DNA from: a virus
Lineage: Duplodnaviria; Heunggongvirae; Uroviricota; Caudoviricetes
Reading direction: 5' to 3' (one strand)
IMG/VR virus record: IMGVR_UViG_2671180892_000012
Coordinates: 1-25,466 of that record
DNA: 25,466 bases
In this document: positions 1 through 25,466 of the stretch, one piece after another
Position numbering within the stretch: the stretch's first letter is position 1
Layout of the letters: every line of letters begins with the position of its first letter
Program-made: the position numbers and the translations under genes
Notes under the pieces: generated by a model
Seen by the model: only the letters and a program-made list of their open reading frames with translations
Told to the model about the DNA's origin: nothing
The model's database searches: none

Positions 1-219
1 TTACATCCACATAATTTGCTGCCCTGACGGCAACGGGTGCGGTCTTACGGCGTGGACTTCTCCCGGCTTCACGATGTATCGCTGTACCGACTCATAAGTG
101 ATGAACGTGGCGCTGCAATTCACGTTCTGACACTGGTGATAACGCTCTTTTGTCGTGTCAGTGATATAGCGGCTTGTACGCGCATGTGCGGCATGCTGGC
201 ATAAAGGACAATGAAACAT
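1..219 (-). CDS. ogr: Ogr late-gene transcriptional activator (zinc-finger), 72 aa
   Basis: Translation from ATG at 219 gives MFHCPLCQHAAHARTSRYITDTTKERYHQCQNVNCSATF..., the Cys4 zinc-finger Ogr sequence of P2; the ORF-track start at 282 is a TTG, trimmed to the ATG giving the 72-aa P2 length. Confidence 0.9.
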   Translation of the reverse strand: MFHCPLCQHAAHARTSRYITDTTKERYHQCQNVNCSATFITYESVQRYIVKPGEVHAVRPHPLPSGQQIMWM

Positions 220-300
220 CGCGAGCACCTCTTCCGGTTTTGTTGATGGTGCCATTTTAGTTAATTTATCCTTACAAAACAAATAGATAAATAAATCACA

Positions 301-1464
301 TCACTCATCATCTTCTGTTTCGTACTCCACATCAGAAAGCCTGACCTCAAGCTCTAAGGACGTCGTGAAGCCGCTATTATTCAGAAAATGTGTCACCTTA
401 GTGATTGTCCAGTCCTGCTCGTCTATGACGCGCTTAAAGCCTGACACTTTAACCGGTGTTTCCGTGTAAATATCTGCCCGACCGGTAGCCAGGCTGATGG
501 AGAACTCCGCCACCCCCCGTTGCAGTTTATCCCACTTCGCCTGAGCGGCGCGCATGGCCTGCGCTTTCGTGGCATATACCGTGGTCAGGGCAAAAACGTT
601 GTCAGCCTCACCGGCCATGTATTCACCTTCGCGCGCTTCCGGTACTTTTGACGCTTTCTTCTGCGTGACTGGTTTCGCTTTCGGGTGCTCCAGTGCGCGC
701 AGGTGTTTCTCTTTCTTTTTGCGTTTCAGTTTTACCTTCTGCTTTTGCGGCTTCGGGTCTTTGGTGTGTAACCACTTTGCCGTTACGCCGGTATAGGCTC
801 CACGGTCAGCAATCGCAAAATGATGGCGGTCGCCGTCGCTGCGGGTTATGGTGACCTGCGGGATTTTTTTACCGCTGGCCGTCACCCCCTGCCCCGCTTT
901 GAGAAACAACAGTTTTCCCATTTTTACCGACACCTCACCGCCGTTGCGTTCTGCAAGACGGGTCAGGAATTTCGCATCAGACTCCTGCGACTGGTCGATG
1001 TGCGGGATTTTAATTCCGGCCAGTGACGGAGCGACACTGGCTTCCAGCTTATTACGGGAGGCTATCGCCTCAACAATCGCACCGAGCGTGGTGTCATGCC
1101 ATGAGCCTTCACGGCGGGAATTGAGCGTCCCGCGAAAATCTGCACTCCGGGCGCGGATGGTGACCACATCCGGTGCGCCCCGGTGTTCAACCTCATCAAC
1201 GGTAAATTTCCCTTTGCATACCAGGGCAAAACCTTTCCAGCCGATATACACCGTCAGGACAGCGCCACGAATCGGCAGCTCGACCTGCCCGTCGGCATCG
1301 TTCAGTTCAATATCAAGCTGGTCAGCCTCAAAGCCCCGGTTATCCGTCAGGGTCATGCTCATCAGACGGTCGCTGATATTGCCGGTAATATCCCTGCTGT
1401 CGAGCATCAGCATGTAATCCGGCGTCAGCGTACTGCCTGCATCAAATGTCAGTGCATCCAGCAT
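301..1464 (-). CDS. D: Tail protein D (late control gene D), 387 aa
   Basis: 387-aa ORF with ATG start; position between U and ogr and length match P2 gpD; lysine-rich central linker KPQKQKVKLKRKKKEK; start overlaps U stop (TAATG). Confidence 0.85.
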   Translation of the reverse strand: MLDALTFDAGSTLTPDYMLMLDSRDITGNISDRLMSMTLTDNRGFEADQLDIELNDADGQVELPIRGAVLTVYIGWKGFALVCKGKFTVDEVEHRGAPDVVTIRARSADFRGTLNSRREGSWHDTTLGAIVEAIASRNKLEASVAPSLAGIKIPHIDQSQESDAKFLTRLAERNGGEVSVKMGKLLFLKAGQGVTASGKKIPQVTITRSDGDRHHFAIADRGAYTGVTAKWLHTKDPKPQKQKVKLKRKKKEKHLRALEHPKAKPVTQKKASKVPEAREGEYMAGEADNVFALTTVYATKAQAMRAAQAKWDKLQRGVAEFSISLATGRADIYTETPVKVSGFKRVIDEQDWTITKVTHFLNNSGFTTSLELEVRLSDVEYETEDDE

Positions 1465-1943
1465 TATCCCGCCCCCGTCATACCCGTGAATTTAGTCGCC
1501 ATACTGCCAGCCTTACCGATGAGCGATTCCGCCTGTTTACCGATATCGCCATAAAGCGCGGCCAGTGATTCATCAACGCGGGTGAGCGACAGCGTAAAAT
1601 CAATTTTCCGGGGTGTGCCGTCTGCAAAGAAAATACTCCCTGTTTCACTCACCCTGCTGATGACATACATGCCGTAAATCATGCCGGTGCCATCCAGCAA
1701 CGGCCACGCCCGCCCCTCCTCTGCCATCAGCCTGAGCGTGGTCATCGTCAGCTTGCCGCCGGTCAGTTCGGGATAAAGCACGCCGGCAAGCGTGATGTTT
1801 TCCTCACCCATACCGAGAAACTGAAAAGCGTCCCGTTTACCGATACGGGAATTTGACGGCCAGCGATAATCTGATTCACGCTGCATGGTCTGGTGTGGCA
1901 GCGTCTGGCGCATAAAAACAAACATACCTAACGCGAGCATCAT
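1464..1943 (-). CDS. U: Tail protein U, 159 aa
   Basis: 159-aa ORF, ATG start, synteny T-U-D, length equals P2 gpU. Confidence 0.85.
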   Translation of the reverse strand: MMLALGMFVFMRQTLPHQTMQRESDYRWPSNSRIGKRDAFQFLGMGEENITLAGVLYPELTGGKLTMTTLRLMAEEGRAWPLLDGTGMIYGMYVISRVSETGSIFFADGTPRKIDFTLSLTRVDESLAALYGDIGKQAESLIGKAGSMATKFTGMTGAG

Positions 1944-1957
1944 TTTTCGTCACCTCC

Positions 1958-4405
1958 TTAACCGTCATGCATCATGCTGGCACGGGCGCGCGCACGTTTA
2001 TCCCGCTCGTATTTTTCGAGCGCATCCTGTAACTGGCGGTCGAGCTGTGTCCCCGGCGCAGTACCACCCGTCAGGCTGATGTGATATTCGTTTTTACTCT
2101 GGTCTACATAAGAGCGGCCAGCCGGTGCCGTGACCGGCTGATAAGCCTGATAACCTGCATAAGAGCTGGTCGCCGGAATATAACCACCGCTGCCATACGT
2201 GGCGGCTTGAGTTCTGGCGGCGGTCTGGTCAAGTGTGTCTGACTCTTTGTTGATAACACCGAGTTTTTCCAGTACCCAGTCAATACCACTGCGCAGTTTG
2301 TTGAACGCATTAAGCGGCAGCATCAACGCGTCAGCCAGTGCCTGCCCGAACATGACGCCCGTGTCACGGCAACGGTTCAGGGTGTCCTGGGTGGCTTTGA
2401 CCGGGGCAATCAGGTTTTTAAACCACTGCCACGCGGCCTGTAACTTTTCACCCAGCCAGTCAAACAGCGGCTTAAGTGGCGTGAACAGTTCCCCCACCGG
2501 CGCAAATGCAGCTTTCAGCCCTTCAACCACACCGCCAAAGAATGCGCTGACAGGCTCCCAGTATTTACGGATAAGTAACGCCCCGGCGACAATGGCGGCC
2601 ACCACAGCCACAACCGGCCAGCTAATCGCCCCGATGGCCGTCATAACAGCACTGCCAACCGTCGTGAAGATTGCCCCCATTGCGCCTGCTGCCGCGATGA
2701 TGGCATTAATGCCGGTGATGACCGGCCAGGCTACAAGACCAATTGCACCGATGATACCAATAAGCGCCAGTGCGCCACCGACAATGAGGCCGATGGTTGA
2801 CGCCAGTGATTTGTTTTTCTGGATCCAGCCGTCGAGTTTTAACACATACTTTGTGGCCGTCTGCGTGAGATTACGCAGTGCGCCTTCCTGCTGGTCAAAC
2901 AGGTCAGTGCCAACAGCCTGATACGCTGACTGAAACGATTTAAAGTCGCCGCCGAGGTTATCCTGCATAACCTTAACCAGTTCTTCTGTTTTACCGTCAG
3001 ATTCTTTAATCAACCTGGTCAGATTATCCAGCTTGCCGCTGGCTGCTGCTGTCATTAATACACTTGCTGATGAGCTGGCCTCTTCGCCGAATATTGTTTT
3101 CATGTATTCAGCGCGCTGCCCTGTTCCTAGTTTATTTTTTTCAAAACTCCGCTGAATTTCTTTCAGAATTGAAAAGACAGGTCGCGTATTACCTTTGCTG
3201 TCAGTTGTCTTTACGCCAAGCTCTTTAATAGCGTCATACGCTTTCCCGGTTGGTGCCTGCAAACGACTCAGTACTGCTCGACTTCCTGTACCAGCCATAG
3301 ACCCACTGATATTTGCATCGTGTAATGCACCTAACATTGCTGCTGTTTCTTCCAGGCTGACACCTGCATCTTTTGCCACTGGCCCGACATAGGTAAGTGA
3401 ATCACTTAGTCCCTCGAATGTGGCTTGCGATTTATTCATCGTCATTGAAATAACATCAGCAATATGGGAAGCCTTATTGTCAGCAAGCCCGAATGCCGAT
3501 TTTGTCCCAATAAGTAAAGTGGCGTTTTCCTCCATCGTTTTCTTGTTTGCCAGTGACATATTCAAAATGGCCGGTGTTTGTGCCAGGATGCCATTTTTAT
3601 CCGCTCCTGATTTAGCCACGATGATTTGAGCTGCTGCTGCATCATCCGCCGAGGCGGCTGTATTGTCGCCGAGCTGGCGCGCCTGTTTGCGTAGCGCGGC
3701 CATTTCGGCGGAATCTTTTGCCACACCGAGCACGGCCTGCAATTCTGAGTTTTTCTGCGCAAACTCATAACCGGGCATCAGCAACTTAACTCCGGCCATC
3801 GTTCCCGCCGCCGCAATCCCCACACCGGCAGCGCCTACTGAGGCCATATTTCCGGCCAGTTCCTTTCCTGCCTGATAACGCTGTTTGACTGCGTTAAGTT
3901 TTGCCTGTTGTGCACTGACACGCGCCAGCGCGTCACGCTGACGGTTAAGCTGGGCGGTGGTTTCACTGATACGGTTTTTCAGCCCTCGTTCATCATGCGC
4001 CAGATTACGGGTATTAATACCCGCCTGACTCAATTCCTGACGCTGGCGCTGTACCGACAATCTCAGGCTGTTATATTTCGCCTGTAACTCAGACACATTT
4101 TTACGCGCGGCTTCCATTGCCTTTGCCTGTGCATTTGTCGGTCGTTCAGTATTTTTAAACTGGACAGCCAGAGCTGCGGCTTCCTGTCTGGCTTTTTTCA
4201 GTTCCTGACCAGTCACGGCGAGCTGTGCACTGGTCTTGCGAAATCCCTCAATACGGGATGCCTGACCGTTCAGCTCGCGCAGTGATTTTTGTGTGTCCCG
4301 GATATCCCCCGACAGCGACTTACTCGCTGTACGGATGGATTTAAACGGGCGGGATGCCTGGTCAACAGCCCTGAGCAATACCTGTAATTTTACATTGTTA
4401 CTCAT
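1958..4405 (-). CDS. T: Tail tape-measure protein T, 815 aa
   Basis: 815-aa ORF; long alpha-helical/coiled-coil N-terminal half, Gly/Ala-rich hydrophobic central segment (IGLIVGGALALIGIIGAIGLVAWPV...), position after E/E'; typical tape-measure architecture. Confidence 0.85.
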   Translation of the reverse strand: MSNNVKLQVLLRAVDQASRPFKSIRTASKSLSGDIRDTQKSLRELNGQASRIEGFRKTSAQLAVTGQELKKARQEAAALAVQFKNTERPTNAQAKAMEAARKNVSELQAKYNSLRLSVQRQRQELSQAGINTRNLAHDERGLKNRISETTAQLNRQRDALARVSAQQAKLNAVKQRYQAGKELAGNMASVGAAGVGIAAAGTMAGVKLLMPGYEFAQKNSELQAVLGVAKDSAEMAALRKQARQLGDNTAASADDAAAAQIIVAKSGADKNGILAQTPAILNMSLANKKTMEENATLLIGTKSAFGLADNKASHIADVISMTMNKSQATFEGLSDSLTYVGPVAKDAGVSLEETAAMLGALHDANISGSMAGTGSRAVLSRLQAPTGKAYDAIKELGVKTTDSKGNTRPVFSILKEIQRSFEKNKLGTGQRAEYMKTIFGEEASSSASVLMTAAASGKLDNLTRLIKESDGKTEELVKVMQDNLGGDFKSFQSAYQAVGTDLFDQQEGALRNLTQTATKYVLKLDGWIQKNKSLASTIGLIVGGALALIGIIGAIGLVAWPVITGINAIIAAAGAMGAIFTTVGSAVMTAIGAISWPVVAVVAAIVAGALLIRKYWEPVSAFFGGVVEGLKAAFAPVGELFTPLKPLFDWLGEKLQAAWQWFKNLIAPVKATQDTLNRCRDTGVMFGQALADALMLPLNAFNKLRSGIDWVLEKLGVINKESDTLDQTAARTQAATYGSGGYIPATSSYAGYQAYQPVTAPAGRSYVDQSKNEYHISLTGGTAPGTQLDRQLQDALEKYERDKRARARASMMHDG

Positions 4406-4825
4406 TCGTGTTTCCGCTTCGCCGGAGCGCCTTTTCGCGCCATGTGATGAGTTCGGTCAGGCTCATGGGATACAGTTCTGATGGCGGCCAGTGAAATACC
4501 ACTGCCACATCCGCCATCAGGTCATCGACCGAGAGATTTTTCGGAAACGTTACTGCACCGAGTTCGGCGACAAAAAACCGACCACCTTACCGGCCAGCGC
4601 CACAAGGTCAGGCAGTTCCAGCGCGGCGACTTCCTGCTCGGTCAGCATCGGTGCCGTCATGCGCGGCAGCACCTTAATCAGTGCATCGACTTCGGAGTTT
4701 GCAACCGCAGCCAGACTGACACCGCGCAGCGTCCCTGCATTGGGTTTCATCAGCGTGACCTGTTCGATAACCTGCTCACCACGTTTGACCGGATTTTCCA
4801 GGGTAATGACATTTTCTTTGTTCAT
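4398..4825 (-). CDS. E': E+E' fusion made by programmed -1 frameshift at 4571-4577, predicted 142 aa
   Basis: Minus-strand heptamer T TTT TTG (plus 4571-4577 caaaaaa) lies in the E frame at codons G-F-L; my manual -1-frame translation continues VAELGAVTFPKNLSVDDLMADVAVVFHWPPSELYPMSLTELITWREKALRRSGNTNE and stops at TAA 4398-4400, overlapping the T start; 142 aa equals P2 E+E'. Confidence 0.7.
4550..4825 (-). CDS. E: Tail assembly chaperone E, 91 aa (zero-frame product)
   Basis: 91-aa ORF with ATG start ending ...GKVVGFLSPNSVQ; sits between FII and T as in P2. Confidence 0.85.
   Translation of the reverse strand: MNKENVITLENPVKRGEQVIEQVTLMKPNAGTLRGVSLAAVANSEVDALIKVLPRMTAPMLTEQEVAALELPDLVALAGKVVGFLSPNSVQ
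4571..4577 (-). other. Slippery heptanucleotide TTTTTTG for the E/E' -1 ribosomal frameshift
   Basis: Read directly from the sequence; same heptamer and position as the P2 FETUD operon frameshift. Confidence 0.7.
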
Positions 4826-4881
4826 GGTTTTCTCACTTCTGAATCAGGGTTAACCGGTCAGCCTGGCTGACCGTATGAAAA

Positions 4882-5400
4882 TCACAGGCCGATATTACGG
4901 CGGTGTTGCTCCAGCCGGTCGACGCCGTTCACCTTCTCAATCATGTTGATGGTGTCGATTTCGACCAGCTCCTTACCGTCCATCGTCAACTTGAAATAAG
5001 TACAAATCACCGGGAGTTTCGATTCGGTATCCTCTCCCTGTTTACCCTCTCCGGTGTCGACTTCTTTCTGACGCCCACGCATAACCACTTCGACGGCCAC
5101 CGTTTCACCGGTATCGTCGCGCTGGTAAGAACCAGCAAAACGAATCGGTACGGCATCAGCACTGGTTGCAGCGTAAAGCTCCCAGATAACCGAATCCGGG
5201 AAGCCCCCGAGCGACCACTCCATTGACAGCGCGTCATCATCAAGGCCGAGGTCTACCGGTGCGCTGCCGTTCATCCCCGCACCGCGATAGTTTTCGAGCT
5301 TACGGGTCAGTTTTGGCAGCGTGACGGAATTTGCAACGCCCTGATAGCTGTAGCCGTTCAGAAAGACATTCATGTATTTGAGTTTGCGCGGCATTGCCAT
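4882..5400 (-). CDS. FII: Major tail tube protein FII, 172 aa
   Basis: 172-aa ORF, ATG start, directly downstream of FI; length equals P2 gpFII. Confidence 0.85.
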   Translation of the reverse strand: MAMPRKLKYMNVFLNGYSYQGVANSVTLPKLTRKLENYRGAGMNGSAPVDLGLDDDALSMEWSLGGFPDSVIWELYAATSADAVPIRFAGSYQRDDTGETVAVEVVMRGRQKEVDTGEGKQGEDTESKLPVICTYFKLTMDGKELVEIDTINMIEKVNGVDRLEQHRRNIGL

Positions 5401-5412
5401 CGGTCAGGCTCC

Positions 5413-6603
5413 TTAATTGCTGTTAACCGAGGTGACCAGATTTGCCAGGTATTTATCAGTAATACGCTGGCGCAGGGTCAGGTTTTCAAGAGGAGGCACC
5501 GGGGTATAGTCGTAGTCGATATACAGTTTTCCGGCCTTGAGGGTTTCCGCATCGTTGGATTCTTCACTGAACCAGCAGGTCGCATCCACGATATAGCCGT
5601 TTGTTTTCAGCTCTCGGAATTTGGCATTGATGCCGTCAACGATGTCGCGAATCAGCGTTGCGGTGATGGGCTTGTCCACCGCCCACATGTGCGCCTCAGC
5701 CATCGTGTCGGCCAGTACCTGCGCGGTGCGGGTGTAGTTTTCAAAGAGGAACAGCGGGTCATCAGAGCAGGTACGGTTACCCCAGAAGCGGAAACCGTCA
5801 CGGCGAATCAGTGTTGTGACGCCTGACTCGTTAAGCAGGTCAGCATCGGTGCCGGACTCCTGCAAATCCCAGAATACAGATGCGCTGATGCCGGTAACAC
5901 CGTTTACCCCGACGTTGGACAGCGTTTTATGCCAGCCCTGCTCATGGTCGATTCTGGCACGCAGACCCAGCGCACGGGCGGTGGCATACGCGGTAGCGGT
6001 GGTACTGGTGACCGTATCCCATGCGAGGAAATCCGGCCAGATGACCATCAGCTCACGCTGGCTGAAATTCTGACGGTAGGCTTTCACCTCGGAAATGGTT
6101 TTACAGCCCCATGCGCTGATATACCCGAAAGCGCGCAGCTTCTGACAGACTGATGCCAGTGCAACAGCCACCTCTTTGGTATCCAGCCCCGGCACACCGA
6201 GAATACGCGGTTTAACACCGGTTACCGACTCCGCCGCCAGCAGGGCTTTCAGTCCGGTGTACTGACCGTTTTCGTCGGTGGTTCCGATGATATTGGAAAC
6301 AGTCTGCGCGAGTTTCGTTTCTTCGTCTTCGCCGGTGCCGTCTTCCACACGCACGACAACGGTGACCGGTTTTGACTGGTCGGCGATAGCCTGCAACGAT
6401 GCCGCCAGCGTGCCTTTTTTACCGGCCTTTGCAATTGCGCTCTGCACATTGGTAATCAGCACCGGTTTATTGAGGGGGAAGGTTTCCGCATCCGCATCGC
6501 TGGCCGTGCAGACCATGCCAACAATGGCGGTGGATACGGTGGAAATGACGCGGGTGCCGTCGTTAATCTCCAGCACCTGCACGCCGTGATGATAGTCACT
6601 CAT
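5413..6603 (-). CDS. FI: Major tail sheath protein FI, 396 aa
   Basis: 396-aa ORF, ATG start, first gene of FI-FII-E-T-U-D operon; length equals P2 gpFI. Confidence 0.85.
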   Translation of the reverse strand: MSDYHHGVQVLEINDGTRVISTVSTAIVGMVCTASDADAETFPLNKPVLITNVQSAIAKAGKKGTLAASLQAIADQSKPVTVVVRVEDGTGEDEETKLAQTVSNIIGTTDENGQYTGLKALLAAESVTGVKPRILGVPGLDTKEVAVALASVCQKLRAFGYISAWGCKTISEVKAYRQNFSQRELMVIWPDFLAWDTVTSTTATAYATARALGLRARIDHEQGWHKTLSNVGVNGVTGISASVFWDLQESGTDADLLNESGVTTLIRRDGFRFWGNRTCSDDPLFLFENYTRTAQVLADTMAEAHMWAVDKPITATLIRDIVDGINAKFRELKTNGYIVDATCWFSEESNDAETLKAGKLYIDYDYTPVPPLENLTLRQRITDKYLANLVTSVNSN

Positions 6604-6675
6604 CCGTTTAACTCCGTGGTTAATGGGTGCAACTATTTTCTGTTGGGCAGTGCATAAGACGCTATTTGACCTGAC

Positions 6676-6693
6676 TGGTCAGTGGATGAAACA
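6676..6693 (-). promoter_or_regulatory. Candidate Ogr-dependent late promoter element upstream of FI (imperfect TGT-N12-ACA dyad)
   Basis: tggTCAGTGGATGAAaca is one mismatch from the P2 late-promoter dyad TGT-N12-ACA, centred about 80 nt upstream of the FI ATG; weak, pattern-based only. Confidence 0.3.
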
Positions 6694-6770
6694 ACAGATA
6701 AAGCCAGCGCCTTAGATTTGATGATAGGTGATGTAACCGTCTGTATATTCGAGCAAAAACTGAAATTATG

Positions 6771-6800
6771 ATGACTTTACCTTCCTTGGTTAAGTATACT
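6771..6800 (+). promoter_or_regulatory. Possible sigma70 promoter for the cargo gene (-35 ATGACT, 18-nt spacer, -10 TATACT)
   Basis: Hexamers read from sequence about 25 nt upstream of the ATG at 6825; GAGG ribosome-binding site at 6817-6820. Confidence 0.3.
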
Positions 6801-6824
6801 GTTCTTTTTTGATTGTGAGGATAT

Positions 6825-7409
6825 ATGGCACAGAATATGCCTAAAGAGCAGAGGGTTACACTCATTACGCTAGCTACTTTAACTGCAGTAGTCGCAGTCT
6901 TTTGGTTTTTGTCTATGGTGTTCGAGCATGAAATAAAATGTTTGGGCCCCTTAGTAGTTTCACTCTCAAGTGCAATACCAGTTTTTTCCTTGTGGTGGCC
7001 ATTTAAACCTAAGTACATATCCAAACGAATACGAAATACATTATCCGTTGATTTAAATATCACAAACCATGTTCTGTTTGGTGATGGAGATTACAAGTTT
7101 GACCCTTATTTTTCCACTGCGTCAAACAGAAGCCTTCATGTTATAACAAGATATTCTAATTATCTTTTGGGAGGAGCCCCCGCCTTAGAAATATATAACT
7201 TCCATGAGATTGGTGATGCAGAAGCATTCCCAATAAACAAACTTGATATAAATAACACGCCTATTGAGCAAGTGGTTATTTTGAAAAACATTCATAATAA
7301 ATACGCCTTAATAAAAATAAACTCAATTAATCAACAGCACCCTCATATTTTTGAGATCGAGTACATTCTAAACAGCGCAGGTTCTGGGAATTTTACGGAG
7401 TGCAGATAA
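6825..7409 (+). CDS. Hypothetical membrane protein (194 aa) at the P2 Z/fun cargo position, opposite strand to the late genes
   Basis: ATG with GAGG RBS; two N-terminal hydrophobic helices (VTLITLATLTAVVAVFWFLSMVF; LGPLVVSLSSAIPVFSLWWPF); visibly AT-rich compared with flanking tail genes; between G and FI, where P2 carries Z/fun. Confidence 0.6.
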   Translation: MAQNMPKEQRVTLITLATLTAVVAVFWFLSMVFEHEIKCLGPLVVSLSSAIPVFSLWWPFKPKYISKRIRNTLSVDLNITNHVLFGDGDYKFDPYFSTASNRSLHVITRYSNYLLGGAPALEIYNFHEIGDAEAFPINKLDINNTPIEQVVILKNIHNKYALIKINSINQQHPHIFEIEYILNSAGSGNFTECR

Positions 7410-7413
7410 ATAA

Positions 7414-7437
7414 ACACTTGGCTTAACAGCCAAGTGT
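7414..7437. terminator. Hairpin (9-bp stem acacttggc / gccaagtgt, 6-nt loop) after the cargo gene and after G; possible bidirectional terminator
   Basis: Inverted repeat read from sequence; T-rich tract on the minus-strand side (TTATTTAT), weaker on plus. Confidence 0.35.
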
Positions 7438-7664
7438 TGTCATGGTTCCTTACCGTAAGTTGAAACACCGAGGAGCGTTAGACGCAAGGAACATCGCTAT
7501 ATATGATAATTACCCAGAACTGATTGCTGTTTAATGTCACATTTTTTCAGAGAGGGTTCACGACTGGTCGAGTTTATAAAGACCCGCTTTTGGCACAGAG
7601 CGAACGGTCAGATTAGGCTTTACTCTGTGCCATAGATGTAATCTCACACCAGAGCTTATACAAC

Positions 7665-8192
7665 TTATTGCGGCATTTCCGGCCATTCAGGATTTGCAGG
7701 ATCCACACGGCTGACCAGAACGCTGTAGCGTTCCCATGACTCCAGTCGTGCACGTTCCTCATCCGTCGCCATATTCAACCTGACAGCGCGTTCCAGTGGC
7801 TGAATAACGCTTTCCGCTTCGGAAAGTAACGCGGCCTTTTGTGATTCTGCCTGTTGTTGCTGTTCATCTGCCGTATAAATCCGTTTAACCACAGCACCAT
7901 CCTTAAACATCCATTTACCTGAGTCGTCAGCACGTCGGTTGGAGGTAATATCAGGAACCTCAACAACGCTAAAACCTTCAGGATTAAGCGTTGAAGCATC
8001 TCTGGTGATAGCGACAATAATATTATTTTCATCGTAAACAATCTTTATTGTGTCTGGCTGAAAGTTCTTCACTTCCTCATACCAGTTTTTTCCGTCTTCG
8101 GACCATAACCAGATAACATCAAAATTCTTTGTTAGCTGATATTGCTCTTTTGTTTTTGGATTACCTGACTTAATGTTCTTTAAATGCTGCAT
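7665..8192 (-). CDS. G: Tail fibre assembly protein G, 175 aa
   Basis: 175-aa ORF, ATG start, directly downstream of H; length equals P2 gpG. Confidence 0.8.
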
Positions 8193-8195
8193 AAC

Positions 8196-10205
8196 TTACA
8201 CCTGCGCAACGTTATACCATGTGCCATTGATGTATTTTTGTATCGGCCTGAAGATGGCTTCATCATCGCCATCTACTTCACCAATGATTCTTAATCCGGT
8301 AATCGTGTGTCCGGCTTTTTCATAACGACCACCTCGCGCCATCAATTGAACAACTCGCGTACCCAGGCGAACATCTTTCACATAGCGGGAATCAAAATTT
8401 CCCCAGTTGCTGGGTTGCATCTGACCGTTAACAGCAAATATTACCGAGTTATCTGTATTTCGCTGGCTATAGAAATGCCATCCGGCCTCATCGCCTAACT
8501 CTGCAACCACTGGACGGGTGGAAGCACCCCATAAATTAAAGGTAATATTCTTCGTGGATGTATTAGAGCTGGATAGCGAGAACTTTTTACTATCACCTGC
8601 CTGAATATTTTTAAAAGCAATAGCCACTCCATTCTGAAAACGGAATACACGCTGACTGTTAGCATAAACATCAAGAATACCGTCTCCATTCTGTTTAAAT
8701 CCGGTATCATTATCACCAAGAACAATAGAGCTACCACCTAGTGCATTCGTCGTACCAACTCCAAAACAGCCATTAATGACGGCATTAACAAGAATATTTA
8801 GTGCATCCCATTTCAACGTCATCAGGTCTTTTGTTGTGGTACTCTGGCGGCTTCTCCATTTGAAATATTCATTGCCGTTATCCCCCGTTTCAAACCACAT
8901 GTATGAATCAGTGTCACCATCGGCATCATTTTTAAATCCAATCTTCGCCCAGTCAGTATTTCGAATCCAGGCAAGGATTGAGTCGTTTTCAAAAGTAAGT
9001 CCACCGGACAAGGTATCGCCATTTTTTTGCACGGCGTTCCCGGCTCGGTTTACCGTTTCCTGTAAACCGAGATATTCGATAACGGCGGCAACGGTCGATT
9101 TAGCCAGAATATCCCGCCCGACTTTTGTCAGGGTCGCCAGGCTGGCAACATCATTCCCCGTAAAATACGGAAACCTGTCTGCCGCAGTAGCAAGCCCCGC
9201 TAGCGCCGTCAAAGTGGCATCTTTCGGTTGCTTACCCGCAAGCGCATTAGTCATGGTGGTAGCAAAATTCGGGTCATTGCCCAGCGCCGCCGCCAGCTCG
9301 TTCAGCGTATTCAGTGCGTCAGGCGACGAGTCTACAAGGGCGGCAATCGCGGCCATAACGAAAGCCGTGTTTGCGATCTGAGTATTATTCGTTCCCTGTC
9401 GCGCAGTTGGCGTCGTTGGCGTTCCGGTCAGTGCAGGGCTGTTCAATGGCGCTTTTTTGTTCGCTTCATCCATTACCGTCTTAACAGCTTTTGGTGTTGC
9501 GGCGAGCGTTTCAGACGTGCTGTTGGTGGCACTACTGAGCTGGACAAGGCCTTTTCGCGCTGTGGTGGCGTCCTGTGCGGTATATTTCCCGTTAGCAAGG
9601 TCATACGCGGCCTTTACCGCTTTCGGCGTTGCGGCCAGTGTTTCAGACGTGCTGTTGGTCGCACTGCTTAACTGAGTAAAACCTTTTGCGGTCAGCGAGG
9701 CGTCCGGGTGACGTCGTGACTGTTCGTGCTCTGCAATTTTGTCATCAACGTAATCCTGTGTCGCCATCACCGTTGTGGTGTCAATGGTCAGCTCCACCGA
9801 GGCCACACTGCTGACGATGATGACCATGCGACAGGTCTGCGAACGCCCTGAGCCTTCGGCAAGAGCTGGCTTATAACTTTCGGCCATGTTCGCCACGGCA
9901 ATTAACGTTCCCGCATCATCGTACAGGCCAAGCTCACGCATCCAGAAACCGCCCACCTCCGGCGGAATAACCAGCTCTGCGATAATATAATTACTGTTTC
10001 GTTTGTCCTGGCTGATTTTGTTCAGCGTATGTCGCCAGACTTCGTGGATAAGCCCAGTCTGTCCGGCATCCGGGACAGGCAATTTACCACCGCCATCCCC
10101 GACGGCCATCGTGGTAATGTTGACCTTCCGCCCTCCCGGTGCGGTTGCCGCTGCCAGCTTTGCTGCACCGGCAGTGGTGATAACGGTTTTGAATTTTGTG
10201 CTCAT
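8196..10205 (-). CDS. H: Tail fibre protein H, 669 aa
   Basis: 669-aa ORF; internal repeated motif LSSATNSTSETLAATPKAVK typical of P2 H-type fibres; position I-H-G. Confidence 0.85.
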   Translation of the reverse strand: MSTKFKTVITTAGAAKLAAATAPGGRKVNITTMAVGDGGGKLPVPDAGQTGLIHEVWRHTLNKISQDKRNSNYIIAELVIPPEVGGFWMRELGLYDDAGTLIAVANMAESYKPALAEGSGRSQTCRMVIIVSSVASVELTIDTTTVMATQDYVDDKIAEHEQSRRHPDASLTAKGFTQLSSATNSTSETLAATPKAVKAAYDLANGKYTAQDATTARKGLVQLSSATNSTSETLAATPKAVKTVMDEANKKAPLNSPALTGTPTTPTARQGTNNTQIANTAFVMAAIAALVDSSPDALNTLNELAAALGNDPNFATTMTNALAGKQPKDATLTALAGLATAADRFPYFTGNDVASLATLTKVGRDILAKSTVAAVIEYLGLQETVNRAGNAVQKNGDTLSGGLTFENDSILAWIRNTDWAKIGFKNDADGDTDSYMWFETGDNGNEYFKWRSRQSTTTKDLMTLKWDALNILVNAVINGCFGVGTTNALGGSSIVLGDNDTGFKQNGDGILDVYANSQRVFRFQNGVAIAFKNIQAGDSKKFSLSSSNTSTKNITFNLWGASTRPVVAELGDEAGWHFYSQRNTDNSVIFAVNGQMQPSNWGNFDSRYVKDVRLGTRVVQLMARGGRYEKAGHTITGLRIIGEVDGDDEAIFRPIQKYINGTWYNVAQV
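9487..9675. repeat. In-frame direct repeat inside H, about 132-nt period (44 codons), two copies
   Basis: gtttcagacgtgctgttggt occurs at 9508-9527 and 9640-9659 with similar flanks; on the coding strand this duplicates the ...QLSSATNSTSETLAATPKAVK... segment. Confidence 0.6.
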
Positions 10206-10215
10206 TATTCCTCAC

Positions 10216-10746
10216 TTATCCGGGGTAAACCGTAATTACATCGCCGTCGTAAGCCACACCACCGGCGAACAGGTAGCCGGGAATGTCCCGGGTAATGTTC
10301 AGGCCAATAAGATGACGGCTTGCAGGTTTGGCATCAGCAATAAGCCGTTCCATTTCCTGATACATTGCCTCTGTGATACCGCTTTCCAGTACACCAATAT
10401 CAAGCCGGAAGGTGCCGGGCGGGTCACTGGTTTCCCACCACTCCGTCACGTTGATGAGATAGCCCAGCGGCTCCACCACACGCCGGATTGCACCTATAGT
10501 GCCTTTATGACAGTGGATGAAATAGGCATCGCGAATAACGGCGCGTTTGGTCGCTTCCGGCCACTTTTCATCCCATCTGTCGACCGAAAACGCCCACGCC
10601 AGCCACGGCAGCAGATTTGCCGGGCAGGTGTCCGGGTTCCACAGCTCACGAATACTGACCGGCGTTTTTTCAATTTCCGCACAGGCTTTTGCGGCGGCGA
10701 CTTCAAGCGGTGATGAGCCGGTCGGCAGCAGTCGCGAATCACTCAT
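10216..10746 (-). CDS. I: Baseplate assembly protein I, 176 aa
   Basis: 176-aa ORF, ATG start, between J and H; length equals P2 gpI. Confidence 0.8.
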   Translation of the reverse strand: MSDSRLLPTGSSPLEVAAAKACAEIEKTPVSIRELWNPDTCPANLLPWLAWAFSVDRWDEKWPEATKRAVIRDAYFIHCHKGTIGAIRRVVEPLGYLINVTEWWETSDPPGTFRLDIGVLESGITEAMYQEMERLIADAKPASRHLIGLNITRDIPGYLFAGGVAYDGDVITVYPG

Positions 10747-11647
10747 CCGAGCCTCCGGTCACGACGCGGTATTCGGTACAGAAAGACGCCTGCGTACTGT
10801 TGAGCACGATGTCAGCCAGTGGTGCAGCCAGTTCGACACGCTGCACGCCTTCCACATGCAAAGCGGCATAAATGGCAGACAGACGGATGTCGCGCCCCAG
10901 CCGGTGCTGTGCCGTGATATACGCTTCCAGTTTTTTCACGGCGGCAGCGCGAATGGGTTCGCTTTCGGGACCAGGGTAAAGGTAAAGCGTGGCGTTTATC
11001 TGGTATTCAACAATGGCGGCAGACTGCACGGTCACGCGGTCGGCTACCGGCCTGACGTCCTCGCCATTAAGGGCATTACGCACCACGGCCAGCAGGTCTT
11101 CGGATGCGACACCGTTATTTTCACGTGACAGCACGGAGATAGTGACGCAGGCCGGAGACGGACTGGTGACAGAGATATCCGCGACACGCCCGTCAGCACT
11201 GCGTCCATGATACTGATAGGCACCCACCGACCCGGCGACGCTTAAACCTTCAAACGCCTGCTGAATACGCAGACGATAATCGGTGTCAGACTCCATCACT
11301 GCCGGTGTCGGCGGGATGGTCGAATCATCTGCCGGGGTGATAGTCAGGCGCGTGGTGTTGTAATTGGCACCAATCACATCAAGGTCATTACCGGCGGCAC
11401 AGGCCAGCATCACCGCCCGCGCAGCCTCATTCACACGCTGACGCCAGATAAGCTCACGATAAGCATTTTCCTCCAGCAGTTTGACGAGAGGCTCAGATTC
11501 CAGTGTCAGGGTACGGGCGACCGCCTCCTGCTGGTCTTCCGGGTAAAGGGAAATCAGTGTCGCCTTGCGTTCGGCAAGAATGGTTTCAAAGTCCAGCTCC
11601 TCGACCACATCCGGTGCGGGTAGCTGGTTCAGGTCGATAATCGGCAT
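10739..11647 (-). CDS. J: Baseplate wedge protein J, 302 aa
   Basis: 302-aa ORF, ATG start, synteny W-J-I; length equals P2 gpJ. Confidence 0.85.
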   Translation of the reverse strand: MPIIDLNQLPAPDVVEELDFETILAERKATLISLYPEDQQEAVARTLTLESEPLVKLLEENAYRELIWRQRVNEAARAVMLACAAGNDLDVIGANYNTTRLTITPADDSTIPPTPAVMESDTDYRLRIQQAFEGLSVAGSVGAYQYHGRSADGRVADISVTSPSPACVTISVLSRENNGVASEDLLAVVRNALNGEDVRPVADRVTVQSAAIVEYQINATLYLYPGPESEPIRAAAVKKLEAYITAQHRLGRDIRLSAIYAALHVEGVQRVELAAPLADIVLNSTQASFCTEYRVVTGGSDE

Positions 11648-11651
11648 GGTT

Positions 11652-11999
11652 TCAACTCACAGGGATGGTTAATGAAAGTGGCTGGCCGGTGTCGTTGTGC
11701 TGGCCGGTTAACGTGACCGTCATTCGCCCGTCAAAACTGCGCGCCGTGGTGACGGATGACAGGGTGACGCGGGGTTCCCATTTCAGCACCGCCATGTAAC
11801 AGGCGACCTTAATCTGCAACTCAAGCGCCGGGGTCTGCGGCTGGTCAAACATTGACGCCAGCAACGAGCCGTAATCACGACGCATCACCCGTGAGCCAAC
11901 CGGCGTGCGCAGGATATCGCCGATACTCTGGCTGATATGCTCAAGGTCAGTGACAGTCAGGCCATCACTGCGATTCATTCCGAGATAACGCGCAGTCAT
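11652..11999 (-). CDS. W: Baseplate protein W, 115 aa
   Basis: 115-aa ORF, ATG start; its start overlaps the V stop; length equals P2 gpW. Confidence 0.8.
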   Translation of the reverse strand: MTARYLGMNRSDGLTVTDLEHISQSIGDILRTPVGSRVMRRDYGSLLASMFDQPQTPALELQIKVACYMAVLKWEPRVTLSSVTTARSFDGRMTVTLTGQHNDTGQPLSLTIPVS

Positions 12000-12631
12000 A
12001 GAGGTCCCCCGGTTGTGCCGCCGCTGTCGCCGGGGTGTTTATGGGTATGCAGTACCTTACCGTTTGATGAGAGTTCACCGCCGGTGTGTTCAATGTTGCC
12101 GCGCATCGTCCCGCCCTTCTGCACTTCCAGCGTGCCGGTAATCAGCCTGTTGGTGCAGACCACCTCCGGTGTGTCCAGGGTAACGCGGGTTGATGCTTTC
12201 ACCGTGACCACCGGCACCGTGGCAGTAACAGAATCAGAAGCCGTCACGCTGGCCGTTTTAATTCCGCTTACCGTGAGTGCACTGGTTTCGGGTTCGTACT
12301 CAATCACCGCCCCGTCAGGGAAACGGATATGCAGGGCATCCGCCGACGCAGACGGCGCGGGGTTATCGCCGGAATAAATCCCCGGCAGAACGAACGCGGT
12401 GTCGAGTTCGCCGCCCACGGACAGAATCAGCACCTGTTCCCCCTCGGAAGGTGCCCACCACGTGCGCGAACGACCGGCGCGATGGGTCAGCCACTGAAGC
12501 CAGTCGGTGCACATGCCGCCAGTCTGCACACGGCAGCGACCGGCGTTAAGGTCGGTTTCGACGACAAGACCGGTGCGGATCATATTGCGCAGTGCGCGCG
12601 CGAGTTCCTGAATATTTGCGAGAGTGTTCAT
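11996..12631 (-). CDS. V: Baseplate hub/spike protein V, 211 aa
   Basis: ORF-track start at 12649 is TTG; the ATG at 12631 gives MNTLANIQELARALRN... and the 211-aa P2 gpV length. Confidence 0.8.
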   Translation of the reverse strand: MNTLANIQELARALRNMIRTGLVVETDLNAGRCRVQTGGMCTDWLQWLTHRAGRSRTWWAPSEGEQVLILSVGGELDTAFVLPGIYSGDNPAPSASADALHIRFPDGAVIEYEPETSALTVSGIKTASVTASDSVTATVPVVTVKASTRVTLDTPEVVCTNRLITGTLEVQKGGTMRGNIEHTGGELSSNGKVLHTHKHPGDSGGTTGGPL

Positions 12632-12714
12632 GCATGTGAGATTGCACAATATATAAAAGTTATGCTATCTGGATTCATTTGTAGAACCACCAGACAACAT
12701 TCAAGGAGAGCATA

Positions 12715-13500
12715 ATGGTCAGCTATAATGTGACTAATGTGTGGGAGCTAATCGTTTTGTATCTTTTGGTCTTTGCAGTATTAGCATTTTTTTGCTTTGG
12801 TAAAAGTAACCTTATGAGGCTTATTGCACATTATTTCAAATTTGGATATTCAGACAAAAAATTAAAAAGACTGGACCGCGAGTGGCGCGACATTCAACTA
12901 TTTAAAACACTTAACGGAATCAATGTATCAGGCATCGAAGATGTGAGAATGATACAGCAGGGGCTGATTGATGGAAAACTAAAAACATCGGATTTTTTCC
13001 TTACTCGCTTCTGGGGAGACATAACAGAACCGCTATGCATCACAAAAACAATGAGTGCAGTCCTGGCCGGAATTCTTTATATTATCTTCGCATGTTACAT
13101 ACACAATGAACAATCCGCTATAGTAAGGGATGCCATAGGTATACCATATAAAAATATGATGTACTATGTTTATAGTGACAAAGTTCTTTTATCCTTCAAA
13201 AATAAAACAGTTGAATTTAATAAAACTTATAGCCTTGCCGATTGCAAGAGTCTGCAAAACGTATTTATAAAAGACACACTTCCTGAGATCGCCTGCAATA
13301 AGCTCTTACAGCTAAACGAGGAGGACTCCGAATGGTTAAGTCAGGAGATTAAAGATAATAACAGCCACAGAAAAACATTATTAATACTATCCCTCGTCTA
13401 TTTCATTTCAGGTTTGCTTATATTCCTGTCATATACAAAATTCCTTTACGCCAATAAGAAGGTTTTAGAATACAAAGCATCAAATAAAAACCACTCATAA
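12715..13500 (+). CDS. Hypothetical polytopic membrane protein (261 aa) at the P2 orf30 cargo position
   Basis: ATG with AAGGAGAG RBS; three hydrophobic segments (LIVLYLLVFAVLAFFCF; AVLAGILYIIFACYI; LLILSLVYFISGLLIFLSY); AT-rich; opposite strand to flanking V and S; followed by a strong hairpin. Confidence 0.6.
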   Translation: MVSYNVTNVWELIVLYLLVFAVLAFFCFGKSNLMRLIAHYFKFGYSDKKLKRLDREWRDIQLFKTLNGINVSGIEDVRMIQQGLIDGKLKTSDFFLTRFWGDITEPLCITKTMSAVLAGILYIIFACYIHNEQSAIVRDAIGIPYKNMMYYVYSDKVLLSFKNKTVEFNKTYSLADCKSLQNVFIKDTLPEIACNKLLQLNEEDSEWLSQEIKDNNSHRKTLLILSLVYFISGLLIFLSYTKFLYANKKVLEYKASNKNHS

Positions 13501-13506
13501 ACCTCT

Positions 13507-13541
13507 AAACATTGAGCGACCAGCACGGCCGCTCAATGTTT
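13507..13541. terminator. Bidirectional rho-independent terminator candidate (12-bp stem aaacattgagcg / cgctcaatgttt)
   Basis: Perfect 12-bp inverted repeat with 11-nt loop, followed by TTTAATT on plus; lies between the convergent cargo gene and S. Confidence 0.5.
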
Positions 13542-13571
13542 AATTGCGCATCAGCCTCTGCCTGGATAAAA

Positions 13572-14024
13572 CTAACGCTCAAGGTGAGCCAGGATAATCT
13601 CTTCAATCATCTGCACATCCTCACCGGTAAAGCCGAGCAGAGGACGCGCCGGATAATCAATTTTCTTACCGTCTTTCCGGGTTTCTTCCGACAGACCGAA
13701 CTGATGCACACTGGCGATTTTCGGCGACTTCCCGCCGTAAAATTCCATTGATGCCTGTTCCGGGCTGGCGCGGATATGCAAAAAACGACTGGTGATAAGT
13801 TTCGCAAACATTTTTCGCTTAACACGACCGGTCTTTTTTCTGGCGATCTGCTGCTGGCGTGGCGCGTAGGGTGTGCCGTCCGGGGCTTTCTGTGCCATCA
13901 CCCGACGCTGCTGACTCTGACGCAGACGTTTCGCCAGTTCGGCACTCAGTCGCCGACGCCCTGACGGTGACAGCGATTCAATAAGTCCGGTCAGCCGGTC
14001 TTCAAAACGCTTAAACTCATTCAT
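13572..14024 (-). CDS. S: Tail completion protein S, 150 aa
   Basis: 150-aa ORF, ATG start, synteny R-S; length equals P2 gpS. Confidence 0.8.
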   Translation of the reverse strand: MNEFKRFEDRLTGLIESLSPSGRRRLSAELAKRLRQSQQRRVMAQKAPDGTPYAPRQQQIARKKTGRVKRKMFAKLITSRFLHIRASPEQASMEFYGGKSPKIASVHQFGLSEETRKDGKKIDYPARPLLGFTGEDVQMIEEIILAHLER

Positions 14025-14484
14025 CCCACTTGCTCACCAGTTCGCCATTGATATAAAGCTCCATCGGGCGGGTGACCGGCTCCGGCGGCGGGGGTTCCGG
14101 GATATTCTTCACATGCAGCGCGCCATCCACCTCACTGACCAGCGTGCGCTCGGTCAGCATCAGGCTGATGCTGATATCAAAGCTGCTGTCATTGTTGATG
14201 TCTGCATAAAACGTGAAGCCCTTTTTCTGGCCTTCGTCGGTGGTCATGATGTCGGGCTGATTTTCCCGCAGCCACGCCAGCACCGGCACGATGAGCAGGT
14301 CAAAATCACCGGTAAAGTCGGTCACAATGACATTGAGCGTGTAACGCTTTTCAAATGACAGCGACGTCGCCAGTGTGGAGGCAATACTCCCGTTATCCAC
14401 GAATATCCGCAGCATCTCGGGACTGGTTTTCAGCACCGTGACGGCATCAGTCAGCGCCCTGCGCAGGCTGTCGGGTTTGAGCAT
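14017..14484 (-). CDS. R: Tail completion protein R, 155 aa
   Basis: 155-aa ORF, ATG start, downstream of the lysis genes; length equals P2 gpR. Confidence 0.8.
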   Translation of the reverse strand: MLKPDSLRRALTDAVTVLKTSPEMLRIFVDNGSIASTLATSLSFEKRYTLNVIVTDFTGDFDLLIVPVLAWLRENQPDIMTTDEGQKKGFTFYADINNDSSFDISISLMLTERTLVSEVDGALHVKNIPEPPPPEPVTRPMELYINGELVSKWDE

Positions 14485-14737
14485 CGTTTTCGTCCTGACA
14501 GTGTTTAATCATTTTTACCTGGCTGGCACAGCGTGCCAGCGCGTTCTCAAGCTGCCGGATATCGGCACTTAAATCGCCGTTCGTCTCCGGGTCACTGCCC
14601 GGCATCGGGCAAAGGCTCACTTTCGGGCAGGCGTTGGCGACAATCACTGGCGTCTGCGCAGGCGGGGCGCTGGTGCAACCGGCGCACAGCATCAGGCAGG
14701 TCAGCACCGTACCAGTGGCGGAAATCTTCGTTTTCAT
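14447..14737 (-). CDS. lysC: LysC, Rz1-like outer-membrane lipoprotein spanin (about 96 aa), embedded in another frame of lysB and running into R
   Basis: Internal ATG at 14737 gives MKTKISATGTVLTCLMLCAGCTSAPP..., a lipoprotein signal peptide with a lipobox (LCAGC); +1-frame overlap with lysB as in P2. Confidence 0.6.
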   Translation of the reverse strand: MKTKISATGTVLTCLMLCAGCTSAPPAQTPVIVANACPKVSLCPMPGSDPETNGDLSADIRQLENALARCASQVKMIKHCQDENDAQTRQPAQGAD

Positions 14738-15017
14738 TGAGTAACCTCGTGATGGTTTTCTCGCGCTGTGCTTCACGCTTCGCGGCGTTCTCCAGTTCCT
14801 GACGCAGTGCCACCTGCGCCAGCTCGTTTTTGTCTGCCCTGGTGAGGGCAACATGAAGCTGATTTTTCAGCATGGTGATGGTCGTCTGCTGTTCACTGGC
14901 GACGTTATTCGCCCTGTCCAGCGAGGCGCGCAGGCTGTCATTTTTGTGTTTCACCAGAAACAGACCGGCCACCGCCAGCGATAACAACACAACCAGCACA
15001 GTCATCAGCTTTGACAT
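14592..15017 (-). CDS. lysB: LysB, Rz-like inner-membrane spanin, 141 aa
   Basis: N-terminal transmembrane helix (LMTVLVVLLSLAVAGLFLV) followed by a charged helical periplasmic domain; length and position match P2 LysB. Confidence 0.75.
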   Translation of the reverse strand: MSKLMTVLVVLLSLAVAGLFLVKHKNDSLRASLDRANNVASEQQTTITMLKNQLHVALTRADKNELAQVALRQELENAAKREAQREKTITRLLNENEDFRHWYGADLPDAVRRLHQRPACADASDCRQRLPESEPLPDAGQ

Positions 15018-15430
15018 GGTTCCCGCCCCTCAATACGCTGACGGCAGGCCGTGCGTATCAGCCGGAAAAACAGCGACGTCATGAGATAAATCAGCGCGGT
15101 AAAAATCCACCCGGCAGCAATCAGCGAGACAAACGTCGCCACCATCACCACCAGAGCCGCCGCCCGTCTGCGCCACGGCACCGGCTGCAAAAACAGCGAC
15201 GTGACAATCTGCACGGCCAGCGATTCCGGCGGCAGCTCCCGCCCGTAGCGTTCCAGTACATACTCCGTGGCATACACGCCGACACCACCGGCAACCACAC
15301 AGATAACCGTCGCCAGAATCGCCCAGGCAGCGACAAAATTGACGGCCACGCTCTGCGGGTAAATCAGGGACAGTGCCGGCATCAGCGCCAGCGACACGTT
15401 CAGCATCAGTGAAAGGGATAATTTCTTCAT
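15005..15430 (-). CDS. lysA: LysA, lysis-timing membrane protein, 141 aa
   Basis: 141-aa ORF with several hydrophobic helices; position between K and lysB as in P2. Confidence 0.75.
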   Translation of the reverse strand: MKKLSLSLMLNVSLALMPALSLIYPQSVAVNFVAAWAILATVICVVAGGVGVYATEYVLERYGRELPPESLAVQIVTSLFLQPVPWRRRAAALVVMVATFVSLIAAGWIFTALIYLMTSLFFRLIRTACRQRIEGREPCQS

Positions 15431-15444
15431 GGTGTTTACTCCGT

Positions 15445-15684
15445 TTAAGCCGGTACGCCGCCGGCGGTACGCCAGACGGTGACCAGTTTTTCCAGTGAAT
15501 GCTCACGCTGACCGTAACCGGCACCCGGCAGGGACGCCCAGATATTGCGACAGCGTGAAATGGCGCGCTCAATGCGTCCCGCCCGGATGTCATCCAGTGC
15601 ACCGCGTTCGCGGATCAACTGAATGGCGAGTCTGTCCTGTGACAACGGACTGAAATCCGGCAGGGCAAGCTGTTTGCGGTAAGG
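15445..15684 (-). pseudogene. K: 3' fragment of endolysin gene K (C-terminal ~80 codons only, no start codon)
   Basis: Open frame reads ...PYRKQLALPDFSPLSQDRLAIQLIRERGALDDIRAGRIERAISRCRNIWASLPGAGYGQREHSLEKLVTVWRTAGGVPA and is closed upstream by a stop at 15685-15687; the ORF-track M at 15645 is a TTG; the N-terminal catalytic part is absent. Confidence 0.6.
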
Positions 15685-16352
15685 TCATCAGACTGGAAAC
15701 CTCACCGGCAAAATATACCCGCCGTGGCGTGGAGGAGGATGTTTACTGGTGGGTGCCGTCCTTCAACGAGCCGACAGCCTTCACGCCCGGCTCCGTGTTT
15801 CACCTGCTGGAGCCGGATATCAATCAGGAGCTGTACGGCCTGCCGGAATATCTCAGCGCCCTTAATTCTGCCTGGCTGAATGAATCAGCCACACTGTTCC
15901 GCCGCAAGTATTACGAAAACGGCGCTCATGCCGGATACATCATGTACGTCACTGATGCCGTGCAGGATCGCAACGATATCGAAATGCTCCGCGAAAACAT
16001 GGTGAAGTCGAAAGGCCGCAACAACTTTAAAAACCTGTTTCTCTATGCACCACAGGGAAAAGCCGACGGCATTAAAATTATCCCGCTCAGTGAAGTGGCA
16101 ACGAAGGACGATTTTTTTAATATCAAAAAAGCCAGCGCCGCTGACCTGCTGGACGCGCACCGCATCCCCTTTCAGTTAATGGGCGGCAAGCCGGAGAACG
16201 TCGGGTCACTGGGCGATATTGAGAAAGTGGCAAAGGTCTTTGTCCGCAATGAGCTTATCCCGTTACAGGACAGGATTCGGGAAATAAACGGCTGGCTCGG
16301 TCAGGAGGTCATCCGCTTTAAAAACTACTCACTGGACACTGACAACGGCTGA
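15654..16352 (+). pseudogene. Q: 3' fragment of portal gene Q (about 230 C-terminal codons, no proper start)
   Basis: Frame is open from 15654; ORF-track start at 15729 is GTG; convergent with the late operon and ends about 170 nt before cos, as expected for the Q 3' end; identification as portal is from memory of P2 Q and synteny. Confidence 0.55.
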
Positions 16353-16357
16353 ACATC

Positions 16358-16379
16358 GCCGCCTGCGGGCGGCTTTTTT
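16358..16379 (+). terminator. Rho-independent terminator after the Q fragment (stem gccgcc/ggcggc, loop tgcg, then TTTTTT)
   Basis: Read directly from the sequence, immediately 3' of the Q stop. Confidence 0.5.
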
Positions 16380-16522
16380 ACACCCCCGTCATCACGCCCT
16401 CACACGCTCTCCACCGCACAAAACAGCCCGCAGGCAAACCAACGCCCCGGCGCACAATCTAAACGCTATCACGACGCGCTCAGACGCTGAAAAAATAAAA
16501 TCAGCACCACCGCCAGCGCGCA

Positions 16523-16541
16523 GTGCTTTCCCCGCCTCGCC
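16523..16541 (-). other. cos cohesive-end sequence (minus strand GGCGAGGCGGGGAAAGCAC)
   Basis: Plus strand gtgctttccccgcctcgcc is the reverse complement of the 19-nt P2 cohesive end as I remember it; located between Q and the old-position cargo, as in P2. Confidence 0.6.
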
Positions 16542-16647
16542 CGCCCGCTTCATGGGTCGGTTTTAATGCAGTTGCATAAACATAGTACAAGCGCGCCAGT
16601 CAAGCCTAGCGCACATACATAGAGAACGTATTTAAACATGCAAAATG

Positions 16648-16666
16648 ATGCACCCTATAGGTGCAT
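16648..16666 (-). terminator. Hairpin (atgcacc / ggtgcat, 5-nt loop) just downstream of the cargo operon; possible terminator
   Basis: 7-bp inverted repeat 13 nt after the stop of the 333-aa gene; minus strand continues CATTTTG. Confidence 0.3.
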
Positions 16667-16678
16667 TCATATTAAACA

Positions 16679-17680
16679 TCACCGAGCCATCTTGACTGCA
16701 TAATGAACACAAAAATAATGTTCTCCCGCATATCTAAAATGATGTTCAATTTTTCTCAAACCTATATATGGAGTCTCCACTTCTTTAATCCCAACTATCT
16801 CATGAGATTCTACACCAATATCTACCGGAGTAATCTCTTTTAGATAATCAATGTATCTCTCACACCAAGCATCAAATTTTGCGCCAGTATAATAAGCAAT
16901 TAAAAACAAGCGTTTAACATTAATAGGATTATAGTTACCAATTAGCTTTGAATAATGCTTTAATATGTTAGCTTGATCTAGAGATTTTAAAATCAATGCT
17001 TCTATTATAGCAAATAGATTTCCTTTATCTTCAATAACAAGATCTAATTCACCCGCACTTTTACCAGATTGAGACTCTCCCTCTCTAGTTTGATCTTTTA
17101 CCTCATAATTCTTAGCTAATAACATATCCCGTATAAAATCATTAAAATCATCTTCACCATATCCTTTAGCAGAGCGACGCCCCAATCTTTGAAGCACCCA
17201 AGATAAATCACTATCAAACTTTATAAAATTCAAAGGACGCTGCACTCGATCATCCTTTGATATTAAGCTTATACTATTAAGATTTAACAAATTAATCCTT
17301 TGCCTGATTAATTCATCAATATATCCAGAGTAACTATTATTATCTAACACTACGATATGCTTATCAAAAGTAGTGGCTGCATTAGCAACTGCACAAACAA
17401 CTATATCCTTAATATCCTCAGAACTATTCGGCACTGGTGTACGCAATATCTTGCCTGAAGGAGCTTTAGATAACTCAGACTCCCACTTCTTAAAAAACAA
17501 AAAAGAATCCTTGTTGTTTCCGCAAGACTTTAAATAACCTAAGCGAATTTTTCCATCAGCATCAAGAATCAACTCATTTTCACCATTAACAATGGTTTCA
17601 ATAAAAAAACCGCTAAACACTTTAACATCAGAAATATTAGCAGCAACAAATTCAGGACACAAACAAACAGCACAAAGCAT
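16679..17680 (-). CDS. Hypothetical 333-aa protein, second gene of the ATPase operon; candidate effector, family not recognised
   Basis: ATG 1 nt after the ATPase stop (translationally coupled); AT-rich; no transmembrane segments; C-terminal half has a pattern (FIRDMLLAKNYEV ... GELDLVIEDKGNLFAIIEALILK) resembling Mrr-like PD-(D/E)xK nuclease cores, unverified. Confidence 0.65.
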   Translation of the reverse strand: MLCAVCLCPEFVAANISDVKVFSGFFIETIVNGENELILDADGKIRLGYLKSCGNNKDSFLFFKKWESELSKAPSGKILRTPVPNSSEDIKDIVVCAVANAATTFDKHIVVLDNNSYSGYIDELIRQRINLLNLNSISLISKDDRVQRPLNFIKFDSDLSWVLQRLGRRSAKGYGEDDFNDFIRDMLLAKNYEVKDQTREGESQSGKSAGELDLVIEDKGNLFAIIEALILKSLDQANILKHYSKLIGNYNPINVKRLFLIAYYTGAKFDAWCERYIDYLKEITPVDIGVESHEIVGIKEVETPYIGLRKIEHHFRYAGEHYFCVHYAVKMAR

Positions 17681-17681
17681 A

Positions 17682-19349
17682 TCAATGAACTCCCTTTGAG
17701 TTCATTATTTTTTGTATCTTTAATTCCTGTATTCTAATTGTATCCTGAATCTCAACATCCATAAACTCATTTGGCCATGTGATATCTCCATCAGAATTCA
17801 CAGCCACTCTATTTAGTAAGGTTGATGTTCCCTCTTCATCTCGCTCAAGATGATAGATTGCCACATGGTCCTCAGTAAGTTCGCTTGATTCATCAACAAT
17901 TCTTAATCTAATCCGTCTAACTAATGCATCACTATGTGTTTCAATAATAAAAATTTTCTTTTCTTGCATAGATATTTTAATTAATGCGTCAGTTAACCAT
18001 GCCTGCATTTTAGGATGCAAATGTATTTCTGGTTGTTCTATTATTGTAATCGAGCCCTTTGGTGACAAATAAGCTTGAACCAAGACAGGCAACACTTGTG
18101 ATATTCCAAACCCTACATCTGTCAATTCTAAATTAACAGCATCTTGGTTTATAACTATCTTATGAATTATGTCATTAACTCTAACTATATCAACCGCTAA
18201 GTTAAATTCAGCGAGAAGAAGGTTTATGTTTTCTGTTATTTTTGTATTTTTCTTCAGAATCTCCGCCAACTCAGAGCCATCAGCAGAATTTAACTGAGCA
18301 TGATTGACTGTTTTATCTAATAAATAATAACGCTGAGGAAATGCCCTCAACGGGCTGACATGATTAACATTTTCGCCATCAAACATTTTTGAAAGCATTA
18401 ATACTCCCAGAGAAACAACATGTGACAAAAAGTTAACAACAGGGTTGTAGGAATTTCCAAAAAAAACATAAAAACCACGTCCTTCATTGACAGGGAATAG
18501 CCCCAAAGAATAAGGATTCATGATTTCTAAGATATCAGACTTACATCCTCTAAATACTTCTTGAGGGATAACATCCGACAATACAACGACATTATTCTTT
18601 TTGGGTAACAGTTCAACTATTCTTTCATCATTCTTATTTAGAAGAACAAATCTCGAAACCTTTACCACACCTTTATTTTTATCATATCTGAAGTCATAAC
18701 TTATTTTAGATGCAGACAATTTATTTCCTGAAATAGAAACAACTTTAGTTAGGCAATCTTTGATTCTCTTCAATGGGCATTCATATATAAATCTGCGTAA
18801 GTTTTCTGAGGTGGCCCGGCTAAACATAATATTATTGCCAGCATCTCTAAAAAGCATAATCAACTGGCACAATTTATCAGCAATAATATTTAATTTAGCC
18901 TCCTCAAACTCATCAAAATTAACAATGGCATTCAAAGATTCATTTATCAAATTATTGGCCTTCGCGACCAACTCATCATTATTTTTTACTGTCTGTATAG
19001 TGAATCGCATAATCATAGCAAATGATTCTAAAGTTTCTCTTCTCAGAGTATCAATGCCATTTTTAACTACGCTATTATCAGAAAAATCAAAGCTAAAGTT
19101 AAGTGTTTTGGAGTCATCTTTATTTTTTATAATATTTAATGCTTCCCCCATTCCCACTTTAGGTCCATTCAGCCGTAGAGCAGAGTCAGACAATGACATT
19201 GAATCAACTGTCTGAGAAAACATCAACAAAGAGTTAATTAGTGCACTTTTTCCACAACTATTTGCACCTAACAATATTGTCAATGGCTTTAAATCTAACT
19301 TAAAGCTTTCGTATGCTTTATAATTTTGTCCTGTAAAAGTTCTCAGCAT
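17682..19349 (-). CDS. P-loop ATPase of the OLD/ABC (AAA_15/AAA_21-like) type, 555 aa, no Toprim domain
   Basis: Walker A GANSCGKS at codons 28-35 (nt 19245-19268, checked by reverse complement); Walker B/D-loop ITIIEQPEIHLHP and H-loop IIETHS near residues 433-473; about 400-aa insert between them; AAGGAG RBS 8 nt before the ATG; AT-rich. Confidence 0.8.
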   Translation of the reverse strand: MLRTFTGQNYKAYESFKLDLKPLTILLGANSCGKSALINSLLMFSQTVDSMSLSDSALRLNGPKVGMGEALNIIKNKDDSKTLNFSFDFSDNSVVKNGIDTLRRETLESFAMIMRFTIQTVKNNDELVAKANNLINESLNAIVNFDEFEEAKLNIIADKLCQLIMLFRDAGNNIMFSRATSENLRRFIYECPLKRIKDCLTKVVSISGNKLSASKISYDFRYDKNKGVVKVSRFVLLNKNDERIVELLPKKNNVVVLSDVIPQEVFRGCKSDILEIMNPYSLGLFPVNEGRGFYVFFGNSYNPVVNFLSHVVSLGVLMLSKMFDGENVNHVSPLRAFPQRYYLLDKTVNHAQLNSADGSELAEILKKNTKITENINLLLAEFNLAVDIVRVNDIIHKIVINQDAVNLELTDVGFGISQVLPVLVQAYLSPKGSITIIEQPEIHLHPKMQAWLTDALIKISMQEKKIFIIETHSDALVRRIRLRIVDESSELTEDHVAIYHLERDEEGTSTLLNRVAVNSDGDITWPNEFMDVEIQDTIRIQELKIQKIMNSKGVH

Positions 19350-19588
19350 ATAATCTCCTTTTTAATAATAGTATAAATGTTATGTCTCATAAGTTTTACC
19401 ATATATACACCACGTTATGGCAAATCTCATCAAAAATGAAAGCATCTCTTTTTATACATTTAAGCAGCAACCTGTTTCTCTGACCACCCATAGCCGTAGT
19501 ATGACGCATAGAAAAGAAAACATGAACAGATGTTACAAAAAATGTAATATGCTATACAAAACAATGCATTACAGCCTGAAGCGCTATC

Positions 19589-21859
19589 TTATACTACAAA
19601 TTCCGGCCACTCATCAGCGACCGGATACGTGAATTTTTTCCCGTCATAATTTACGGTTGCCCCACGCGCCAGCGACTCAAGCTCCCATCGCTGAGGTCTG
19701 ATACCGTTCTGAGCAAGATCAACGCGAATACGGGTAATTTGCAATCGTTCCGACCTGGTCAGCCTGGCCGATGGCGCTATTTCATGCGGTTTTAACGGGC
19801 TTCCGTTTCTTTGCTGACGATTTGGTCTTCTCAGGCCGTGTTTTAATGCCCCCCTGAGCCCCCTCACGACCTCCGGGTCATTCCATTCAATAACACCGTC
19901 ATCTACCAGATTAAGCACTGCTGCGGCGTGTTCAGAAGGCGTGGGAGCCGGTGACGAAGTATCACCACCGGTGAGCTTTCCACAGTTATTGACAGGACTC
20001 CGAGGCGCGGCGATGCCGCTTTTTAAAGTCAAAGGCTCAACGACCGGCACTTTCGGAACAATGCGCCAGTCCGTCGTTCTGGTGATATGAATATGACGCG
20101 CGCCGAGATGCGGCGCGTAAATGCCGACCACTCTCTCGACTTCTTCCTCGTACTCGTTAACGTCATCCGACGGGCTACGGGCGACCCTGACAGTCTGGCA
20201 ATCGCGCGGGACATTTGCCCCGCCCTGCGCGCTGATATACAACGCAAAATCACCACTGTCTGCAGCGGCGCGTGCAGCCTCGACGCGCTCGTCAAACTCA
20301 TCAGCAATGCTGACGCCGCGAGGCAATTTGCGTAGTTCACGGTAAGCCCCCATTGTCGGCAGACCAACCGTTTTAAATTGCGGGATGCGCCACGTTGACG
20401 CCCATGCGGTAACAGCCGCGGCAGTATCTTTCAGCGGTCTGCCGGTATCATTATCGAGCTGACCATCCAGTGCATAGCCGTCGATATTTTTTGAGATGTA
20501 TTTCGCGATATACCCCGCAGCACCGCCCCGGTTAAGATGTTTTGCCTGAAAACGGTTTCGCGCGGCTCCTCTTTCGTCTCCATCCTCTTTGAGCGCGTAG
20601 CGACGCATGATTTCAATAATCTGGTTACGCTGGCGTGGATTACAAAAAAGCATCATATGCCAGTGCGGCGTTCCGTCGTGGTGTGGCTCGACGACACGCA
20701 AACCGTAGACCTGTAAATCATTATCCTTGAATGCCGTGCGCATCAGGCTCCAGATACGGCAGAGATAACGCTGCGCATCCTTTGGATTAAATGCCTCATC
20801 GTTCCAGCCGTGATTAAGCTGCACGGTTTTACTTTCGCCTTTTCCGACCTGACGTGTCGGGTGATACTTTGACGGCGCGGTCAGCGTGATAAACATCCCC
20901 ACATCACCCTCTGCAGCGGCGTAACGCTCAATACCGGCAATGGTGTTCATCAGCTCCATCCGGCGAATTTCAGGATTAGAAATACTGCCCATCACCTTAC
21001 TGATAAGGTCGATGCGCTCGCCGGTTTCCCTGTTCTCAAGGTCACACGATTTAAGAAACTCCAGATTTGCCTGGCGGCGCGCACGCACATCACGAATGGC
21101 ATGTTTACTGGCATAAGGAGAACGGTCTTTATTGACCTCCCCGACAGCAATCAGTAACGCCTCATGCCAGCGCATACGCTGGCCTTTAAGCTGATGAGTC
21201 CACCACTCATCGTTAAACAGGCGGGCAATGGCAGAATATGCCTGCCTCGTGGTCATCTGTCCTTTACGGTATTTTTTCCAGTAGAGAGGGGAAATATTGA
21301 AAGCACGTGCAGCGCCAGCAACATGACCATAGAGGTGAGCCTGCGCCTCATCCGTAAACAGCGATTCTTTCTCGCCATGCGCATCCACCCAGGCATCGCA
21401 GAGTTCCTCATACATCATGAAAAGCTGTGATGAGATACGGGCGGCAAACTTTTTCAGCTCCTTGTCATTCATCCCCGGCAGACGCGCATACTGGTCGCGC
21501 TCTGCCAGAAACAGCAACGACGCGTCGGTGTTCATTTCATGGCGCTGATTCACGCGCTCAATGCGCGGCCATAAACGACGCTGAAAAGTGGATGTGAGGA
21601 AATAAAACCCGTGCACCGGGCTTTTATTGCGCCGGATGTAGTCATAGCGTGAAGTAAACAGCGAGCGCAAAAAGTAAGGCAGGCGGTTAATCGTGGATAA
21701 AACACCTTGCACCTGACGCATCTCGTCACGTGTAAGGGGTCTTTCGCGCCCGACGGCCTCGCGTGGCGCGTTCCATGCATAAGCACCGGTAAACGTCTTA
21801 CCGGTGCCTGCGGCAAATGCTGACGGAGGGACAAAATGCCCGGAGGCTTTAACGGCCAT
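19589..21859 (-). CDS. A: Replication initiation protein A (rolling-circle nicking endonuclease), about 756 aa
   Basis: HUH-type motif EPHHDGTPHWHMMLF and active-site tyrosine region GYIAKYISKNIDGY; ORF-track start at 21901 is TTG, the ATG at 21859 gives MAVKASG...; position after B and the small ORFs as in P2. Confidence 0.85.
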   Translation of the reverse strand: MAVKASGHFVPPSAFAAGTGKTFTGAYAWNAPREAVGRERPLTRDEMRQVQGVLSTINRLPYFLRSLFTSRYDYIRRNKSPVHGFYFLTSTFQRRLWPRIERVNQRHEMNTDASLLFLAERDQYARLPGMNDKELKKFAARISSQLFMMYEELCDAWVDAHGEKESLFTDEAQAHLYGHVAGAARAFNISPLYWKKYRKGQMTTRQAYSAIARLFNDEWWTHQLKGQRMRWHEALLIAVGEVNKDRSPYASKHAIRDVRARRQANLEFLKSCDLENRETGERIDLISKVMGSISNPEIRRMELMNTIAGIERYAAAEGDVGMFITLTAPSKYHPTRQVGKGESKTVQLNHGWNDEAFNPKDAQRYLCRIWSLMRTAFKDNDLQVYGLRVVEPHHDGTPHWHMMLFCNPRQRNQIIEIMRRYALKEDGDERGAARNRFQAKHLNRGGAAGYIAKYISKNIDGYALDGQLDNDTGRPLKDTAAAVTAWASTWRIPQFKTVGLPTMGAYRELRKLPRGVSIADEFDERVEAARAAADSGDFALYISAQGGANVPRDCQTVRVARSPSDDVNEYEEEVERVVGIYAPHLGARHIHITRTTDWRIVPKVPVVEPLTLKSGIAAPRSPVNNCGKLTGGDTSSPAPTPSEHAAAVLNLVDDGVIEWNDPEVVRGLRGALKHGLRRPNRQQRNGSPLKPHEIAPSARLTRSERLQITRIRVDLAQNGIRPQRWELESLARGATVNYDGKKFTYPVADEWPEFVV

Positions 21860-22124
21860 GTGAGCCAAAAGCCTCTGAACAACGCCTGCTGAGTTGCTCA
21901 ACCTGCGCGTTTAAATCAGCAAAAGACTTTGCGCTTCCGGTCAGAATATCGTGATGCATCATGCCGGAAACGAGCTGGCTTAATTTCGGGTAATAACCAA
22001 CCACCGCCAGCCATTCCTGACCGGCGTTTTTACCGCTTTCAGCTCTCTTTTTCTCGTGGAGAATAAACTGAAAGCTGTCACTGGTAACGACATAACGTTC
22101 GCCAATTTCAATACGAATACTCAT
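21849..22124 (-). CDS. Hypothetical early-region protein, 91 aa (occupies the P2 orf83 position)
   Basis: ATG start; tightly packed between the zinc-finger ORF and A. Confidence 0.55.
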   Translation of the reverse strand: MSIRIEIGERYVVTSDSFQFILHEKKRAESGKNAGQEWLAVVGYYPKLSQLVSGMMHHDILTGSAKSFADLNAQVEQLSRRCSEAFGSHGR

Positions 22125-22345
22125 GCCATTCTCCGGTAATGCTTGTTTTTTGCTTCAAAGACTGACTGGCAGGAAACACAACGCGTGACTGACGGATAAG
22201 CCGCACGACGGGCAGCAGGTATTGGCGCGTCACACTCTTCGCAAACCAGCGCAGAAACACCGCAATGCTTTACCCTTGCCGCGTTAATCTGGCGCTCCAG
22301 TAATTCAGCCTGTTGTTCCTGAATAAAATCTACGTTGTCCGGCAT
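22121..22345 (-). CDS. TraR/DksA-family C4 zinc-finger protein, 74 aa (occupies the P2 orf82 position)
   Basis: Two CxxC pairs (CEECDAPIP ... RCVSC) with the spacing typical of TraR/DksA-like zinc fingers; ATG start. Confidence 0.65.
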   Translation of the reverse strand: MPDNVDFIQEQQAELLERQINAARVKHCGVSALVCEECDAPIPAARRAAYPSVTRCVSCQSVFEAKNKHYRRMA

Positions 22346-22647
22346 TACCAGCTCCTTTTGTCGTTCAGCTTCTTAAATTCATCAGCGCAATAGCTGGCGA
22401 TTTCTGTCGTTAATTTTGTCAGTTCATCCACGGATGAAATTTGCTTATGAAATACAGCGCGTTTAACAAGTAAATTGACCACATCAGACAGGAGATTTAA
22501 TTCGTTCTGATAAATCGCGAAAACAGATTCAGTTATTTCGCGTTTTTCTTTATCAAGACCAAGTTGAATAAGAGACAAATCGCCATTTTTCATAACGGCG
22601 ATTTTTAAGGCGTTATTCAGTAATACAACTGAATGAGAACAGGACAT
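22345..22647 (-). CDS. Hypothetical early-region protein, about 100 aa (occupies the P2 orf81 position)
   Basis: ATG at 22647 preceded by GGAGG; the ORF-track start at 22650 is TTG. Confidence 0.5.
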   Translation of the reverse strand: MSCSHSVVLLNNALKIAVMKNGDLSLIQLGLDKEKREITESVFAIYQNELNLLSDVVNLLVKRAVFHKQISSVDELTKLTTEIASYCADEFKKLNDKRSW

Positions 22648-22871
22648 CAAAGCACCTCCCCGCGAGATAATCCGATATTGTGAAATTTTTCCGACTCCTG
22701 ACTGAGCAGCTCGACTATCTCCACGCGGGATAACTCCGCCTTTGTGATGTGGCGAATCATGGCGTCAAGATGAGAAGAAAAGCGCGTCGCAGCGTCGGCC
22801 TGTGCTTCGGTTCTGGCCTGTTGCAGCAGTAATGCGTATATACCGCACTGATTTTCAGAAACTGTATGCAT
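22647..22871 (-). CDS. Hypothetical early-region protein, about 74 aa (occupies the P2 orf80 position)
   Basis: ATG at 22871 preceded by GGAG; the ORF-track start at 22904 is TTG. Confidence 0.45.
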
Positions 22872-22934
22872 GACTTTCTCCAGGCAAAAAGAAGCCCCGC
22901 ACAATTAAGTGCGTTGAAAACTCTGGTTAATTAC

Positions 22935-23435
22935 TTAATGCAGATATTGCTCTGGTTTTACCGACGTCAGAATTGTCGGTGCATACTCAAACAGACTGAA
23001 TAATTCACGTAATGCACGGAATAAAGCATCACGCCAGTAACATGATTCTTCATTAATTCGCCAGTATGGCTGGTTAAATTCTTTTTCTGTCAGTCGTGCG
23101 TGCATAAATAAAGTGCGACGCTGACTGACTGTTAAAAAACTAATATATGCATACTCACTTGCGCCAACCTGACGGCGTTTTGAGAATGCCCCACGCAATT
23201 CATCAATTGCACATACCAGTCGTTCACGTTCGACGTCGTTCATTTCTTCAAAACGCATCGTTGCGTGACGCTGTTTTAACTGCGCATGGAAGCAAACCGT
23301 TAGCCGTTCACGTTCCATCATCTGATTATAATAATCGCATGTCTCCTGCCAGCGAGGGACGGCCAGATGCTTACCAATTATCCGGCGCATAGTTGCTGGC
23401 TGTTTTTCAACGAGATTGAGCGTCATCACTGTCAT
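22935..23435 (-). CDS. B: Replication protein B (helicase-loader-like), 166 aa
   Basis: ATG at 23435 with GGAGG 8 nt upstream gives MTVMTLNLVEKQPATMRRIIGKHLAVPRWQ... and the 166-aa P2 gpB length. Confidence 0.8.
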   Translation of the reverse strand: MTVMTLNLVEKQPATMRRIIGKHLAVPRWQETCDYYNQMMERERLTVCFHAQLKQRHATMRFEEMNDVERERLVCAIDELRGAFSKRRQVGASEYAYISFLTVSQRRTLFMHARLTEKEFNQPYWRINEESCYWRDALFRALRELFSLFEYAPTILTSVKPEQYLH

Positions 23436-23668
23436 TTCCATACCCTCCGGCTTTTCAGAAAGGTCAGAGCCTTTTTTAACGGACTCTGTTTTTTGGTGCG
23501 GATAATGATTCCCTTGCGTCCCTTCCCGTGGGTGATGGTAAAGTCAATCGCCCTGGGGCTTTCGTTACGCAATAACTGAGCAATACAACGAGGCTCGTTC
23601 ATCCTTTCCACCTTAAGCCGCACGGCTATGTCTTGATTTGCTGTAACTAATGCGATTTTTCCAGTCAT
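23432..23668 (-). CDS. Small early protein, 78 aa (P2 orf78 position)
   Basis: Internal ATG at 23668 gives MTGKIALVTANQDIAVRLKVERMNEP..., 78 aa; overlaps the cox 3' end by about 55 nt, so the start is uncertain. Confidence 0.45.
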   Translation of the reverse strand: MTGKIALVTANQDIAVRLKVERMNEPRCIAQLLRNESPRAIDFTITHGKGRKGIIIRTKKQSPLKKALTFLKSRRVWK

Positions 23669-23984
23669 GCCATTCTGTCGGAGCTTCATCAACCAGTTGG
23701 GCTGCGTACTTGTCCCACTCACGGCGATTAATCCATAATTCAGCTTTCCCTCTTGGTTTTAATGGGTCTGTCATGTAGAAGGCTGGCAGCTTTCCTGCTT
23801 TAGCCATTTCAGCCACCGCGCGTGGTGTCTTACCGATGTAAAGAGCAAAACCTTCTTTCGACAGCAAATCAGATGGGCGCTCTGAAATCTGAATGCTTTT
23901 ACGTTTGGCTTCATTTTCGAAACTTGCCTCATCGCTAGTTGGACAAGAAATTTCTACATTTGTCGTCACTTTGCTATCCTCCAT
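23613..23984 (-). CDS. cox: Cox-like excisionase/transcriptional regulator, 118-123 aa
   Basis: C-terminal 80 aa show the Cox/Apl pattern (F.L.IGKTPRAVAEMAKAGKLP...MTDP...ELW); first gene leftward of the C-cox switch; the ATG at 23984 has no SD, while a GTG at 23969 follows GGAGGA by 7 nt. Confidence 0.6.
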   Translation of the reverse strand: MEDSKVTTNVEISCPTSDEASFENEAKRKSIQISERPSDLLSKEGFALYIGKTPRAVAEMAKAGKLPAFYMTDPLKPRGKAELWINRREWDKYAAQLVDEAPTEWHDWKNRISYSKSRHSRAA

Positions 23985-24077
23985 AAGATTTGCGATTCAC
24001 CAACTGGAGCCATCTAGAGCCTTTTTGAGTGAATCACAAATTGCCAAGTAGCAATATAATTGGAGATTAGCAAAATT
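23985..24077. promoter_or_regulatory. Lysis-lysogeny switch region between divergent cox and C (Pe/Pc and operators)
   Basis: Perfect -10 TATAAT at 24055-24060 upstream of C; imperfect inverted repeat ttgcgattcac (23990-24000) / gtgaatcacaa (24030-24040); divergent gene arrangement as in P2. Confidence 0.5.
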
Positions 24078-24377
24078 ATGTCAAGTGAACAAAGTGAGAA
24101 ACTAAAGCTCATCCGTGAATCCGAACGCCTTAAAACTAAGGAACTTGCTGAATTAATTGGAATTAATTACTACACATATCATGGATATGAATCAGGAAAA
24201 TCAAAAATGCCTATGGAAGCAGGTATGAAGCTGTTTAAGCATCCACGCTTTCGCAAGTATCGTGACTGGTTCATGTTTGATGAAACAGATCCAGCAGCTG
24301 GACAAATAGCCCCGGCTCTCGCACACATTGGGCAAGACTCAACAACCTTGCACCACTCAGACCAGAAGACTGGCTGA
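24078..24377 (+). CDS. C: Immunity repressor C, 99 aa
   Basis: ATG at 24078 gives a 99-aa protein whose C-terminus ...SGQIAPALAHIGQDSTTLHHSDQKTG matches my memory of P2 C; N-terminal helix-turn-helix; the ORF-track start at 24060 is 6 codons upstream. Confidence 0.8.
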   Translation: MSSEQSEKLKLIRESERLKTKELAELIGINYYTYHGYESGKSKMPMEAGMKLFKHPRFRKYRDWFMFDETDPAAGQIAPALAHIGQDSTTLHHSDQKTG

Positions 24378-24470
24378 CGATTTATTCAGCATATGTGTGT
24401 AGTAAATGTACGAAAGAAAATTGCATTAATTTTCAAGTAGTAGAAGTAAACAGCGTCATCGGAGGGCTTT

Positions 24471-25466
24471 ATGTCTATTAAAAAGCTCGATGATGGTCGT
24501 TATGAAGTGGACGTCAGACCGCAGGGTGCAGATGGAAAACGTATCAGGCGGAAATTTAAAACTAAAGGTGAAGCTCAGGCATTCGAACGTCATGTACTGG
24601 TTAACTACCACAACAAAGAGTGGTTGGAGAAACCAGCCGACCGCCGAACTCTTACAGAGTTGTTAGGTAGATGGTGGATATATCACGGAAAATCACATGA
24701 GCGTGGAGATATTGAACGGGGGCGTTTAACGACAATAATCGCCAAATTTGCAGAAATGGGAGTGTCCAGAGCTGACCAGCTAACAAAGAAAACGATAACT
24801 GATTATCGCGTTGTAATGATGAACGATGGTCTAAAACCAGCCAGCGTAAATCGACATCTGGCAATAATGAGCGGGATGTTCACCAAGTTAATTGACGCCG
24901 GTGAATACCACTCCCACAACCCGTTCCGTGAGATTAAACGGTTACGTGAAGCTGTTACGGAAATGGCTTTTTTGTCCAGTGAAGAGATTACGCGGCTGTT
25001 ATCCATGCTTGATGGTGATGAATTAAATGCAACTCTGGTCTGCCTTTCTACTGGTGGACGCTGGAGTGAAGTGTCTAATTTAAAAGCTGAACACATCATT
25101 AACCAGATGGTTACGTTTATGAAAACTAAAAACGGAAAACGCAGGACAATTCCCGTTTCGCAGGACCTGATTAAACGGATCAAGACCAAAAATTCAGGCA
25201 GGCTTTTTAATGCCAGTTACTACAAAGTGCGTAACGCTCTCAGGGAAGTAAAACCCGATTTACCTGACGGACAAGCAGTACATGTTTTGAGGCATACATT
25301 TGCCACACATTTTATAATGAATGGAGGTAACATAATCACATTGCAGCGCATCCTGGGTCATTCTAACATTCAGCAAACTATGACCTACGCACACTTTGCA
25401 CCGGATTTCTTACAAGATGCTGTGACTCTTAACCCGGTGTCAGGAATGTCCATAATGCGTCCATAA
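24471..25466 (+). CDS. int: Tyrosine integrase (P2 Int family), 331 aa
   Basis: N-terminus MSIKKLDDGRYEVDVRPQGADGKRIRRKF resembles P2 Int; catalytic HxxR (HVLRHTFATHF) and Tyr (MTYAHF) motifs; GGAGGG RBS; the stop is the last codon of the window. Confidence 0.9.
   Translation: MSIKKLDDGRYEVDVRPQGADGKRIRRKFKTKGEAQAFERHVLVNYHNKEWLEKPADRRTLTELLGRWWIYHGKSHERGDIERGRLTTIIAKFAEMGVSRADQLTKKTITDYRVVMMNDGLKPASVNRHLAIMSGMFTKLIDAGEYHSHNPFREIKRLREAVTEMAFLSSEEITRLLSMLDGDELNATLVCLSTGGRWSEVSNLKAEHIINQMVTFMKTKNGKRRTIPVSQDLIKRIKTKNSGRLFNASYYKVRNALREVKPDLPDGQAVHVLRHTFATHFIMNGGNIITLQRILGHSNIQQTMTYAHFAPDFLQDAVTLNPVSGMSIMRP

Follow-up and report, generated by a model that had tools for sequence, protein, structure and literature searches.

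Bacteriophage P2 is a reference phage whose orf30 has been annotated as an orphan for decades. Its region is one of three variable regions of P2-like phages, the others being TO and Z (PMC3091744), and the defence hotspots of P2 hold fast-swapping, mutually unrelated cargo (10.64898/2026.02.27.708500; 10.1101/2024.10.15.618418). The P2 genes old, tin and Z/fun resemble orf30 in being nonessential, AT-rich, located between conserved modules and independently transcribed. To our knowledge, old, tin and fun between them account for every interference phenotype described for P2 lysogens. Outside P2, a close described system is SieA of phage P22, an inner-membrane protein of 162-164 aa with three predicted transmembrane (TM) domains and demonstrated activity, which blocks DNA injection and for which one gene is sufficient on its own.

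The DNA analysed here (the window, 25,466 nucleotides) comes from E. coli N61 and is a cryptic prophage of the P2 type, with its lysis and head genes deleted. An earlier note, made from the letters alone, had pointed to a 261-aa plus-strand ORF with a good ribosome-binding site inserted between two minus-strand tail operons, and we confirmed both statements. The ORF (12715..13500, plus strand) has an ATG start and encodes 261 aa plus a stop, with an AAGGAG motif 6 nt 5' of the ATG. It fills the gap between V, in the V operon, and S, at the end of the O operon, and the span 12632-13571 is the exact distance from the start codon of V (ending at 12631, minus strand) to the stop codon of S (13572). 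The features of the locus are:

11996..12631, minus strand: left edge of the slot, gene V for the baseplate spike, which opens the V late operon (96% aa identity with P2 gpV; named 'phage baseplate assembly protein V' in RefSeq)
12632..12714, no strand assigned: V-orf30 spacer, 83 bp, carrying the minus-strand late promoter pV with its Ogr activator site and, on the plus strand, the ribosome-binding site AAGGAG (12703-12708)
12715..13500, plus strand: orf30 coding sequence (87% identity to P2 Orf30; PHROG 2407)
13506..13542, no strand assigned: hairpin between the converging orf30 and S, with a 13-bp stem and 2 inner pairs, probable terminator of orf30 and of the O operon
13572..14024, minus strand: right edge of the slot, gene S for tail completion, which closes the O late operon (98% aa identity with P2 gpS; RefSeq annotation)

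BLASTP aligned the window protein with P2 Orf30 (AAD03281.1; AF063097 9439-10224) without gaps at 87% aa identity (228/261 residues, E 2e-173), the two genes share about 94% of their nucleotides and have 261 codons each, and PHROG 2407 matches the window protein over residues 1-261 of 261 (E 1.7e-140). The protein is identical to WP_061348696.1 of E. coli N61, and its 33 substitutions relative to P2 Orf30 are concentrated in TM1 and TM2. The window ORF map, the P2 annotation and the RefSeq annotation of the source genome all place the gene in the V-S slot, with both neighbours on the other strand, and the two spacers have the same lengths as in P2, differing from it at 2 positions (83 bp, V side) and at 1 position (71 bp, between orf30 and S). 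Judged by sequence, the ORF is the orthologue of P2 orf30 and hence an already known gene. The comparison with P2 orf30 proposed in the earlier note bears out the position that it gave but not a separate cargo gene there: with 87% aa identity and the same flanks, the gene is orf30 itself. P2 Orf30 is carried by a viable phage and the window copy by a defective prophage. As it stands, this is the correct re-identification of a known gene, and what is new here is the two-state slot in E. coli, the distant homologues in the same slot, the intact copies in decayed prophages and the predicted topology of the product.

The ORF map shows a single gene with no partner at the locus, and orf30, a unit of one gene, is read counter to the late tail operons on either side of it. 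Its start codon lies 15 nt from the Ogr activator site of pV, which was placed at 12673-12700 (minus strand) by transfer from the P2 annotation, with TGTTGT at 12694-12699. In 8/8 slot variants, the empty one included, GTTGTG is found 61-68 nt upstream of the V ATG, and this equal distance ruled out that the pV promoter was brought by the orf30 cassette. The 83-bp spacer is nearly invariant among 9 alleles and varies less than the ORF. On the plus strand upstream of the orf30 ATG, no sigma-70 match of 9/12 or better was found, and a TATAAT at 12724-12729 (TTCAAG 18 bp upstream) was rejected as the orf30 promoter since it falls within the ORF, past a start codon whose N-terminal TM helix the whole family conserves. 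Because no sigma-70 promoter of reasonable quality precedes the gene, its expression in the lysogen is assumed, and because the start is 15 nt from the Ogr site, any orf30 promoter must overlap pV.

This proximity of the start codon to the pV activator site physically couples orf30 to late transcription and, together with its strictly kept place between V and S despite deep divergence, would be in line with an accessory role in the phage's own lytic cycle, such as lysis timing, protection from re-adsorption to lysing or sister cells, or help to the tail or baseplate at the membrane. P2-like progeny can kill sister lysogens, and such attack would give a selective reason for a self-protective membrane factor (PMC13622650). 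We nevertheless consider a lytic-cycle role unlikely: orf30 is transcribed against the late operons without late-promoter geometry of its own, is labelled "nonessential" in the P2 record, is missing in roughly three out of four P2-like prophages of E. coli, as well as in viable phages such as Wphi, and is intact where the phage can no longer make particles.

At the 3' end of the gene, where a bidirectional terminator had been proposed, the strong hairpin at 13506-13542 was confirmed (dG -22 and -27.9 kcal/mol, z -5.0 and -4.3), and its region is nearly invariant among the alleles compared. Termination in both directions is plausible, but the hairpin was not called in a T-run-dependent terminator scan and has no proper U-tract on either strand. 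The P2 record describes the equivalent hairpin as 'putative rho-independent terminator for O operon', and we regard it as the probable terminator of both orf30 and the O operon. An Rfam scan gave only a spurious sub-threshold miRNA match, which fell on the hairpin.

Topology prediction, also proposed in the earlier note, recovered the three TM segments that it had listed. Three 19-residue stretches exceed a Kyte-Doolittle value of 1.6 and all of them fall within helices of an AlphaFold2 (AF2) model built from a 10-sequence alignment (pLDDT 80.9), whereas the model from five close sequences only was unusable (pLDDT 51). Hydropathy, this model and a positive-inside charge bias in 23 homologues, the family members over which charge bias and column conservation were computed, together predict an integral inner-membrane protein with three TM helices and the N-terminus outside. 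Its segments, all on the plus strand, are:

12742..12798, plus strand: TM1, residues ~10-28 (hydropathy; AF2 helix 6-40)
12799..13038, plus strand: loop 1, residues 29-108, predicted cytoplasmic helical domain (AF2 helices 48-67, 74-86 and 91-94; dN/dS 0.37)
13039..13098, plus strand: TM2, residues ~109-128 (hydropathy; AF2; dN/dS 0.63)
13099..13371, plus strand: loop 2, residues 129-219, predicted periplasmic domain of four beta-strands and two or three helices (AF2 strands 141-145, 148-152, 156-160 and 168-173; dN/dS 0.31)
13372..13434, plus strand: TM3, residues ~220-240 (hydropathy; AF2; dN/dS 1.59)
13435..13497, plus strand: basic C-terminal tail, residues 241-261, predicted cytoplasmic (conserved N247 and K254; dN/dS 0.22)

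Across the family, the N-terminus holds 0.5 K+R vs 16.7 D+E per 100 aa, and loop 1 has a net positive charge and the top column conservation (0.49), with G29, D59, Q61, L62, G68, N70, V71, D76, G87, F94 and G101 as its conserved positions. Loop 2 is charge-neutral, with C194 invariant and C177 95% conserved, and the tail has a net charge of +10 per 100 aa (5 K+R vs 1 D+E in the window protein). The predicted topology places the short acidic N-terminus in the periplasm, loop 1 and the tail in the cytoplasm, and the domain with the cysteine pair in the periplasm, where C177 and C194 likely form a disulfide.

Orf30, as predicted, and P22 SieA are both prophage-encoded three-TM inner-membrane proteins, and the best explanation that we can offer for orf30, tentatively, is that its product is made from the prophage and, needing no partner, excludes phages at the inner membrane. 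Orf30 would hit the step at which an incoming phage opens its channel and its DNA crosses that membrane. It would be the functional counterpart of P22 SieA or HK97 gp15, and orf30 would join old, tin and fun as a fourth exclusion gene of P2. The injection machinery of the incoming phage would run into the periplasmic domain, and the conserved cytoplasmic domain would serve to stabilise Orf30 or to let it oligomerise; since the orf30 promoter would overlap pV, we propose that it is shut down once late transcription fires. The strong RBS of its own, the orientation opposite to the flanks and the hairpin at the end make orf30 an autonomous unit, which argues for exclusion. The sieA gene adjoins, convergently, the ejection-protein gene 16, and orf30 is likewise oriented against DNA-delivery genes. 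Several points count against exclusion. SieA is without the 80-90-aa soluble domains of Orf30, and hhalign of the Orf30 family profile against P22 SieA gave a probability of 0.3% (E 0.2) with a TM helix alone aligned. The cytoplasmic part is the most conserved, for which an entry blocker has no obvious need, and prophage expression is without promoter support. Phages P2 vir1 and P2 Hy dis, which plate on P2 lysogens, count against exclusion of P2-type phages, and the account of lysogen interference by old, tin and fun is a further point against.

The same architecture, with a domain on either side of the membrane and the cytoplasmic one most conserved, would also suit an abortive-infection sensor-effector, which would stay quiet in the inner membrane, sense a perturbation of the envelope or cytoplasm by an infecting phage and then depolarise or permeabilise the membrane, so that the cell dies before the phage cycle is complete. 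Class I holins share an N-out/C-in topology with three TM helices and a basic tail. Orf30 agrees with them in topology and tail, which favours this idea, but not in size, with 261 aa and structured loops of 80 and 91 aa as against about 70-110 aa and short loops in that class; where the lysis module is present, the phage has a holin gene of its own. A single gene without partner, an AT-richness like that of many toxic, silenced immunity genes, and intact copies in decayed prophages point the same way, whereas toxicity is without support, no enzymatic or pore motif is recognisable, the loops of 80-90 aa are unlike those of holins, and no PADLOC or Pfam defence match and only generic helical fold matches were obtained. 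Abortive infection by Orf30 is doubtful on this balance.

The searches behind these statements, which also weigh on the exclusion reading, gave no match to a known or candidate defence protein or to a solved or viral predicted structure. With the window protein as query, Pfam, DUF6216 included, gave no match even at E = 1, the NCBIfam scan gave nothing and PADLOC-DB 2.0 returned 0 families at E <= 1. PDB sequences searched with the family profile yielded noise only, and the Orf30 model had no significant match in BFVD (best E 0.2) or, with Foldseek, in the PDB, where the best hit was claudin/TARP-like at E 0.07 and the remainder were generic helical folds. The likeness to the claudin/TARP-like fold and to SURF1 (Foldseek E 0.07 or worse, TM-score 0.2 or less) is a resemblance of layout only, with 4 TM helices in claudin and 2 in SURF1 vs 3 in Orf30.

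Distant members of the family were found by exhaustive HMMER search; a word-indexed protein search gave near-identical proteins only, and a first scan of species-representative genomes found no orf30 homologues. In P2-like prophages of Yersinia, Sodalis and others, Orf30 homologues only 22-35% identical hold the V-S slot, and in phages whose homologues are 25-35% identical V and J are 65-82% identical. The architecture, the cysteine pair and about 25 positions are kept down to 20% identity. These comparisons show an old, rapidly diverging family that stays in the same slot, back-to-back with the spike gene V, in several Enterobacterales. A Sodalis homologue in the V-S slot (P0022), which matches the Orf30 profile at E 2.4e-11, also matches Pfam DUF6216 (PF19723) over model positions 10-265 of 270 with 28.9 bits against a cut-off of 27.3, and 9/23 family members have full-length sub-threshold matches to it. 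Orf30 would thus be linked to DUF6216 distantly and transitively only and, as DUF6216 is a family of unknown function, the link carries no functional information. A preprint on H-NS silencing of immunity genes, which names DUF6216 once and 'P2-like' four times (10.64898/2026.09.05.749240), adds a point for abortive infection.

The AT bias and the richness in lysine and asparagine that had been noticed in the window gene were confirmed, with a GC content of 35.2% vs 49.0% for the whole window and 57-63% in the adjacent 400-nt windows, and with 9.2% Lys and 6.5% Asn in the product. This bias is no evidence here of a recent acquisition: the distant homologues, 25-35% identical and in the same slot, all have about 30-36% GC, so that low GC is a lasting trait of a gene family long resident there.

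Orf30 is not a chance ORF. It is matched in 464/5426 complete E. coli genomes (about 8.5%), at least 80% of the gene being covered in 461 of the 464; the sampled matches are all annotated as intact CDS, and the nine alleles compared all have 261 codons and no indels. Overall dN/dS is 0.47, three to nine times the values for V, S and W, and is raised because of the TM helices and not of the soluble domains, which range from 0.31 to 0.37; residues 1-28 (N-terminus and TM1) reach 1.17, and only their hydrophobicity is constrained. The raised overall ratio, the values of at least 1 for two TM segments out of three and the promoter that was not found could be read as a relic ORF drifting in an AT-rich spacer with no current function. 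We disfavour a relic as highly improbable, given the constant length of the alleles and the coverage of the genome matches, the dN/dS of 0.22-0.37 in the soluble domains and the tail, and the architecture, cysteine pair and positions conserved to 20% identity. Within E. coli, an arms race on the periplasmic domain was ruled out, with a dN/dS of 0.31 and the excess substitutions in the TM helices. This purifying, not diversifying, selection leaves no arms-race signal at the surface that would face a phage and counts against exclusion.

In 48 sampled E. coli genomes, the V..S span measured either 1155 bp (35 genomes) or 2029 bp (13 genomes) and no other length, corresponding to a gap of 66 bp when empty or of 940 bp with orf30. 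The E. coli slot is essentially two-state, and the same empty 66-bp gap is present in Wphi, fiAA91-ss and vB_EcoM-569R9. The old/tin and Z/fun slots swap cargo, whereas the V-S slot is empty or holds orf30 in E. coli and holds homologues in distant relatives; fast-swapping unrelated cargo among close relatives was not seen in the 48 genomes, and other tenants elsewhere are few. A two-state slot, unlike the proven P2 defence hotspots, counts against exclusion.

Intact copies of orf30 are found in decayed prophages, namely the window and loci L014, L016, L036 and L037; at L036, V and D are fused and S and R are fragments, and at L037 the homologue lies beside an integrase fragment and Psu/Delta genes. 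This shows that intact copies outlive the surrounding prophage and, with the nonessential status in P2, suggests a benefit to the host rather than to virion production, as exclusion would bring. Retention in cryptic prophages, presence in about a quarter of E. coli P2-like prophages from varied hosts, and a membrane protein with a predicted periplasmic domain would equally fit a lysogenic conversion unrelated to phages, in which an envelope protein would alter the physiology of the host, such as its stress tolerance, the integrity of its envelope, its colonisation or how well it resists colicins or tailocins. To this we give only a small chance, since the family is tied almost exclusively to one P2-like slot across genera, which suggests a phage-related function, and has no similarity to known envelope-modifying families. 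A role in lysogenic conversion or exclusion, as the earlier note had suggested, is the most reasonable guess.

Taken more broadly, Orf30 and its DUF6216-like relatives may form a hitherto unrecognised single-gene membrane phage-exclusion family, acting by entry block or abortive infection, which would keep a fixed slot beside the spike gene in P2-like phages across Enterobacterales and be retained by the host after prophage decay; we hold this to be a serious possibility, if one short of an even chance. It would add a new membrane-protein family to the known defences and supply the missing fourth P2 exclusion gene, as a defence gene that stays with its phage and is not swapped. An accessory gene linked to its phage over long distances would also differ from the 'guns for hire' turnover at other P2 hotspots. 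With the family alignment, the predicted topology, the conserved cysteine pair and the natural polymorphism of filled and empty slots, the question can be put directly to the test.

Other occupants of the V-S slot were also recorded. ORF16 of R18C, in the same slot, was rejected as a divergent Orf30, as it is unrelated, has a soluble product and is read in the direction of the tail genes. In other P2-like phages the slot carries candidate defence or toxin genes: the V-S gap of L020 holds a match to PDC-S59 (E 1.7e-196), and that of L032 holds HigB/HigA and ORF6N adjoining an Orf30 homologue, a neighbourhood that speaks for the exclusion reading.

A 1-kb query around the ORF matched phage P2 (AF063097) end to end with 94.3% identity, over a feature annotated 'orf30: Orf30, nonessential', next to which the P2 annotation places the pV activator-binding site to one side and the O-operon terminator to the other. 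The window protein is identical to P2 Orf30 at 228/261 positions, with no gaps, and matches PHROG 2407 ('unknown function') over its full length (E 1.7e-140). By these three sequence matches the window gene is orf30 itself, and not, as the earlier note proposed, a separate cargo gene lodged at the P2 orf30 position. The P2 reference genome already carries orf30 as an annotated gene; what is added here is the recognition of this ORF as orf30, its filled/empty polymorphism with frequency, a syntenic family that is AT-rich throughout, spans Enterobacterales and is linked transitively to DUF6216, intact copies outlasting prophage decay, and a topology model with testable residues.

Features of the V-S slot in the window
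11996-12631, minus strand: gene V, left edge of the slot
12703-12708, plus strand: orf30 ribosome-binding site AAGGAG, 6 bases before the ATG
12715-13500, plus strand: orf30 ORF, ATG start, 261 codons
13506-13542, between the converging orf30 and S: hairpin of 13+2 bp, putative O-operon terminator in the P2 record
13572-14024, minus strand: gene S, right edge of the slot

The slot (12632-13571) is the exact gap from the V start codon to the S stop codon and coincides with the interval given in the earlier note, and the 261-aa plus-strand ORF with a good ribosome-binding site was likewise recovered. The AT bias and the Lys/Asn richness also held, with 35.2% GC in orf30 compared to 49.0% in the window and 57-63% in adjoining 400-nt windows, and with 9.2% Lys and 6.5% Asn in the protein, as did the three predicted membrane segments (residues ~10-28, ~109-128 and ~220-240, Kyte-Doolittle >1.6 over a 19-residue span). 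The hairpin at the end of orf30 exists, while its description as a bidirectional terminator is an interpretation only; it carries no U-tract and was for this reason not called by the consensus terminator scan.

orf30 DNA was matched in 464/5426 complete E. coli genomes, always in the chromosome, with at least 80% gene coverage in 461 of the 464 matches and an intact CDS annotation in every sampled row. A V+S query found 2014 places across 1585 genomes, and in the 48 full-length sampled rows the V to S span measured either 2029 bp (orf30 present, 13/48) or 1155 bp (empty, 35/48) and nothing else; about three quarters of the related E. coli prophages are without orf30. Wphi, fiAA91-ss and vB_EcoM-569R9 have an empty gap of 66 bp, and homology between empty and filled slots breaks precisely at the V ATG and the S stop codon. 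Other occupants are rare: R18C carries a soluble, co-oriented 246-aa ORF unrelated to Orf30 (L038 681-1421; PMC6823313), a distant P2-like contig carries a 441-aa PDC-S59 candidate defence protein (L020, V-S gap 2431-3756, E 1.7e-196), and in the viral contig L032 an ORF6N protein and HigB/HigA are inserted between the Orf30 homologue and S (4507-6258). Unlike the old/tin and Z/fun hotspots, which swap non-homologous systems and where 99% of P2 pairs carry such systems (10.64898/2026.02.27.708500), the V-S slot in the sampled E. coli is empty or holds orf30. Treatment of this gap as a defence hotspot was not found in the P2-hotspot literature consulted for this question; an older comparative paper placed orf30, alongside the TO and Z regions, among variable regions believed to come from horizontal transfer (PMC3091744).

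Word-indexed protein searches returned only relatives at least 81% identical. HMMER, run exhaustively over 1.84 billion representatives, gave 41 matches, about 20 of them full-length (249-271 aa, 19-33% identity). Distant relatives have the three hydrophobic segments in common, with G68, G87, C194 and I212 invariant and G29, Q61, D76, C177, N247 and K254 nearly so. Most homologues with retrievable DNA occupy the orf30 slot, between V and S and divergent from V.

Genomic setting of Orf30 homologues
L018/L019, L028-L031 (IMG/VR viral contigs): V-S slot
L022 (Sodalis sp. RH24): V-S slot
L023-L025 (Logan assemblies): V-S slot
L034 (Yersinia frederiksenii): V-S slot
L032/L033 (IMG/VR viral contigs): V-S slot, L032 with extra genes before S
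L020/L021: exception, homologue beyond R
L035 (Enterobacter MAG contig): exception, only a V-like fragment beyond the homologue
L016: exception, decayed remnant with homologue
L036 3572-9218 (Enterobacter): exception, heavily decayed element; intact homologue with Ogr gene, fragments of S and R, V-D fusion ORF and NACHT ATPase
L037 1286-5750 (Leclercia): exception, heavily decayed element; intact homologue beside integrase fragment, with HNH, Psu and Ogr/Delta genes; setting of P4-like satellite type, not a P2 tail module

Relative to the window proteins, identity at these loci is 65-82% for V and 74-82% for J, compared to 25-35% for the Orf30 homologue, a pattern that marks orf30 as an old resident of the P2 lineage which either diverges much faster than its neighbours or is exchanged as alleles. 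Homologue GC is 30-36% in every case amid flanks of 48-65%; low GC is therefore maintained and does not mark recent import, so that the composition cited in the earlier note is not evidence of recent acquisition here. The Sodalis member matches Pfam DUF6216 over its full length at 28.9 bits (gathering score 27.3), eight further members give weaker full-length matches, and the window protein gives none. Separately, homologues of the tail-completion protein S in L018, L022, L023 and L028-L034 fall into widely separated allele classes with 45-51% identity to the window S, the V and R of these phages being 65-82% and 59-79% identical; this slot neighbour is therefore itself unusually divergent or recombinant.

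Charged residues per 100 aa in 23 family members
N-terminus: K+R 0.5, D+E 16.7, net -16.2
Loop 1: K+R 16.3, D+E 9.8, net +6.5
Loop 2: K+R 14.0, D+E 14.6, net -0.6
C-terminal tail: K+R 19.2, D+E 9.0, net +10.3

Under the positive-inside rule, this charge bias predicts a periplasmic N-terminus, a cytoplasmic loop 1 (residues 29-108, where conservation is highest), a periplasmic loop 2 (residues 129-219) and a cytoplasmic tail. The conserved Cys pair is located in loop 2, which is probably disulfide-bonded. An AlphaFold2 model from ten sequences reached pLDDT 80.9 and pTM 0.63.

Elements of the AlphaFold2 model
6-40, 48-67, 74-86, 91-94: helices
109-134: helix
141-145, 148-152, 156-160, 168-173: strands
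174-179, 189-202: helices
205-258: helix

Structure searches with this model gave no significant match; the weak top matches, claudin/TARP and SURF1, resemble it only in overall arrangement, a TM bundle that carries a sheet outside the cytoplasm.

Nei-Gojobori estimates over nine alleles gave a dN/dS of 0.47 for orf30 (dS 0.165), compared to 0.16 for V, 0.11 for S and 0.05 for W. Within Orf30 the values were 1.17 for the N-terminus and TM1 (residues 1-28), 0.37 for the cytoplasmic loop, 0.63 for TM2, 0.31 for the periplasmic loop, 1.59 for TM3 and 0.22 for the C-terminal tail, so the surplus substitutions fall in the membrane helices. This distribution indicates a maintained protein whose helices need only remain hydrophobic; it is most improbable that orf30 lacks a current function. 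Both orf30 spacers are more conserved than the ORF, and among the nine alleles the exposed domains showed no evidence of diversifying selection within E. coli.

Transfer from the P2 annotation puts the Ogr activator site of the late promoter pV at 12673-12700, and the V transcript start is annotated at the V ATG. GTTGTG, a half-site of the Ogr/Delta activator site of pV, was found in 8/8 slot variants, the empty one included (window 12632-12700, L003 2533-2598, L018, L022, L023, L028, L032 and L033), always 61-68 nt before the V ATG; pV is therefore independent of orf30. In the 66-bp empty gap of Wphi the first G of GTTGTG belongs to the S stop codon. The orf30 start codon lies 15 nt past the Ogr site and, from this arrangement, a promoter of orf30 must overlap with pV, on the other strand. 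A plus-strand sigma-70 match of at least 9/12 was not found upstream of orf30, the best being GTGAGA-19-TATGCT (8/12). A 9/12 sigma-70-like element (TTCAAG, 18-bp spacer, TATAAT; 12700-12729) overlaps the start codon, and transcription from it would begin inside the ORF; probably it is either a chance match or one of the intragenic promoters that AT-rich DNA often contains, and its -10 hexamer would differ in alleles with Asp rather than Tyr at codon 4.

The window matches E. coli N61, a bovine mastitis isolate from Japan, at 100% identity and forms there a P2-like prophage located between pflB and pflA.

Deletion junction in the N61 prophage
about 15445-15681, minus strand: C-terminal fragment of lysozyme K, abutting the Q fragment
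about 15678-16352, plus strand: fragment of portal gene Q, abutting the K fragment

Y (holin), X, L, M, N, O and P are absent, and since the K fragment abuts the Q fragment they have been deleted. The tail sheath gene is flagged as frameshifted by PGAP, yet a 396-aa ORF is open at 5413-6603. The prophage is cryptic and orf30 is intact within it. Its old/tin slot (16679-19349, minus strand) holds a cassette of two AT-rich genes (about 33% GC) that probably make up a PARIS/Nsn-like defence pair, with a 555-aa ABC/AAA_15 ATPase (PADLOC NsnB E 2e-51, AriA E 3e-28, also HEC-03B and PDC-M55A) and a 333-aa partner that matched nothing in Pfam or PADLOC. The Z/fun slot (6825-7409, plus strand) holds an AT-rich 194-aa ORF between the tail-fibre assembly and sheath genes, a hypothetical protein in RefSeq with no Pfam or PADLOC match.

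The autonomous and oppositely oriented position of orf30, its 'nonessential' status in P2, its absence from about three quarters of related E. coli prophages, its conservation as a protein and its intactness in at least five independently decayed elements support a function that serves the cell carrying the gene, as opposed to the production of particles. Action within the cycle of P2 itself, including self-protection from the progeny 'collateral attack' described for a P2-like phage (PMC13622650), is rather unlikely, and a conversion function unrelated to phages has a low probability.

The other AT-rich nonessential P2 genes, old, tin and fun, are all known phage-exclusion genes, and the other occupants of the slot are candidate defence or toxin genes; both point toward phage exclusion. 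The closest functional precedent is P22 SieA, a three-TM inner-membrane protein of 162-164 aa which blocks DNA injection and whose gene adjoins the ejection-protein gene 16 and is oriented against it. On these grounds we favour, tentatively, Orf30 as an inner-membrane exclusion protein that would act at DNA entry. Against exclusion at DNA entry, Orf30 has no homology to SieA or any defence model, the sigma-70 scan upstream found no orf30 promoter, the exposed domain is under purifying selection and the best-conserved domain is cytoplasmic; P2 derivatives that are hetero-immune or virulent plate on lysogens of P2. An abortive-infection sensor-effector is a further candidate, to which we give a low probability. 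A preprint of September 2026 about the silencing of immunity genes by H-NS reportedly mentions DUF6216 and 'P2-like', and may bear on Orf30 function.

Follow-up and report, generated by a model that had tools for sequence, protein, structure and literature searches.

Evidence for a single 6.4-kb deletion joining endolysin gene K to portal gene Q in a P2-like prophage of Escherichia coli

Prophages described as "grounded" have been reviewed in general terms (PMC6379469), and defective P2-like prophages that lack mobility functions while keeping near-identical defence genes are a described class (PMC13586616). The late genes of P2 are served by four Ogr-dependent promoters, of which PP drives PQ and PO drives ONMLKRS (PMC3931495), and published descriptions place these two divergent promoters in the P-O intergenic region. 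Gene X counts as one of the tail genes of P2 (PMC3091744). The cos-A locus of P2-like prophages is reported to carry defence systems. Here we describe a P2-like prophage of E. coli that shares with the defective elements already on record the deletion of morphogenesis and lysis genes and the retention of cargo or defence genes. It does not differ from them in kind; it is an unusually fresh example with a single lesion.

The prophage and its relatives

The window, by which we mean the whole 25,466-base stretch of DNA that was analysed, is an entire P2-like prophage running from ogr to int. Over its full length it is 99.98% identical to chromosomal DNA of E. coli N61 (NZ_AP028880.1), which came from bovine mastitis in Japan, with three substitutions and one single-base indel; the N61 prophage sits between pflB and pflA. 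Around the junction of K and Q, a stretch of 6.6 kb is matched base for base in the NCBI draft GCA_001576105.1 (contig LOPH01000019.1), and a 3.8-kb stretch is identical in the Logan assembly of run DRR634189. The nearest phages are the Peduovirus P2 isolates, Wphi and L-413C, with 96-98% nucleotide identity over the shared blocks. The blocks of the window lie in P2 order and are 92-98% identical to Wphi and P2DC1, and the gene order on both sides of the junction is that of Wphi, P2DC1 and L-413C (ogr-D...FI-G...V-S-R-lysCBA-K and Q-cos-cargo-A...B-cox-C-int). Outside the deleted block and the cargo loci, all P2 genes were found in the window by tblastn. Window and Wphi have 100% identical Ogr proteins; int, C and cox were both annotated (PGAP in N61) and aligned (tblastn with the Wphi proteins). 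Judged by synteny, identity, ogr, cos and int/C/Cox, the element is a member of the P2-like (Peduovirus) group.

The P2-type phages P2DC1 (NC_070905), Wphi (NC_005056) and L-413C differ from the window in attachment site, which here is pflB/pflA, and in their cargo genes. Furthermore, the integrase of Wphi is only 55% identical to that of the window, C 46% and Cox 30%.

An intact sibling is found in strain E308 (NZ_CP030281.1), where a prophage occupies the same integration site at pflA as in N61. The two share the accessions of the repressor (WP_001389238.1) and of the cargo ATPase (WP_024249463.1), and the E308 prophage is 98.6% identical to the window from the Q remnant through int. In contrast to the window, E308 has an intact Q-P-O-N-M-L-X-Y-K block, amounting to 6,394 bp more. 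The preliminary description of this DNA had named comparison with the same prophage in related strains as a means of checking for a deletion, and the E308 sibling supports a deletion in the N61 lineage. The left arm of E308, however, is only 92-97% identical to the window; the E308 prophage is thus a mosaic and not the direct parent, and a direct parent of the exact window prophage was not found.

The N61 prophage is flanked by a 19-bp direct repeat (17/19 bases identical), whose copies lie 25,683 bp apart and outside the window (1475-1493 and 27158-27176 of locus L001) and which is a candidate att core. Since the right copy falls within the 5' end of pflA and only 32 bp separate int from pflA, the phage end may provide the start of that gene.

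The junction of K and Q

The point at which the two truncated genes meet comprises the following features.

15677..15682, no strand: deletion junction with a 6-bp microhomology, CGGTAA (three-line alignment with both P2DC1 sides).
15445..15681, minus strand: K', a pseudogene consisting of the 3' 78 codons and stop of endolysin gene K, residues 88-165 of 165 (tblastn, PGAP).
15678..16352, plus strand: Q', a pseudogene consisting of the 3' 224 codons and stop of portal gene Q, residues 121-344 of 344 (tblastn, profiles, PGAP).

K' and Q' are joined head to head at 15677-15682. In BLASTN alignments against Wphi, P2DC1 and E308, to each of which both arms are 96-98% identical, the K-side arm ended at 15682 and the Q-side arm started at 15677 every time. 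This agrees with the preliminary description, which had the two frames meeting within 15654-15684 with no genes between them and had pointed to alignment against the P2 genome and a search for microhomology as ways to define the joint. The hexamer CGGTAA is present in both parental sequences, K and Q, and identity changes cleanly from one parent to the other there; the three-line alignment of the window with the K and Q sides of P2DC1 contained zero inserted or foreign bases. An overlap of at least 6 bp arose in only 0.2% of 200,000 simulated pairs of random breakpoints within K and Q (about 0.002), so the microhomology is unlikely to be a product of chance. It therefore points to short-homology illegitimate recombination, by slippage or microhomology-mediated joining. 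IS-mediated deletion and replacement by foreign DNA were both rejected because no extra bases lie at the junction, and homologous recombination between two prophages was rejected because K and Q share only 6 bp. A scan of 14900-16690 for sigma-70 promoters found none, so none was created by the fusion.

The 78 codons of K' are 100% identical to residues 88-165 of Wphi gpK in tblastn, in keeping with the roughly 80 C-terminal codons first read on the minus strand. K' has no start codon, and an in-frame stop lies directly upstream (15685-15687). In a search of solved structures gpK was homologous to lambda lysozyme (PDB 1AM7, 3D3D; E = 5e-44). The Glu of its SEGT motif, K residue 21, aligns with the catalytic residue 19 of lambda lysozyme and is inside the deleted part. 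With this Glu lost, the K' stump, judged by its sequence, cannot be an active enzyme. Neither K nor K' matched a family in Pfam or NCBIfam.

Q' is 98% identical to Wphi gpQ. The residues given above, 121-344, follow from the codon count; the tblastn alignment itself starts at gpQ residue 118, three residues beyond the true junction. The remnant lacks its native start codon and the PP promoter, has an in-frame stop upstream at 15651, and matches TIGR01540 (portal_PBSX, 1.7e-56) from profile position 84 on and Pfam Phage_portal in part. An open C-terminal part of Q on the plus strand had been proposed correctly, its length of about 230 codons being corrected here to 224. Full-length copies of K and Q, which would have contradicted their reading as fragments, were looked for and are not present. 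In N61, PGAP labels the two stumps 'lysozyme family protein' and 'phage portal protein', each 'incomplete; missing N-terminus', and both are thus already flagged as pseudogenes in RefSeq. They are the sole broken genes in the window, and on that ground the event looks recent.

Three assemblies contain the exact 51-nt junction: those of N61 and GCA_001576105.1 (on a 420-kb contig of this draft) and the Logan assembly of DRR634189. The reads of DRR634189 may be those of N61 itself, in which case only two of the assemblies would be independent. A 161-bp query spanning the junction was covered by a single place in one of 5,426 complete E. coli genomes, that of N61, and within N61 it detected no second copy of either half. 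K and Q were adjacent in none of 75 P2-type phage records, the halves being apart in all 75. On these two counts, the junction allele is private to one lineage as far as the databases reach.

In two unrelated assemblies, the Logan assembly of ERR10124935 (L008 2940-3000) and an ENA metagenome scaffold (L011 2940-3000), Q is full length with single-base frameshifts at about codons 115-121. One of these frameshifts appears to fall within the GGTAAGG of the Q breakpoint; they are probably assembly errors.

Functions lost and retained

Compared with P2DC1 and Wphi, 6,400 bp are missing from the window, covering Q(5')-P-O-N-M-L-X-Y-K(5'); against E308 the interval is 6,394 bp. The deletion is thus about 6.4 kb in length, and not the roughly 8 kb first estimated. 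It took Q codons 1-120, all of P, O, N, M, L, X and Y, and K codons 1-87, together with the P-O intergenic region. The products lost are the large (P) and small (M) terminase subunits, scaffold O, major capsid protein N, head completion protein L, tail protein X (a tail gene also in the annotation of the Wphi record) and holin Y. This gene loss, as originally proposed, is borne out by nucleotide alignments and by tblastn, which with all 43 Wphi proteins detected none of P, O, N, M, L, X and Y anywhere in the window. Relocation inside the element, which would have undone the earlier reading, is thereby ruled out. The prophage thus has the marks of an element made defective by deletion: its morphogenetic genes are absent and not relocated, and the truncated genes abut without foreign DNA.

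The features retained next to the deletion are as follows.

13572..15430, minus strand: lysA, lysB, lysC, R and S, intact, formerly of the PO operon (full-length in tblastn, 93-99%; intact in PGAP).
16358..16373, plus strand: terminator-like stem-loop followed by a T run, right after the Q stop (consensus scan only).
16523..16541, minus strand: 19-nt GGCGAGGCGGGGAAAGCAC, taken as the P2 cohesive end, cos (exact single match).

Because the P-O intergenic region is deleted and R and S belong to the PO operon, these two genes, with lysA, lysB and lysC, would be cut off from PO; the claim follows from the intergenic deletion read together with the literature on P2 (PMC3931495). Exact matches to the Ogr late-promoter motif TGT-N12-ACA number three in the window, none at the expected places, with 6.8 expected by chance, and with one mismatch allowed the motif matches everywhere. 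Readthrough from the cargo operon into K'-lysA-R-S may occur. A terminator-like hairpin lies 3' of the cargo genes at 16666-16648 (consensus scan).

The preliminary description called the prophage tail-only, head-less and lysis-defective. The last two terms stand. The first does not: with X deleted and R and S separated from PO, complete tails are doubtful, and from its gene content the prophage probably cannot finish tails.

Tblastn with the Wphi proteins gave full-length alignments for lysA, lysB, lysC, R, S, V, W, J, I, H, G, FI, FII, E, T, U, D, ogr, orf78, B and orf80-83. The alignment of A covers 754 of 761 residues, and int, C and cox were recovered as divergent homologues. The claim that immunity (C, cox), int, replication (B, A), ogr, cos and cargo had been kept was upheld by tblastn and PGAP, which show them at full length. 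The stem-loop at 16358..16373 is also retained, being inside the arm aligned to P2DC1 and Wphi. The 19-mer GGCGAGGCGGGGAAAGCAC, presumably the cohesive end of P2, has one exact match in the window with zero expected by chance, and the linear Wphi record has its first base aligned to window position 16541.

The sheath gene FI differs between the window and N61. At about window position 6414, N61 has one extra T and PGAP calls the gene 'frameshifted'; in the window FI is unbroken, with 98.7% identity to its Wphi counterpart across 396 aa. Either the sister strains truly differ at this base or the extra T comes from a sequencing error in N61.

The tail gene clusters, which are on the minus strand, enclose two plus-strand orphan ORFs: that of the S/V gap (12715-13500) has 261 aa, with hydrophobic stretches, perhaps membrane-spanning, and that of the G/FI gap (6825-7409) has 194 aa. 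Neither has a Pfam or PADLOC match. P2DC1 has a 786-nt ORF in the same S/V gap.

Between cos and gene A lies a two-gene cargo pair (16679-19349, minus strand). One of them codes for an AAA_15/AAA_21 ATPase of 555 aa, which in PADLOC is matched best by NsnB (2e-51), HEC-03B, PDC-M55A and AriA. The other encodes a protein of 333 aa that has a weak PD-(D/E)xK-like stretch (residues 174-250, E = 0.007) and otherwise no family match. Against Pfam, three of the four non-P2 ORFs in the window had no match, and the ATPase matched only AAA-type families. On the basis of these similarities, the pair is probably an anti-phage system. It also occurs at about 98.7% in E308, JX21CE8 and PSJ-12, and at about 90% in 7CC and ARS-C301.

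Origin and consequences of the deletion

We consider it highly probable that one deletion of about 6.4 kb, formed by illegitimate recombination between the CGGTAA in K and the CGGTAA in Q, grounded this P2-like prophage. The mechanism would be RecA-independent, through short-homology slippage or end-joining. From the genes lost, the result would be a prophage that makes no heads, does not cut or package DNA and does not lyse its host. It would persist as chromosomal DNA, with repressor, int, replication genes, ogr, cos and cargo intact. That a single deletion joins truncated K to truncated Q, as was first proposed, is supported by the one clean junction in the nucleotide alignments; we infer one event from this junction together with E308, which is only 96.7-98.6% identical.

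Three further deletions of the head, holin and endolysin block were found in P2-like prophages at fieF/cpxP, with overlaps of 9, 2 and 5 bp at their junctions.

L004 17045-17053: lysA/Q' junction of the BA22372 type with a 9-bp overlap, in 70 complete E. coli genomes.
L005 17200-17201: K'/Q' junction of strain 3908 with a 2-bp overlap.
L006 13042-13046: junction of OHT76-1, from lysA to just before cos, with a 5-bp overlap.

The BA22372-type prophage, fixed in a clone to which the 70 complete genomes belong (for example BA22372, WCHEC020031 and AMA1167), resembles the one described here in having lost the head block, holin and endolysin, in its microhomology junction within Q (the 9-bp overlap) and in keeping lysA, lysB, lysC, R and S. 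In contrast, it stems from an independent event at another attachment site and with other breakpoints, has lost K wholly while its Q keeps about 286 codons, and is far more decayed, with FI, V and A truncated too. A breakpoint hotspot, suggested by clustering in the four independent deletions, was not accepted because the query needs both arms, which introduces ascertainment bias.

Such independent deletions of the same block in other P2-like prophages would also be expected if the loss had been favoured by selection, shedding host-killing and particle functions while keeping immunity and anti-phage cargo. Selected domestication of this kind would be further in line with the identical accession of the cargo ATPase in N61 and the intact E308 and with the defective P2 elements that have conserved defence genes (PMC13586616). 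We nevertheless regard it as unlikely. Since the other deletions were recovered by a query that needed both arms, ascertainment accounts for at least part of the resemblance between their breakpoints; the junction, found in one of 5,426 complete genomes, has not spread; and the intact state of all remaining genes fits a recent event that has left no time for selection to show. Moreover, P2-type prophages induce rarely, and little cost would have been removed. That the junction is an artefact, in which the assembly of an intact prophage was collapsed or mis-joined, has next to no chance of being correct. Small assembly errors do occur, as the 1-nt FI indel between N61 and the window illustrates, and otherwise nothing specific favours it. 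The identical junction is found in a complete genome, a 420-kb draft contig and a Logan assembly, the 6 bp shared by K and Q are far too little to collapse an assembly, and N61 has no second place matching either junction half.

The retention of V, W, J, I, H, G, FI, FII, E, T, U, D, R and S, and also of ogr, at full length could suggest a tailocin in the making, a head-less element kept as a phage-tail-like bacteriocin. This is very improbable: the deletion of tail gene X leaves the contractile-tail gene set incomplete, the absence of holin Y and of K residues 1-87 leaves no route of release, R and S have lost PO, and the sheath gene FI is frameshifted in N61. Replication, integration and cos are all present, though normally absent from a domesticated tailocin. 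With cos, replication genes A and B, int, cox, ogr and a nearly full tail set kept, the element might instead behave as a helper-dependent satellite that obtains capsids, terminase, gpX and lysis in trans from a heteroimmune P2-like phage superinfecting the cell. If so, a genome of about 25.7 kb with its defence cargo would be packaged cos-to-cos by the superinfecting phage. In favour of a P4-like life style is a cos for the helper terminase, the 19-nt sequence that we take for P2 cos being retained exactly. None of the four non-P2 ORFs, however, resembles a P4 helper-exploitation function (sid, psu, delta, epsilon), and structural genes are not absent as they should be, all tail genes except X being present. 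We attach a low probability to this behaviour.

Many E. coli genomes match about 60 bp around cos (window 16516-16576) at 88-95% identity in unannotated places, possibly the cos regions of P4-like satellites. A 2.3-kb query matched two additional places in N61. These are probably cos-like sequences as well, given that in many genomes the match is confined to window 16516-16576 and falls in DNA without annotation. If they are P4-like satellites, the head genes of the resident helper have been lost to them, and such a loss could strand resident P4-like satellites.

Induction by mitomycin C, proposed at the outset as a test for released particles or tails, would probably be uninformative for this prophage, since P2-type prophages are classically not SOS-inducible (that is, not inducible by DNA damage) and a 186-type tum gene was not seen in the element.

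Taken together, the deletion represents ordinary prophage decay, a kind of feature that is already well documented, and it has little significance beyond annotation. Independent losses of the same block could motivate an unbiased survey of which modules are lost first, a question already under study. For annotation, the prophage is to be classed as defective; it should not be counted among the potential sources of infectious phage or of helper functions for P4-like satellites. It offers a clean, datable case of a P2-type prophage that was very probably grounded in a single step by a deletion at a 6-bp microhomology, with its repressor and probable anti-phage cargo intact.

Follow-up and report, generated by a model that had tools for sequence, protein, structure and literature searches.

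The 19-nt motif that lies between the portal remnant and the cargo genes of this P2-like prophage is very probably the bona fide cos site of a P2-like prophage that suffered a recent deletion, passively inherited and competent in principle as a terminase substrate. In P2, cos is the cis-acting site where the gpM/gpP terminase binds and nicks to give 19-nt 5' cohesive ends and where packaging starts. The feature is real, correctly located and ordinary, essentially a textbook site that was already known. Existing knowledge is extended only by the hypothesis that a helper could carry remnants of this kind along.

A P2-like prophage in reverse orientation fills the window (the whole stretch of 25,466 nucleotides that was analysed), from the ogr stop to the int stop. 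BLAST against P2 (NC_001895) aligned window positions 1-6671 (ogr to FI) with P2 24254-17583, 7572-15682 (G to the endolysin remnant K') with P2 15367-7257, 15677-16541 (the portal remnant 'Q, the terminator tQ and one end of cos) with P2 862-1, 16523-16570 (the other end of cos) with P2 33593-33546, and 19599-23616 (A to cox; 96.6% nucleotide identity) with P2 30294-26277. Except in the cargo slots and a diverged C/int region, the genes are those of P2. P2 synteny within att repeats, together with the loss of essential genes, identifies the element as a defective (cryptic) P2-like prophage of the Peduoviridae.

The same element was found in two assemblies. The complete genome of E. coli N61, which was isolated from bovine mastitis in Japan (chromosome NZ_AP028880.1), differs from the window by one homopolymer indel and three mismatches, and contig LOPH01000019.1 (L041) of GCA_001576105.1 is 100% identical to the window over 18.8 kb. 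In N61 the prophage sits between pflB and pflA, with its integration site at the 5' end of pflA. The 13-bp direct repeat GTCAGTTATTGGT is the att core and is present in one copy at each prophage end, just beyond both ends of the window (L005 4675-4687 and 30358-30370). From att to att the element measures 25,683 bp, approximately 76% of the 33.6 kb of P2.

Genes for replication and lysogeny are retained. The gpA replication endonuclease (19589-21859, minus strand), B (22935-23435, minus), cox (23613-23984, minus), the C repressor (24078-24377, plus) and int (24471-25466, plus) all stand in RefSeq with no pseudogene flag, and a profile search of the early/lysogeny module (22935-25466) returned tyrosine recombinase and HTH matches. 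The nick site of the P2 origin at 29892 falls at about window 20001, inside gpA, a position given by collinearity only. By BLAST, the C region had no nucleotide match to P2 and int was approximately 66-70% identical. This divergence of the C/int region suggests an immunity different from that of P2; P2 itself would thus probably be heteroimmune.

The initial annotation had taken the motif to be the reverse complement of the P2 cohesive end, and this identification proved exact, with no observation speaking against it. The 19-mer GGCGAGGCGGGGAAAGCAC occurs once in the window, at 16523-16541 on the minus strand with 0 mismatches, and is identical to the annotated cosL (1-19) and cosR of P2 NC_001895. 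It also forms the first 19 nt of P4, while the cohesive end of 186 differs at 2 positions. Many linear Peduovirus records have as their first base the equivalent of window 16541, and in fiAA91-ss cosL is annotated there. That the motif is a chance match in GC-rich sequence, or that an assembly artefact mimics the adjoining deletion, seems scarcely credible: only the GC richness of the tract speaks for it, whereas no match to GGCGAGGCGGGGAAAGCAC with 3 or fewer mismatches arose in 100 dinucleotide-preserving shuffles, identity to P2 of approximately 95% extends over 865 bp and ends exactly at the cos end, and the deletion junction recurs in two assemblies made independently, one a draft from 2016 and the other a complete genome.

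The surroundings of the motif were also as first described, a GC-rich tract running from the Q terminator to an AT-rich cargo operon. The portal ORF stops at 16352, and directly beyond it lies tQ, the rho-independent terminator of the P-Q operon (16358-16379, plus strand; GCCGCC-TGCG-GGCGGC followed by T6). In a terminator scan, its stem (16358-16373) and T-run matched the tQ annotated in P2 at 160-181. At the 3' end of the cargo operon the scan gave a terminator-like hairpin with a T-rich tail (16640-16666, minus strand; stem 16666-16648). Cargo transcription, judged by ORF orientation, points at cos, so that cos is situated between two convergent terminators. The GC content of the tract at 16353-16560 was 62.5%, compared with 33% across the cargo genes at 16679-19349. 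The location is canonical: downstream of the portal terminator tQ and beside the variable slot before gpA. In P2, cos occupies the same place, between tQ and the old/tin slot, and the Q-side flank of the window is approximately 95% identical to it. The cargo of the window, in contrast, is unlike old/tin and is transcribed towards cos, whereas that of P2 is transcribed away from it.

Small hairpins with T-rich runs flank the 19-nt end and point outward (16504-16519, minus strand; 16543-16557, plus strand; terminator scan). Hairpin-bearing flanks of cos are conserved in P2-like phages and are candidate terminase-recognition elements or transcription insulators. In addition, three independent short-read contigs (L043, L045 and L046) stop at window 16521-16525, the Q-side edge of cos. 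Most likely those genomes have further copies of the cos core, in P4-like satellites, that break up the assembly graph; genuine cohesive ends of induced phage are another possible cause.

P2 and P4 share only a conserved core of approximately 55 bp around the cos ends (PMC9594776; PMC9122126). An alignment of P2, P4, 186 and the window placed this core at 16516-16570 on the minus strand, where the 19-nt end is flanked by 29 nt towards the cargo and 7 nt towards Q. The positions required for cos function were judged by conservation and by identity to the cos of intact prophages. The window core was identical to that of P2 at 53 of 55 positions and differed by C to A at -16 and by G to A at -12.

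These two substitutions, with several others outside the core, could be taken to mean that the 19-mer survives in a decayed, non-functional relic whose flanking terminase-recognition sequence is damaged, and flank length is known to alter strongly the transduction efficiency of cos plasmids (PMC9594776). Such decay is nevertheless highly improbable. Both -16A and -12A are found in 186 and in Yersinia phage GMS190, and -12A is found also in phages 9W and vB_YpM_50 (YpM_50), all of them plaque-forming phages; the Q-side substitutions at +10, +25 and +42 are common to the 186, GMS190, 9W and YpM_50 isolates. The exact 55-mer was present in 24 IMG/VR contigs, and full-length Q and P adjoin it wherever the flank suffices. 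Over a wider cos region of 239 bp (16440-16678) the window agrees base for base with sibling prophages whose head and packaging module is complete: the exact segment is present in L040 and L044, both with intact Q, P, O, N, M, L, X, Y and K, and sibling E308 is identical to the window over 16468-16678. The description of cos as intact was thus upheld, in that comparison with P2, 186 and intact siblings revealed no position unlike those of functional phages. As judged from these alignments, the feature is a genuine, undamaged P2-type cos site. Being a cis-acting site with an undamaged sequence, it would be a competent substrate in principle for terminase supplied in trans, and it should still be cleavable by a P2-family terminase provided in this way.

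The packaging genes, which had been reported as lost, are indeed gone. BLAST against P2 and against the intact sibling E308 showed that P2 863-7256 (6.4 kb) is absent from the window, where position 15677 corresponds to P2 862 (inside Q) and position 15682 to P2 7257 (inside K). At the junction (15677-15682) both alignments include the 6-bp microhomology GCGGTA, an overlap that points to a single microhomology-mediated deletion. Portal (Q) residues 1-120, P (TerL), O (scaffold), N (capsid) and M (TerS) were removed, along with L (head completion), the essential tail gene X, the holin gene Y and codons 1-87 of K. According to the P2 gene map, the divergent pO/pP promoters were also taken; with pO lost, lysA, lysB, lysC, R and S would have no late promoter. 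The element cannot package its own DNA; X, Y, the R/S promoter and a complete K are missing as well. We considered a tailocin, given that the tail is kept and the head lost, and rejected it: the deletion took X, Y and part of K, and left R and S without pO.

What remains on either side of the junction shows little wear. The portal pseudogene 'Q (15678-16352, plus strand) comprises residues 121-344 only and is listed in RefSeq as incomplete, with its N-terminus missing; 222 of 223 residues are identical to P2 gpQ 121-343, with no further lesions or stops. The endolysin remnant K' (15445-15682, minus strand), the C-terminal part of the gene, is collinear with P2 7257-7494 and appears in RefSeq as an incomplete lysozyme family protein. 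The 99% identity of 'Q to gpQ, the full-length FI and the absence of pseudogene flags on the other genes all show that the deletion is recent.

The proposed course of events is simple. A P2-like (Peduovirus) prophage integrated in the 5' end of pflA with cos in its normal place, one recent microhomology-mediated deletion of 6.4 kb removed the head and packaging genes, and cos would have survived by passive inheritance, the deletion having stopped 862 bp short of it. A random 6.4-kb deletion in a prophage of approximately 32 kb would, by arithmetic, remove a 55-bp site approximately 20% of the time. With a chance of loss of about one in five and a deletion that ended 862 bp away, retention of cos needs no special explanation, and we infer that it was neutral. 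The initial annotation had spoken of cos as retained despite the loss of the packaging genes, a wording that implies selection; we do not adopt it, since a single recent deletion 862 bp from cos fits passive retention.

Head-module deletions are common and heterogeneous among P2-like prophages. Other, independent deletions of this kind keep 'Q and cos and have different end-points, all of them having been found through Q-cos or cos-core queries. Strain 3908 (L007) lacks P2 755-7338, the BA22372 group (L006) lacks 1048-7484, and further cases are MFDS1001074, 1435, PSJ-12 and the IMG/VR records L034 and L036. That every head-module deletion seen keeps cos counts against purely passive retention, in a set that is biased by the Q-cos and cos-core queries. 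Recurrent deletion was rejected as proof of selection on cos for that same reason, every case having been recovered with one of these queries. The BA22372-type remnant is common to many human clinical isolates and is heavily degraded, with truncated A, V and sheath genes, so that it could not replicate as a phage; cos persists in it, which indicates that cos can survive without plausible mobility. In a rank-spread sample of 60 from 2,267 records that matched P-Q-cos, 4 kept the cos-proximal part only and 14 the cos core alone. Matches to the cos core alone are the pattern expected of P4-like satellites.

The junction of the deleted form was present in 1 of 5,426 complete E. coli genomes, that of N61. 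Among assemblies that encode the identical 333-aa cargo protein it was found only in GCA_001576105.1, and the intact form was commoner. The latter assembly and N61 both carry the element at pflA, and 2,214 bp of chromosomal flank are identical between them. The deleted form therefore looks like one clonal lineage at one site. There was no trace of horizontal spread, the junction being found only in these two assemblies and at the same site.

Intact relatives occupy this site as well. Siblings at pflA (E. coli E308, GCA_018683135.1 and others) share the integration site, the cargo proteins and an identical cos segment, and are 98-99% identical to the window over the early region; unlike the window, they keep the 6.4 kb with Q, P, O, N, M, L, X, Y and K. 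Some of them have a different C/cox immunity module. Comparison of L040 and L043 with window 23600-24400 showed such a module in a sibling with the same cargo protein and cos: C is 103 aa and cox 118 aa, compared with 99 and 123 aa in the window. These differences indicate that the immunity region is exchanged as a module between otherwise near-identical prophages.

The initial annotation had gone on to propose that a co-resident or superinfecting P2-like helper could package and mobilise the element. The mechanistic part of this proposal stands, for cos, att, int, cox, A and B are all kept; the co-resident helper does not, as none was found on the N61 chromosome. Copy number in N61 was estimated with chimeric queries that joined an N61-specific cargo anchor to a probe, covering the chromosome at the level of megablast-detectable similarity. 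The counts were one place for TerL, one for Q and three for cos, and two places for P4 sid-delta-psu besides the anchor. At this level of similarity the chromosome had no P2-type large terminase outside the deleted element and no second portal (Q) sequence, and no prophage was found in N61 1-50,000. N61 thus has two further P2/P4-type cos sites and two P4 sid-delta-psu loci in addition to the head-less prophage; its complement is one head-less P2 and two P4-like satellites, each with its own cos. With no P2-type terminase or portal found elsewhere on the chromosome, all three cos elements are stranded unless a P2-like phage comes in.

We regard it as unlikely that the head-less element is a helper-dependent, satellite-like mobile element. 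Were it so, a superinfecting P2-like phage would supply terminase, capsid, X and lysis functions, the resident would excise by its own Int and Cox and might replicate from its own origin, the helper terminase would cut cos, and the 25.7-kb genome with its cargo would fill a P2-size head and lysogenise at pflA. The parts for such a cycle are present: cos is intact, the att core GTCAGTTATTGGT stands at both ends, the A region with P2's origin is kept, int, cox, C, B and A are free of pseudogene flags, and the heteroimmunity that is probable for P2 would favour the scheme. Published work gives further grounds. Plasmids that carry cos are packaged in trans by P2 functions, so that cos is sufficient in cis (PMC9942202; PMC9594776), and a P2 prophage from which cos had been deleted, and whose genome had been enlarged as well, gave no P2 progeny (PMC9942202). 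P2-size heads can hold multimeric P4 DNA (PMC6893505), and defective prophages have been packaged and transferred through prophage-prophage interactions (PMC2669165).

Against mobilisation stand, besides the empty helper niche on the N61 chromosome and the restriction of the deleted form to one clonal lineage at one site, several demands on the helper. It would have to derepress and excise the resident, and no mechanism was identified for either step. P2 prophages cannot be induced, and because monomeric circles are the preferred substrate of P2 terminase, it would not use a chromosomal cos. The two P4-like satellites already in the strain would be rivals for the helper, any satellite Sid would shrink capsids below 25.7 kb, and either the cargo or the immunity of the resident might keep the helper out. 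Moreover, cos packagers are size-constrained (PMC6893505), and the genome here is 76% of P2 length.

Comparison with known satellites and defective prophages shows where the element would fit. Like a satellite, it pairs a packaging signal compatible with a helper with genes of its own for integration and replication (cos, int, cox, A and B). Dedicated functions for exploiting a helper, such as helper-sensing derepression, late-gene transactivation beyond that of the phage itself or capsid-size redirection, were not found in its gene content; the P4 sid-delta-psu sequences of N61 lie elsewhere on the chromosome. The same cos is found in P4-like satellites and engineered P2/P4 cosmids, which need helper terminase and capsid in trans. 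P4, however, is an evolved lineage in which sid, psu, delta and epsilon hijack the helper, and its 11.6-kb genome fits a capsid of redirected size, unlike the window element, which has none of these genes (no P4 sid, psu or epsilon-like gene was found within it). The window element is instead a one-step deletion derivative of its own would-be helper, with nearly all tail genes kept. Persistence across hosts or sites, another mark of satellites, was not seen, given that the junction was confined to N61 and GCA_001576105.1. The defective prophages of E. coli O157 Sakai embody the same concept of borrowed excision, packaging and transfer (Asadulghani et al. 2009, PMC2669165); they are mainly lambdoid and their transfer was shown experimentally, whereas that of the window element is hypothetical.

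A bolder extension casts P2-like prophages that have lost the head but still have cos, att/int/cox and A/B/ori as nascent satellites that arose from their own helper and were selected as such: recurrent deletions that spare cos would no longer kill the host, and the products would hitch-hike with incoming P2-like phages and spread defence cargo. We consider this improbable. Should helpers indeed package such remnants, cos-adjacent defence genes would have a mobile reservoir in defective P2 prophages, which would then not be dead ends and would illustrate one way in which a helper could give rise to its own satellite. On present evidence, the gain is mainly one of correct annotation: the cos is canonical, the deletion is dated, and the prophage is unable to make particles alone.

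The cargo beside cos is an AT-rich pair of genes in the old/tin slot (16679-19349, minus strand), where it replaces old and tin of P2. A 555-aa ABC-type ATPase (17682-19349, minus) matched Pfam AAA_15/AAA_21, and its best PADLOC matches were NsnB, HEC-03B, PDC-M55A and an AriA-like model. Its 333-aa partner (16679-17680, minus) had no family match, with nothing in Pfam, NCBIfam or PADLOC. The cargo was present in 6 of the 5,426 complete E. coli genomes. We consider the pair a candidate two-gene defence system, and not a named one. A cos-adjacent defence hotspot of P2-like prophages has already been published (Rousset et al. 2022, PMC9122126), as have defective P2 prophages with intact defence genes (NAR 2026, PMC13586616). 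As in the published hotspot, variable AT-rich cargo lies in the window between gpA and cos/gpQ; the difference is that, while the ATPase matches defence-associated models, this two-gene cargo is unnamed and its defence role putative.

Other variable slots were noted along the element. The Z/fun slot of P2 (window 6672-7571) holds unrelated AT-rich DNA, including a 194-aa ORF (6825-7409, plus strand) with no family match. The orf30 slot (12715-13500) contains a 261-aa ORF without a family match, in surroundings that are approximately 97% identical to P2. An Rfam scan of the window returned no family.

Two observations concern the prophage as it stands in N61. The att core GTCAGTTATTGGT overlaps the region of the pflA start codon, and the prophage provides new sequence upstream; with this prophage-supplied sequence, pflA is annotated with a longer N-terminus, as a protein of 265 aa. 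In the FI sheath gene (minus strand), window 6415-6421 reads T6, compared with T7 in RefSeq N61, and it is the T7 homopolymer that makes the RefSeq sheath gene "frameshifted". The window FI ORF spans the full length of the gene, with 98% identity to P2 FI, and the homopolymer difference is either a homopolymer sequencing error or a true difference between isolates.

Follow-up and report, generated by a model that had tools for sequence, protein, structure and literature searches.

Two described systems lie closest to the operon analysed here. HEC-03 (Hma-embedded candidate 03) combines an ABC ATPase with a PIN protein; it protects E. coli from phages, both genes are required for this protection, and induced expression is toxic (Payne et al. 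2024 preprint, bioRxiv 10.1101/2024.01.29.577857). Menshen is the three-gene system NsnABC (Millman et al. 2022; Li et al. 2025, PMC12065111). Its NsnB protein departs from the canonical ABC motifs, with EN, R and GxG reported in their place (PMC12065111), and a docking model of the form NsnB4-NsnC2 has been predicted. A third system, PARIS, consists of AriA-AriB (Rousset et al. 2022). The same authors located the P2 cargo hotspot beside cos, in the interval from gpA to gpQ, and listed WP_024249463 together with a hypothetical protein as cargo of that hotspot (Rousset et al. 2022).

The window, i.e. the whole 25,466-nucleotide stretch of viral DNA that was analysed, contains two minus-strand genes, ORF555 and ORF333, whose features are collected in Table 1. 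The first-pass annotation had described two coupled, AT-rich genes on the minus strand with a 1-nt gap and an AAGGAG ribosome-binding site, located in the P2 cos/A (old-tin) hotspot. Exact coordinates confirmed the arrangement: the TGA of ORF555 occupies 17684-17682, a single base follows at 17681, and the ATG of ORF333 begins at 17680. GC content was 0.32–0.38 over 16501–19500 versus 0.49–0.59 in the flanks. The placement was likewise correct, as the pair lies between GGCGAGGCGGGGAAAGCAC, which we take to be the P2 cos core, and gene A; gene A is the upstream neighbour in the window, and on the downstream side are cos and a portal-gene remnant that adjoins the GGCGAGGCGGGGAAAGCAC region. The AAGGGAG of ORF333 is placed inside ORF555, which we read as translational coupling of ORF333, and a ribosome-binding site for ORF333 is also annotated in record AM157364. 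A consensus promoter scan of the coding strand upstream of ORF555 returned no match of at least 9/12 and no convincing sigma-70 site.

Table 1. Coordinates of features in and around the ORF555-ORF333 operon (positions are those of the window).
Feature	Position	Strand	Description
ORF555	17682..19349	minus	ABC/OLD-type (AAA_15/AAA_21) ATPase, NsnB/HEC-03B clade
ORF555 residues 91-325	18375..19079	minus	Fast-evolving insert; helical bundle + beta sheet (predicted structure)
ORF555 residues 491-555	17685..17879	minus	C-terminal tail with long end helix 534-552 (structure model), weakly DUF3696-like
ORF333	16679..17680	minus	Partner/effector protein
ORF333 residues 1-145	17246..17680	minus	PIN-like domain without PIN catalytic acids
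ORF333 residues 150-333	16682..17233	minus	PD-(D/E)xK (BamHI-like) predicted nuclease domain
Shine-Dalgarno AAGGAG of ORF555	19355..19360	minus	5 nt ahead of ATG
Shine-Dalgarno-like AAGGGAG of ORF333	17690..17696	minus	Within 3' end of ORF555
AT-rich intergenic region upstream of operon	19350..19588	minus	Presumed promoter site
Terminator-like hairpin + T-rich tract	16648..16666	minus	12 nt past ORF333 stop
Gene A	19589-21901	minus	Flanks pair on upstream side
GGCGAGGCGGGGAAAGCAC	16524..16542		Presumed P2 cos core; hotspot boundary on one side

ORF555 proved to be what it had initially been called, an OLD/ABC-type P-loop ATPase that lacks a Toprim domain. Pfam matched it to AAA_15/AAA_21, and its Walker A motif GANSCGKS spans residues 28-35 (G28-S35). 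Searches of PADLOC, Pfam and NCBIfam detected no Toprim domain, and the structure model ends in beta strands plus a helix. The remaining motifs were a signature at G413-F-G415, a Walker B at E438-Q439-P-E441 and H472, with R335 standing where the Q-loop Gln would be. Motifs EQ, PLR and GFGISQ were found in 77–88 of the 88 clade members. PADLOC models matched ORF555 in the order NsnB (2e-51), HEC-03B (5e-43), PDC-M55A (5e-41) and AriA (3e-28), where the NsnB and HEC-03B models align only partially, in two stretches each. Distant relatives with the ORF555-family motifs matched HEC-03B over its full length, as did L050 (9e-130), which also matched NsnB (1e-58). Matches of GajA and Eco8 to ORF555 were limited to the ATPase part, and a PDB sequence-profile search with ORF555 yielded a sole match, to an OLD nuclease (2e-8).

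Two parts of ORF555 may bear on its function. The insert lies between the conserved halves of the ATPase, and identity to ORF555 is 23–27% in it versus 64–75% in the core; it is a candidate sensor surface. The C-terminal tail matched PF12476 at E 0.009 with 16.7 bits, which is under the 22-bit cutoff, and PF12476 was found in homologs P0155, P0158, P0143, P0162 and P0167, which have 41–45% identity. By analogy with the predicted NsnB-NsnC complex, this tail is a candidate docking site for ORF333.

ORF333 matched no family in Pfam, PADLOC, NCBIfam or PHROGs, and the PDB sequence-profile search returned nothing for ORF333, for P0194 or for the LmuB-like neighbour. In its PIN-like domain the beta1 Asp is replaced by Cys/Pro and the Glu by Gly. 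This domain aligns with HEC-03A-type PIN partners, and comparisons through intermediates support its homology to them; we propose that it could act as an adaptor. The C-domain has near-invariant residues at E176, D196-Q197, E211-x-D213, E227, H242 and K245, and its catalytic residues are near-invariant among 135 distant carriers. The PD-(D/E)xK motif is non-canonical in that there is no Lys at E227+2; the missing Lys is presumably supplied by K245. CARF-PDDEXK gave one weak match (E 0.007), which fits the fold and not family membership, and this assignment was rejected. Elsewhere, the ORF333-type C-domain is fused to AbiTii, NACHT/STAND and AlbA_2, and it also occurs in LmuA-like proteins; clustering at 50% identity divides the family into about 1,300 clusters. 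Were the pair confirmed, this would point to a widespread nuclease domain that Pfam and PADLOC v2 miss, with the consequence that P2-hotspot and Lamassu-like loci carrying it are under-called.

Our main reading, to which we assign a probability of about 0.64, is that the two genes form a defence module against phages (or mobile elements), composed of an ABC ATPase and a nuclease, within the clade that includes HEC-03 and, from Menshen, the NsnB-NsnC core. For ORF555 and ORF333 themselves, we infer defence, trigger, substrate and complex formation as follows. ORF555 would oligomerise and grip the dead PIN domain of ORF333, probably with the C-terminal helices of the ATPase as predicted for NsnB-NsnC, and this binding would hold the nuclease silent. 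A phage-derived cue detected by the variable insert would shift the nucleotide state or conformation of ORF555, which may be an ATP-binding switch with slow hydrolysis, as suggested by the invariant Walker B 'EQ'. The nuclease of ORF333 would then be freed or activated to cut nucleic acid, and the phage would be stopped directly or through abortive infection. Owing to the BamHI-like fold of the model, DNA is more likely than RNA to be the substrate. The reading draws on gene structure and base composition, the ATPase family matches, the conserved C-domain and its fusion partners, the constant pairing of the two genes, the contrast of variable insert and conserved core, and the precedents set by the hotspot and by HEC-03. 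Points against it are the lack of a direct HEC-03A or NsnC model match for ORF333, the sub-threshold DUF3696 match of the ATPase tail, the non-canonical PD-(D/E)xK motif, the Walker B 'EQ', the defective state of the carrier prophage and the rarity of the pair.

The same nuclease fold would also suit surveillance of DNA against plasmids and other mobile elements in the manner of Lamassu/Ddm or Wadjet, where the ATPase senses DNA ends or structures, and not a phage protein, and looses the nuclease on foreign DNA. The C-domain is indeed the terminal effector in Lamassu-like three-gene operons, and the fold of ORF555 resembles SMC/Rad50 heads, GajA and OLD, all of which act on DNA. However, the ORF555 model has no long coiled coil and no zinc hook, the locus has no LmuC- or kleisin-like third gene, and HEC-03 was validated against phages. 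We consider this possibility unlikely.

Homologs of both ORFs number from dozens to thousands, with E-values down to 0, and the pair is therefore no chance pattern. The annotation of E. coli N61 contains an identical pair, for which a deposited record, P2-EC5 ORF555/ORF333, also exists, and the pair is already catalogued as hotspot cargo. It was present in 11/5426 complete E. coli genomes (~0.2%). Among viral contigs, the ATPase gene was followed immediately by the partner gene in 10/10, as in every close genomic relative, and 8/10 viral loci sit between gpA and Q, with both orientations seen. In the relatives examined, the two genes were always adjacent, translationally coupled and co-diverging. 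Literature searches (accessions, P2-EC5, DUF3696, HEC-03/PDC-M55, Menshen/NsnC, ABC ATPase+PIN+PDDEXK) found no experimental test of the pair, and a 2025 survey of nuclease-NTPase systems does not include it.

This distribution bears on two further explanations. Because the pair adjoins replication gene A and cos, and because the ABC ATPase-nuclease pairs SbcCD and Rad50-Mre11 work in repair, one could suppose that it benefits the phage outside defence, as a recombination/repair nuclease or as an accessory of replication or packaging in P2-like phages. Yet reference P2 lacks the pair, as do most P2-like phages (only 1/78 matching phage records covers it) and nearly all of the E. coli genomes; both orientations are seen, and some copies lie outside phages; its base composition is foreign; and the same slot is filled by unrelated cargo in other prophages. 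We regard a phage-beneficial role as the least probable of the alternatives. The prophage that carries the pair is itself defective, and thus selection may act on the bacterium and not on the phage.

Persistence in a defective prophage would also fit an addiction or toxin-antitoxin-like module, in which ORF333 acts as a nuclease toxin that ORF555 neutralises, the main effect being to stabilise the carrier prophage or plasmid without sensing phages. Such a module would fit the mobile elements on which the pair resides (P2 prophages, and contigs that carry IncFII RepA), the Pfam annotation of AAA_21 as an 'AbiEii toxin, type IV TA' related domain, and the toxicity of HEC-03 on induction. Against it, the site is a hotspot dedicated to anti-phage cargo, and the nearest validated relatives are defence systems that require both genes. 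In addition, contig L096 has a split ATPase gene beside an intact nuclease gene, a state that would be lethal were the ATPase an essential antitoxin (a single contig), and either gene of PARIS can be deleted without toxicity. On balance we find a toxin-antitoxin-like role quite unlikely.

The defence reading can be carried one step further. Because the two genes stay together as a unit and diverge in step, over identities of 99% to 35% and in many contexts, we argue that it is an autonomous module. We suggest tentatively, at somewhat less than even odds, that it is an unnamed defence system whose PIN nuclease, formerly active, has been domesticated to serve as a docking adaptor and supplemented with a new PD-(D/E)xK warhead. 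The opposite view is that the locus is a degenerate Menshen whose NsnA was lost or is encoded elsewhere, leaving it inactive or reliant on a DUF262 sensor in trans. Consistent with this view, NsnB is the best PADLOC match of ORF555, and ORF333 is built like NsnC, with an effector domain behind an inactive PIN. In contrast, NsnA (ParB-DUF262 + ParBDB) was found neither in the window nor in any relative examined: no DUF262 gene adjoined any of 88 ATPase relatives, the upstream neighbours of 80 ATPase relatives included none, and the 21 large upstream genes that were scanned were housekeeping genes; the co-divergence of the two genes and the strong conservation of the catalytic residues also argue against decay. 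A degenerate Menshen therefore seems highly improbable.

If the pair is such an autonomous system, it would be a living intermediate that explains the origin of Menshen's polymorphic NsnC effectors, in the order of a HEC-03-like ATPase-PIN core, then effector swapping, then recruitment of the NsnA sensor. The ORF333 C-domain would then define a large effector-nuclease family outside Pfam, common to Lamassu-like, AbiTii-, STAND- and AlbA_2-linked immune proteins. The loci would also provide a natural series from an active PIN partner, to a dead PIN alone, to a dead PIN joined to a further nuclease; such a series would document how a nuclease becomes an adaptor and how effector domains are exchanged as modules. 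Confirmation would give the superfamily of ABC-ATPase/nuclease defences a compact member from E. coli, and two genes would be easier than three-gene Menshen for studying NsnB-type control of PIN-tethered effectors. The Walker B 'EQ', invariant across the clade, makes ATP-binding switches versus ATP-hydrolysing motors a testable question; it could also mean that ORF555 hydrolyses no ATP at all.

Several other known systems resemble the pair in part. PARIS likewise has an AAA_15 ABC ATPase with a separate nuclease effector and is P2/P4 hotspot cargo, and its logic is likely analogous, with an ATPase scaffold that keeps the effector sequestered until it is triggered by a phage. However, AriB is a DUF4435 Toprim nuclease whereas ORF333 is PIN + PD-(D/E)xK, and the AriA match of ORF555 was weaker than that of NsnB or HEC-03B; PARIS was rejected since ORF333 has no DUF4435 or Toprim match in Pfam or PADLOC. 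P2 Old/Tin occupies the same genomic slot in reference P2, and Old contains an ATPase domain of the ABC type, but in Old this domain and a C-terminal Toprim are joined in one polypeptide. The lack of a Toprim domain and of a Tin homolog ruled out Old/Tin, and the lack of a C-terminal Toprim in ORF555 ruled out the OLD-family nucleases (P2 Old, GajA, retron Eco8 effector). AbiL, Septu and Gabija were rejected because ORF333 is not an RloB, HNH nuclease or helicase, and the AbiL and Septu partner models (RloB/AbiLii Toprim, PtuB HNH) gave no ORF333 match at E<=1. For the retron Eco8 effector and MADS MAD3, NCBIfam scores were 32–43 bits against cutoffs of 250–420; for PD-T4-4 and other PD systems, ORF333 had no PADLOC match. 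With Lamassu the pair has only the effector domain in common: the ORF333 C-domain has its homolog at the C-terminus of ~560-aa proteins that match a PADLOC LmuA model and close three-gene Lamassu-like operons, but the pair has only two genes, ORF555 is not LmuB-like, and there is no LmuB/LmuC.

The first-pass annotation had already set the pair apart from Old/Tin, Septu and Gabija and had noted that the partner is no reverse transcriptase; this separation stands, and it extends to PARIS, AbiL and retron effectors, because ORF333 matches none of their models. Its view that the pair was undescribed and of a family that could not be named was overstated: the ATPase matches NsnB, HEC-03B and PDC-M55A, its wider clade is that of validated HEC-03, and the partner, a PIN derivative joined to PD-(D/E)xK, has an NsnC-type architecture in a pair already on record as cargo. 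A high-confidence match of both proteins to a named system, raised as a possibility at the same time, was obtained in the PADLOC/Pfam run for the ATPase and not for the partner.

Comparison with Menshen revealed departures from the canonical ABC motifs of the same type in ORF555 and NsnB. NsnB has a C-terminal DUF3696, and a DUF3696-type tail is found in the family of the ORF555 clade, although the match in ORF555 itself stays below the cutoff. The NsnC models gave no match to ORF333, and the 15 families listed as C-terminal effectors of NsnC do not include PD-(D/E)xK. Like HEC-03, the pair is a two-gene operon in which an ABC ATPase is followed by a tightly coupled PIN-fold partner, and the two ATPases are homologous, with the EQ, PLR and GFGISQ motifs common to both. 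ORF555 is ~90 aa longer than the HEC-03 ATPase and has a different insert. In HEC-03 the effector is the partner, a VapC-like PIN of 160–180 aa with the catalytic motif DTNV, whereas ORF333, which the PADLOC HEC-03A model did not match, lost the catalytic acids and carries an additional PD-(D/E)xK domain. The pair is a candidate variant of a recently validated defence family (HEC-03, Menshen-like) and not a wholly new kind.

The two-gene operon was examined together with its surroundings, and the coordinates of all features are collected in the table. The first-pass annotation had described two minus-strand genes with a 1-nt gap, an AAGGAG motif and AT-rich composition, and all of this, including the exact coordinates, was confirmed in the window. 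A single base separates the stop codon (17684–17682) of ORF555, the ATPase gene, from the ATG of its partner gene, ORF333. AAGGAG precedes the ORF555 ATG by 5 nt, AAGGGAG lies ahead of ORF333 within the 3' end of ORF555, and a hairpin with a T-rich tail lies downstream of ORF333. The GC content of the operon is 0.32–0.38 versus about 0.5–0.59 in both flanks. Downstream, a portal-gene remnant lies beyond what we take to be the P2 cos core.

Features of the window discussed in the text
Feature	Position (nt)	Strand	Remark
ORF555	17682–19349	minus	ORF call
ORF333	16679–17680	minus	ORF call
Replication gene A	19589–21901		upstream neighbour of operon
P2 cos core (presumed)	16524–16542		downstream of operon
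Lysozyme-gene remnant	about 15445–15681	minus	abuts portal gene Q remnant
Portal gene Q C-terminal remnant	about 15678–16352	plus	
Second AT-rich island	6500–7500		GC 0.36–0.44
ORF, 194-aa hypothetical protein	6825–7409	plus	between tail sheath and tail-fibre assembly genes (P2 Z/fun hotspot position)
Third AT-rich island	12500–13500		GC 0.35–0.42
ORF, 261-aa hypothetical protein	12715–13500	plus	between baseplate gene V and virion morphogenesis gene (P2 orf30 position)

The operon is 100% identical to one in E. coli N61, where it belongs to a P2-like prophage located between pflB and pflA and the pair carries the annotations 'AAA family ATPase' and 'hypothetical protein'. The same pair (99.4%) appears in GenBank as 'P2-EC5 ORF555 and ORF333' from strain ECOR5. 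The cos-proximal gpA–gpQ hotspot was defined by Rousset et al. 2022, whose supplementary table lists 'AAA_15/AAA_21 + hypothetical, WP_024249463 + WP_024249462'; this ATPase is that of ORF555. The eight P2 systems tested in that study, as described, include no ATPase plus hypothetical pair. Other E. coli P2-like prophages (H7–H15) hold unrelated cargo in the slot, either an ImmA/IrrE metallopeptidase with a hypothetical protein or DUF2975 and Panacea-domain proteins, an example of turnover at the hotspot.

Because the lysozyme remnant directly abuts the Q remnant, the terminase, capsid and holin block has been deleted, and RefSeq flags a frameshift in the tail sheath gene. The prophage is defective, and the defence cargo is kept in this cryptic element. 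Neither of the hypothetical proteins in the other AT-rich islands matched Pfam or PADLOC; the 194-aa ORF could be another uncharacterised cargo gene.

Pfam assigned ORF555 to AAA_15 (8e-25) and AAA_21 (2e-17) and found no Toprim domain, which bears out the earlier view of a P-loop ATPase lacking Toprim. Its best PADLOC matches were NsnB of Menshen (2e-51), HEC-03B (5e-43) and PDC-M55A (5e-41), with AriA (3e-28), GajA, PtuA and AbiLi clearly weaker; ORF333 matched no model. The ORF555 matches split into two stretches because of a long insert. In the AlphaFold model (pLDDT 82, pTM 0.82), an ABC head carries a helical/beta insert (residues 91–325) and a terminal helix (534–552). Foldseek retrieved nothing closer than remote relatives (identity about 10%), which were ABC ATPases of defence systems (retron Eco8 effector, GajA, PtuA, OLD) and SMC/Rad50 heads. 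The tail alone gave a sub-threshold match to DUF3696 (E 0.009), and homologs at 41–45% identity carry PF12476. Identity among homologs was 64–75% in the core versus only 23–27% in the insert.

Walker A (G28..K34-S35), R335, G413-F-G415, E438-Q439-P-E441 and H472 are invariant in 31 homologs. Walker B reads hhhhEQPE. Its dyad is EQ in 77 of 88 clade members and AQ or SQ in the others; no member has the canonical DE, and all 88 ATPase loci retain the second Glu (E441). GFGISQ is the signature in all 88 members, and PLR stands at the Q-loop position. These features mirror the deviations reported for NsnB (EN for DE, Arg for Gln, GxG for SGG). Throughout the clade, ATP may be bound yet only poorly hydrolysed, or the catalytic base may be shifted.

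The two genes are strictly linked and co-diverge. Partner homologs at 43%, 38% and 35% identity follow ATPases at 48%, 49% and 44%, respectively, in another P2 prophage, on contigs that carry an IncFII RepA gene and in a Pseudomonas chromosome. The ATPase directly precedes a partner homolog (38–99% identity) in 10/10 IMG/VR cases. Eight of these occupy the interval from gpA to portal Q in P2-like phages, five of them inverted relative to the window and three oriented as in it. The pair is rare: among 5426 complete E. coli genomes, 6 have the window's allele family and five more a 48%-divergent allele, and PLSDB gave one distant Vibrio match only. On one viral contig (L096:3242–5000) a frameshift or sequencing error divides the ATPase gene into two ORFs, and the nuclease gene is intact, which bears on whether the nuclease needs the ATPase for restraint.

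Scanning 100,044 species genomes by motif yielded 80 loci with ATPase relatives at 27–50% identity, almost all with a tightly coupled downstream gene (gaps −32 to +15 nt). Distant relatives (about 450–470 aa) have partners of 156–185 aa with the canonical PIN motif (V/I)DTNV; Bacteroidota relatives have partners of 140–196 aa beginning YTICP/YTISP, without the beta1 Asp; and gammaproteobacterial relatives have partners of 333–343 aa with HCICPxF plus a nuclease domain. In a MAFFT alignment the ORF333 N-domain (residues 1–145) lines up with the DTNV PINs, which makes visible the catalytic positions it has lost; an HMM of this domain also picks up partners in L013, L014, L022 and L032. HEC-03A was matched by 36 of 75 partners (best 7e-67), and the ATPase of one such locus matched HEC-03B at full length (9e-130) and also NsnB (1e-58). 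At L013 and L016–L033 (Bacteroidota and others), PIN-like partners of 140–196 aa without the beta1 Asp close with a short tail rich in Ser and Asn, and no effector domain could be recognised in them. The L044 partner ORF (5327–6232) joins a canonical DTNV PIN to an RNA_ligase domain (PF09414, 3e-20) and runs 32 nt into the end of the ATPase gene; it could represent an unusual effector, or ORF calling could have fused two genes. Because the same N-domain is joined to a different C-domain in a few partners (L015, L022) and additions of another kind occur as well (L044), the partner is polymorphic, as is NsnC in the Menshen papers.

A profile search of ORF333 against 1.84 billion representative proteins returned 1290 clusters, only about 30 of them full-length. 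In the remainder, residues about 145–331 form the C-terminus of proteins of ~300, 380, 485, 560 and 1300–1450 aa, including fusions to AbiTii, NACHT/STAND and AlbA_2. Proteins of the abundant ~560-aa family score against a PADLOC LmuA model (2e-30) and are encoded by the last gene of three-gene operons (218, about 690 and about 560 aa), a layout typical of Lamassu. Conserved operons of this kind ending in the ORF333-type C-domain (L089:2282–6677, L090:2252–6689), in which the middle protein of about 690 aa has an SMC-like Walker B/signature tail, look like a Lamassu subtype; the first adjoins AlbA_2 and TIR genes and a ParE toxin, the second a relaxase. In 135 distant carriers E176, D196, Q197, G210, E211, D213, E227, H242, K245 and Y250 are 92–100% conserved. 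Position E227+2 is hydrophobic, so K245, on the next helix, probably takes the role that Lys has in a classical ExK motif.

The pair is most simply read as a two-gene defence module belonging to the HEC-03/NsnBC clade. The data show the domain identities, the conserved motifs, the strict linkage and co-divergence of the two genes, their place in the hotspot and their homology to a validated system. Our literature search found no paper testing this pair, but its family has already been validated through HEC-03, and the earlier label of a candidate undescribed system goes too far; the interest of the pair lies in the evolutionary partner series and the unannotated effector domain. Complex formation, sequestration and release, trigger, substrate and outcome are inferred: the ATPase would sense via its variable insert, the partner would be tethered to it by the dead PIN domain, and the C-terminal PD-(D/E)xK domain would act as the warhead.

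In Menshen, NsnA is the proposed sensor, NsnB the transducer and NsnC the effector, and an AlphaFold3 prediction has the DUF3696 tails of an NsnB tetramer clamping the inactive PIN domain of NsnC (Millman et al. 2022; Li et al. 2025, PMC12065111). No DUF262/NsnA gene was found upstream of any ATPase relative, where the large genes encode SecA, tRNA synthetases, GyrB, PhaC and similar proteins; because it lacks NsnA, the pair falls outside Menshen. HEC-03 comprises an ABC ATPase and a VapC-like PIN protein, both required, and protects E. coli (Payne et al. 2024, bioRxiv 10.1101/2024.01.29.577857). The pair lies outside strict HEC-03 because the PIN domain of its partner is inactive and the partner does not match the HEC-03A model. 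Most likely, the pair works like both systems.

Follow-up and report, generated by a model that had tools for sequence, protein, structure and literature searches.

A putative nuclease effector paired with an ABC-type ATPase in the cos-proximal hotspot of a P2-like Escherichia coli prophage

The gene pair and the prophage that carries it

The window (the whole 25,466-nucleotide stretch that was analysed, IMG/VR virus record IMGVR_UViG_2671180892_000012) is a P2-like Escherichia coli prophage and matches E. coli N61 at 100% identity, where it is situated between pflA/int and the tail genes. Two of its genes have a GC content of 32–38%, as against about 55% for the phage. They are flanked by the replication gene gpA on one side and by cos and a truncated portal gene (gpQ) on the other, and encode an ABC-type ATPase and a second protein, here called the partner (Table 1). 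The 19-mer GGCGAGGCGGGGAAAGCAC is the P2 cos sequence, and its position places the pair in the cos-proximal gpA–gpQ (tin/old) hotspot. In phage P2 itself this locus holds tin and old, and its role as an anti-phage hotspot is supported by experiment (Rousset et al. 2022, PMC9122126).

Table 1. Features of the gene pair and its surroundings, in window coordinates
Feature	Position	Strand	Remarks
P2 cos cohesive-end sequence GGCGAGGCGGGGAAAGCAC	16523..16541	-	exact single match
Terminator-like stem-loop with T-rich tail; end of the two-gene unit	16648..16666	-	13 nt past the partner stop
Partner/effector gene, ORF333 of P2-EC5, WP_061348699.1	16679..17680	-	333 aa + stop
C-terminal PD-(D/E)xK (restriction-endonuclease) fold domain, aa 146-333; putative nuclease effector module	16682..17245	-	
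Conserved core of the C-terminal domain, aa 176-250	16931..17155	-	column counts (196 sequences) and secondary structure
N-terminal PIN-fold domain, aa 1-145	17246..17680	-	predicted fold
ABC-type ATPase gene, NsnB/HEC-03 clade	17682..19349	-	555 aa
AT-rich intergenic region, gpA to ATPase; presumed to hold the promoter of the gene pair	19350..19588	-	
Replication gene gpA	19589-21901		adjoins the ATPase side of the gene pair

The partner reading frame, which had been proposed from the nucleotide sequence in a preliminary description, is real. It begins with an ATG at 17680 and ends with a stop codon at 16679-16681 on the minus strand, the plus-strand frame across the same interval is closed by many stops, and the same start methionine is found in 49 homologues. 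The start codon lies one base past the ATPase stop (TGAtATG), and the two genes abut or overlap in most homologous loci. A hairpin of 9–10 bp (17683-17707, minus strand) covers both the ATPase stop codon and the partner Shine-Dalgarno sequence, which suggested that translation of the partner might depend on ribosomes finishing the ATPase. As a coupling device this hairpin was rejected after comparison with eight homologous junctions, which do not share it. A promoter scan upstream of the ATPase gave nothing above background.

The pair has been recorded before. A 2006 deposit (AM157364.1) names it "P2-EC5 ORF555 and ORF333, hypothetical proteins", and the same ATPase (WP_024249463) is listed together with WP_024249462 as "AAA_15/AAA_21 + hypothetical" by Rousset et al. 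2022 (Table S5, PMC9122126); the systems described as tested in that study do not include the pair. A literature search with the accessions and with the names ORF555/ORF333 found no functional study. The pair is rare, being present in 6 of 5426 complete E. coli genomes.

The prophage around it is defective. At about 15445-16352 the lysozyme and portal genes, both partial in RefSeq, abut each other, so that the prophage lacks the capsid/terminase block (most of Q, followed by P, O, N, M, L, X and Y); cos and the defence cassette have been kept. Other low-GC stretches occur in the window. An ORF of 261 aa (12715-13500, plus strand; GC 35–42%) with several hydrophobic, membrane-like stretches, annotated as hypothetical and matching no Pfam family, is inserted between baseplate gene V and the tail-completion gene S, both of which run on the opposite strand. 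It probably marks a further cargo or moron slot, at the place of orf30 in P2. A stretch of 36–44% GC at 6662-7409, from the tail sheath gene to the tail-fibre assembly gene, corresponds to Z/fun in P2 and may be accessory or defence cargo as well; neither of its ORFs (6825-7409, plus strand, 194 aa; 6662-7063, minus strand, 133 aa) matches Pfam.

An NsnB/HEC-03-like ATPase and its constant companion

The full-length partner was compared across 12 loci drawn from E. coli, E. ruysiae, Leclercia, Dryocola, Pantoea, Enterobacter and three Pseudomonas. In all 12, an ATPase homologue (43–53% identity) ends at the partner start codon. The surroundings are otherwise unrelated, and include P2-like prophages, an integrase/AlpA island, a resolvase, an IS1 element and housekeeping genes. 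As upstream neighbours, five homologous loci had a resolvase, LysR, QueA, a phage portal protein and one ORF that matches nothing in Pfam; the corresponding places in Pseudomonas and Enterobacter were taken by unannotated ORFs, an IS element or an IS1 InsA gene. Since only the pairing of ATPase and partner is constant, the conserved unit consists of two genes.

The ATPase matches AAA_15 (7.6e-25) and AAA_21 (2.2e-17) in Pfam. Among PADLOC models its matches are to NsnB (2.3e-51, covering mainly the C-terminal half), HEC-03B (5.2e-43), PDC-M55A (4.7e-41) and AriA (3.3e-28), with GajA and PtuA weaker; among solved structures, an OLD nuclease and the retron PtuA are its closest relatives. Its Walker A motif is G28-ANSCGKS35. 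An arginine (R335, in SPLR) replaces the Q-loop glutamine, and G413-F-G415 stands in place of the signature SGG. Walker B reads IIE438-Q439-PE and the H-loop histidine is H472. All of these motifs (Walker A, R335, G413xG415, E438-Q439 and H472) are invariant in 8 homologues. The C-terminal tail (about aa 490-535) resembles DUF3696 at a sub-threshold level (E=0.01; cut-off 22 bits). An insert at aa 91-325 is hypervariable, with 23–29% pairwise identity as against 65–77% for the core, and may be a surface that senses phage and evolves under diversifying selection.

These departures from the usual ABC motifs are familiar from Menshen, in which NsnB has an arginine for the Q-loop glutamine, GxG for SGG and Glu-Asn for the Walker B Asp-Glu, and in which NsnB tetramers are predicted to clamp an inactive PIN domain (inPIN) of NsnC between two DUF3696 tails (Li et al., NAR 2025, PMC12065111). 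The window ATPase has the first two substitutions, a closely analogous Glu-Gln in Walker B and a DUF3696-like tail (sub-threshold), and the gene order, ATPase then effector with abutting or overlapping ends, is also that of Menshen. Compared with NsnB, the window ATPase (555 aa) is the larger protein, and its variable insert is long. A further difference is the sensor: no NsnA gene (ParB-DUF262 + ParBDB) is present in the window or in any of the 12 loci of the pair.

Two genes also make up HEC-03 (Hma-embedded candidate 03), an ABC ATPase with a PIN protein, both of which are required and for which defence has been validated (Payne et al., bioRxiv 10.1101/2024.01.29.577857). A likeness extends also to PARIS (AriA/AriB), Septu (PtuA/PtuB), Gabija (GajA) and OLD, which likewise combine an AAA_15/AAA_21 ATPase with a nuclease and often occupy P2/P4 hotspots. 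The effectors of these systems, however, are Toprim (AriB, GajA, OLD) or HNH (PtuB) proteins, which dock differently and do so without a PIN-like adaptor.

Could the pair simply be an addiction module? Two translationally tightly coupled genes carried on mobile elements are compatible with a toxin–antitoxin-like unit, or with some other phage accessory function, in which the ATPase would neutralise a constitutively toxic nuclease, and the Pfam annotation of AAA_21 reads "putative AbiEii toxin, type IV TA". In Enterobacter roggenkampii (L004-L006; L004:6767-7999), however, a 5'-truncated ATPase gene adjoins IS1 InsA and has lost residues 1-152, Walker A included, and the partner ORF is nevertheless intact on about 25 contigs. 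The partner thus seems not to be lethal by itself, although the retained C-terminal part of the ATPase might still bind it. HEC-03 and PARIS also argue against an addiction module, since both genes are needed for defence and, in PARIS, deletion of either is not toxic. We regard such a module as highly improbable here.

A degenerate PIN-like domain joined to a restriction-endonuclease fold

No curated family covers the partner, for which searches of Pfam, NCBIfam and PHROGs returned nothing meaningful; purC-type matches (E ~0.02–0.05) were dismissed as noise. An AlphaFold model of the full-length protein (49 homologues; pLDDT 86) has two domains, the geometry between which is uncertain (pTM 0.55). 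The N-terminal region of about 170 aa, in which the preliminary description had recognised nothing, is indeed without family matches, and yet its first 145 residues are modelled as a PIN fold, a three-layer alpha/beta/alpha arrangement with five parallel strands in the order beta1-alpha-alpha-beta2-alpha-alpha-beta3-alpha-beta4-alpha-beta5. The catalytic quartet D-E-D-D of PIN nucleases is absent. When the catalytic positions are mapped by secondary-structure position (rather than by superposition), the end of beta1, where the first catalytic Asp would lie, is C6-x-C8-P9, conserved in 65, 63 and 70 of 73 sequences respectively. The Cys-rich start MLCAVCLC that had been pointed out earlier is thus present, and it is only this C6-x-C8-P9 part of it that is conserved. 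D40 is the sole invariant acidic residue of the domain among the 73 sequences; 56 of them carry D/E at position 92, and at position 113 there are 47 with D and 20 with N. On the basis of the model, the N-terminal domain is read as an inactive PIN-like docking or recognition domain.

At the fold level, a PIN domain without its quartet followed by a nuclease-type domain is the layout of NsnC, which consists of an N-terminal inPIN and a variable C-terminal nuclease (Li et al., PMC12065111). The partner has no match to the PADLOC NsnC models. It differs from the HEC-03 partner as well, which is a VapC-like PIN protein presumed to be the effector itself, whereas here the PIN is degenerate and fused to an extra domain, and the protein has no PADLOC HEC-03 match.

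The C-terminal domain was modelled more firmly on its own (residues 146-333, with 52 diverged module sequences; pLDDT 92.7, pTM 0.88). Helix 176-189, strand 193-196, a loop, strands 213-218 and 221-231, helix 236-249 and strand 257-264 form the classic alpha-beta-beta-beta-alpha-beta core of PD-(D/E)xK nucleases. Its closest structural neighbours are BamHI and BglII, followed by CdiA-CT EC869 (7.2), McrC (7.0), SwaI and CinB (6.6) and HamA (6.0), and, with lower scores, EcoRI, NucC, Can2, Card1, Shedu and Cap4. The core fold is common to BamHI, BglII, BstYI and OkrAI and to McrC, CdiA-CT EC869, HamA, NucC, Cap4 and Can2, at an identity to the C-terminal domain of no more than 14%. Profile searches of PDB sequences with the full-length family or with the C-terminal domain gave no true matches, and the partner has a weak PADLOC match to the CARF_PDDEXK model (aa 174-250, E 0.0066). 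Members of the wider module family match HSDR_N_2 three times and PDDEXK_4 twice (window protein included), and Mrr_cat, Hjc and NA-iREase3 once each, all below threshold. Random Pfam families were matched only once each, and the recurrence of PD-(D/E)xK families therefore supports the fold.

A nuclease core of the PD-(D/E)xK type had been suspected in this half of the protein from the pattern FNDFIRDMLLAKNYEVKDQTREGESQSGKSAGELDLVIEDKGNLFAIIEALILKS, which is found at residues 179-233 of the translation. The pattern region is conserved beyond chance, segment 176-285 being the best conserved part of the partner (mean pairwise identity 61%, as against 41% for the N-terminal domain), and the predicted structure bears the suspicion out, showing a restriction-endonuclease-like fold where its absence would have spoken against the idea. 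The label "Mrr-like" did not fare as well, as the partner fails to reach the gathering score of the Mrr_cat family (PF04471), which is matched by one remote family member (E=0.0037); another matches Hjc (0.008). As a degenerate Mrr, the partner would have its catalytic residues in ELDLVIEDK and in a final E...K. The order of helix, "GY.V" strand, GxD and E-strand is indeed like that of Mrr_cat, and D213 and E227 are conserved. Within ELDLVIEDK, however, E211 and D213 are invariant or nearly so and E217, D218 and K219 are variable, while in the final motif E227 is invariant and K232 is not kept. Membership of the Mrr family specifically is accordingly quite improbable. The observation itself is confirmed and its interpretation partly supported.

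Which residues, then, make up the site? The question was addressed with an alignment of 196 modules from an exhaustive profile search, over which the columns were counted. The profile of the partner family reaches 1108 representative proteins at E<=1e-3, mostly by C-terminal module matches alone; only about 35 score below 1e-30, and the N-terminal domain of the family is present in 72 of 199 sequences retrieved. Residues kept in at least 85% of the 196 diverged modules are E176, D196, Q197, R199, G201, S203, G210, E211, D213, E227, H242, K245 and Y250, and N180, L187, Y192, L231, Y263 and F269 are also invariant or nearly so. Helix alpha1 bears E176, N180, D181 and R184. The first strand ends in D196-Q-T-R199-x-G-x-S203, which is followed by a flexible loop and by G210-E211-x-D213 at the start of beta2; E227 lies in the middle of beta3, and the helix after it contains H242-x-x-K245...Y250. 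Conservation is highest in the loop from strand 1 to strand 2 (D196-Q-T-R-x-G-x-S...G-E211-x-D213). Mean pLDDT at residues 201-210 is about 38 in the full-length model and 63–70 in that of the C-terminal domain, and this dip suggests a mobile active-site or regulatory loop. The sequence G-E-S-Q-S-G-K-S within it (aa 201-208; G201-x4-G-K207-S) could be mistaken for a Walker A motif or P-loop. This reading was rejected because K207 is poorly kept (111 of 196) and the motif falls in the beta1-beta2 loop of the restriction-endonuclease fold. In the last strand, the full-length family has a conserved C-x-H (aa 324-326), in which C324 is the majority residue and H326 nearly invariant; together with the N-terminal H-C-x-C-P (aa 5-9) it might form an inter-domain metal site.

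D213, which stands just ahead of the second core strand in 195 of the 196 sequences, and E227, found in all 196, are in the model at the positions expected for the "D" and the "(D/E)" of PD-(D/E)xK, and from the strand register they would face each other across the beta2-beta3 hairpin. An acidic residue at the start of beta2 and another in beta3 are features of PD-(D/E)xK nucleases in general. The lysine of the third core strand is missing, as the preliminary description had already seen: position 229 is Leu or Met, or else Phe. At position 230 a basic residue (Lys or Arg) occurs in 119 of 196 sequences, but the window protein and an LmuA-like protein (P0053) have Ile there. With no lysine two residues past E227 and isoleucine at 230, the putative site is non-canonical. 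It differs from other PD-(D/E)xK nucleases also in its long conserved DQTRxGxS...G-E-x-D loop between beta1 and beta2, and the partner is not a stand-alone sequence-specific enzyme like the restriction enzymes. The basic catalytic residue might be R199, R184, K245 or K/R230. Most likely, the acidic cluster E176, D196, E211, D213 and E227 makes up a nuclease site that depends on metal and in which the basic residue is non-canonical.

On the other hand, given the absence of the canonical lysine, the C-terminal domain could be a non-catalytic DNA binder. In this case it would be a dead "iREase" that binds or senses DNA, and defence or toxicity would come from the ATPase, from residual PIN activity or from a host factor. 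This is the main rival to a catalytic role, the Mrr-specific and plain toxin–antitoxin readings being less likely. In addition to the missing (D/E)xK lysine and the loss of K/R230 in the clade of the window protein, it can draw on the weak match of one relative to NA-iREase3, a family of inactive restriction endonucleases, and on the NsnA of Menshen, which uses an inactive restriction-endonuclease domain as a sensor. However, the near-invariance of five acidic positions and of Q197, R199, H242 and K245 over 196 diverged sequences would be hard to explain for a mere binder, and the module sits in the C-terminal effector slot of the NsnC architecture. Residual PIN activity is disfavoured by the lack of the first catalytic Asp and by D40 being the only invariant acidic residue. 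The closest folds, BamHI and BglII, are moreover active without the lysine. A dead domain thus seems unlikely, and catalytic competence of the C-terminal domain likely.

A shared effector module and the proposed mechanism

The module is C-terminal in 190 of 195 proteins, where it is fused to LRR-Roc-COR (ROCO) GTPases, nSTAND3 and NACHT NTPases, and AbiTii, pentapeptide, zinc-ribbon and AlbA_2 domains. It has no Pfam model, and the source annotations read "hypothetical" or name the other domains only. Such a C-terminal placement in varied NTPases and defence proteins is the typical distribution of a shuffled immune effector domain. On a relaxase-bearing contig it ends an LmuA-like protein beside LmuC and LmuB, and another copy, fused to AlbA_2, lies just downstream of a Tiamat TmtA gene. 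With the Lamassu LmuA subfamily (PADLOC PDLC03853) the partner has the C-terminal module in common (37% identity over 123 aa); the N-terminal part is different, the ATPase of that system is the SMC-like LmuB, and the LmuA model is reached by 3 of 52 module sequences. Both the Lamassu and the Tiamat arrangement are unusual (L014:2660-8560 and L015:261-4274). The Lamassu operon starts with a second, CARF_PDDEXK/Csx1-like gene, and its LmuA-like protein comes after LmuC-LmuB.

How might the pair work? By analogy with the characterised systems, we infer a defence function, a nuclease activity, a docking mode and a trigger for it. The inactive PIN domain (aa 1-145) would dock on the DUF3696-like tails of an oligomeric ATPase, as in NsnC, and possibly also bind nucleic acid. 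The NsnB/HEC-03-like ATPase would keep the effector inactive until its hypervariable insert (aa 91-325) picks up a cue from the phage, whereupon an ATP-dependent conformational change or release would switch the nuclease on. Phage and/or host nucleic acid would then be cut, DNA being the likelier substrate for this fold. No DNA sensor of the NsnA type would be involved. We can be quite sure of the two-domain architecture and of the class of system to which the pair belongs. That the partner is the effector subunit of a two-gene ABC-ATPase anti-phage module, carried as hotspot cargo by a P2-like prophage and acting by this mechanism, is a reading we hold as probable, with some reserve.

A broader proposal can be put forward tentatively. 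The module may represent an unnamed, widespread family of immune effectors with a restriction-endonuclease fold, a non-canonical E176/D196/E211/D213/E227 site, a DQTRxGxS loop and no beta3 lysine, mounted on at least four NTPase chassis (NsnB-like ABC ATPases, Lamassu, ROCO GTPases and STAND/NACHT). The window would then hold a minimal, sensor-less Menshen-type system in which the ATPase insert detects the phage directly, in place of NsnA.

Much of this builds on what was known, as the sequence has been in the databases since 2006, the cassette had been catalogued and the class of system is that of Menshen and HEC-03. What is new is a PD-(D/E)xK effector outside the 15 published NsnC-C families, which include BECR, Toprim, PLD, DUF4160, PB-UF1 and DUF2103-like (PMC12065111), together with the absence of NsnA and a large unnamed effector-domain family common to ROCO, STAND and Lamassu proteins. 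One "AAA_15/AAA_21 + hypothetical" cassette of the P2 hotspot would be explained, and the module, which has no Pfam model although proteins with it form more than 1000 clusters at 50% identity, would receive a first annotation. The residues of interest are D196, E211, D213 and E227, and not the "EDK" motif E217-D218-K219. If the proposal is true, an effector of the DNA-nuclease type would be added to the Menshen/HEC-03 family, whose known effectors are mostly RNases, and the NsnB–NsnC core would be able to work without the NsnA DNA sensor.

Follow-up and report, generated by a model that had tools for sequence, protein, structure and literature searches.

A two-gene cassette of an NsnB-like ABC ATPase and a predicted adaptor-nuclease, a probable anti-phage system in the P2 old/tin hotspot of a defective Escherichia coli prophage

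Menshen (Millman et al. 2022; Li et al. 2025, PMC12065111), an anti-phage system built around an ABC ATPase and a nuclease, protects against T4. Its sensor component NsnA, whose gene directly precedes that of NsnB, joins ParB-DUF262 and ParBDB domains, and its NsnC component carries an inactive PIN-like N-terminal domain followed by a C-terminal domain drawn from 15 families that include BECR, Toprim, PLD, DUF4160, PB-UF1 and DUF2103-like domains (PMC12065111). The NsnB ATPase of S. silvestris has a Walker B amide (E-N), Arg for the Q-loop Gln and GxG for the SGG signature (PMC12065111). HEC-03 (Hma-embedded candidate 03) comprises an ABC ATPase and a PIN protein, requires both genes for defence, and has an effector described as VapC-like PIN (bioRxiv 10.1101/2024.01.29.577857). 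In phage P2, the gpA-gpQ region is a documented defence hotspot carrying old and tin (PMC9122126), where part of the cargo has non-defence roles (Rousset et al., PMC9122126). Here we describe a pair of genes, ORF555 and ORF333, that occupies this hotspot and resembles both Menshen and HEC-03 without coinciding with either.

The window, the whole stretch of 25,466 nucleotides that was analysed, covers a defective E. coli prophage in which the cassette sits between gpA and cos/gpQ, the old/tin slot of P2 (Table 1). The cos side is marked by a 19-mer that we take to be the P2 cohesive end. GC content of the cassette is 0.32-0.36, compared with about 0.53 in the flanks. A 239-bp spacer separates ORF555 from gpA upstream, and a scan of its coding strand detected no sigma-70-like promoter. 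Other P2-like prophages carry a homologous pair, only 48% identical, in this hotspot with the orientation reversed. The genes themselves are already on record as hypothetical ORF555 and ORF333 of P2-EC5 (AM157364.1), where a ribosome binding site is annotated at the same place as the AAGGAG upstream of ORF555. Literature searches returned no mention of ORF555 or of the RefSeq accessions, and no discussion of the cassette; a 2026 survey of P2-like viruses does not mention defence systems.

Table 1. Features of the cassette and its hotspot boundaries, in window coordinates
Feature	Position	Strand	Remarks
Truncated portal gene gpQ, C-terminal 207 aa	15729..16352	+	Downstream hotspot boundary
P2-type cos 19-mer GGCGAGGCGGGGAAAGCAC	16523..16541	-	cos-proximal hotspot boundary; single exact match in window
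Terminator-like hairpin	16648..16666	-	12 nt downstream of ORF333 stop; consensus scan only
ORF333, partner gene	16679..17680	-	333 aa; residues 1-145 PIN-like, about 150-333 PD-(D/E)xK-like
Nuclease-like C-terminal domain of ORF333	16682..17230	-	Conserved residues in 150 distant relatives
ORF555, ATPase gene	17682..19349	-	555 aa, ATG start; NsnB-like ABC ATPase
C-terminal 82 residues of ATPase	17685..17930	-	Two strands and terminal helix 534-551 (model)
Hypervariable insert of ATPase (residues 89-327)	18369..19085	-	Helical module 93-173, short helices, beta sheet 215-257, helix 303-323
Shine-Dalgarno AAGGAG of ORF555	19355..19360	-	5 nt before ATPase ATG; read from sequence
gpA replication endonuclease	19589..21901	-	Upstream hotspot boundary; Phage_GPA Pfam on homologous prophage

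ORF555 is an ABC-type ATPase without a nuclease of its own. It has the ABC head fold together with both Walker motifs, an H-loop and a motif that resembles the signature. Walker A reads GANSCGKS (residues 28-35), Walker B and the residues following it read IIEQPEIHLHP (436-446), and the H-loop reads ETHS (470-473, with H472), leaving 82 residues at the C-terminus; a sequence-only reading of this DNA had placed these motifs correctly and had counted about 80 residues after them. In Pfam, ORF555 matched AAA_15 (7.6e-25) and AAA_21 (2.2e-17), each profile being split so that its two halves align to opposite ends of the protein, and matched SMC_N and ABC_tran only weakly. Compared with known structures, the AlphaFold2 model (pLDDT 83.8, pTM 0.83) most resembles Rad50 and SMC heads. 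The same reading had seen no Toprim domain, and Pfam agreed: neither Toprim nor any other nuclease family was detected in whole ORF555, in its insert (residues 89-327) or C-terminal 82 residues scanned separately, or in any of 62 family members. Matches to NCH2 (E 0.022) and GerPB in the nuclease scan were sub-threshold noise.

Three positions of the ATPase site depart from the canonical sequence. Walker B has an amide where the catalytic Glu would be (E438-Q439), the Q-loop position holds Arg (P333-L334-R335, PLR instead of Gln), and the signature is GFG, a GxG motif, instead of SGG (G413-F414-G415). All three are invariant among the 62 family members and hold in 80 loci, although GFG is invariant in the latter partly by construction because GFGISQ was one of the two patterns used to retrieve them. 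Among relatives spread over many phyla, 75 of the 78 that could be read have EQPE. Exchange of Glu for Gln in Walker B is the classic trapping substitution of ABC ATPases. Because this exchange extends across the clade, ORF555 likely serves as a slow switch based on ATP binding and not as a motor.

The distance between Walker A and Walker B, previously described as an insertion of some 400 residues, is indeed large, as is normal in ABC ATPases. The stretch aligned to residues 88-330 comprises 243 aa in ORF555 versus 99-152 aa in short relatives, so only about 100-140 aa, not 400, are lineage-specific. The modeled insert has three helices of 19-28 residues each (93-120, 125-143, 150-173) and short helices, followed by a four-stranded sheet and a further helix. 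Its longest helix spans 28 residues, and it is not a long coiled coil; a coiled-coil or dimerisation arm had been suggested for it. We propose the insert as a trigger-sensing or oligomerisation surface; its variability could reflect relaxed constraint instead of diversifying selection. Scanned alone, the C-terminal tail matched DUF3696 with E=0.011 and 16.4 bits, under the Pfam cutoff of 22, and 14 of the 62 family members matched this domain at E<=0.01 (best 8e-6). The tail (about residues 492-551) may be a diverged DUF3696 domain, weakly matched in ORF555 itself. By analogy with AlphaFold 3 models of NsnB-NsnC (PMC12065111), it may provide a docking site for the PIN-like domain of ORF333.

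At full length, ORF333 matched nothing significantly in Pfam or NCBIfam, its sequence matches to PDB chains were at chance level, and PADLOC gave only a weak match to CARF_PDDEXK (E 0.0066). Ten downstream partner proteins of relatives likewise produced zero PADLOC matches. By fold, the C-terminal domain is PD-(D/E)xK restriction-endonuclease-like and a candidate nuclease. Nine of its residues (E176, D196, Q197, D213, E227, H242, K245, Y250 and Y263) are kept by 94% or more of 150 distant relatives, with conservation of E176, D196-Q197, D213, E227, H242 and K245 ranging from 94 to 100%. Nucleases of this superfamily conserve an acidic Asp in beta2 and (D/E)xK in beta3. In ORF333 the canonical (D/E)xK lysine is missing, position 229 being Leu or Met; nuclease activity would therefore depend on a putative relocated lysine, K245. 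The N-terminal PIN-like domain is without canonical acidic residues: only D40 is both acidic and invariant, and strand beta1 has C-x-C-P instead of Asp at its end. Nuclease domains of the ORF333 type are also fused C-terminally to ROCO and nSTAND3 NTPases, and to AlbA_2, a pattern that would be expected of an NTPase-controlled effector.

The two genes appear to be obligate partners, judging from their distribution. The start codon of ORF333 lies 1 nt past the ATPase stop, and the two genes are translationally coupled. A partner gene lies directly 3' of the ATPase gene in all close relatives (loci L002-L007 and L009), and ATPase/partner identities of pairs sharing contigs drop in step (~71/60, 67/61, 52/45 and 47/40%). 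Both ORFs are intact, with conservation strongest at the motifs, and no third conserved gene was found around the pair in the relatives examined. The two-gene layout, with no ParB-DUF262 gene upstream, occurs in Enterobacterales, Pseudomonas, Pseudoalteromonas and one intact P2-like prophage. In Bacteroidota, related ATPases are accompanied by PIN-like proteins in which an effector domain cannot be recognised, so the PIN-like domain may do more than act as an adaptor. The cassette is sporadic: of 5426 complete E. coli genomes, 6 carry it. Its neighbors in other genomes are an Ogr/Delta remnant, AbiEii, or a Gp49/HTH toxin-antitoxin pair.

Among PADLOC models, ORF555 matched NsnB of Menshen best (2.3e-51), followed by HEC-03 (5.2e-43; HEC-03B ATPase model, 145.7 bits), PDC-M55 (4.7e-41) and, far behind, PtuA (4.4e-10). 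This ranking places ORF555 nearest to Menshen NsnB and the HEC-03 ATPase, not to AriA or PtuA. Like NsnB, ORF555 has a Walker B amide, a Q-loop Arg and a GxG signature, but the amide is E-Q in ORF555 and E-N in NsnB. Its weakly matched tail may correspond to the helical DUF3696 tail of NsnB. ORF333 shares with NsnC the predicted arrangement of an inactive PIN-like N-terminal domain and a C-terminal nuclease domain, whereas its PD-(D/E)xK fold is outside the 15 C-terminal families listed for NsnC (PMC12065111). An NsnA gene is absent here and in every close relative; gpA lies upstream of ORF555 instead, and relatives show no conserved upstream partner. Like the cassette, HEC-03 consists of two genes, one for an ABC ATPase that lacks a nuclease and one for a partner with a PIN fold. 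ORF333 differs in matching no HEC-03 model, in its PIN-like domain without canonical acidic residues, and in the additional PD-(D/E)xK domain, and the HEC-03 ATPase model has 458 positions as opposed to the 555 aa of ORF555, which has the larger insert. P2 Old, class 2 OLD nucleases and GajA of Gabija have the OLD-type ABC head (AAA_15) in common with ORF555, and old occupies in P2 the genomic slot of the cassette, but in Old and GajA a Toprim nuclease is fused to the C-terminus, where ORF555 has two strands and a helix.

The sequence-only reading had likened ORF555 to the ATPase-only sensors of PARIS and Septu. A separate effector gene, ORF333, does accompany the ATPase, but the models of NsnB, HEC-03 and PDC-M55 score far above that of PtuA. 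Two PADLOC matches of ORF555 are labeled AriA. Because the lengths of these profiles (373 and 304) and the regions they match are identical to those of Pfam AAA_15/AAA_21, they look like generic models, and the PARIS authors state that they used generic Pfam models (PMC9122126). Among PDB chains, AriA was not found at E<=0.01 and PtuA appeared only at ~1e-3; sequence kinship with the PARIS and Septu ATPases is at the generic AAA_15/AAA_21 level only. The effectors differ as well. AriB is a Toprim/DUF4435 protein and PtuB an HNH protein, whereas ORF333 folds as PIN-like plus PD-(D/E)xK, with no DUF4435, AriB or Toprim match at E<=1 in Pfam or PADLOC, and no HNH. Partner fold and model ranking rule out membership of PARIS or Septu, and we regard as highly improbable that ORF555 is an AriA/PtuA homologue sequestering a Toprim/HNH effector for release by an anti-restriction protein or other trigger. 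The NsnB-like ATPase and NsnC layout of the partner (PMC12065111) would also fit a degenerate Menshen that has lost NsnA, leaving a remnant that is non-functional or reliant on a ParB-DUF262 protein encoded elsewhere, and the host prophage is itself decayed. Such decay is very unlikely given that the layout without ParB-DUF262 is kept across several bacterial groups and in an intact prophage, that both genes are intact and most conserved at their motifs, and that the HEC-03 pair of ATPase and PIN protein defends without a third gene.

A different division of labor within ORF333 would make the PIN-like domain the real effector, an RNase as in HEC-03, and the PD-(D/E)xK-like domain a non-catalytic, nucleic-acid-binding or regulatory element. 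The VapC-like description of the HEC-03 effector, the Bacteroidota partners with a PIN-like domain and no other, and the missing (D/E)xK lysine all point this way. Against it, only one acidic residue of the PIN-like domain is invariant and its beta1 strand does not end in Asp, and no PADLOC HEC-03 model matches the protein; moreover, the acidic/His/Lys constellation of the C-terminal domain is invariant in the 150 distant relatives, and reuse of this domain at the ends of ROCO/STAND NTPases is typical of an enzyme effector. We consider this arrangement unlikely. Somewhat less probable again is a role outside defence, either as a prophage-stabilising addiction module or as a DNA-repair/recombination accessory in which a Rad50/SbcC-like ATPase works with a nuclease. 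Rad50 and SMC heads are the best structural matches of ORF555, and some P2-hotspot cargo serves other roles (Rousset et al.), but the model shows neither coiled-coil arm nor zinc hook and there is no Mre11/SbcD-type partner, while sporadic occurrence, low GC, variable orientation and Abi or toxin-antitoxin neighbors fit mobile defence cargo.

Collectively, we think it probable that ORF555-ORF333 is a self-contained two-gene anti-phage cassette, composed of an NsnB-like ATPase and an adaptor-nuclease and carried as hotspot cargo. The analysis establishes domain composition, motifs, conserved pairing, hotspot location and modular reuse of the nuclease domain; defence activity, a physical complex, sensing by the insert, a substrate and an order of events are inferences. 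ORF555 would oligomerise via its ABC head, and its hypervariable insert would recognise a phage-derived trigger. The DUF3696-like tail would probably hold ORF333 by docking its catalytically degenerate PIN-like domain. A nucleotide-dependent change following the trigger would free or activate the PD-(D/E)xK nuclease of ORF333, which would then cut DNA, of phage and possibly of host, and so stop infection. More tentatively, the cassette may represent a minimal Menshen relative that works without NsnA, in which the insert is the phage sensor, an E-Q Walker B naturally impaired in hydrolysis makes the ATPase an ATP-binding latch, and the effector belongs to an unnamed PD-(D/E)xK family (E...DQ...D...E...H..K) also present in ROCO/STAND NTPases.

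PADLOC 2.0 recognises the ATPase alone and has no model for its partner, so detection tools would miss the cassette and P2-hotspot cargo of this type is counted as "unknown". If active, the cassette would add a compact two-gene member to the defence systems that combine an ABC ATPase with a nuclease. Activity would also mean that the NsnB-NsnC core of Menshen is workable without a ParB-DUF262 sensor, which would locate sensing in the ATPase insert, and would assign a role to a PD-(D/E)xK domain that lacks annotation and occurs in protein clusters by the hundreds, bacterial ROCO and STAND proteins among them. Should the NsnA-independent reading hold, one effector module would link three kinds of NTPase-gated immunity.

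The ORF555 gene, an intact frame preceded by an AAGGAG ribosome-binding site, encodes an ABC ATPase (Pfam AAA_15, 7.6e-25; AAA_21, 2.2e-17). Motifs proposed in a sequence-only reading were recovered where expected, with Walker A (GANSCGKS) at residues 28-35 and, within the predicted span of about 433-473, Walker B (IIEQPEIHLHP) at 436-446 and the H-loop (ETHS) at 470-473. That reading allowed about 80 residues past the H-loop, where we count 82, and its claim that Toprim is lacking held: Pfam detected no Toprim or other nuclease in whole ORF555, in the insert between Walker A and Walker B (residues 89-327) or in the last 82 residues, and such families were absent from each of 62 homologues scanned one by one. 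An AlphaFold2 model (62-sequence alignment, pLDDT 83.8, pTM 0.83) has just two strands and a terminal helix (534-551) past the H-loop. Features of the prophage are listed in the table.

Coordinates of the ORF555/ORF333 cassette and other prophage features
Feature	Coordinates	Strand	Remarks
ORF555 (ABC ATPase)	17682-19349	-	555 aa
ORF333 (partner)	16679-17680	-	333 aa; start 1 nt past ATPase stop codon
gpA	19589-21901		boundary of cassette interval
19-mer, presumed cos	16523-16541		intact
gpQ (portal) remnant	15729-16352	+	C-terminal 207 codons
Lysozyme gene fragment	15445-15645	-	truncated; abuts gpQ remnant
Orphan ORF	6825-7409	+	194 aa; P2 moron position, Z/fun-like
Orphan ORF	12715-13500	+	261 aa; P2 moron position between V and S

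An insert of roughly 400 residues had also been described. The long gap is real, but ABC ATPases normally show a long Walker A-Walker B distance, and the stretch aligned to residues 88-330 comprises 243 residues in ORF555 versus 99-152 in short relatives of the same clade; thus, lineage-specific extra material amounts to only about 100-140 residues. The suggested coiled-coil arm was not borne out, as the model shows a compact helical/beta module (helices 93-120, 125-143 and 150-173, short helices, a four-stranded sheet at 215-257 and a helix at 303-323) and no SMC/Rad50-type arm. The insert is by far the most variable part of ORF555 (mean column entropy 2.4-2.8 bits versus 0.5-1.1 in the catalytic core), which fits a specificity or sensing surface; relaxed constraint is another possible reading of this variability.

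Structural match scores of ORF555 were 17-18.3 for Rad50/SMC, 17.1 for PtuA, 16.0 for retron Eco8 OLD, 14.8 for GajA, 14.2 for AriA and 13.0 for Thermus OLD, a ranking with which Foldseek agreed. By sequence, Thermus OLD was the best PDB chain (1.1e-6) and retron PtuAs scored about 1e-3; AriA was not retrieved by this search. The best PADLOC defence model was NsnB of Menshen (E 2.3e-51), followed by HEC-03 (5.2e-43), PDC-M55 (4.7e-41), two 'AriA' models (3.3e-28 and 2.8e-16), and GajA and PtuA (about 1e-10). Because the two 'AriA' profiles (lengths 373 and 304) align to the segments that Pfam AAA_15 (374) and AAA_21 (304) cover, the profiles with which the PARIS paper detected AriA, we read these hits as generic and not PARIS-specific. 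PARIS and Septu, the resemblance proposed earlier, are not the closest systems: NsnB, HEC-03 and PDC-M55 outrank 'AriA' and PtuA, and the partner has the wrong fold for both systems.

In NsnB, the Walker B D-E dyad is changed to E-N, the Q-loop Gln to Arg and SGG to GxG, and a C-terminal DUF3696 helix follows (Li et al., PMC12065111). ORF555 has E438-Q439, P-L-R335 and G413-F-G415, all invariant in 62 homologues. Among 80 loci from many phyla, EQPE, which was no retrieval pattern, occurs in 75 of 78 readable sequences; GFGISQ served as one of two patterns for retrieving these loci, so its constancy there is partly a matter of construction. The DUF3696 match of the ORF555 tail is weak (E 0.011, last 82 residues scanned), and 14 of 62 family members matched at E<=0.01 (best 8e-6). 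ORF555 belongs to the NsnB-like ATPase clade. Replacement of the Walker B Glu by Gln is the classic ABC ATPase substitution that permits ATP binding without hydrolysis, and clade-wide retention of Gln suggests a slow, switch-like ATPase.

A nuclease-less ATPase had been expected to act with a separate effector, for which the adjacent ORF333, followed by a terminator-like hairpin, is the candidate. Full-length ORF333 had no significant Pfam or NCBIfam match, and its predicted fold combines a PIN-like domain with a PD-(D/E)xK domain. Strand 1 of the former ends in C6-x-C8-P9, where canonical PINs hold the first catalytic Asp, and D40 is its sole invariant acidic residue, a pattern reminiscent of the NsnC adaptors described as "inactive PIN". 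The C-domain (residues ~150-333) matched the restriction endonucleases BamHI (8.7), BstYI (8.2), OkrAI (7.4) and BglII (7.3), as well as the DNase toxin CdiA-CT EC869 (7.5), McrC and HamA; a PDDEXK_4 match over this region was sub-threshold (E 0.063). E176, D196-Q197, D213, E227, H242, K245, Y250 and Y263 are kept in 94-100% of 150 distant relatives, with D213 on beta2 and E227 on beta3, each in its canonical place. As Leu or Met lies two positions past E227, the putative catalytic Lys would have to be K245, relocated to the next helix.

An exhaustive phmmer search with residues 151-333 returned 860 representative clusters at E<=1e-3, 332 of them at E<=1e-10. With one exception (P0255), the match in the 150 listed hits, from proteins of 146-1691 residues, lies at or near the C-terminus. 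Among the architectures sampled, the domain was seen on LRR-Roc-COR (ROCO) GTPases, on an nSTAND3 NTPase and in an AlbA_2 fusion; from its terminal position on several types of NTPase-regulated protein, we infer that it behaves as an effector domain would be expected to. The module, with the invariant signature E...DQ...D...E...H..K, is widespread and unannotated (examples among relatives of 16682-17230: P0186, P0226, P0258, P0193 and P0172).

ATPase relatives number in the thousands and partner relatives 53. In every close genome relative examined (Dryocola, Pantoea, E. ruysiae, two Pseudomonas, Pseudoalteromonas and Phytopseudomonas), an ORF333 homologue lies immediately downstream (gap -17 to 0 nt), and ATPase/partner identities to the window proteins in same-contig pairs fall together (about 71/60, 67/61, 52/45 and 47/40%). 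No upstream NsnA (ParB-DUF262) gene was found in the window or in the relatives examined. Long-insert ATPase relatives, mostly from Bacteroidota (L008, L011-L029), have partners of ~140-230 residues (315 at two loci) consisting of a PIN-like domain and a short Asn/Ser-rich tail (e.g. L013 8724-9269), with no recognizable effector domain or PADLOC match. Partners of Bacteroidota long-insert ATPases (~140-315 residues) were reached by the PIN-like profile (L028, 6.7e-10; L008, 4.5e-5; L010, 7e-4) but not by the ORF333 nuclease-domain profile; thus, the PIN-like domain is the constant companion and the C-terminal domain exchangeable, a logic also followed by NsnC (Li et al., PMC12065111). In two cyanobacterial genomes (L043 2632-7310; L037 3348-8039), long-insert ATPase relatives of 567-583 residues lie directly downstream of a 645-674-residue RAMP-superfamily (PF03787) protein and precede a ~320-residue protein, one with a weak PLD/MIT_C-like match, which hints that this ATPase-effector module may be linked to components of a type III CRISPR-like kind.

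The window spans a whole P2-like prophage, ogr to int, between pflB and pflA (RefSeq annotation), identical (100%) to the E. coli N61 chromosome, with a 3.2-kb query around the ORF555 region fully covered. The prophage is defective. The gpQ stump abuts the lysozyme fragment, which implies that the gpQ N-terminus has been lost together with P, O, N, M, L, X, Y and the N-terminal part of K, and a tail sheath frameshift is marked in RefSeq; the 19-mer that we take to be the P2 cohesive end is intact. Both orphan ORFs are of low GC (~0.38-0.40), oppose neighboring tail/baseplate genes in strand and had no match in Pfam and PADLOC scans; they may be further uncharacterized cargo.

The cassette (GC 0.32-0.36 versus ~0.53 in flanks) lies between gpA and cos plus gpQ, an interval that in P2-like phages is a hotspot, home to old, tin and numerous validated defence systems (Rousset et al., PMC9122126). 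In E. ruysiae and in an E. coli P2-like prophage that is otherwise intact (L004 5976-12293; L082 564-7279), this interval holds an ATPase-partner pair of only 48% identity, inverted relative to flanking phage genes, which argues for independent acquisition and indicates that the same system type was inserted independently into the P2 hotspot. Elsewhere the pair lies beside an Ogr/Delta remnant (Serratia and Proteus, in the latter also next to AbiEii) or a Gp49/HTH toxin-antitoxin pair (Pseudomonas). Near-identical cassettes are rare (6 of 5426 complete E. coli genomes). The cassette corresponds to "ORF555/ORF333" of prophage P2-EC5 of E. coli ECOR5 (L087, AM157364.1, 243-2913; 99% protein identity), deposited as hypothetical proteins, and our literature search found no paper characterizing it.

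By analogy, the cassette probably operates in the manner of other ABC-ATPase-plus-nuclease systems (Menshen, HEC-03, PARIS, Septu and Gabija), yet it belongs to none of those compared. It has no NsnA, and the ORF333 effector domain falls outside the 15 catalogued NsnC C-terminal families (PMC12065111); ORF333 did not match the HEC-03 partner and has the wrong effector fold for PARIS and Septu, and ORF555, unlike OLD/GajA, has no Toprim. In AlphaFold 3 models of NsnB4-NsnC2, the PIN-like domain is gripped by paired DUF3696 tails (PMC12065111), and HEC-03, an ABC ATPase plus a PIN protein, needs both genes for defence (bioRxiv 10.1101/2024.01.29.577857). From these precedents we infer an ORF555-ORF333 complex, a sensing role for the insert, a nuclease substrate and defence itself: ORF555 oligomers would hold ORF333 through tail-PIN contact, the variable insert would detect a phage cue, and a change in nucleotide state would release or activate the PD-(D/E)xK nuclease. 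Its composition, motifs, pairing and context, in contrast, were observed directly. The cassette is unsurprising in principle, goes unrecognized by PADLOC 2.0, the defence-model library scanned, and lends itself to direct testing.
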